Counted from the first letter of the stretch, positions 1 to 32,000 are shown. The stretch: DNA of 32,000 bases from Acaryochloris thomasi RCC1774 (GCF_003231495.1 NZ_PQWO01000003.1:30001-62000), one strand, 5' to 3'. Numbers and translations: made by a program. Notes: generated from the sequence alone by a model not told the origin.

Positions 1-1
1 T

Positions 2-1828
2 CTAGCACCGAAGGCAGAGGTACAGTTTGTGGGCTGGCAGCCAGGGCTATCGATTCCTGAATTAAAGCGGCAAATTTGTGATGCGATTTCAGACCCTCTA
101 GGCTGGGATATCTTGTTTTTTGCGGGCCACAGCAATGAAACAAACTTGACGGGAGGGGAACTTGCGATCGCACCCAACACCCTGATCACGATTAAGGAAA
201 TTGCCCCCCACTTAAAGCAACTGCAGGAAAAAGGGCTGCAGCTTGCTATTTTCAATTCATGCAGTGGTTTGAGCATTGCGATCTCGCTGATTGACTTAGG
301 CCTTAGTCAGGTTGCTGTGATGCGAGAGCCGATTCACAATCGGGTGGCACAGGTTTTTCTAGGCCGGTTCCTTAAGCATCTGAACAGTTATCAAGATGCC
401 CATGATGCGCTATGTTCTGCGGTGGTGGGTCTGCAGCACGAAGAGAACCTTTCTTATCCATCGGCACACTTAATTCCTTCGTTCTTTCGCCACCCAGAGT
501 CCAAGCCTTTTCGGCTACAGCCGATGGGGATAAGACAGTACATTCGACCTTGGCTACCCACGCGTCGAGAAGCTGTTACCTTGGCCATCCTCATTGTGTT
601 GAGCTTATGGCCTTCACTGCAACGAACCTTGTTAGACCAGCGCATTCTGGCCCAGTCCGTTTATCGGATGCTCACAGATCAGATACCGGCTCAAACGACG
701 CCACCGCTGACACTTGTACAAATTGATGATGCTTCTATTCAAAAGGCAGGCATCCGGGATCCAAAGCCGATGGATCGGGCTTATCTAGCTAAGCTGGTGG
801 ATCGATTGGTCGCGCATAAAAGCCAGGTTATTGGAATTGATTATCTATTGGATCGTCAGCAGCCTCAATCGGATCCACTTTTAGCGTCTGCAGTTCGGTC
901 TGCGGTTGCCCAACAAAATACTTGGCTCGTTTTTGCCTCAACAATACAACCCAATGGTTTAGAAATCGGGGTTAATCCGAAGACCGAGATTGCATCACCG
1001 ACTTGGAGCCTGCAAGCACACATACATGGTCAACCCACTCATATCGAGTTGCCTAGGGATGATTGCCGTCAAGCCTGTCCGTTCGCATATCTCATTGCGA
1101 TGTTGACGGCATATCAAGAGAATGGAACGGGTCTAGTGGGGCCTAGTCTAGAGAATAAGAAAAAGTTAAAATCGCATTTTCTCAATGATGCTCAGCAACT
1201 CTCAGAGCCAAAGCTTGACTTTATTCAGAAGCAACAACAAGCTTGGCTTTCACTTGGTTCTTACTATTTAAAACAGCAGTGGCTGGACCCAATTCTAGAT
1301 TTTTCGATACCACCAGAGCAGGCCTACCAGAGTATTCCAGCTTGGCAACTGCTAGCGACGAAGCAGGAAGAGAACTTGTCTTCAGTAGTAATCGTGGCTC
1401 CTGGCGGGTATAAAGAGGCTGGAGTCAATCAGTCTGATAACTTTGCAATACCTTTGGCTCTGCAGTTTTGGAGAGCATCTTTATCTGAGAATGATGGGAA
1501 TTTGGACAGAGCGGTTTTTACGGGCGGGGAGGCACATGCCTATATGGTGCATCATCTTCTGCAGAAACGCTTGGTGATTCCGATTCCAAATTTATGGATG
1601 GTTTTGCTGATGTCGTTTTTGGGAAAGGTAATCAGCTTAAGATGGGGTTATTCGCGACCTATTAAGTGGTGGCAAATACTTGGGGTGGGAACGGGTACAA
1701 CAGGTATTTATAGCCTGATTAGTTTACAGGGATATCTTTCAGCATCGGTTTTGTTTCCGGTTTTACTGCCGTCAATGACGGTTTTACTTTATCTTTTACC
1801 GCTTAGGGGTAGGCGTAATCATGGATAA
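2..1828 (+). CDS. CHAT-CHASE2 membrane protein, 5'-truncated by the window edge. A caspase-like CHAT protease C-terminal half is fused to a periplasmic CHASE2 sensor and 4 TM helices.
   Basis: The frame is open from nt 2 with no stop before the listed GTG at 29. A CHAT-type His/Cys dyad context is present (ILFFAGHS...LAIFNSCSG). It is followed by a TM helix (AVTLAILIVLSLWPSL), CHASE2-like sequence (LVQIDDASIQKAGIRDPKPMDRAYLAKLVDRL...VIGIDYLLDRQ), three C-terminal TM helices and a positively charged tail (RGRRNHG). Confidence 0.8.
   Translation, partial: LAPKAEVQFVGWQPGLSIPELKRQICDAISDPLGWDILFFAGHSNETNLTGGELAIAPNTLITIKEIAPHLKQLQEKGLQLAIFNSCSGLSIAISLIDLGLSQVAVMREPIHNRVAQVFLGRFLKHLNSYQDAHDALCSAVVGLQHEENLSYPSAHLIPSFFRHPESKPFRLQPMGIRQYIRPWLPTRREAVTLAILIVLSLWPSLQRTLLDQRILAQSVYRMLTDQIPAQTTPPLTLVQIDDASIQKAGIRDPKPMDRAYLAKLVDRLVAHKSQVIGIDYLLDRQQPQSDPLLASAVRSAVAQQNTWLVFASTIQPNGLEIGVNPKTEIASPTWSLQAHIHGQPTHIELPRDDCRQACPFAYLIAMLTAYQENGTGLVGPSLENKKKLKSHFLNDAQQLSEPKLDFIQKQQQAWLSLGSYYLKQQWLDPILDFSIPPEQAYQSIPAWQLLATKQEENLSSVVIVAPGGYKEAGVNQSDNFAIPLALQFWRASLSENDGNLDRAVFTGGEAHAYMVHHLLQKRLVIPIPNLWMVLLMSFLGKVISLRWGYSRPIKWWQILGVGTGTTGIYSLISLQGYLSASVLFPVLLPSMTVLLYLLPLRGRRNHG
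164..171. repeat. HIP1 octamer palindrome GCGATCGC
   Basis: Exact match read in the sequence. It is the only copy in the first 9760 nt. Confidence 0.95.
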
Positions 1829-2567
1829 GAATCGTGGGCTTTTGCTGGCTTTATTATTAGTCGTAGGGGGTGCTGAGCTTGGAGCTGCTCAACCAAAGAA
1901 AGAGGACTCTAACTCGAAGCCAAGACCAGTTAAGGTCCAGAATCAGAAGTCTTCCAGCAAGTCTCGCTCATTAATTAAGGGCATTATTCACGTTATTTTT
2001 GGGCCTTTGAAGAAAAAACCCAAGTTGGGTTCGCGAAGCAATCTCTGCGCTATCACACCTGGCCGGTTAGGGGAAACTGACACGATTTGGAGCGATCGAC
2101 CTATCTTTTCATGGCGTGGCAAAGCTAAAAAACTCCAGCTTTTGGATGAAGAGACAGGAGAACTGCTATGGCAGCGAACTTTATCCGGTGAGGAGCAAAG
2201 TGTTGCCTATGATGGTCCAGCGTTGAATCCAGGACAGGTTTATGAGTGGCGGATTTCTAATGGGGGAACTCAGAGATCGACGTTTGAAGTGATGTCGGCA
2301 GAAAAACGAGCGAAGGTTATTGCAGACCTAAGAAATCTAAATAATCCTGAAGAGGTTGCAAGCCTAACGCCTGAGGTGAGATTGGCGGTGTCGCAATCGC
2401 AATATTTTGGAGAGCAGAGATTGTGGTCAGATGCTTTACAGTCTCTGTATGGGGTACAGGAATCTACAGATGAATTGCAGGCAACATTGGATAGAGTATT
2501 GGGTAAGGTTTGTGGGGTTGCAGGTAATGAGAGACTGGCAGAGGACGAGACAATTGCAATGCCTTGA
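1821..2567 (+). CDS. DUF928-like secreted protein
   Basis: The ATG at 1821 overlaps the upstream stop (ATGGATAA, 8-nt overlap). A signal peptide is present (MDKNRGLLLALLLVVGGAELGAA). The motif order resembles cyanobacterial DUF928 as I remember it: C-AITP, then RPIFSWRG (compare PTFFWYVP), then KLQLLDEETGELLWQ, then LNPGQVYEWRI, then C-terminal QRLWSDALQSLY. Confidence 0.7.
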   Translation: MDKNRGLLLALLLVVGGAELGAAQPKKEDSNSKPRPVKVQNQKSSSKSRSLIKGIIHVIFGPLKKKPKLGSRSNLCAITPGRLGETDTIWSDRPIFSWRGKAKKLQLLDEETGELLWQRTLSGEEQSVAYDGPALNPGQVYEWRISNGGTQRSTFEVMSAEKRAKVIADLRNLNNPEEVASLTPEVRLAVSQSQYFGEQRLWSDALQSLYGVQESTDELQATLDRVLGKVCGVAGNERLAEDETIAMP

Positions 2568-2668
2568 GGTGACACAACTAAGTACTTTCACTCATTAGTC
2601 TCTGCAGGCAGAGGGAAATATCACAAACTAACTCTCCCTTCGTTCACGTTGCGAAGAGATAAGTAAGG

Positions 2669-5107
2669 TCAAGATGGCTGACAGTTAGCAGGCAAACCTA
2701 CGATCGCAGTTGGGGGTGTTTTGGATTCGGCAGTGAGCATAAGTTGGCCTTCAGAGTTGGTCTTCCAGCCTTGAGCCTCAATAATTTGAGGGGATGTTGG
2801 AGCTGAAGCTATTGAAATAGTCGGAGATTCCAAGGCAGATGATTGGATAATTGAGGTTGCCTGCGGGTTATGAACAACCCAGTTTGTCAGCACAGATTCG
2901 TTGTTGAGATCTTGGGCAGGATTTGTTGGTAAACCACCACGCCCTGTAATGATCAATTCACTGAGTTCACTAGCTACAACACCACCATTGGGTGCACAGC
3001 CTTGGGCAACAAGTTGCGAAGCATCAACAACATTGACGGGCAAGTCGATTAATCCATCACTAGGATCCGTCTCAGGGGTCTGAAATATGACTGTGCCACT
3101 GAGAGTTGGTCCACCAAGTTGAGAGAAGGCTGTCACGTCGCTGGTTGATAGTAAAGCTGGATCAGCAGGAATATTCGCGTTCTCAAAGTCGGCCAAGGTG
3201 CGTGGTGTTAAGCCAAAGATACCTTGAGCTGTCAGTTCGACCAGTCCTCCCGCCCCCTCCGTAGCATTGGCAGTGATGTCGCTATTATTCTGGGCAAAGA
3301 TCACATCACTGTTAAGTATGATATTTCCACCAGTGGCCGCTTCTGCAGCATTCGTTGTAATTGCACTGTTGTCGAGCAAGAAAATACTGCTCGCTTTAAG
3401 CTTAATATTACCTTCAGCAGAATTTGTAGTCGCACTTAAAGATCCAAGATCGGCAAGACGAATAGTCTCAGCAGTTACGACCAGTGAACCCGCCGGGCCG
3501 CTACCAGTTGAACTACTACTAACTTGGGCACCTTGCTCCAAACTAAAATCACTCGTGCTTATTGATAAATTTCCAGCCCCAAGAAGACTCCCACTTTCAG
3601 CACTTAAAGTACTTTCAGGATCTTGCAGCGCTACAGACTCAGAAGCAGCAATATCAATACTTCCAGCACGCCCTTGACTACCATAAGTAGATGCAACTGA
3701 AATATTCCCTCCGCCCTGAATAGAGAGCCTTTTCGTACTCACATTTATATCACCACCGTTTCCAGTAGTCCCTAGTCCAGTAGTTGCAGAAAATAAAGTA
3801 CTAGAAACTGCTTGGCCATTAGCGGCAACACCCTGACCAATAATATTTATAGACTCAGAAGCATTGATAGTCAATTCTCCCGCATTCCCTATCGCTCCAT
3901 CCGTAACCGTACTATTTACTTGTGCTCCGTCAAGTAACACTAGCCTTCTCGTACTTAGTTTAATATCACCAGCTTTTTTACCTCTTGAGAATGATGTCAA
4001 TGAACTAAAAGCACCATCTCCACGAATTTCTATGAGTTCTGAAGCCTTGACATTTAAATCCCCTGAAGATCCTAGACCATTACTACTACTATCAATAAAA
4101 GAAGCATTACTAAGAATCAATCTTTTCGTGTCAATATTAATATCTCCAGCTATACCATTTTCACCTAGATTAATAGAATTAATTGAACTAAAATTCCTAA
4201 CGACAAGAGACTCAGTAGCTACTATATCTAAATCTTCTCCAGGCATATCGCCAAAGTTTAGTGCAGCCAGTGCAGAGTTATTATCAAAAGAAATCCTCCT
4301 TCCATACAACCGAATAGGGCCATTAATAAACCCAGAAGTATTAATAGCAGAACCATTCGAGAAAGAAATATCTTCAAGTAAATTATTATCAGAAAAGTCC
4401 AGTGACGGACTATCTCCCGAAAGATCCAAGCCAACCACAGTTGGACCTGAAACACTTCCTATCTCAACGCTACGTGATGGAACAGAAAGAACAGCATTTT
4501 GAAAATGCACTCCGTTCCCTAAGACAAGGAAAGAATCACCCACCTGAAAGTCAAAAAAAGGATTACCAGAATCTTTCAAGATTTGAATATTTTTTGAACT
4601 CCTGCCAATATACAAACCGACAGGGAGTCTCATAGTCAACGTTAGCGGCTTTGAAATATCAGTATCAAAGAAACTTCCATCTTCAAAGTCAAGCCGATTA
4701 GCAGTAGATAGAAGCAAGGAACCAGAAACATCTATCTGAGCACCGTCTCCAAGTACAATTCCATTGGGATTGAGCAAGAAAAAATTCGCTCTTACATTAA
4801 CTAGACCCTCAATTATAGATGGCGAAGAGCCCGTTACTCTTCCAATGATATTTTCAACATTCCTATTTCTAAACACGACAGATTTACCTGGAGGTACAGA
4901 AAATTTTTTAAAACTATGAAAAAGATTTTGACCACCGATTAGAGTGCCGCCGGTAATAGTAAAATCATCCGATCCCGTGTCGGAAACAACTGTTCGAACA
5001 GGCAATGTTGTATCACCAAAGACTTGTGCACAAGTCATTTCGGCCAAAGATACATCGAACAAAATAACAAGGTACAATGCAAAAAAAGCTTTCCAAAAAT
5101 CAAACAT
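2669..5107 (-). CDS. Filamentous-haemagglutinin-like exoprotein: an N-terminal two-partner-secretion (TPS / haemagglutination activity) domain followed by a beta-helix repeat region.
   Basis: TPS-domain hallmarks follow the signal peptide: GQNLFHSFKKFSV, VVFRN, IIGRVTG, FLLNPNGIVLG. The rest is long, G/S/N/I-rich and repetitive (ASELIEIRG, ASESINIIG, ASESVAL). I chose the ATG at 5107; the ORF track starts three codons earlier at a TTG (5116). Confidence 0.9.
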   Translation of the reverse strand: MFDFWKAFFALYLVILFDVSLAEMTCAQVFGDTTLPVRTVVSDTGSDDFTITGGTLIGGQNLFHSFKKFSVPPGKSVVFRNRNVENIIGRVTGSSPSIIEGLVNVRANFFLLNPNGIVLGDGAQIDVSGSLLLSTANRLDFEDGSFFDTDISKPLTLTMRLPVGLYIGRSSKNIQILKDSGNPFFDFQVGDSFLVLGNGVHFQNAVLSVPSRSVEIGSVSGPTVVGLDLSGDSPSLDFSDNNLLEDISFSNGSAINTSGFINGPIRLYGRRISFDNNSALAALNFGDMPGEDLDIVATESLVVRNFSSINSINLGENGIAGDINIDTKRLILSNASFIDSSSNGLGSSGDLNVKASELIEIRGDGAFSSLTSFSRGKKAGDIKLSTRRLVLLDGAQVNSTVTDGAIGNAGELTINASESINIIGQGVAANGQAVSSTLFSATTGLGTTGNGGDINVSTKRLSIQGGGNISVASTYGSQGRAGSIDIAASESVALQDPESTLSAESGSLLGAGNLSISTSDFSLEQGAQVSSSSTGSGPAGSLVVTAETIRLADLGSLSATTNSAEGNIKLKASSIFLLDNSAITTNAAEAATGGNIILNSDVIFAQNNSDITANATEGAGGLVELTAQGIFGLTPRTLADFENANIPADPALLSTSDVTAFSQLGGPTLSGTVIFQTPETDPSDGLIDLPVNVVDASQLVAQGCAPNGGVVASELSELIITGRGGLPTNPAQDLNNESVLTNWVVHNPQATSIIQSSALESPTISIASAPTSPQIIEAQGWKTNSEGQLMLTAESKTPPTAIVGLPANCQPS

Positions 5108-5259
5108 ATACAACAATATTCAACCTATAGAGAAAGCCAAAGACAAAGTCTACAGAGAAAGTACAGATCAAAGCGATCATACTTCAGATAGAAAATAAAT
5201 TCATCCGTGATGTCACAGACCAGATTAAGTAGGCAGTAAATTTTCGATAGATGTAAATC

Positions 5260-5271
5260 AGAACTAGTTCT
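5260..5271. promoter_or_regulatory. Perfect 12-bp palindrome AGAACTAGTTCT; candidate operator upstream of the TPS-exoprotein gene.
   Basis: Read directly from the sequence. It lies 153 nt upstream of the ATG at 5107, in the AT-rich intergenic region 5108-5405. Confidence 0.25.
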
Positions 5272-5405
5272 TTAAAAGCATGCCACTAAAATCCCTCATA
5301 AATTCTTATAGAATATTTCAGTCTGGAAAAACATAAAATATTTTTTCAAGAGACAGAAATATATATTGTCACAAACAACAATTAGAAGTCCAAAATCTCA
5401 CCTCA

Positions 5406-6056
5406 TCAATTTATTGGAGGACAATAAGCACACAATACTCCCCGAATAATCCAACGGCCATCTTTTATACCTGGAACAGAAGAATTACAGTTTACAAATC
5501 CTGGATCTGGCTCTTTTTCCTCACCAGGCAACTTGCATCTACTCGAGTCCTTATCAAATAAAGCCTTTCTACTCTCTTTTTCTTTTTCTTCTCTCTCTTC
5601 TCTCTCTGGCCAATCTGTCAGACAGTACGAAAAATATATTGCATCTAGCTCAAACCTTGCTTGTTCATCATTCAATTCTCCATTTTTGACCTTAAAAAAT
5701 ACCAAGTGAGATTCTGCTGTAGCTAACACAGCAGAATCATTATCTTTAGCCGCTACCTGCACTGCTTTCTCTAGATATTTTTTGGCAGTTTTGAGTTCAT
5801 TACACTGCAAATAATGCTCACCATACCTTAAATATATAGAGGGCTTAACACTTATTTTTGCAACTAGTTTACTATTTACATCTAAGAGATTCTTCAGCTC
5901 TGTTTTTTTTCTGCAAGAATCCAAAAGCTGATCATCACCGACTGAGGTGCTTTCAGATATTTGCGCCTTAGATTCTGACATATAGATAAGTGAGGAACTC
6001 ACTGAGACTAACAATGAAAGACAAGCAAATCTTGACAAAAAACTTTTTTTAGTCAT
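5406..6056 (-). CDS. Hypothetical secreted Cys-rich protein (216 aa) with an E/R/K-rich linker; no family recognised.
   Basis: The internal ATG at 6056 gives a good signal peptide (MTKKSFLSRFACLSLLVSVSSSLIYMSESKA). The 29-codon upstream extension in the ORF track has no signal features. The mature part has several Cys residues, including a C-terminal LCAYCPP, and a possible single TPR-like helix pair (AKKYLEKAVQVAAKDND). The gene is very AT-rich. Confidence 0.55.
   Translation of the reverse strand: MTKKSFLSRFACLSLLVSVSSSLIYMSESKAQISESTSVGDDQLLDSCRKKTELKNLLDVNSKLVAKISVKPSIYLRYGEHYLQCNELKTAKKYLEKAVQVAAKDNDSAVLATAESHLVFFKVKNGELNDEQARFELDAIYFSYCLTDWPEREEREEKEKESRKALFDKDSSRCKLPGEEKEPDPGFVNCNSSVPGIKDGRWIIRGVLCAYCPPIN
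5573..5607. repeat. 35-nt uninterrupted polypyrimidine (C/T) tract on the + strand
   Basis: Counted directly: ctctctttt ctttttctt ctctctcttc tctctct. On the minus strand it encodes the REEREEKEKE linker of the 216-aa protein. Confidence 0.9.
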
Positions 6057-6297
6057 TTGATTTAATTTTCCTTTAGGATAGAACACAAGAATATCTACTC
6101 TCTTTATGCTATTGCAAATCCAAGTTTTTTTTAAGCAGGACAAGAAAATATTGGATTTAAATACCTAGAGAAATACATATGATAGCCTGAGAAACAAGAC
6201 AAGAATTTATCGCAAAAATACAAAAATCATCATTCATTTCCCCAGTGAAACTTACTAATAAAGGCCATTCACCCTTATCAATAATACTAAAAAGAAT

Positions 6298-6318
6298 ATA
6301 GTGAATTAAATTCACTAT
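6298..6318 (-). terminator. Candidate intrinsic terminator of the TPR-CHAT gene: a 21-bp perfect palindrome followed by a U-tract.
   Basis: ATAGTGAATT-A-AATTCACTAT has 10-bp arms. It starts 14 nt after the stop codon at 6332-6334. On the minus strand it is followed by ATTCTTTTTAGTATTATT. The stem is AT-rich and therefore weak. Confidence 0.4.
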
Positions 6319-6331
6319 CCTAATATTCAAT

Positions 6332-8926
6332 TCATTGCCAACTCCCTAACAAAATAAAGGGACTCCAATAATATGGATTTCCATTATCTTCTCCTTGTTT
6401 TAATATCGAAATCTTCGCTTGTCTAAGTGCCTCTGCAGTTGTAGTAAAGTCCTGTGCTAAATTTTGATAAAATCCACGCATCAAGACAGTTGTAGCCTGA
6501 TCATTTACCTGCCACAAGGTAGCTATCGTACTTCGCGTTCCTGATCTCATAGCAATTCCAGCCAAGCCTAACGCAGCCATTTCATCTCCCACAGCTGTTT
6601 CACAGGCACTCAAAACGAGAAGCTCAACCCCCCCCCTCTGCAATTCATTTGTTTGCAGTATTCCTCTTAACTGATTCGCATTAATTCGCCCCTCCCAAGT
6701 CAACAAAAATGTCTCATCTAACCGAGAACTAAACTGCCCATGAGTTGCCAAGTGAACTACGGGGAAAAACTCTTTATCTAAAGTTGATTGCAGTCTCAAC
6801 TGAGTAAAAGTCTCATTTAGCAACGAACGGCCTTTAGACTGCCGTTCAACACTTTCTATCTCTGATGGCACATGCACTAATGCACTAAACCCATCCTGAG
6901 GCTCAGAAAGCCCCGCAATCAAAACCTTCGGGCGACTCGACAACAAAGACTTCGGCTCAATCAACTGCAGCCCTGGCGTTAAAGCAGTCGCATACTTCTC
7001 AACCAAGTACTCCAACCCATCATGCAACGCCGCCATCGGAATATTCCGCAAAACCCCATCCTGCACAAACACCAGCGTCTCCACATCACTCACAGCCAAA
7101 TCCTTAGCCACCGGACGCAACAACCAGTCATAAATCTGCTGCGCCAACGGTATCACCCTCGGACTATTCGGCTGTCCCAACGCCAACCGAAACCGATCCA
7201 CCGTACGCTCCACCAAAGCCTGCGGCACATCAGTCGAGAAAAGCTTCAACCCCTCCCCCGGCAAACTCACAATCACCGCCAACCGATCCGGCAAAATAAT
7301 CGGATACACCACCGCCGCCTGCGGATCAATCTCATCAATCAACACCGGGTTCGCATCCAAACAAGCTTCCCGAAAGAAATTATCCAGCTCCGCCAACTGC
7401 AGCGACTCAATCGTTAACCGCGCCACCTCCAGATTCTTTGTACTCGGCTGCTCCGTCTCCGCATCTAACAGCAGCGAAACCAACTGCCGATGGATCGGTT
7501 CCACACTATCCCGAAACGTAAACTGAACCTCAGGGTTGATCGCCACCAAATCTCGGCGCAAAGACTGCAGCGTTTCCACCGCCCCAGAATAAGACGCGAT
7601 TGCCCCTTGCCGATCACCCTTGACCTTCAGTAAGCGCCCCAACTGCCACTGCCAACGAAACGCACCCTCTGGAATATTTTTTGACAGCACTAACGCCCGC
7701 CGCGTCAGCTTCTCCGCCGTTGCCCACTGCTGCTCCTGCTCATAAAGCGACCCCAAAGCCCCCACCACATAGGATTCCGTCTGCGAATCTCCTAACCTCT
7801 GCGCCTGCTGTCGAGCCCTAACCAAAAGCTCAGCAATGTGCCACGCATTAGGAGCAGTCACAGGACTCAACCGCCGCAGCTTCATCAGACTGTCAGTCAA
7901 ATTGAGATAGGCATAAACTGTAGAACGGCTACTGGGCTGTTGAGACAGCCCTTGCTCAATCTGCGGCCAGCCATCTTGAGCGGCAGACCACTGTTGCTCA
8001 TCAATCTGCAAACTCAACTGATTAAGCTGCACCTGAATCGGCACCAAACCCGCCCCTGACGCTGCAGATTGATACTGCTCTTGAGCCTGTTCAGAATTTC
8101 CCAATGCCCTCAGCGTATTGCCAAGGCTCAGCTGAGCAGCCTGACTTTCTTGCAATAGCTGAAGCTGACGCGCCATTTCTAGACTCTTTTGCAGAACCTC
8201 TTTTGACTGCTCAAGCTCTCCTCCAATTCGCAGCGCATCACCAAAGCTCCGCAAAGCCACAACCTGATCCCGCGAAGGTGCAGCCTCTGATAACGTCGCC
8301 GTAATCTCAGCCAGACTTGCGATAGCTCTCCGGTATAGCCCCAAAGACTGCAGCGCCTGCGCTTGATTAATCAGACTTCGGGTCACGCCTCCAGCATTCT
8401 TTATCTGAGCAAAAGCTGACTCAGCCTGCTTCCAAGTGGCCAGTGCCTCCTGCGCTTTGCCCTGCGAGAGCTGCAACCGCCCTTGAATGTTCAGTGCCTG
8501 CGCAAGAGTCGGCAATAAAGACGTATCGGGTTCAAGCCCATCCGCCTTCAGCAAATTGACACTCATCGCAATAGCATGATTCGCCTGAGGCCACTGCCCC
8601 AACTGCTCATAGACCAGCGATAAATTACTGAGCGTCACAGCCTGAGAGACGTGATCGCCTTTTGCCTTATGCGAGTCGACAGCCTGCTCCAAGACAGAAG
8701 CAGCCTCAGCAAATTTTTTACGTTCAAACAGGTCTTTCCCCTGCTGATCCAAGTCATTAAACTGAACCACTAAATTAGATAGCTTTAGTTCAGTCTTAGC
8801 CAAAACGGGAACGGCTAAACAGACTGGAACAGCACCCCACAAACCAGCCACAGCAAAGCCAAAACATAGAGATGTACGCGACAGACAAAATCGCCGTCCC
8901 TGATTATAAAAGTAAATATTACTCAC
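6332..8926 (-). CDS. TPR-repeat CHAT-domain (caspase-like) protease with an N-terminal export signal or membrane anchor.
   Basis: C-terminal CHAT motifs are present: VHLATHGQF (His) and ELLVLSACETAVGD (Cys codon 6602-6604), plus TIATLWQVND. The N-terminal roughly 450 aa are Q/L/A-rich TPR-like repeats (LSNLSLVYEQLGQWPQA, ALNIQGRLQLSQGKAQEA). The N-terminus is MSNIYFYNQGRRFCLSRTSLCFGFAVAGLWGAVPVCLAVPVLA. The start is GTG at 8926, and the first in-frame ATG is more than 100 codons in. Confidence 0.9.
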   Translation of the reverse strand: MSNIYFYNQGRRFCLSRTSLCFGFAVAGLWGAVPVCLAVPVLAKTELKLSNLVVQFNDLDQQGKDLFERKKFAEAASVLEQAVDSHKAKGDHVSQAVTLSNLSLVYEQLGQWPQANHAIAMSVNLLKADGLEPDTSLLPTLAQALNIQGRLQLSQGKAQEALATWKQAESAFAQIKNAGGVTRSLINQAQALQSLGLYRRAIASLAEITATLSEAAPSRDQVVALRSFGDALRIGGELEQSKEVLQKSLEMARQLQLLQESQAAQLSLGNTLRALGNSEQAQEQYQSAASGAGLVPIQVQLNQLSLQIDEQQWSAAQDGWPQIEQGLSQQPSSRSTVYAYLNLTDSLMKLRRLSPVTAPNAWHIAELLVRARQQAQRLGDSQTESYVVGALGSLYEQEQQWATAEKLTRRALVLSKNIPEGAFRWQWQLGRLLKVKGDRQGAIASYSGAVETLQSLRRDLVAINPEVQFTFRDSVEPIHRQLVSLLLDAETEQPSTKNLEVARLTIESLQLAELDNFFREACLDANPVLIDEIDPQAAVVYPIILPDRLAVIVSLPGEGLKLFSTDVPQALVERTVDRFRLALGQPNSPRVIPLAQQIYDWLLRPVAKDLAVSDVETLVFVQDGVLRNIPMAALHDGLEYLVEKYATALTPGLQLIEPKSLLSSRPKVLIAGLSEPQDGFSALVHVPSEIESVERQSKGRSLLNETFTQLRLQSTLDKEFFPVVHLATHGQFSSRLDETFLLTWEGRINANQLRGILQTNELQRGGVELLVLSACETAVGDEMAALGLAGIAMRSGTRSTIATLWQVNDQATTVLMRGFYQNLAQDFTTTAEALRQAKISILKQGEDNGNPYYWSPFILLGSWQ
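6628..6636 (-). repeat. G9 homopolymer on the coding strand (C9 on +) inside the TPR-CHAT gene
   Basis: Counted directly (agctcaaCCCCCCCCCtctg). It encodes R-G-G of NELQRGGVELLVLSAC and ends 8 codons upstream of the catalytic Cys codon. Confidence 0.95.
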
Positions 8927-9209
8927 CCCACAAGCAACTGACTTAATCAGCTATCAATATGGTCTTTATCATGCAACTAATTTGCATCATGGAGCAAAGG
9001 AGTCAAAGAATCTTCATCAATCAATAATATTTCTACACTGTAAATCAAGACTTCATTCTTAACCCAGCATCCAGCAAAGGTTTATCAAATTGTTTTAGCC
9101 TCTCCACTATATAAGGATAGATATTGAGCACCATCTTTTATTTGCCGAGAGAAATACTTTAGGCACCCGACACCTTCTGCACAAGCTTTTCTAGTGAACG
9201 TGCACTCAG

Positions 9210-9449
9210 TCATGGCGTACTAGGGAAAAGTCTTGCACCTGAGTTGTCTTTTGCGTCAACGACAGGCGTTACTTGACTTCGCCCCCAGACAGTTGCAACA
9301 ACATTTCCAAGTGCAACTAGAACAGCACCGATGAGACCGATCTGCTCCTTTGTCAGTGGGAGACCAAAAGTAGCTGCCAGCATGAGAGCGACTTCAACGA
9401 GTGCAATCAAAAAATTGATAACCGCTAATGGTTCACGACTTCCATTCAT
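9210..9449 (-). CDS. Small two-TM membrane protein (79 aa), function unknown.
   Basis: ATG at 9449; the track starts two codons earlier at TTG 9455. There are two hydrophobic helices (LAVINFLIALVEVALMLAATFGL and IGLIGAVLVALGNVVATVW) joined by PLTKEQ, followed by a polar tail. It sits alone between 283-nt and 403-nt non-coding stretches. Confidence 0.45.
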   Translation of the reverse strand: MNGSREPLAVINFLIALVEVALMLAATFGLPLTKEQIGLIGAVLVALGNVVATVWGRSQVTPVVDAKDNSGARLFPSTP

Positions 9450-9760
9450 GTTCAATACCCTTTTAACAACAAGAAACTGAAGGCAAGAAAGTATTCCTAT
9501 ACCTCACTCAGCACATTGACCAAGCTGATAGATAAAGTGAGCCTTTTCCTGAGTTATGGTGCTATATATCTTGCTATTTTCTACCTATGCGATTATGTAT
9601 TCAGGCACTATTAGTATTAGCTGATAAAAGCTATCTAGAATTCGGTGAAAGACTCTATACAGAGAGATTCCATAGAGCACGAGTAATGTCACCTCCGTGT
9701 TCACACTTAGCGTATCTGCAGTCTATGGAAGCACATCAATCGAATTCTCCGAGAGCACGT

Positions 9761-9768
9761 GCGATCGC
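9761..9768. repeat. HIP1 octamer palindrome GCGATCGC
   Basis: Exact match read in the sequence. Confidence 0.95.
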
Positions 9769-9858
9769 AAGCAGAACAATGCATGGCTCCCAGTTCAATC
9801 ATTATTGAACGCATTTTCAGCAACCGTACTGGTGCTTAAGATTGAAGACTAAGTATGG

Positions 9859-12800
9859 TTAGAGATACTGCTCAGAAATCCTCTCAGAGAAAGCTGCCTT
9901 AATGACAGCCGTAGCGGCTTCGCTATCTACTGGCTTAGAAAAGAAATAGCCTTGCCCTGACTCGCAACCCAAAGTTCGAAGTTTTTCAAGTTGTGCCTCG
10001 GTTTCAATGCCTTCTGCCACGACATTCATATCTAAGCTATGAGCTAGGGCCAAAATAGTCTGGACCACGGCCACACCATCAGCAGCTTGTCCCTCAATAC
10101 GGTTGACGAAGGCACGGTCAATTTTCAAAGTATCTATCGGGAATTCATGAAGTCGGCTCAAAGACGAATACCCTGTCCCAAAGTCATCAATACAGAGCCG
10201 AACACCCTGGTCTCGCAGCTCAAAAAGCTGTGCCGATGGACTAGAAGTGGCTGACAACAGACAGCTTTCCGTGACCTCTAGCTTGAGGGTTGCAGGGTCA
10301 ATGTGATACTCAGTCAGCAGCTTCAGCAACTGCTCCGTGAAGTCTGGCTGCTGAAGCTGCAAAGCAGACAGATTGACATTCATAACAAGGGACGCAGCCT
10401 GAGGGAACTGATGCTGCCACTGCTGGATTTGTCGGCAAGCTGTCTCCAATACCCACCAGCCTAAAAGACCAATTAATCCTGTTTCTTCAGCAATGGGAAT
10501 AAACTTGACGGGTGAGATCCAGCCACGCTGGGGATGATGCCATCGCAGCAGCGCTTCAAATCCAAGGAGTTGCCCCGTTTGCAGGGCAATAATCGGCTGG
10601 TAGTTGAGCTGAAAATCGACGGGAGAAGGCGATTCACCCAGCCAACTAGCCACGTCAATAGCGTGTCGCAATTCGTTCTCAAGCTGCAGACGCTCCGTCG
10701 CACTGCTTTGCATGATCGGGTCGAACATCGCGTAACACCCCCGTCCCTCAGCCTTGGCACGATAAAGAGCGGTATCGGCATCCCGCAGCATATCCTCAGG
10801 GCTTTGATAGTGACTGCCAGTACTTCGAGCAATGCCGATCGAGGTTCCGGTAAACACTTCGTATTGGTGAAGCTGAAAGGGCTGAATAAATTGGCGCAGA
10901 ATTCGATCAGCCAAACCAATGATCTCCTTTGCAGAGGCATCTTCGATGAGTACCGCAAATTCGTCACCCCCCAGGCGCATAATACTGTCGGGATGGGGTA
11001 AACAGGCCTGCAGCCGCTCCGCAACCCGCTGGAGGAGTTGATCTCCGACAATATGCCCCAAGCTGTCATTAACCACCTTAAACTGATCGAGATCTAGAAA
11101 GAGAATTGCATACTGATAGTCTGGCACTTGTTGACTGAGCAGCAGATTTTCAGAAAGCCGCTCCATGAGGCAGGCTCGGTTTTTCAGCCCGGTGAGTAAG
11201 TCATGAAAGGCATCGTGAAGAAGCTGCTCGTGTACCTCCAGCAGATCGGCCTGAGATTGTTCGAGCTGTTTAGCATAATCTTGCGAAGCTTGATAAAGAC
11301 TGGCATTCTTTAGCGAAATGGCTGCTTGAGCACACAGCAACTTGAGCATTTCGAGCCGGTCCCCTCTGAAGGCGTGGGCTGCTAGATTATTCTCAAGGTA
11401 AAAAATTCCCACTAGCTTCCCCTGGGTCTGAATCGGTAGGCTCAGGACGGATGGGGGGCAGTGCTCAGCGATATAGGGATCGAGCGTAAAGCTGGTCAGT
11501 GCCGTGACGTTATCTAGAATTAACGGCTCTAAGGTCCGTTCAACATGGCGAATCACGGTTTCAGGGACGTCTGCACCAGAGATGGGCCGAGGGCGATGGT
11601 TGAGCAGCTTGCCGTCCCGGCAGCGCACGGCGAGGATCCACTGCTCGTGTTGCTCTGGTAGCAATAAGGCCCCCGCATCAGCCCCAGAGTTTTCGATCAC
11701 AATCTGCATCAACGTCGAGAGCAGGTGATCGAGATGCATCTCTTTTGAAACAGTCTGAGAAGCTTTGATCAGCGTACTTAAGTCAATGAGCGATGAAGTG
11801 GAGGTGCTGCTAGTGGTCAGAGTGCCAATCGATAAAGCAGTGATGGTTTCAGTGCTGTGCGAGCGTTCATGGGTTTGCTCCAGAATTGAGGCCAGCAGAG
11901 GGCGATATCGCTTTTCTAGATCTTCAACTTTAGCTGCAGCCCCCCAGTGCGCATAGGCGTAATAGGCATCAATCAGATAGGTCTTACCAATTTTCTCTTT
12001 GCCCCAGGCTAGATAGAAGCGGGCGGCCAGCTCATTGGCTAGGGCAACATCCTGAAGATAGCCGTGTTCGACTGCAGTTGCGATCGCAACATCATACCCC
12101 TCCATTGCCGCCATAGGTGCCCCTAGAACACGATGGCGCTCAGCACAGATTAGTTCGAGTCGATGCTGGTGGTTCTGGGGGGCAGAGTTAGCCCAGTGCT
12201 GCAGTTGCGTCTGACTGGCATCCACCTGAGCGAGCAAATCAGTCTGGTCAGCCTCAGAAGCCTGCGGATAAACCGCCAACCGCACCAGCGCACTGTAGAA
12301 GTGAAAAATAGGCACATCGGGCATTCCCGTCACGCAACCCACAGACGGCTCTGCAGCTATGACCGAGCGGAGCGCCTCATCCTGCTGTTCAAAGAGGTAA
12401 GCCAGCAACAGCTTCTTGAAGTTGAGATAGAACAACGCCAGCACATCATTAGCAGCCAGATGCTGCGGCTGCATCACTTGTTCGCTATAGACCGCGCCCA
12501 CCAAAACCCAAGGCTCTTCAGTAGGCTCCGTCAGGTGCAGCACCATCTGCCACAGCATGTCGCAGTAACAAAGAATAGTTCGCTGCTGTAAGTAGCCGAC
12601 CGTCTCGCTGCTCGCTCGAATTTCCGGCTCTAGCTGACTCAGCTCTTGACCAGCGAAAAAAGCATTCTCGACATAGTGATGGATGGTATAGGCAGCATAT
12701 TCTACATCCCCAGCCTCCAGGGATAGCTGATGAGCCTGATGCATCGGGACCAGCGTATCCCTTAGTGGATCACGAAAGTGGCGAATAAACAGATTAAGTA

Positions 12801-15800
12801 GCGCTAAGATCTTAGGCTGCAGTTCTTGGTTGGGATATCGCGCCAGCAGGTCCTGGGATAACTGTCCAAATCGATAGCCAGCCTCTATTTCCCCCGTCAA
12901 CCCACAGAGGATAACGCCGTAGGTCACGTACCCAAAGGCAGAGAGAGATGAGTTGCCGTGACGGAGCGTCAGCGCCACCAACCGAAAAACAATCAGCGGC
13001 ACTAGGGGCGAACCTGCCAAGTAAGAAATCGGCCAGATTCTAGCCAGAATCAACATCTTGGCAAACTGTACCGGATCCTTCATTGGCGGCAGATCCAGCA
13101 GTTCTTCACGGCTCTGATTAGCCAGTAACATCGCCGTTTCCTGCAGGCCCTGCTGCACGGCCGCAGCATCAAGCGGCTCCGGAAAGTGGACGTCTAGCTG
13201 AGCAAGATAGTCCAAGGCAATCTCAATGGCCTCCACCAGCTGGCTTTGGGCCGCGCGACTGAGGATCCGACTTTCTTGAACTTTGAGGGTATCGAGGTGG
13301 GTAACCGCATGACTTAACACCTGTTCAGCAAAGGTATCCATGTCGTCATAGCGACCGCAAAGATAGGCAGTCTCTACGGCCTCGGTATAGAGGGCCAGCG
13401 TCAGCTGATACTGCTGCTGCCAGCCTCGATCTGGCAGTAGGTTGATGCCGGCTTGAAAATAATCTAATGCTGCAGTGTGGGCCGTTGAATGTTTGGCTTT
13501 GCGTCCTGCAGCTAAATTAAGCTGAGCGAGCTGGAGCTGTTCGTAGGTCTCAATGATCAGCGTGTGGCCCTGGTTAAGCTGGTTTGCGATCGCAAATAAA
13601 GCCTCGTCTGTTCCCTCGCGATCTCGATAGGCTAGCAGAAGCCGCCCAATGGAGAGATGGGTACTGGCCCGCTGCAGTCGAGGGATCAGAGTATAGGCAG
13701 CCTGCTGTACGCGGTCATGCAAAAACCGGTAGTGAGGGGCTTCCTGTTCAGATAAAAACTCCGTTTCTGCCCGCAGATCGTTGGCCCCTTGTTCAGGCTG
13801 ATAAAACTTGTAGGTTTCACGCTGGGGCAAAATTAGCCCCTCCTGTAGCGCAGGCCACAAAGCGGCCGCCGTTTCAGCCTGCGATTGCTCACACACCGTC
13901 GCCAGCGTCGCCAAATCAAATTGACCTCCAATACAGGCTGCTAGCTGCAGGGTTCCGCGCGTCATTTCAGGTAACTTCTGTATTTGTTGGGCCACGAAGG
14001 TGACCACATCATCCGTGAGCGCCAGCGCCCTCACCTGCGTTAAATCACATTGCCAGGATCTAGCCGCCTGACTATAGGCCACCAACCCTTCTTTGTGCAG
14101 CATCTTCAGAAACTGCGTACTAAAGAACGGATTGCCCTGCGTCTTTTGAAAAATCAGCTGCGTTAGCGGACGCGCCACATCCCCTGGGCACTTCAACGTG
14201 TCTGCCACCAACTGATTGAGATCGTAGAGCATCAGAGGCGTCAGCGTCACCACCTGAGACCGAACCCCCACTTGCTCTAGCATGCGCAGCGTCGCCAGCA
14301 GCGGATGGGCCGGAGACACCTCATTATCTCTGTAGGCACCCATCAGCAGTAAATGCCCTTGATGTTCGGTAGACATCAATACCTGAATCAGATTTAGAGA
14401 GGCCAGATCGGCCCACTGTAGATCATCCAAAAACAGCACCAGAGGATGCTCCTCAGTGGCAAAGATCTGCACAAAGTGCTGAAATAGCCGGTTGAATCGG
14501 TTTTGGGCTGCGGTCCCAGATAACTCTGAGACCGGGGGCTGAGCGCCCAGAATCTGCTCCAGCTCAGGAATTACGTCAATGATTACCTGGGCATCTTGCC
14601 CCAAAACGTCCAGAATATCGGTCCGCCAACGCTGCACGGCATCAGGGCTGAGGGTCAGAATCTGCCCCATCAAATCCCGCAGCGCATCCACAAAAGCAGA
14701 GAAGGGGACGCTGCGCTGAAACTGATCAAATTTACCCTTCACAAAGTAGCCCTGACAGCGCACAATCGGCTTGTGAACTTCAGAGATAACAGCGGTTTTG
14801 CCAATCCCAGAAAAGCCCGAGATCAGGACCAGCTCTTGGCCGCCATGCGCGACGCGCTCAAAGGCATCTAGCAGCATTCTCACTTCATGGTCTCGACCAT
14901 AGAGTCGCTCAGGAATCACAAAGCGATCGCATAAATCGCCTTGCCCTAAGGGGAACATCACCCTCGCTCCCATCGCGACCTGGTCCACACAGCGCTGCAG
15001 ATCCTGCTTCAATCCCAAGGCACTCTGGTAACGATCTTCAGGATTTTTTGCCATCAGCTTGGCCACAATCGCCGACAGCATCGGCGGCACATCAGCATTG
15101 CGCTCCAGCACCGCCGGAACAGATTGGGCAATGTGGCGATGAATCCATTCAATCGGCTGTTCGGCCTCAAACGGCAGTTGGCCGGTCAACAGCTCAAAAA
15201 ACGTGACCCCAAGGGAATAGAAGTCAGTACGGTAGTCAATCCCGCGATTCATTCGCCCCGTCTGCTCTGGGGAAATATAGGCTAGCGTTCCTTCTAGAAC
15301 CCCTAAGTTTTGAATCTCCTGCGTTTCTCGAGGCAGCACCGAGGCCATGCTGAAGTCCGTCAGCTTTACCTCGAGGGTCTCAGGGTGAATCAGAATATTG
15401 TGGGGCTTGAGGTCTTTATGAATAATGCGTTGCGCGTGTAACCCCTCTAGGCTTTGGGTAATACTCAGGGCGATGTCTAAAAATTGGGTCAGGGGCAGGA
15501 TGGGGCAGGTCTCTAAATCCTGTACATATTGCTTCAGCGAAAGACCACCAAAGTCTTCCATCACTAGCGCAAAGCCGTTATCACAGGGTTCCAAGCCATA
15601 GAACTGCACAATTCCAGGCAGTGAGAGTGGCCGTGTAATCGCGTACTGATTGCGAAATTGAACCAGCTCAGCACCACTGGGATAGACTTTTTTCAATTTT
15701 TTGATGACCACAGGGGTCTGATCGAGCTGACGCTGCCCCCGAAAGACAAGGGTTCTCGACCCATCATAGAGGGTCTCCAGGATCCGATAGCCTTTGAGCA

Positions 15801-15846
15801 CAAAGGTAGTGGATGACGAGTTTTGTTGAGTATTGAGAGCGTTCAA
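9859..15846 (-). CDS. Giant multidomain signalling protein: Ser/Thr kinase, P-loop NTPase (AAA_16/STAND-like), helical/TPR-like region, GAF, GGDEF, EAL.
   Basis: Kinase motifs: VVIKKL Lys, HKDLKPHN (HKD at 15412-15420), DFS, SPEQ. Walker A is GFSGIGKT (14794-14817) and Walker B is LVLFLDDLQWAD. A GAF-like segment is present (ADAGALLLPE...GIFYLEN). GGDEF is intact (RLGGDEFA, 10957-10971). EAL is intact (FEALLRW, EAL at 10549-10557; EVTES; DDFGTGYSSL; KIDRAFV; EGIETE; QGYFFSKP). The start is TTG at 15846, or GTG at 15801. The first in-frame ATG lies after the kinase Lys. Confidence 0.95.
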   Translation of the reverse strand: MNALNTQQNSSSTTFVLKGYRILETLYDGSRTLVFRGQRQLDQTPVVIKKLKKVYPSGAELVQFRNQYAITRPLSLPGIVQFYGLEPCDNGFALVMEDFGGLSLKQYVQDLETCPILPLTQFLDIALSITQSLEGLHAQRIIHKDLKPHNILIHPETLEVKLTDFSMASVLPRETQEIQNLGVLEGTLAYISPEQTGRMNRGIDYRTDFYSLGVTFFELLTGQLPFEAEQPIEWIHRHIAQSVPAVLERNADVPPMLSAIVAKLMAKNPEDRYQSALGLKQDLQRCVDQVAMGARVMFPLGQGDLCDRFVIPERLYGRDHEVRMLLDAFERVAHGGQELVLISGFSGIGKTAVISEVHKPIVRCQGYFVKGKFDQFQRSVPFSAFVDALRDLMGQILTLSPDAVQRWRTDILDVLGQDAQVIIDVIPELEQILGAQPPVSELSGTAAQNRFNRLFQHFVQIFATEEHPLVLFLDDLQWADLASLNLIQVLMSTEHQGHLLLMGAYRDNEVSPAHPLLATLRMLEQVGVRSQVVTLTPLMLYDLNQLVADTLKCPGDVARPLTQLIFQKTQGNPFFSTQFLKMLHKEGLVAYSQAARSWQCDLTQVRALALTDDVVTFVAQQIQKLPEMTRGTLQLAACIGGQFDLATLATVCEQSQAETAAALWPALQEGLILPQRETYKFYQPEQGANDLRAETEFLSEQEAPHYRFLHDRVQQAAYTLIPRLQRASTHLSIGRLLLAYRDREGTDEALFAIANQLNQGHTLIIETYEQLQLAQLNLAAGRKAKHSTAHTAALDYFQAGINLLPDRGWQQQYQLTLALYTEAVETAYLCGRYDDMDTFAEQVLSHAVTHLDTLKVQESRILSRAAQSQLVEAIEIALDYLAQLDVHFPEPLDAAAVQQGLQETAMLLANQSREELLDLPPMKDPVQFAKMLILARIWPISYLAGSPLVPLIVFRLVALTLRHGNSSLSAFGYVTYGVILCGLTGEIEAGYRFGQLSQDLLARYPNQELQPKILALLNLFIRHFRDPLRDTLVPMHQAHQLSLEAGDVEYAAYTIHHYVENAFFAGQELSQLEPEIRASSETVGYLQQRTILCYCDMLWQMVLHLTEPTEEPWVLVGAVYSEQVMQPQHLAANDVLALFYLNFKKLLLAYLFEQQDEALRSVIAAEPSVGCVTGMPDVPIFHFYSALVRLAVYPQASEADQTDLLAQVDASQTQLQHWANSAPQNHQHRLELICAERHRVLGAPMAAMEGYDVAIATAVEHGYLQDVALANELAARFYLAWGKEKIGKTYLIDAYYAYAHWGAAAKVEDLEKRYRPLLASILEQTHERSHSTETITALSIGTLTTSSTSTSSLIDLSTLIKASQTVSKEMHLDHLLSTLMQIVIENSGADAGALLLPEQHEQWILAVRCRDGKLLNHRPRPISGADVPETVIRHVERTLEPLILDNVTALTSFTLDPYIAEHCPPSVLSLPIQTQGKLVGIFYLENNLAAHAFRGDRLEMLKLLCAQAAISLKNASLYQASQDYAKQLEQSQADLLEVHEQLLHDAFHDLLTGLKNRACLMERLSENLLLSQQVPDYQYAILFLDLDQFKVVNDSLGHIVGDQLLQRVAERLQACLPHPDSIMRLGGDEFAVLIEDASAKEIIGLADRILRQFIQPFQLHQYEVFTGTSIGIARSTGSHYQSPEDMLRDADTALYRAKAEGRGCYAMFDPIMQSSATERLQLENELRHAIDVASWLGESPSPVDFQLNYQPIIALQTGQLLGFEALLRWHHPQRGWISPVKFIPIAEETGLIGLLGWWVLETACRQIQQWQHQFPQAASLVMNVNLSALQLQQPDFTEQLLKLLTEYHIDPATLKLEVTESCLLSATSSPSAQLFELRDQGVRLCIDDFGTGYSSLSRLHEFPIDTLKIDRAFVNRIEGQAADGVAVVQTILALAHSLDMNVVAEGIETEAQLEKLRTLGCESGQGYFFSKPVDSEAATAVIKAAFSERISEQYL
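12080..12087. repeat. HIP1 octamer palindrome GCGATCGC
   Basis: Exact match read in the sequence. Confidence 0.95.
13586..13593. repeat. HIP1 octamer palindrome GCGATCGC
   Basis: Exact match read in the sequence. Confidence 0.95.
14923..14930. repeat. HIP1 octamer palindrome GCGATCGC
   Basis: Exact match read in the sequence. Confidence 0.95.
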
Positions 15847-16195
15847 GCGATCCCCTTGCTCTGCTACGCAGCAATGACTTCTATGAGCAGTACCCGGCTG
15901 AGTTAGGTCAGCCCGTCCTTAGCGTAGATGGACATCAGCATGGCTGAAGTCCCAATCAATACGTGTACCGCTATGAGCTAGGGTTCCCCGTCCCCTTTTG
16001 CTTATGACATCAGGATGGAGAGCTAGAGAGCATAGACAGATTTTTTACGCTTCTTCTGCGGCAAAAACGTCCCTCGCAGAAATTGAGGATAACGAGGAAA
16101 TCTTGATCCTTGGGTTTGGAAGTACAGAAGCCAGCAGCCAAAACAGCTCAAGGGCTTGGGATGGCTCGCATTATTCAATCTTTGATGTATCTCAG

Positions 16196-17083
16196 CTAGG
16201 TGCAAGCGATGGGCTCAACACCTGCTCGATCGAGAATTTGGGGAATCAGCTCTTCTCGCTTGACCGCCATCATATGAACACCCTGGCAGATCTGGCGGGC
16301 CTGCTGGACCTGTTCAGATGCGATCGCAATTCCTTCCTGCAGCGGCTCTTTTGATCGCTCTAGTCGCTCAATAATCCAGTCCGGGATATTGACGCCGGGA
16401 ACACAGCGATTGATAAACCGAGCATTTTTTGCCGACTTGAGTAGAAAGATACCAGCCAACACGGGCTTGCCGTGCGGTTCAGCAATCTGAGACATAAACT
16501 TATCGAGGCGATCAAAATCAACGATTAGCTGACTCTGAAAGAACTCGGCTCCGGCCTCTACTTTGCGCTCAAACCGTTTCTGCAGCCCCGACCAGCTAGC
16601 AAGCTGCGGGTCAACTGCAGCCCCAGCAAAAATCTCAGTCGACCCATCCGGCAGCGGTTTATCGTTGGCATCTATTCCCGCATTGAGCTGGGTAATCGTC
16701 TTCAACAGACGAACGGATTCTAAATCAAAGACTGAGCGAGCTTTGGGATAATCTCCAGCTTTGACCGGATCACCCGTGAGCGCCAGAATATTGCGAATGC
16801 CTAAGGCGTGGGCACCCATGAGATCGGCCTGGAGGGCAATGCGGTTGCGATCGCGACAGGCCATCTGACAGATTGGCTCTAGACCATGCTGACGTAGAAT
16901 CACAGCCGAAGCCAGCGAACTCATGCGCAACACCGCCCGGCTACCATCGGTAATATTGATCCCGTGGACCCATCCCTTAAGCGTTAGGGCCTGCTGCACC
17001 ATGTGGTCAACCTGACCACCCTTGGGCGGCGTGACTTCTGCGGTCACTAAGAACTCGCCTGCCTTAATTGCAGATTTCAACAA
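16196..17083 (-). CDS. metF: 5,10-methylenetetrahydrofolate reductase
   Basis: Full-length MetF-like sequence is present (FLVTAEVTPPKG, INITDG, ALTGDP, FAGAAVDP, AGAEFFQSQLIVD, HMMAV). TTG at 17083 is the first possible start after an in-frame stop at 17093-17095. Confidence 0.88.
   Translation of the reverse strand: MLKSAIKAGEFLVTAEVTPPKGGQVDHMVQQALTLKGWVHGINITDGSRAVLRMSSLASAVILRQHGLEPICQMACRDRNRIALQADLMGAHALGIRNILALTGDPVKAGDYPKARSVFDLESVRLLKTITQLNAGIDANDKPLPDGSTEIFAGAAVDPQLASWSGLQKRFERKVEAGAEFFQSQLIVDFDRLDKFMSQIAEPHGKPVLAGIFLLKSAKNARFINRCVPGVNIPDWIIERLERSKEPLQEGIAIASEQVQQARQICQGVHMMAVKREELIPQILDRAGVEPIACT
16320..16327. repeat. HIP1 octamer palindrome GCGATCGC
   Basis: Exact match read in the sequence. 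Confidence 0.95.
16847..16854. repeat. HIP1 octamer palindrome GCGATCGC
   Basis: Exact match read in the sequence. Confidence 0.95.
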
Positions 17084-17183
17084 TGCTTTTACTCATTTCT
17101 TCTGTCCTGGTATCATGCCGCCATCTTCAGCTGGCGTCAACCAGAGCAGAAAGGCAGAGATAGACTTAGAATAGCTGATTCAT

Positions 17184-17699
17184 TTAGGGGGTTGCCTGGG
17201 CCTCTAGGTCTTTGACCGCCACCGAGTCTCCCACCTGAAGCCCCAACTCGTTAGCACGACCTGCGCGCAGCTCAATCACCTGATCAACGGGTACCTGGGG
17301 ACCATACACTGGGCAGGGCCGATTTGTGCAGGGTGGTGCGCTGTTTTGAATCCCCACAACCTGACCCTGATGCAGAAACACCATATCAAGGGGCACCGGG
17401 ACATTTTTCATCCAGAAGCCCACCTTTCTCGCTGACGGAAAGGGAAACAGCATTCCTCGATTATCAGGCAGTGGTTCACGATGCATGAGTCCGGTGGCCT
17501 GCTGTTGTCCGGTACGAGCCACCTCCAGTTCAATCATCTGGTCAGCCATCACGGCCTGGGCGGTAATGGGAAGAAACTGTCCTGCCGACTCTGCAGGAAC
17601 ATCAGGCAGTGCATTACTCAAGGACTGACATCCCAGCAGCAGCAGCCCCGAGACGGCCACAGACACAGGCCAGAGGCGCTTAAGCTTCACGTAGAACAT
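17184..17699 (-). CDS. DUF192-family lipoprotein
   Basis: The signal peptide has a lipobox (LLLLGCQS). DUF192-like core: ELEVARTGQQQATGLMHREPLPDNRGMLFPF...FWMKNVPVPLDMVFL...VVGI. The ATG at 17699 overlaps the upstream regulator gene by 20 nt. Confidence 0.8.
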   Translation of the reverse strand: MFYVKLKRLWPVSVAVSGLLLLGCQSLSNALPDVPAESAGQFLPITAQAVMADQMIELEVARTGQQQATGLMHREPLPDNRGMLFPFPSARKVGFWMKNVPVPLDMVFLHQGQVVGIQNSAPPCTNRPCPVYGPQVPVDQVIELRAGRANELGLQVGDSVAVKDLEAQATP

Positions 17700-18378
17700 A
17701 TCCCACTCCTCGAACGGTATGAATTAGGCGTTGATCTGCGCTCGCTTCAATTTTGAGGCGCAGATATCGAATATAGACCTCAATGACGTTGGACTCCCCC
17801 ATGAAGTCATATCCCCACACCTGATCTAAAATTTGCTCCCGCGTCAGCACTTCACCGGGATGCTCCATAAATAGCTTAAGCAGTTCAAATTCTTTCATGG
17901 TCAAGTCAATCGTGCGTTGTTTGCGCATGGCGGTTCGCGTCGGTAGATGCAGCACCAAATCGATAAATCTTAGATGCTGTCCCACCTCGACATCCTGGCT
18001 TGGCTGCAGGTAAAGACGCAGGCGATCTTGCAACGCCTCACGCTGATAGGGTTGCAGCACATAGTCATCAGCACCCGCATCTAAGCAGGCGGTCCGATCT
18101 GCAACGGTTTCGGTGGGCATCAGCATCAACATCGGCACCTGCACCCCGACAGCCCGTAACTGACGACAGAGCTGAAAACCGCAGTCCTTACCCAACTCAG
18201 AATCGATCATAATGAGAGCCGGTGATAAGTCAGCCTGCATCAGAGCACCTTTGGCATCTGAGGCAGTCGCGAGCTGATATCCCAGCGCCTGCAGGTCTGC
18301 TCCCAAGGCATCAATCGGGCCGGTGGGGAGCTGCACCAACAAAACTTGGGCATCAGACAATGAATCATTCATGGGCAT
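17680..18378 (-). CDS. OmpR/PhoB-family response regulator with an atypical (probably phosphorylation-independent) receiver domain.
   Basis: The C-terminal winged-helix region is canonical (LTMKEFELLKLFMEHPGEVLTREQILDQVWGYDF...NVIEVYIRYLRLKI...IHTVRGVGYVL). The receiver keeps the acceptor Asp context (ALIMIDSEL). It has LLVQLPTG where the acidic DD/DE pair is expected, and YVLQPY where the conserved Lys (KP) is expected. I chose the start at ATG 18378 (or 18372); the track's 52-codon N-terminal extension is unlikely. Confidence 0.85.
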   Translation of the reverse strand: MPMNDSLSDAQVLLVQLPTGPIDALGADLQALGYQLATASDAKGALMQADLSPALIMIDSELGKDCGFQLCRQLRAVGVQVPMLMLMPTETVADRTACLDAGADDYVLQPYQREALQDRLRLYLQPSQDVEVGQHLRFIDLVLHLPTRTAMRKQRTIDLTMKEFELLKLFMEHPGEVLTREQILDQVWGYDFMGESNVIEVYIRYLRLKIEASADQRLIHTVRGVGYVLREA

Positions 18379-18582
18379 CAATAATAGATCACACCTGAGA
18401 ACGCGGCTCAAAGACCAGACATCGGGACGTCGAGCAGCACAGCTTTTCTTGGCTCCTGTTCTAGCATGCCCTATTGATGGCGGAACGGGGGCGTCCGCTT
18501 TCATGAAGCAAAACGGGAGGACAGAGTTCCGCACCCCTCGAACTAAATATCAGGCGATTGAAGTCGCTGCAATAGCAATAAC

Positions 18583-20478
18583 CTAGGCTTTCCGCACCCT
18601 AATTTGAACTCGGTTTTGAGCGGTACGACGAATGACGCCCCGCAGGTCACCGGTATTAAAGGTGGCGTCTACAGCCTCTCCACGACGGGCCTTTTCAAGC
18701 TGAGAAATGATAGAAGGTGTAGACTGCCCAGCCAGCATCTGATCGAGCTGCGTTTTCATTAGATCTAGGGACAGAGAGGGATCAAGCTGCACCTCAGTTT
18801 GAATAATGACGTTGGTGGTGCAGCCGTAAAGCACGTTTACTGCCATTTTATCGGAGGCAAAGGCATAGGATTCGCGCCAGGGATCGCCCCATGACTTCGG
18901 ATCAGATTTAAGATCGGCTGAGGTGGGCTGATCATCTTGGGGCCAATTTTTCGTCCAGGTCTTGATGGGAGAGGAACCCAACTGCGTTTGGATGGGCTTA
19001 GCAGCGGTTTTAGGTTCTACATCAGCACGGCGGCGAGCATCGAGGTTTGCCAGCTTCCGCTTGGCGTTGGGGACGTTGAGGGGCTTGAGGACTTGGTCCA
19101 TGCTGCTGCCCAGATCCACCGCGGACCACTGGGCAACTTTTTCCCAGGCGGGTTCGGCGTTGGCGGCATTGGCAGGAATGTCTTTGAGGAGGGTTGCGAT
19201 CGCATCTCCCTTTTTACCTTCTCCTGCCAGCTTCTCAGCAGTCTGCAAAGCTTCCCACACCTCAATCGACTGCTCAGCCTTAGCGTGCAGCTTTTGATCA
19301 TCGCTGGGCACCTGAGCCGCTGCATCAATAGCCGCCTGATACTTGCCGTTCATCGCTAAAGACCGCGCATCTTTGAGCAAAGCTGTAGACTCTTCTTTAC
19401 CCTGATCTTTACCCCTATCTTCCTGAGCCATGATCACCACGGAAGCCCCCAGCGCACTGGCGGCAAACAGCGCCACAAGACCCGCCGCAATCGCTGCAGC
19501 ATTTAACGGACGCCGGGGCCTTATAGAAGAAGTCACCGAAGAAATAGAGGCCTCACTAGGGGATCCACCAAAGGGCTGGTGAGAGGAGCCGGAGAAAGCA
19601 TCAAACACCGTCACAGCAGCCTGCGGCGCAGCAGGAGAAATTAAGGTGGGCGACACTGGCGTTAGACCTTGCAAAGCCTGCAGCATTTCATGGGCGGTGC
19701 TGTAGCGATCTCGGGGATCAAGCTGAGTCACCCGCGTGAGCACAGCAGCCATCGCCGGACTGACCTGAGGCGCATACTGCTGCCAGAGCAGTTCACTCGT
19801 CCGGGAATCTTTTTCAAGATCACCCAACAGCCTACCGGTAAGAGCGAAGATAGCCGTAACCCCAAGACTGTAGAGATCGCTGGAGTAAACCACCCGTTGA
19901 GCTGCCTGTTCAGGCGGCATAAACCCACCAGAACCAATGACCACCGAGCAAGTTACATTTCCAGAGGAACTCACTACCGTTTTTAGAAGCTGCTTCACCG
20001 CACCAAAATCAATCAGCACTGGCTTCTGGTCTGACTGTCGCAGAATAATATTCTCGGGCTTCACATCTCGATGAATCACTTCACGGGGTGCGTGATGATG
20101 CAGATAGTCCAGAACCGGCAGCAGCTGCGTCATCATCTGCAGAACATCAGCCTCCGGCAAAGGACCCGCTTGTCGCACCCTTACCCCCAAGGTTTGCCCC
20201 TGGATCCACTCCTGAACCAGATAGAACAGCCCATCTTGCTCAAAGTAAGCATAAAGCTTCGGAATTTGGTCGTGATTGAGCTGCTCCAGCGTAGCCGCTT
20301 CTTCTTGAAACTTCTGCAGCGCCATCTGATAGGACTGCTGATTGGGCGTCTCCGGCCGGAGCTGCTTGACCACACAGCGACGCTGGGACGGCATATGGGT
20401 ATCTGCAGCCAGAAACGTAGTGCCAAACCCACCTTGTCCGAGCTGCTCTAGTATCTCAAAGCGGTTGTTCAAAAGCAT
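18583..20478 (-). CDS. Hanks-type Ser/Thr protein kinase with one TM helix and a roughly 260-aa extracytoplasmic C-terminal region.
   Basis: The ATG at 20478 gives MLLNNRFEILEQLGQGGFGTTFLA (G-loop). Other motifs are VVKQL Lys, HRDVKPENIIL, DFGAVK and PPEQ. The TM helix is AAAIAAGLVALFAASALGASVVIMA. I do not recognise the C-terminal part. The track's 44-codon N-terminal extension is unlikely. Confidence 0.9.
   Translation of the reverse strand: MLLNNRFEILEQLGQGGFGTTFLAADTHMPSQRRCVVKQLRPETPNQQSYQMALQKFQEEAATLEQLNHDQIPKLYAYFEQDGLFYLVQEWIQGQTLGVRVRQAGPLPEADVLQMMTQLLPVLDYLHHHAPREVIHRDVKPENIILRQSDQKPVLIDFGAVKQLLKTVVSSSGNVTCSVVIGSGGFMPPEQAAQRVVYSSDLYSLGVTAIFALTGRLLGDLEKDSRTSELLWQQYAPQVSPAMAAVLTRVTQLDPRDRYSTAHEMLQALQGLTPVSPTLISPAAPQAAVTVFDAFSGSSHQPFGGSPSEASISSVTSSIRPRRPLNAAAIAAGLVALFAASALGASVVIMAQEDRGKDQGKEESTALLKDARSLAMNGKYQAAIDAAAQVPSDDQKLHAKAEQSIEVWEALQTAEKLAGEGKKGDAIATLLKDIPANAANAEPAWEKVAQWSAVDLGSSMDQVLKPLNVPNAKRKLANLDARRRADVEPKTAAKPIQTQLGSSPIKTWTKNWPQDDQPTSADLKSDPKSWGDPWRESYAFASDKMAVNVLYGCTTNVIIQTEVQLDPSLSLDLMKTQLDQMLAGQSTPSIISQLEKARRGEAVDATFNTGDLRGVIRRTAQNRVQIRVRKA
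19196..19203. repeat. HIP1 octamer palindrome GCGATCGC
   Basis: Exact match read in the sequence. Confidence 0.95.
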
Positions 20479-20716
20479 CGCTACAAATTCTCCTCGGTGG
20501 TTCAACGACGGCCAAAGGCAAAGAAACGAACAAAGGCCGGAGGTATTGAAACTGTATACCTTCAGGATAGTTGCCACCCCTCTGTCTGTCAGTCCTGCAG
20601 CAGCAAACAACTAAGGGAAAATTAAGCTAAATGACTCAGCCACAAAGGGAAATAAAGAGAAATAGACGCCTTACAAGCACGAGCGCGACTCGCCAGCCCA
20701 GTGAATCTGATTTCGC

Positions 20717-21295
20717 TCAGTCCTCTGCAGGCAACTCCCGTCGGGGCGGAAACTGACCGCGCTCCTTGCGAGCCGCCATCGCTCTTTCCAGCAGCGCCAG
20801 CAACCCCGGCGCTTCTTCTTCCATCGTCAGCAGCAACCGCTCACCCAAAGCCATATCGCCGGGATCGGTCCCAGTCGCCAAAACTTCCTGGAGCCGAGGG
20901 ATAGCCCAGACATCCACCATCTCAACAAGACCATTAAAGCACCGGTCGAACTGACGCTCCGTCAAAGTCGCATCTTCCAAAGGGAACTCAATGATTGCTC
21001 GAATCTCGCCATACATTGGGTCATATTCCCACTGCAGCATCTTGGTTTCCCAAGAGATCACCAGCATCGTCTGTAGAATTTGGGCCTTATGCGGATGATC
21101 CTGCACCCCCGTGATCACCTCTGGCATAAACAGCTTGAAGAACCCTCCTTCTTCATCTAACTGCACCACAGTCAGTAAGTTATCCTTGTTCTCACCCGCA
21201 ATGTAGGTCAGAATACGGAATTTATCCGACTGGACTTGGTAGTCTAAGCCTCGGCTTTCTAAATAACCTGCAATTTGCTGTAGCGTTGCACCCAT
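20717..21295 (-). CDS. Conserved hypothetical protein, possibly YbjN-family (putative sensory-transduction regulator / chaperone-like fold).
   Basis: ATG start, 192 aa, soluble and acidic. The N-terminal pattern (IAGYLESRGLDYQV..DKFRIL...LDEEGGFFKLF) resembles YbjN-domain proteins from memory. This is not verified. Confidence 0.5.
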   Translation of the reverse strand: MGATLQQIAGYLESRGLDYQVQSDKFRILTYIAGENKDNLLTVVQLDEEGGFFKLFMPEVITGVQDHPHKAQILQTMLVISWETKMLQWEYDPMYGEIRAIIEFPLEDATLTERQFDRCFNGLVEMVDVWAIPRLQEVLATGTDPGDMALGERLLLTMEEEAPGLLALLERAMAARKERGQFPPRRELPAED

Positions 21296-21369
21296 TTAGG
21301 GATCCTCACCTGACGCCCAAGTTCATGGAACCAGTGTGACAGATTTCTGGCATTTGAAAAAGCCTAAAC

Positions 21370-23676
21370 TCAATCAGAGCTAGAGGATCCGTCCAGAGCA
21401 GCAGCCGTTTTCTTGCGGTCGAGCTTAAACACGAGACAAGCCAACGGAGGCAAACACAGGTCAAGGGAATAGGGCCGGTTATGCAAGGACCACTCTTCAG
21501 CCCACTTACCGCCTAAATTCCCCATATTGCTGCCGCCATACTCGCGGGCATCGCTATTGAGTAGTTCTGTATAGAACCCAGCCTCAGGAACCCCAACGCG
21601 ATAATGGCTGTGGGGCTGAGGTGTGAAGTTACAGATAGTCAAAATACATTCATCAGAGTCCTTCGCCTTTCTCAAGAACGAAATGACGCTGTGGCGATTG
21701 TCATTACAGTCAACCCACTCAAACCCATCATAGGAAAAGTCTTGGGTATACAGTGCCGGCTCAGATTTATAGAGCCGATTCAGCACCGAAAGGAACTGCT
21801 TAAGCTGCTGATGCGAGTCATATTCAAGCAAATCCCAATCCAGATCTCCCCACGCATTCCACTCGCTCCACTGCCCAAACTCCATACTCATAAACAGCGT
21901 TTTTTTGCCTGGATGGGTAAACATATAGGAATAGAGACAGCGGATATTTGCAAACTTTTGCCATTCATCCCCCGGCATCTTACCGAGCATGTTGCTCTTC
22001 CCGTGCACCACTTCATCATGGGACAGCGCCAACATAAAGTTCTCGCTGAAGGCATACATGATGCTGAAGGTTAGATTGTTTTGATGAAACTGGCGAAACC
22101 ACGGATCCATGTTGAAATAGTCCAGCATGTCGTGCATCCAGCCCATATTCCACTTGAGATTGAATCCCAGGCCCCCGACGTAAGTAGGCCAAGAGACCAT
22201 CGGCCAGGACGTGGATTCTTCAGCAACAGAAAGAACGCCAGGGAAATAGCTGAAAATCACGTGATTAAGCTGACGCAGAAACTCCGCCGCCTCAATATTT
22301 TCCCGACCGCCATACTCATTCGTCACCCATTCCCCCGGCTCTCTGCAGTAGTCGAGGTAGAGCATTGAGGCCACCGCGTCTACGCGAATGCCGTCAATAT
22401 GGTACTTGTCGAACCAAAATAGCGCGTTCGCCATCAAGAAGTTACAGACTTCATTACGGCTGTAGTTAAAAACGAGAGTCCCCCACTCCTTATGCTCACC
22501 TTTGCGGGGATCGGCATGCTCATAGAGATGTGTCCCATCGAAAAATGCCAATCCGTGACCATCTTTGGGGAAGTGGCCTGGCACCCAATCCACCAAAACA
22601 CCAATATCGTTCTGGTGACACTGGTCAATGAAGTACATCAAGTCTTGGGGCGTACCAAAGCGAGAGGTACTGGCGTAGTAGCCTGTCACCTGATAGCCCC
22701 AAGAACCATCGAAAGGATGTTCAGCCACGGGCAGCAGCTCAACATGCGTAAAACCCAGTTCCTTAACGTAGGGAATCAGCTTATCGGCAAGCTCTCGATA
22801 GGTCAGAAAGCGCGCACCTGGCTTCAGATCTGAAACCAGGATAGGAGGAAGGGGCTTCCCATCTGCGCTCAGAGCCGGTTCATCCGAAGCACCATGCATC
22901 CATGACCCCAGATGAACCTCGTAGACAGAAACTGGCTGATCCAAAGGCTCAGTTTGCCGACGACTTTCTAACCAGTCTTGGTCGCTCCAGGTGTAGCTAT
23001 CGAGATCCGTGACGATGGAAGCCGTCTTAGGTCTAACCTCTTGCTGGAAACCGTAGGGATCTGACTTCTCGTAAATATGTCCATCGTTATTTTTAACTTC
23101 GTACTTGTACGCAGTATCGACCATCAGCTCTGGAATAAACAGTTCCCAAATGCCTGTATCTCCCTTACGCATTTGATGCTTGCGGCCATCCCAGACATTA
23201 AAATCACCCAGAACAGAAACGTTGCGAGCATTAGGTGCCCAGAGCGCAAAATAAACGCCGCTGATGCCGTCCAGAGCCGTTAAGTGAGCCCCTAGCTTTT
23301 CATAGATACGATGATGGTTGCCTTCAGCAAAGAGGTGTCGGTCATACTCAGTGATGCGGGGTGATTTAAAAGCATAGGGATCATAAATAACCCGCTCATG
23401 CACCCCTTCTTTAATCCGTAGCTGATAGTTCAAAGGCTCAGAGCTAGGAATCTCGCACTCGAAGAAATGGGGGTCATGCTGAGAAGCCATTGGATAGTCT
23501 GGCTGATCACCTGGGCACACAACAGTGACCGCATCTGCATTCGGCAGATATGTTCGAATCACCCATCCAGGCTTGCCGTCTAAATCAACTGCGTGAGGCC
23601 CCAAAATCTCAAAGGGATCGTGGTATTGATTGTTGGCTATCTTGCTGACGTGATCGGCGGTGATGGAGATGGACAT
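21370..23676 (-). CDS. glgB: 1,4-alpha-glucan (glycogen) branching enzyme
   Basis: 768 aa, full-length GH13 branching enzyme. Motifs: [62 protein letters not shown]. Confidence 0.97.
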
Positions 23677-23809
23677 GAAGCTACCTATGGAGTGTGCGAT
23701 GGCCTGTGATCAGCCGGTCTCTCAAAAAGGAGCTGTGCTAACGGCTATCACAGAATCTTCAAAGCGGGTAAAAGTGGCAGTAACAAGCTTAAACGCCAGT
23801 GTTAATACC

Positions 23810-24574
23810 TTAATTGAAGTCTGTCGCTTCTGAACGCAAGAGCACGCGATCCACAAACTTGTGCAGGAGCAAATTCGCCTCTGGCGTGGGATAGAGATGC
23901 GACAGAATTTCCTGCAGATGCCCATCTGTTTTAAGGTAGCGATCTTGATAGCGAGAAATTCGCGATTCAAGATCGTGGTGATCCACCTCTGGATGAAACT
24001 GAAATCCGTAGAACGGCTTGCCTTCAAGCTTGATCGCGTGATAAGGACACCGTTCGGTAAAAGCTAAGAGCGTCACACCCGGAGGCAACTCCACCGCCCG
24101 CTCTTTATGCCCAGAAACGGCTAAAAACCCGTCAGGGGAGTCATGGAAAAGCAAATCTGTTTGAGCAGCCGGGGTAAGCCGAATCGGGTAAATCCCCATT
24201 TCCATGTGGTCGTGATCGAGAATGACCTTACCACCCAAAGCCTCAACCACCAGTTGAAAACCAAAGCAAGAAGCAAAAACCGGAAGACTCTGATCGACAC
24301 AGTGGCTCAGCAAGGCTTTGGCCGGCTCCACGAAAGGATAGGTTTTAGGCTCAAGCACTGAAGCATCGCTTGAGCCACCAACAAAAAGAGCGTCATAGGC
24401 ATCAGCACAGCCTGGAGGGAAGGTCAGCTGCTCGAACACGTTAAGTGTCGTAAATTGAGAGGCCTGGAGGCCACTGTGGCGAACAAATTCCTGCAGCTCT
24501 TCAGCACAGGTAAGGGCATCGCTACGAATTTGCATATAGAGAATCCGCAACTGTGAGCGAGGCTTAATATTCAC
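23810..24574 (-). CDS. Class I glutamine amidotransferase-like protein (GuaA-like GATase1 domain only)
   Basis: Nucleophile elbow PVFASCFGFQLVVEALGG; His/Glu in FYGFQFHPE. The N-terminal strand is LRILYMQIRSD. The start is GTG 24574, with ATG 24535 as an alternative that would cut into the first strand. Confidence 0.8.
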   Translation of the reverse strand: MNIKPRSQLRILYMQIRSDALTCAEELQEFVRHSGLQASQFTTLNVFEQLTFPPGCADAYDALFVGGSSDASVLEPKTYPFVEPAKALLSHCVDQSLPVFASCFGFQLVVEALGGKVILDHDHMEMGIYPIRLTPAAQTDLLFHDSPDGFLAVSGHKERAVELPPGVTLLAFTERCPYHAIKLEGKPFYGFQFHPEVDHHDLESRISRYQDRYLKTDGHLQEILSHLYPTPEANLLLHKFVDRVLLRSEATDFN

Positions 24575-24694
24575 TGGCTAAAGCATGCATACGCTAATTA
24601 CAGCTCAATCATGACAGATTGAGGGCCTGCAACAGAGCAAATGCGATCGGCGGATGGAGCACTTGCAGTTTGTTTAGTAATCTTTAATAATCAG

Positions 24695-24700
24695 TATAAT
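24695..24700 (+). promoter_or_regulatory. Candidate -10 box (TATAAT) for kaiA
   Basis: A perfect TATAAT lies about 30 nt upstream of the kaiA start region, in the 155-nt divergent intergenic spacer. A weak -35-like TTTAGT sits 17 nt upstream (24673-24678). There is no experimental support. Confidence 0.25.
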
Positions 24701-24729
24701 AATGAAGCAAATCTTAAGTTTTTAATGTA

Positions 24730-25644
24730 TTGTCATCTTTAAAATCTAGTTTGAATTCAGTTTCACAGTCTTTTTTAACCATATATACCTGTGTCGGTTC
24801 ATCGGCACTGGCCGATCAGCTTGAGAAATTACTGAAGGGCGATCGCTATCAGACCACCCATCAACTCAACACAGAGGAGTTTGTCGGTACGGTCGAGAAT
24901 CAAAAGCATTTAATTGACTGCTTAATACTGGAGCAGACGCCTGAGTTACCCAACATCCTCAAGTATTTACATCAGGGAGCCATCCTGCTGCCAGCGATTA
25001 TTTTGATGCCCATAAGCATCACAAAAGCAGCAGCAGAGAGCCAGCAAACAAGCGCAGACTGCAGCTATCACACAGCAGAAGTCTGGCTTCAGCAGTCACA
25101 GTTAGGTCATATTTCGCAGCAGATAGAGCGAGCCGTTAGTCAATTTCTACATCTAACAGCGGCATGTCGACTCCCTGATCAGGTGGAGCAAGAGGAGATG
25201 GCACAGGCAGAGGATCCTGAGTGGCAGAGCAACTTGGGAGTCCAGCAGCGACGGCTGTCGGACAAACTGCAGGAGCGATTAGGGTACCTTGGCGTTTACT
25301 ACAAACGCAATTCGCAAGATTTCCTGCGCAACTTGTCTGCGCCTGCGAAGCAAAGTCTGTTAGGAGATCTGAAGTCTGAGTATCGAGACATCGTATTAGA
25401 GTATTTTCGTAAAGAGAGTAGGGTCAACCAAAAGATTGATGCCTTTGTCACGAGAGTCTTTCTTGCTGATGTCTCAATATCACAGATTCTAGAAATACAT
25501 ATGGAGTTAATGGATGCCTTTGCCAAAAAACTTAAGCTAGAAGGGCGTAATGAAGATATTTTGCTCGACTATCGGTTGACCCTCATTGATACGGTTGCCC
25601 ATCTAGGTGAGATGTATCGACGGTCTATTCCTCGTGATGCTTAA
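24730..25644 (+). CDS. kaiA: Circadian clock protein KaiA
   Basis: The C-terminal half is near-identical in pattern to S. elongatus KaiA as I recall it: LQERLGYLGVYYKR, FLRNL, EYRDIVLEYF, ILEIHMELMDAFAKKLKLEGRNEDILLDYRLTLIDTVAHLGEMYRRSIPR. The N-terminal pseudo-receiver includes IDCLILEQ. No in-frame ATG is available, so the start is TTG 24730 or TTG 24751. Confidence 0.95.
   Translation: MSSLKSSLNSVSQSFLTIYTCVGSSALADQLEKLLKGDRYQTTHQLNTEEFVGTVENQKHLIDCLILEQTPELPNILKYLHQGAILLPAIILMPISITKAAAESQQTSADCSYHTAEVWLQQSQLGHISQQIERAVSQFLHLTAACRLPDQVEQEEMAQAEDPEWQSNLGVQQRRLSDKLQERLGYLGVYYKRNSQDFLRNLSAPAKQSLLGDLKSEYRDIVLEYFRKESRVNQKIDAFVTRVFLADVSISQILEIHMELMDAFAKKLKLEGRNEDILLDYRLTLIDTVAHLGEMYRRSIPRDA
24839..24846. 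repeat. HIP1 octamer palindrome GCGATCGC
   Basis: Exact match read in the sequence. Confidence 0.95.
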
Positions 25645-25674
25645 TAGACCTACCACCTGCGATTACGTGAACTT

Positions 25675-25986
25675 ATGAGCCCTCCTAGAAAAACCTACGT
25701 TCTTAAGCTCTACGTTGCGGGCAATACCCCCAACTCTATTCGAGCACTACGAACACTCAACAATATTTTAGAACAAGAGTTTCAGGGTGTTTATGCCTTG
25801 AAAGTGATTGACGTTCTGAAAAATCCTCAACTGGCTGAGGAAGATAAGATTTTGGCAACCCCGACTTTATCAAAGGTTTTACCGCCCCCTGTCCGCAAGA
25901 TAATCGGGGATCTATCTGATAGAGAACGAGTACTCATTGGCTTGGACTTGCTGTATGAAGAGCTCTCAGACAATGGCTTTGCCTAG
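25675..25986 (+). CDS. kaiB: Circadian clock protein KaiB
   Basis: 103 aa: [17 protein letters not shown]...L..ILE....[47 protein letters not shown]. Confidence 0.97.
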
Positions 25987-26035
25987 TTTTTAACAATATT
26001 TTCCTATTAATTTAATGCGTCGATATCAATAAAAA

Positions 26036-27586
26036 ATGCTAGATAATCCGAGTGCTGAACAAGAACCAAACACCCAGCGAGTTGAAGTCAAAAAAATCCA
26101 GACCCGCATTGAAGGTTTTGATGACATTAGCCATGGCGGCATCCCCAAGGGGCGAACAACGCTGATCAGCGGTACTTCTGGCACAGGTAAAACGTTACTT
26201 GCGATTCAGTTTCTCTATTACGGCATTATCCACTTCGACGAACCGGCTGTTTTCATCACCTTTGAAGAATCCCCCACAGACATTATTCAAAATGCCTTGA
26301 GCTTTGGCTGGGATTTGCAGCAAAAGATGGACAGCCGCAAGCTATTTATTTTAGATGCGTCACCCGATCCTGAAGGCCATGACATTGCGGGTGAGTTCGA
26401 TTTGTCAGCGCTCATTGAGCGCATTCAGTACGCGATCCGAAAATATCAGGCGAAACGGGTGGCGGTTGACTCAGTGACAGCTATTTTTCAGCAGTATGAT
26501 GCGGCGGGCGTTGTACGGCGGGAAATTTTTCGGTTAACGGCGCGTCTGAAACTGATTGGAGTCACTACGGTGATGACGACGGAGCGGATCGAAGAATACG
26601 GTCCAGTGGCCCGCTTTGGGGTAGAGGAATTTGTCTCTGATAATGTGGTGATTCTTCGGAATGTTTTGGAGGGTGAGCGTCGCCGCCGAACGCTGGAAAT
26701 TTTGAAGCTGCGGGGCACGAGCCACATGAAGGGGGAATATCCGTTCACGATGACCCATGATGGCATCAGTATCTTTCCGTTGGGGGCAATGCAGCTCACG
26801 CAGCGCTCTTCTAATGTACGGGTCTCGTCTGGTGTCAAAACGTTAGATGAGATGTGTGGCGGTGGTTTCTTTAAAGATTCGATCATTCTGGTGACGGGGG
26901 CCACAGGTACGGGCAAGACGCTGTTGGTCAGTAAGTTTATTGAGGATGCCTGTAAAAATGGAGATCGTGCGATCCTCTTTGCCTATGAAGAATCACGGGC
27001 GCAGCTATCACGAAACGCTTTCTCTTGGGGAATTGACCTTGAGGAGATGGAGAAGCAAGGTTTACTGAAAATTTTGTGCGCTTACCCAGAGTCATCGGGC
27101 CTTGAGGACCATCTGCAGATTATTAAGTCTGAGATTGCCGAGTTTAAGCCCTCTCGAATCTCAATTGATTCGCTGTCGGCGTTGGCCCGGGGAGTGAGTA
27201 ACAATGCCTTCCGACAGTTTGTGATTGGGGTGACGGGTTTCGCGAAGCAGGAAGAAATTACTGGGTTCTTTACCAATACGACGGATCACTTTCTAGGGTC
27301 TCATTCGATTACGGAATCCCATATCTCGACGATTACCGATACGATTTTGATGCTCCAGTATGTGGAGTTTCGGGGCGAGATGTCACGGGCGATCAACGTC
27401 TTCAAGATGCGCGGTTCTTGGCACGATAAGGGAATCCGAGAGTACACCATCAGTGAGAAGGGACCGAATATTCAAAGCTCGTTCCAGAATTTACAGGGAA
27501 TCATCAGCGGAACACCCACGCGAGTGGCGGTGGATGAGAAGTCAGAACTGTCTCGGATTGTCCAGGATGTCAAAGGGCTTGAGTAA
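26036..27586 (+). CDS. kaiC: Circadian clock ATPase / autokinase KaiC
   Basis: 516 aa with duplicated RecA-like halves. The two Walker A motifs are GTSGTGKT and GATGTGKT. The phosphosite segment is ESHISTITDTILMLQYVEFRGEMSRAINVFKMRGSWHDKGIREY. Confidence 0.98.
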   Translation: MLDNPSAEQEPNTQRVEVKKIQTRIEGFDDISHGGIPKGRTTLISGTSGTGKTLLAIQFLYYGIIHFDEPAVFITFEESPTDIIQNALSFGWDLQQKMDSRKLFILDASPDPEGHDIAGEFDLSALIERIQYAIRKYQAKRVAVDSVTAIFQQYDAAGVVRREIFRLTARLKLIGVTTVMTTERIEEYGPVARFGVEEFVSDNVVILRNVLEGERRRRTLEILKLRGTSHMKGEYPFTMTHDGISIFPLGAMQLTQRSSNVRVSSGVKTLDEMCGGGFFKDSIILVTGATGTGKTLLVSKFIEDACKNGDRAILFAYEESRAQLSRNAFSWGIDLEEMEKQGLLKILCAYPESSGLEDHLQIIKSEIAEFKPSRISIDSLSALARGVSNNAFRQFVIGVTGFAKQEEITGFFTNTTDHFLGSHSITESHISTITDTILMLQYVEFRGEMSRAINVFKMRGSWHDKGIREYTISEKGPNIQSSFQNLQGIISGTPTRVAVDEKSELSRIVQDVKGLE

Positions 27587-27602
27587 CTCCAGAGGCTTTT
27601 GA

Positions 27603-28796
27603 CTAAGCCATTAGGCCCAGTCCTTCAAGGGTCTGACGCAGTCGATTGGCTTCAGTAAAGTTTTGGGCATCTTCATGGAGTTTGATGGCCTGCTGAAAGG
27701 CTCTTTGGCTGGCGTCAATTTGACCTATTTTGAGCAATGCAACGCCCAGATTTTGGTGGGCTTCTGCATAGCTTGGCTGGTGACAGATGGCCTGTTGATA
27801 GGATGCGATCGCATCTCCAAAGTACCCCATCGCCCGCAGCGTCAGCCCTAGATTGTTATGGGCGATTGCCAGAGTCGGCTGCGCCACAATCATCGATGTA
27901 TAGAGCTGTCGCGCCCCTTCTAAATCACCCTGAATCTGAAGCAAATTTGCCAGATTATTACAGGCTCCGATTTTCAGCAGGAGCGGTAAATCGATAGCGA
28001 GCGCCTGCTGATACTGCTCCTGTGCTTTACTTCTCTCACCCAGCGACTCATAGACGTGGCCTAAATGGTAATGCAGCTCATAGATCACAGCAGGCTCCGG
28101 CGGCTGGAGATTCAAACCGCACCGGAGTAGGGCCATTCCCTTGTCTAGCTGGTGGTTTTCAACGTATAGGGCACCTAACTTACTGCAAAGATAGGCATCA
28201 TCTGGCTCGTTGGCAAGCGCTTGTTCCATAATCCGCTGCGCCCGCTGGGTTTTCTGCTGCTGATCAATGCGTTCAGCCGTGTAGCCTTCATGGAGGATCG
28301 CAACAGGTTCTAAACAGCCAATTTTCCAGTGCTGCTCTTGGGCCTGCAGGGCAACGACGCTGTCGTCAATCAGCTCATGGTAGGGGCAGTGAAACTTGAT
28401 TTTAGGGTGATTGCGAAACAGCCGTGACATTAGGGTGTAGGGGGACTGCTTGGCACCGACTTCCTGACGGAGAAGATTTATCACCAGCACATCGGGCTGC
28501 TGAATCGCTTGTTTAAGCTGGGAAATAATATCAGGGACTAGGGTTTCGTCGGCATCTAAGACTAAGACCCAGTCTCCAGTGACGTACTGAAGGGCAGCGT
28601 TGCGAGCGGCGGCGAAATCATCGCACCAGGCAAAGGTGTATACTTCTGCGCCGTGGGATTGGGCGATTTGGGGGGTGCGATCGCAAGACCCGGTATCAAC
28701 GACCACCATCTGATCGACCACGCCCTGTACACTCTGCAAGCAGCGAGACAGAGTCCGCTCCTCATCTTTGACAATCATGCAAAGGCTAAGGGTCAT
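27603..28796 (-). CDS. Family-2 glycosyltransferase fused to C-terminal TPR repeats
   Basis: The N-terminus has the GT2 pattern LSLCMIVKDEERTLSRCL.S......MVVVDTGS.DRT..IA...GA.V..F.W.DDFAAARN......GDWVLVLDADE. The C-terminal half has TPR-type repeats (AIAHNNLGLTLRAMGYFGDAIASYQQAI, AEAHQNLGVALLKIGQIDASQRAFQQAIKL). Confidence 0.85.
   Translation of the reverse strand: MTLSLCMIVKDEERTLSRCLQSVQGVVDQMVVVDTGSCDRTPQIAQSHGAEVYTFAWCDDFAAARNAALQYVTGDWVLVLDADETLVPDIISQLKQAIQQPDVLVINLLRQEVGAKQSPYTLMSRLFRNHPKIKFHCPYHELIDDSVVALQAQEQHWKIGCLEPVAILHEGYTAERIDQQQKTQRAQRIMEQALANEPDDAYLCSKLGALYVENHQLDKGMALLRCGLNLQPPEPAVIYELHYHLGHVYESLGERSKAQEQYQQALAIDLPLLLKIGACNNLANLLQIQGDLEGARQLYTSMIVAQPTLAIAHNNLGLTLRAMGYFGDAIASYQQAICHQPSYAEAHQNLGVALLKIGQIDASQRAFQQAIKLHEDAQNFTEANRLRQTLEGLGLMA
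27805..27812. repeat. HIP1 octamer palindrome GCGATCGC
   Basis: Exact match read in the sequence. Confidence 0.95.
28677..28684. repeat. HIP1 octamer palindrome GCGATCGC
   Basis: Exact match read in the sequence. Confidence 0.95.
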
Positions 28797-28861
28797 CGCA
28801 AATCTGAAACAACGTCAACAGACCGACGGCTTTATCTTGGCACAAGAATTGCGCGTTAGAG

Positions 28862-28893
28862 TCTTGATGTCCATGATCGCTAAGACATCAAGA
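28862..28893. repeat. Perfect 10-bp inverted repeat (TCTTGATGTC / GACATCAAGA) with a 12-nt spacer
   Basis: Read directly from the sequence. It lies 66 nt upstream of the GT2-TPR start codon (28796), in the 452-nt divergent region shared with ispF. No U-tract follows on either strand. Confidence 0.6.
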
Positions 28894-29248
28894 GTAAATA
28901 CTGTACGCTTCAACCAGTTGAATGGAGAAGCTTAGATGGAATTCTCTTCGTAGGTTTCAGAACCTATAAATAAGCAGCAGGCAATCGCAACAATACCTAG
29001 CAGGAAAAAGAAAAACTCTTCCGATTTACCCCAATTCACCACAAGATTCTCTCTGTAAAATGTCAAAGTCTTACCGTTCAAGACGCCAATATCGGTTGAT
29101 TGATCGTGAGAACCAGCACTTTTAGTCTTCCCCGATACACAGGAAAAAAGACAATCTGTTTCGGGCTGTTTATTCAGCGGGTGAGGAATACGGCATGATG
29201 GATTCAGGCGCTTGAGAAATTTGTACACAATAAGGCAACTGAGCGGTA

Positions 29249-29734
29249 ATGACTTCAATTCGGATTGGCAACGGCTACGACATCCATCAGCTTGGACCGG
29301 ACCGACCGCTGATTTTAGGCGGGGTTCAAATTGACCATGAGCTAGGACTGATCGGCCACAGCGACGCCGATGTTTTAACCCACGCGATCATGGATGCTCT
29401 TTTAGGTGCCCTCAGCCTCGGCGACATTGGTCACTATTTCCCGCCCACCGACCCGCAATGGAAGGGGGCCGATAGTCTGAAGCTGCTGGCCCAGGTCAAT
29501 CAGCTCATTCAAGAAAAAGGCTGGCAGGTGGGCAATATTGATTCAGTAATTGTGGCCGAGCAACCGAAGATGAAGCCTCATATTAGTGAGATGCGCGATC
29601 GCCTTTCTACAACCCTCAAGGTGCAGCCCGACCAGGTGGGCATCAAGGCCACCACCAACGAAAGGCTGGGGCCGACCGGGCGCGAAGAAGGGATTGTCGC
29701 CTACACCGTTGCTCTGTTAGTCCCCCTGACTTGA
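29249..29734 (+). CDS. ispF: 2-C-methyl-D-erythritol 2,4-cyclodiphosphate synthase
   Basis: 161 aa: [12 protein letters not shown]......LILGGV.I.......[19 protein letters not shown]...GDIG..FP..DP.WKGADS..LL, and later [14 protein letters not shown]. Confidence 0.97.
29595..29602. repeat. HIP1 octamer palindrome GCGATCGC
   Basis: Exact match read in the sequence. Confidence 0.95.
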
Positions 29735-29799
29735 TAGGGCGTACCTTAAATCTTGGTGGTCTATGTCTGCAATTCCAATCTTCAGGCAACGTGTAAATC

Positions 29800-31182
29800 A
29801 TGACTTCTTCGCAATCAAAACCGTGGCCCTTTTCTCAGCAAGACGGCTACCGCATCTATCAGTCGGGTCACCACAAATCTGGTACTTTCCAGCGCATCTA
29901 TGTGCCTGAGACTGCAACTCAGCCAGAGGCAAAATTGCGGCCCATACTCTACCTACACGGCTTCGCTCTATGTATGCCCTCCTTCTACGAGACACACTTG
30001 ATTGAACTCGTCAAAGAGGGTTATATCGTCTTCTTCCCAGACTTTCAGCGCAGTGACTATCCCGACACGCTTCCGACAGATTTATTGGTAACACGCGCAG
30101 AAGATATCCAGCACTTTCGGCACTGGCTTTCTATTGCGACGCAACTGCCTTCTCAGGGAGATGACCGTCTCTCAGCCAGTGAAACACCGTCACTATATGG
30201 AAACGCGCCCCAACAAAAAGAGATGCCTTTGGGACCTGGACTGCAAAAGCCAAAAGTTAGTGATGTACGACGAGTTGCGTGGGCCTTGGTCATCATTATT
30301 GGAATCCTGAAGCTACTGAGCTGGTTCCGCCGCGATTACGGGAAAAATCTCATTCACCTGCTGTCAACAGTGGGCATCAGTTTGTTTCACTTCCCCACTG
30401 AATGGTTAGCCAATGCGATCAGCTTGCCAGAAGCAGCCTGGGAGAGATTGAGTCAAGATTTTCCCCATTGGGCCACGGAAAAAATGGAGGTCCATGCCTT
30501 CGGCCATTCTCTCGGTGGGTTAATGGCTCTCAGCCTTCCTGATGGTTTTAAAGGCAGGCAGGACCAGCGATTTTTCCCGCAGCAGATTGTCACAGCAGAT
30601 CCAGCGCCCAGTACTGAGATGGGCATTCCTGGCCCTGCAATCTGGCTCCTTAAGTTATTTAATTCGCCCTTTACCCAAAAACCGGTCCTGATTAGCGAGA
30701 CAGGAAAAAGTCTGAACATTCCTGTCGTGATTTTGCACGGTGGGGCGGATAACATCGTCAAACCGCAGCAGTGGGTAGGACAGACAGGAGACACCCCCTC
30801 TAATTACGATGCGATCGCAAGTCAAGAGAAAGCCATTTACTTTTCTTACTCCAACCCAGAACCTCAGCCACCTCTGGTAGCCTTTCATAATCAGGCTGTA
30901 ACCAGTACTCAATATTATGGAGATGGTCTGTTCAAAAACTTCGGCGGTGTCAAGGATGGACCCAATGCCTATAACTATGAATATGTATGGCCCGGATTAA
31001 ACTTTATTTTTACGGGACAAGCGACGCCAAGAACTCTTCTGGCAAAGCTTTTAGAACTGAGACCAAGGAAGTTTGACATCAAGCCAGTGCCCCCCGAGGC
31101 TCCAAGGAGTAGCTGGGGTTGGATCATCGGACTGTTACTTTTAGCTGGCATCGTTTACTGGGGCTGGCCCCTTGTTCATTAA
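29800..31182 (+). CDS. Alpha/beta-hydrolase-fold protein with predicted TM segments
   Basis: ATG start. Oxyanion-region-like ILYLHGFA; nucleophile elbow HAFGHSLGG (G-x-S-x-G); VVILHGGADNIV near the acid/His region. An internal hydrophobic helix (VAWALVIIIGILKLL) and a C-terminal helix (WGWIIGLLLLAGIVYWGW) are present. I do not recognise the subfamily. Confidence 0.7.
   Translation: MTSSQSKPWPFSQQDGYRIYQSGHHKSGTFQRIYVPETATQPEAKLRPILYLHGFALCMPSFYETHLIELVKEGYIVFFPDFQRSDYPDTLPTDLLVTRAEDIQHFRHWLSIATQLPSQGDDRLSASETPSLYGNAPQQKEMPLGPGLQKPKVSDVRRVAWALVIIIGILKLLSWFRRDYGKNLIHLLSTVGISLFHFPTEWLANAISLPEAAWERLSQDFPHWATEKMEVHAFGHSLGGLMALSLPDGFKGRQDQRFFPQQIVTADPAPSTEMGIPGPAIWLLKLFNSPFTQKPVLISETGKSLNIPVVILHGGADNIVKPQQWVGQTGDTPSNYDAIASQEKAIYFSYSNPEPQPPLVAFHNQAVTSTQYYGDGLFKNFGGVKDGPNAYNYEYVWPGLNFIFTGQATPRTLLAKLLELRPRKFDIKPVPPEAPRSSWGWIIGLLLLAGIVYWGWPLVH
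30811..30818. repeat. HIP1 octamer palindrome GCGATCGC
   Basis: Exact match read in the sequence. Confidence 0.95.
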
Positions 31183-31306
31183 TCGATATCTGTGGCAAAA
31201 ATGACTCACACGACCGGTATCATCACCAACGGAGATTTAGAGCCAACTAACGGCAAAGCAAGTCCGATAATATCCACGCTGACTCTACTCGTGGCGCTCA
31301 TCTGAG

Positions 31307-32000
31307 ATGGTTGACATCCCTCAAGTGCTGGGTATCGATGTCGGTGGCACAGCAATCAAGCTGGGGCGTTTTTCTGCTGAGGGGGATTGCCTTCAGTCAT
31401 TCTCTGTTGAGACGCCCCAACCTGCAACGCCAGAGGCCGTGGTCCCGGCTATCGTGGCGGCCATCAAAGAGGTGGATCGGGACAGAGTTGCGATCGCAAC
31501 CGGTATGGGCACCCCTGGCCCCGCAAATGCAGCAGGCAGAGTCGCAAGAATCGCCTTCAATCTCCCTGGCTGGGTTGAAGTCCCCATCGCAGATCAAATC
31601 GAAGCCCTCGATGGGCGACCCGTCACCATTGCCAACGACGCCAACTGCGCCGGATTAGGTGAAGCATGGCTAGGCGCTGGCAGCGATTATCAAGACTTTA
31701 TTTTGCTCACCCTGGGTACAGGCGTCGGGGGAGCCATCATTCAAAACGGCGATCTATTTTTGGGTCGCGGAGGCGCGGCCGGAGAACTAGGGGTCGTCAC
31801 CCTCAACCCCGATGGACCGCCCTGCAACAGCGGTAATCAAGGCTCATTAGAGCAGTATGTTTCCGCCACTGCTATTCGGCGGCGGACAGGAATGGAACCC
31901 CATGAACTGGCTAAACGAGCTAGAGAGGGAGAGGGAGATGCGATCTCATTTTGGCACCAGTACGGTCGAGATCTTGGGGCCGGTCTCACCAGCCTCATCT
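31307..32000 (+). CDS. glk: ROK-family sugar kinase (glucokinase-like), 3'-truncated by the window edge
   Basis: Not in the ORF track. My own translation from ATG 31307 is open to nt 32000: MVDIPQVLGIDVGGTAIKLGRF...GMGTPGP...TIANDANCAGLGEAWLGAG...FILLTLGTGVGGAII.NG.L..G..GAAGELG. These are the ROK/ASKHA phosphate-1, phosphate-2 and adenosine motifs. The listed ORF 31311..31658 is a different frame with low-complexity output. Confidence 0.85.
   Translation, partial: MVDIPQVLGIDVGGTAIKLGRFSAEGDCLQSFSVETPQPATPEAVVPAIVAAIKEVDRDRVAIATGMGTPGPANAAGRVARIAFNLPGWVEVPIADQIEALDGRPVTIANDANCAGLGEAWLGAGSDYQDFILLTLGTGVGGAIIQNGDLFLGRGGAAGELGVVTLNPDGPPCNSGNQGSLEQYVSATAIRRRTGMEPHELAKRAREGEGDAISFWHQYGRDLGAGLTSLI
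31490..31497. repeat. HIP1 octamer palindrome GCGATCGC
   Basis: Exact match read in the sequence. Confidence 0.95.

Follow-up and report, generated by a model that had tools for sequence, protein, structure and literature searches.

Two convergently transcribed modules, CHAT-CHASE2/DUF928-like and TpsA/TPR-CHAT, in Acaryochloris thomasi RCC1774: a possible surface-to-cytoplasm proteolytic relay of cyanobacteria

Cyanobacteria encode many CHAT proteases, which are scarcely characterised beyond the CRISPR craspase, SAVED-CHAT and DdvA, and no ligand or function is known for the widespread CHASE2 and DUF928 domains. The closest described arrangement is that of the EACC2-caspase systems with TRADD-N/DUF1822 partners, which were described computationally by Kaur, Iyer, Burroughs and Aravind (2021, eLife; PMC8195603). 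In those systems a DUF1822-family (TRADD-N plus TPR) gene is followed by a gene for an N-terminal alpha+beta domain joined to caspase/CHAT, CHASE2 and transmembrane parts, then by a ‘TM+beta_rich+TPRs’ gene and finally by a TPR-caspase gene, which is included in the published neighbourhood listing (PMC8195603, supplementary file 17). DdvA is a periplasmic TPR-CHAT protein with a His-Cys dyad that is proposed to act in trans-envelope signalling; on the cytoplasmic side it carries a zinc anti-sigma domain, paired with its cognate ECF sigma factor (PMC11506125). In the LapD-LapG/CdrA-CdrB system of Pseudomonas aeruginosa, the periplasmic cysteine protease LapG, under the control of an inner-membrane receptor, frees the cysteine-hook-held TpsA adhesin CdrA (PMC5422565, section 9; PMC4694147; PMC11898600). 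Two further points of comparison are Csx29 (Craspase, type III-E CRISPR-Cas), which combines TPR and CHAT parts with a His-Cys dyad, and the classical two-partner secretion (TPS) systems FhaB/FhaC, HMW1, HxuA and EtpA.

The window analysed here is a 32,000-nucleotide stretch of the genome of Acaryochloris thomasi RCC1774, a unicellular cyanobacterium (NZ_PQWO01000003.1:30001-62000). A first-pass annotation had treated five consecutive ORFs at its left end as one envelope cluster. The positions of all five ORFs match, with two genes on the plus strand and three on the minus strand, and a single five-gene operon is ruled out by these opposite orientations. The cluster does not hold as a unit in other respects, since one of the five genes is an unconserved orphan and two further genes, both DUF1822, lay beyond the view of that annotation. 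Module A (positions 1-2567, plus strand) is the tail of an operon, widespread in cyanobacteria, of the order DUF1822, DUF1822, CHAT-CHASE2, DUF928-like, and module B (positions 2669-8926, minus strand) encodes an exported TPR-CHAT protease, the singleton orphan and a TpsA-type exoprotein. Inspection of the sequence to the left had been recommended, and the cluster does continue there: C1752_01132, the preceding locus tag on the same contig, identified via the locus tags returned by homologue searches, is a DUF1822 gene. A scan for promoters and terminators gave counts no higher than the shuffled expectation and was uninformative. On balance, the region is best read as the place where two modules of a single recurrent envelope ‘guild’ of cyanobacteria, transcribed towards each other, meet; together they may form a surface-to-cytoplasm proteolytic relay.

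The CHAT-CHASE2 gene (C1752_01133) is cut by the window edge, so that the 3' 609 codons are present (positions 1-1828, plus strand; 100% match to P0006) of a protein that is 796 aa long in the genome. Pfam profiles identified CHASE2 (PF05226, 2.5e-18; positions about 584-1618) and CHAT (PF12770, 2.2e-08). The catalytic His (positions 128-130; H43 of the fragment, H231 of the full protein) and Cys (positions 260-262; C87 and C275, respectively) are invariant across 20 CHAT-CHASE2 sequences. In an AlphaFold model (pLDDT 79) a membrane helix follows CHAT and three more helices lie at the C-terminus, in agreement with the four transmembrane segments annotated earlier; the helices at 376-413 and 718-790 flank residues 424-715. 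The conserved N-terminal 115 residues, encoded outside the window, are modelled as a beta-meander with helices preceding CHAT. Foldseek searches with the model matched Csx29, SAVED-CHAT, separase and DdvA, and the top match for the CHAT fold was Csx29 (8eey_B, E = 4.6e-08). CHASE2 is generally taken as an extracytoplasmic input domain (Zhulin et al. 2003, as cited in PMC8195603).

The adjacent gene, C1752_01134 (positions 1821-2567, plus strand; 248 aa), overlaps the upstream stop codon by 8 nt (ATGGATAA). An overlap of 8 nt is found in 27 of 65 CHAT-CHASE2/DUF928-like gene pairs, and one of 4 nt in a further 9/65. The DUF928 assignment made from the sequence stands at the family level only. 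The window protein itself scores E = 0.01 and 16 bits against PF06051, below the Pfam gathering cut-off of 26; 35 of its 57 orthologues match the profile at E <= 0.01 (best 3.2e-08), and one source names the window protein ‘DUF928 domain-containing’. As judged from these scores, the protein is a member of a divergent subfamily. According to model and fold searches, the protein has a signal-type N-terminus and also comprises a disordered linker rich in Lys, Ser and Pro, a beta-sandwich of the FN3/Ig-like type and, at its C-terminus, a four-helix part. Since it was built on a 5-sequence alignment, the model is of moderate quality only, with a pLDDT of 62 overall and of 70-93 within its folded core; as modelled, the FN3-like sandwich with helices is of a binding-module type and not of an enzyme type. 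Canonical DUF928 proteins (E about 1e-60) occupy the same position beside CHASE2 sensors with other outputs, namely cyclase and PAS domains, and DUF928-CHASE2 is therefore a constant pair. In the literature searched for DUF928, the family turned up in one paper only.

The neighbourhood of these genes was surveyed in a census centred on CHAT-CHASE2, covering 80 of 459 cyanobacterial genome loci together with L001, a 76%-identical relative, with family HMMs and ORF calls made in this analysis. The DUF928-like gene lies at +1 in 56/77 loci, usually with the 8-nt overlap, and DUF1822 genes lie at -1 in 35/76 and at -2 in 35/68. A second CHAT protein is encoded at -1 in 22/76 loci, at +3 in 13/67 and at +4 in 14/59, as against 0/38 at position -6 and 3/45 at position +6. 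In both this census and the TPS-centred one described below, association is judged solely by how frequency decays with distance from the anchor gene. The likeness of the locus to the EACC2-caspase arrangement extends from the DUF1822 gene directly left of the window, through the CHAT-CHASE2 protein, whose N-terminal alpha+beta domain is a candidate EACC2 domain, to the ‘TM+beta_rich+TPRs’ gene, which corresponds to the DUF928-like gene here, and to a TPR-caspase gene. Although the first-pass annotation took the cluster to be uncharacterised, its core had already been listed by Kaur et al. (2021); that listing is computational only. Moreover, TPS exoproteins, TpsB and an export of the TPR-caspase are all absent from PMC8195603, which neither calls the beta-rich partner DUF928 nor notes its pairing with CHASE2 sensors of other outputs. 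It reports an ECF sigma factor, which is rare in the census loci and absent from the window ORFs, none of which is a sigma gene.

The same authors proposed a function in biological conflict for such systems (PMC8195603, section 9 and supplementary file 17), by which the receptor would sense an invader-associated cue, and CHAT would autoprocess or cut the TRADD-N/DUF1822 adaptors, leading either to a transcriptional response, through the ECF sigma factor, or to a suicidal one. The exported proteases and the exoprotein would then be auxiliary sensors or effectors. The structural kinship of CHAT with Csx29, SAVED-CHAT and DdvA, all of them defence-linked, is consistent with this proposal, as are neighbourhoods rich in other proteases (S8 subtilase, C14 caspase) and a weak sigma-70/ECF-like gene of 226 aa in three loci (TIGR02937, 7.5e-08, below cut-off). 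However, PADLOC defence models matched no component apart from a generic TPR match, an ECF sigma gene is seldom adjacent in the census loci, and the surroundings within the window are housekeeping genes (kaiABC, glgB, MTHFR) rather than a defence island. In addition, the sensor domain, like three of its partners, is predicted to lie outside the cytoplasm, and the canonical DUF928-CHASE2 pair also drives cyclase and PAS outputs, which are typical of environmental sensing. An abortive-infection role is accordingly regarded as unlikely here, though it is not far-fetched, and an envelope module remains the preferred reading.

The first gene of module B to be met across the 100-bp gap encodes an 815-aa exoprotein (positions 2669-5116, minus strand; Pfam TPS 2e-38, TIGR01901 1.5e-18). 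A signal peptide with a hydrophobic N-terminus, ending ..TCA|Q, precedes a TPS domain (PF05860, aa 30-262, positions about 4331-5029) in which the NPNG motif is present as LLNPNGI in the family alignment, and a Gly-rich repeat region is also found. Sequence matches in the PDB are the secretion domains of HxuA, EtpA and HMW1. The protein therefore resembles the classical TPS exoproteins in its signal peptide, NPNG-bearing TPS domain and repetitive, beta-helix-type passenger. It differs from them in lacking an adjacent TpsB gene, in a regular linkage to a CHAT protease that does not appear in the TPS review, and in a conserved, cyanobacteria-specific C-terminal module (positions 2681-2998, minus strand). 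The latter is bounded by C707 and C812, the sole Cys residues of the mature protein, and contains a G-R-G-G-L-P motif at aa 725. Exactly two Cys residues follow residue 45 in 80 of 94 family members, and the Cys-motif-Cys arrangement is seen in 63/94. By analogy, this two-cysteine loop recalls the ‘cysteine hook’ of CdrA, and the module may serve to retain the protein in the periplasm or may be a target of cleavage.

As a TpsA protein with an unrelated small ORF beside its gene, the exoprotein might also be considered a contact-dependent (CDI-like) toxin, with its neighbours as immunity or processing factors. However, conservation within the family is highest at the C-terminus, which is not polymorphic, and matches to toxin domains in Pfam are absent. 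Furthermore, the small ORF is located on the upstream side of the exoprotein gene, whereas a cdiI gene lies downstream, and it bears an export-type signal and is not conserved. With a conserved C-terminus and no toxin or immunity pair, a CDI toxin is disfavoured, and this reading is scarcely credible. A dedicated transporter had been suggested as a possible regular member of the system, but it is not one: no ShlB, POTRA or Omp85 match was found in any ORF of the 32-kb window, and ShlB genes are present in only 14/80 TPS-centred and 1/81 CHAT-CHASE2 loci. The TpsB partner may sit elsewhere in the genome.

The TPR-CHAT protease of module B (positions 6332-8926, minus strand; 864 aa) has TPR repeats and a CHAT domain (PF12770, 4.3e-58; aa 594-862, positions about 6341-7147). 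It shares 33-51% full-length identity with 17 TPR-CHATs encoded beside TPS genes. His729 (positions 6740-6742) and Cys775 (positions 6602-6604) are invariant in the 18 TPS-linked sequences, so that both CHAT domains of the locus keep their His and Cys residues, as first annotated; the CHAT-CHASE2, TPS and TPR-CHAT domain calls were likewise upheld by profile searches. A hydrophobic segment spans aa 24-42, with only about 20 residues before it, and export-type hydrophobic N-termini are predicted for 17/18 TPS-linked TPR-CHATs and 51/57 DUF928-like proteins, compared with 0/20 CHAT-CHASE2 proteins, which served as a control. The export signal proposed for this protease thus stands on its hydrophobic segment and not on the N-terminal RR, which is not kept in the relatives; Tat export is rejected on this ground. 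Together, and at the level of hydropathy heuristics rather than of a trained predictor, the earlier topology is reproduced, with CHAT cytoplasmic, CHASE2 periplasmic, and the DUF928-like, TPS and TPR-CHAT proteins exported. In cyanobacteria the destination of such exported proteins could be the thylakoid lumen.

In its predicted location and His-Cys dyad the protease is reminiscent of DdvA, whose CHAT fold was also matched from the CHAT-CHASE2 model. PDB sequence and profile searches with the TPR-CHAT itself returned TPR proteins only and not DdvA. Unlike DdvA, with its cytoplasmic zinc anti-sigma domain, the window protein has only the short stretch ahead of the hydrophobic segment, with no sigma gene in its vicinity, and an anti-sigma identity of the DdvA type is rejected for want of a cytoplasmic domain. 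Csx29 shares the TPR and CHAT architecture, but it is cytoplasmic, bound to Cas7-11 and RNA-activated, whereas the TPR-CHAT has an export signal and no cas genes were found among the window ORFs.

These features can be arranged in a model. CHAT-CHASE2 would be an inner-membrane receptor, with its N-terminal alpha+beta domain and CHAT in the cytoplasm and CHASE2 in the periplasm. The DUF928-like protein, translationally coupled to it and secreted, would act as a periplasmic co-sensor or ligand-presenting partner of CHASE2, and the TPR-CHAT would be exported, or anchored in the membrane facing the periplasm. A TpsB encoded elsewhere would thread the exoprotein to the cell surface, while the conserved two-cysteine C-terminal loop would retain it in the periplasm. 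The TPR-CHAT would then cut the C-terminal region of the exoprotein, or DUF928; the resulting periplasmic state would be sensed by DUF928-CHASE2, and the cytoplasmic CHAT would be turned on, with the co-encoded DUF1822 (TRADD-N/TPR-like) proteins as its likely substrates. Gene content, domains, catalytic dyads, heuristic topology, gene order, translational coupling and the Cys loop are the observations on which the model is built, and from them we infer the binding, cleavage, direction of signalling and biological output that it describes. If correct, it would provide the first defined input for CHASE2 sensors and a new bacterial means of linking caspase-like proteolysis inside the cell to a surface protein of type Vb.

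The resemblance to LapD-LapG/CdrA-CdrB lies in a beta-helix exoprotein of the TpsA kind whose C-terminal cysteines are presumed to be its anchor, and in release by a periplasmic cysteine protease under the control of an inner-membrane receptor. It is functional only: in place of LapG there is a caspase-fold CHAT protease, a CHASE2-based receptor stands where the other system has a GGDEF-EAL protein that binds c-di-GMP, and signalling would probably run outside-in. An inside-out switch of the LapD/LapG kind would have an intracellular cue reach the cytoplasmic part of the CHASE2 receptor, upon which CHASE2-DUF928 would hold or free the TPR-CHAT, which would clip the Cys loop and shed the exoprotein. 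The CdrA case offers a TpsA adhesin as precedent for such a switch (PMC5422565, PMC4694147, PMC11898600). The two-Cys loop, which is conserved, and the position of an exported Cys protease gene next to the exoprotein gene also fit it, as does a GGDEF-EAL giant kinase gene that is adjacent within the window. Against it, no LapG-type or LapD-type protein was found in a domain search of the five genes, and the cytoplasmic modules fused to CHASE2 are of the output type (protease, cyclase) and not ligand receivers. The extracytoplasmic input role commonly assigned to CHASE2 also speaks against this direction, and an inside-out switch is considered very unlikely.

A more elaborate version of the outside-in model, a ‘trans-envelope caspase relay’, is offered as a doubtful speculation. 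Here a disulfide-held TpsA filament would be clipped by the TPR-CHAT upon surface perturbation (contact, damage or phage), and DUF928-CHASE2 would read the product and activate the cytoplasmic caspase-like protease on TRADD-N-like adaptors. This would amount to an extracellular initiator and an intracellular executioner, a logic akin to that of death-receptor signalling, and the same TPS/TPR-CHAT/DUF928 front end could be wired to cyclase or PAS outputs. The DUF928-CHASE2 pair, with its linked exported CHAT and the two-cysteine TpsA, offers testable partners and candidate substrates for four families; if the relay model holds, it would be relevant to how bloom- and mat-forming cyanobacteria sense surfaces, aggregate and mount programmed responses.

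The linkage between the two modules was addressed by a second, independent census centred on TPS genes in 80 metagenome loci, on contigs that carry no host taxonomy, and likewise with this analysis's own family HMMs and ORF calls. CHAT is encoded in 33 of these loci, CHASE2 sensors in 19 and DUF928 in 18. CHAT is found at +1 in 15/61 loci (ShlB in 9/61) and at +2 in 9/49, where DUF928 is found in 6/49; DUF928 and a CHASE2 protein each occur at +3 in 5/42, and the upstream positions hold nearly all unrelated genes. Nonetheless, the modules could be functionally independent neighbours, a CHAT-CHASE2/DUF928 sensor lying beside a separate TPS/TPR-CHAT unit. Adjacency by chance is conceivable because CHAT, TPR and TPS genes are numerous and clustered in cyanobacterial genomes, and the convergent orientation with its 100-bp gap means that the module transcripts are separate. 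TPS genes are present in only 7/82 CHAT-CHASE2 loci, and module B is therefore accessory and not obligatory; moreover, in L001, the closest relative, DUF1822, DUF1822, CHAT-CHASE2 and DUF928 are convergent with TPS, and the gene past TPS at the site equivalent to that of the TPR-CHAT is RPE65-like. The low-GC patch and orphan within module B are also suggestive of a recent rearrangement. However, the CHASE2 and DUF928 genes of the TPS-centred census are concentrated at +2 to +4, with hardly any at -6 to -3, and the same convergent layout is seen in at least four unrelated contigs (L084, L140, L144 and L150, with the TPS/TPR-CHAT order reversed). Independence of the two modules is thus judged quite unlikely. 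The window's own TPS/TPR-CHAT order is seen again in L018 and L119.

The co-occurrence of CHAT, CHASE2, DUF928 and haemagglutinin-like genes, which had been noted as a trait of filamentous cyanobacteria, is real: both independent censuses show it with position specificity, and it is wider than the filamentous forms. Because the co-occurrence is position-specific and the topology holds heuristically, a trans-envelope sensor/protease module remains the best reading of the locus, albeit not as one five-gene unit. As judged from gene order, the two-module association is real, conserved, recurrent across cyanobacteria and partly catalogued earlier. In literature searches for CHAT with TPS, FhaC or haemagglutinin in cyanobacteria, nothing relevant was found.

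The remaining gene is a lineage-specific ORF (positions 5406-6056, minus strand; 216 aa from Met30; self match only). No relative was found among 1.84 billion representatives, save for weak TPR-like repeat matches, and no homologue in all 160 related loci; as a singleton it is rejected as a component of the system. The Cys-rich orphan of the first-pass annotation is nevertheless a genuine ORF, with a signal-type N-terminus, a single weak TPR-like match and, in its mature form, about seven Cys residues. Co-transcription of the TPS and TPR-CHAT genes of the window is uncertain because the orphan and two gaps of about 280 bp lie between them, in a low-GC patch (GC 0.28-0.40) in which the orphan sits.

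The first-pass annotation described the left end of the window as one cluster of five consecutive genes. The ORF listing shows two plus-strand genes, encoding CHAT-CHASE2 (2..1828, open at the window edge) and a DUF928-like protein (1821..2567), facing three minus-strand genes, encoding a TPS exoprotein (TpsA; 2669..5116), an orphan (5406..6143) and TPR-CHAT (6332..8926); the cluster is thus two genes converging on three. Pfam bears out the proposed CHAT, CHASE2, TPS and TPR domains, with matches to CHASE2 (2.5e-18) and CHAT (2.2e-08) in CHAT-CHASE2, to TPS (2e-38) in the exoprotein and to CHAT (4.3e-58) plus TPR in TPR-CHAT. The DUF928 call falls below the cut-off for the window protein itself (E = 0.01; 16 bits versus 26) and holds at family level, since 35 of 57 orthologues match PF06051, which makes the window protein a divergent DUF928. 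The orphan returned a sub-threshold TPR match from Pfam and nothing else.

A homologue search identified the plus-strand products, with 100% identity, as C1752_01133 (796 aa) and C1752_01134 (248 aa) of Acaryochloris thomasi RCC1774, located on a 431-kb contig; the species is a unicellular member of the Acaryochloridales. At E <= 1e-10 the relatives of CHAT-CHASE2 number more than 2,600, every named one cyanobacterial, and the carriers include the unicellular Pleurocapsa PCC 7327 and Synechococcus PCC 7336. Alignment of 20 of these sequences showed that roughly 115 N-terminal residues ahead of CHAT are conserved, and His231 (FAGHSNET) and Cys275 (FNSCSG) were invariant.

For a census of CHAT-CHASE2 neighbourhoods, one genome per species was scanned, giving 459 loci with relatives, 80 of which were fetched with 10-kb flanks; ORFs were called and clustered, and we built the family HMMs. 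A DUF928-like gene occupies position +1 in 56/77 loci, and DUF1822-type genes occupy positions -1 (35/76) and -2 (35/68), the downstream one matching PF08852 and the upstream one being a paralogue without a Pfam match. In the window the CHAT-CHASE2 stop and DUF928-like start overlap by 8 nt (ATGGATAA); the overlap is 8 nt in 27 of 65 pairs and 4 nt in nine more, a conservation which indicates that the two genes are translationally coupled. The closest relative, L001 (76% and 62% identity), reads DUF1822, DUF1822, CHAT-CHASE2, DUF928 and then a convergent TPS gene. A. thomasi C1752_01132 is a DUF1822 protein, 81% identical to its counterpart in L001. Its tag directly precedes C1752_01133 on the same contig, and on that basis the gene adjoining the window on the left, where the first-pass annotation had advised looking, is a member of this operon.

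This core falls within a family already described by computation. Kaur et al. (2021) described 'EACC2' systems, in which a constant N-terminal alpha+beta domain and a caspase are followed by variable C-termini including CHASE2, in association with DUF1822/TRADD-N proteins and ECF sigma factors, and proposed from computation that they are activated by stimulus-induced autoproteolysis (PMC8195603); the core found here corresponds to a gene neighbourhood listed in that study. A defence or abortive-infection role of the kind considered in that study is possible, if unlikely, and would be compatible with the signalling scheme preferred below. Close to the DUF1822 genes of L018 (736-1413), L016 and L059 is a gene for a 226-aa protein that matches sigma-70/ECF-like and LuxR-type HTH models weakly; it may be the ECF sigma factor reported by Kaur et al. 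A C14 caspase plus DUF4384 protein was seen in six loci (e.g. L012:14542-16782). In Nostocales loci (L033:13456-21450, L026, L040, L053, L064 and L080) a longer array lies 3' of the DUF928 gene, made up of a small TPR protein (~173 aa), CHAT-only protein (~480-530 aa), TPR-CHAT (~930 aa) and S8 subtilase (~710 aa).

The AlphaFold model of the full CHAT-CHASE2 receptor (mean pLDDT 79) comprises a beta-meander plus helices (residues 5-114), an alpha/beta CHAT fold (118-351), long membrane helices (376-413), the CHASE2 domain (424-715) and three C-terminal helices (718-790). Foldseek comparison with the PDB returned Csx29 (8eey_B, E = 4.6e-08), SAVED-CHAT, separase, the anti-sigma factor DdvA and caspases; DdvA is a solved periplasmic TPR-CHAT that is proposed to act in trans-envelope signalling (PMC11506125). 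The DUF928-like model is confident for residues 78-233 only, where seven strands build a sandwich and four helices come after it, and fold searches with it retrieved generic FN3/Ig modules; as modelled, the fold is of a binding type and not that of an enzyme.

Next, the link between the two converging gene sets was considered. Further CHAT proteins, mostly TPR-CHAT, are common around CHAT-CHASE2 and depend on position, with 22/76 at -1, 13/67 at +3 and 14/59 at +4, falling to 0/38 at -6 and 3/45 at +6. TPS genes occur in only 7/82 CHAT-CHASE2-centred loci. A second, independent census was anchored on the exoprotein, using 80 metagenome loci with full-length relatives of the window TPS protein; CHAT was present in 33, DUF928 in 18, CHASE2 proteins in 19 (nine CHAT-CHASE2, ten with other outputs) and a ShlB-type TpsB in 14. 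CHAT was found at +1 (15/61) and +2 (9/49), ShlB at +1 (9/61), DUF928 at +2 (6/49) and +3 (5/42), and CHASE2 proteins at +3 (5/42). The order is directional, positions -6 to -3 being nearly free of all four families. Within the 32-kb window no ShlB, FhaC, POTRA or Omp85 protein is encoded, and a ShlB/FhaC-type gene, at 14/80 in the TPS census, does not qualify as the regular member that the first-pass annotation had proposed to test for.

The convergent layout, with DUF1822, CHAT-CHASE2 and DUF928 genes pointing towards TPR-CHAT and TPS genes on the opposite strand, recurs in four loci (L084, L140, L144 and L150). In these, TPS precedes TPR-CHAT; the window reads TPR-CHAT, orphan, TPS, and this order of TPR-CHAT and TPS is found again in L018, where all four genes lie on one strand with overlapping ends, and in L119. 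The proposed association is real, above chance as judged by positional decay, but the genes do not form one unit. That the two sets are merely independent neighbours, as the rarity of TPS genes around CHAT-CHASE2 might suggest, is quite unlikely given this decay. The recurrence of CHAT, CHASE2, DUF928 and haemagglutinin-like genes stated in the first-pass annotation is likewise upheld, position-specifically, by both censuses, but its restriction to filamentous cyanobacteria is not. In L001 a long RPE65/carotenoid-oxygenase-like protein (8996-11503, minus strand; PF03055, 4e-19, spread over ~750 residues), and not TPR-CHAT, lies beyond the TPS gene. In several Oscillatoriales loci (L042:13564-21799, L048, L066 and L025) the slot after the CHAT-CHASE2/DUF928 pair, used elsewhere by TPS exoproteins, is taken by RTX (HemolysinCabind) and FG-GAP repeat exoproteins; there another secreted protein may stand in for TpsA as the partner.

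Canonical DUF928 genes (E = 1e-43 to 1e-63, Pfam) also adjoin CHASE2-cyclase and CHASE2-PAS genes, so that DUF928-CHASE2 looks like a general pair whatever the output domain. Examples are L116:7106-9820, L119:12796-14742 and L100:2696-4762 (DUF928, ~1e-60, beside CHASE2-adenylate/guanylate cyclase or CHASE2-PAS), and TPS and TPR-CHAT genes are present in these loci as well. In Nostoc punctiforme a single case of adjacent CHASE2 and DUF928 was mentioned in a survey of WD40 proteins (PMC5587647); in the open-access literature no report was found of DUF928 and CHASE2 as a general pair, or of CHAT proteases tied to TPS exoproteins.

Full-length comparison of the window TPR-CHAT with 17 TPR-CHATs whose genes neighbour TPS genes gave 33-51% identity, and H729 and C775 are invariant among them. 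Both CHAT domains keep the His and Cys contexts first noticed in the window. Export-type N-termini were scored by a simple hydropathy rule, a heuristic and not a trained predictor, which found a hydrophobic segment in 17/18 TPS-linked TPR-CHATs, 51/57 DUF928-like proteins, 5/7 TPS proteins and 0/20 CHAT-CHASE2 N-termini taken as a control; in a looser set of CHAT neighbours from CHAT-CHASE2 loci, 46/73 carried it under a stricter threshold. Whether the segment serves as a signal that is cleaved off or as an anchor in the membrane, the TPR-CHAT body would lie, by prediction, outside the cytoplasm. The thylakoid lumen could be an alternative destination for the exported proteins. Export of TPR-CHAT, as first proposed, is therefore supported at this heuristic level, but its RR motif is not conserved in relatives, which leaves Tat export unsupported.

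The exoprotein family shares a conserved C-terminal module, a feature absent from the first-pass annotation. Exactly two cysteines occur in the mature protein of 80/94 complete members, and in 63/94 one lies at most 40 residues before G-[RQK]-G-G-[LIV]-P and the other among the final 25 residues; the window protein has them as C707 and C812, separated by about 105 residues. By analogy this tail recalls that of CdrA, a TpsA adhesin whose C-terminal cysteines are thought to hook it to its transporter (PMC11898600) and whose release follows cleavage by LapG, a periplasmic cysteine protease (PMC4694147; PMC5422565). Despite this likeness, an inside-out switch resembling LapD/LapG appears improbable here, and the idea that the exoprotein is a CDI toxin is disfavoured to the point of being barely credible.

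The best-supported interpretation is a modular envelope signalling guild of three parts. DUF928 and CHASE2 would form a constant periplasmic pair coupled to a variable cytoplasmic output, in the window the caspase-like CHAT, which probably acts on the DUF1822 proteins; an optional front end would consist of a surface filament, the TpsA protein, together with the TPR-CHAT protease in exported form. Overall, an outside-in proteolytic relay is the scheme we narrowly favour, and within it we infer each binding and cleavage step. The trans-envelope sensor/protease idea of the first-pass annotation is to this extent sustained by gene order and predicted topology, without its five-gene framing. The TPS/TpsB linkage, the predicted family-wide export of TPR-CHAT, and the two-cysteine tail together with general DUF928-CHASE2 pairing appear to be new elements.

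The orphan ORF most likely starts at Met30, giving 216 aa, and one 216-aa database representative is identical to this version. Weak repeat matches aside, a search of 1.84 billion representatives brought up nothing else related to it, and it has no homologue in the 160 fetched loci. It lies in a low-GC stretch (~3900-6500; GC 0.28-0.40 versus 0.45-0.56 around) that takes in the orphan ORF with the intergenic gap on either side of it, and the TPS gene over its 5' half. TPS and TPR-CHAT genes abut or overlap in other loci, and the low-GC patch and orphan suggest that a recent insertion or recombination split the pair in the window.

Directly beside the TPR-CHAT gene (9859..15846, minus strand) is a 1995-aa Ser/Thr kinase-AAA16-GAF-GGDEF-EAL protein, through which a c-di-GMP connection is possible. 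In L008, L011, L013 and L020 the vicinity of the CHAT-CHASE2 gene likewise includes a giant kinase-AAA16-GAF protein, there with a histidine-kinase output. The remaining window genes are housekeeping (MTHFR, an OmpR-type regulator, a Ser/Thr kinase, GlgB, kaiABC, IspF and ROK), and include a complete kaiA-kaiB-kaiC circadian clock cluster (24730-27586) with no relation to the envelope genes.
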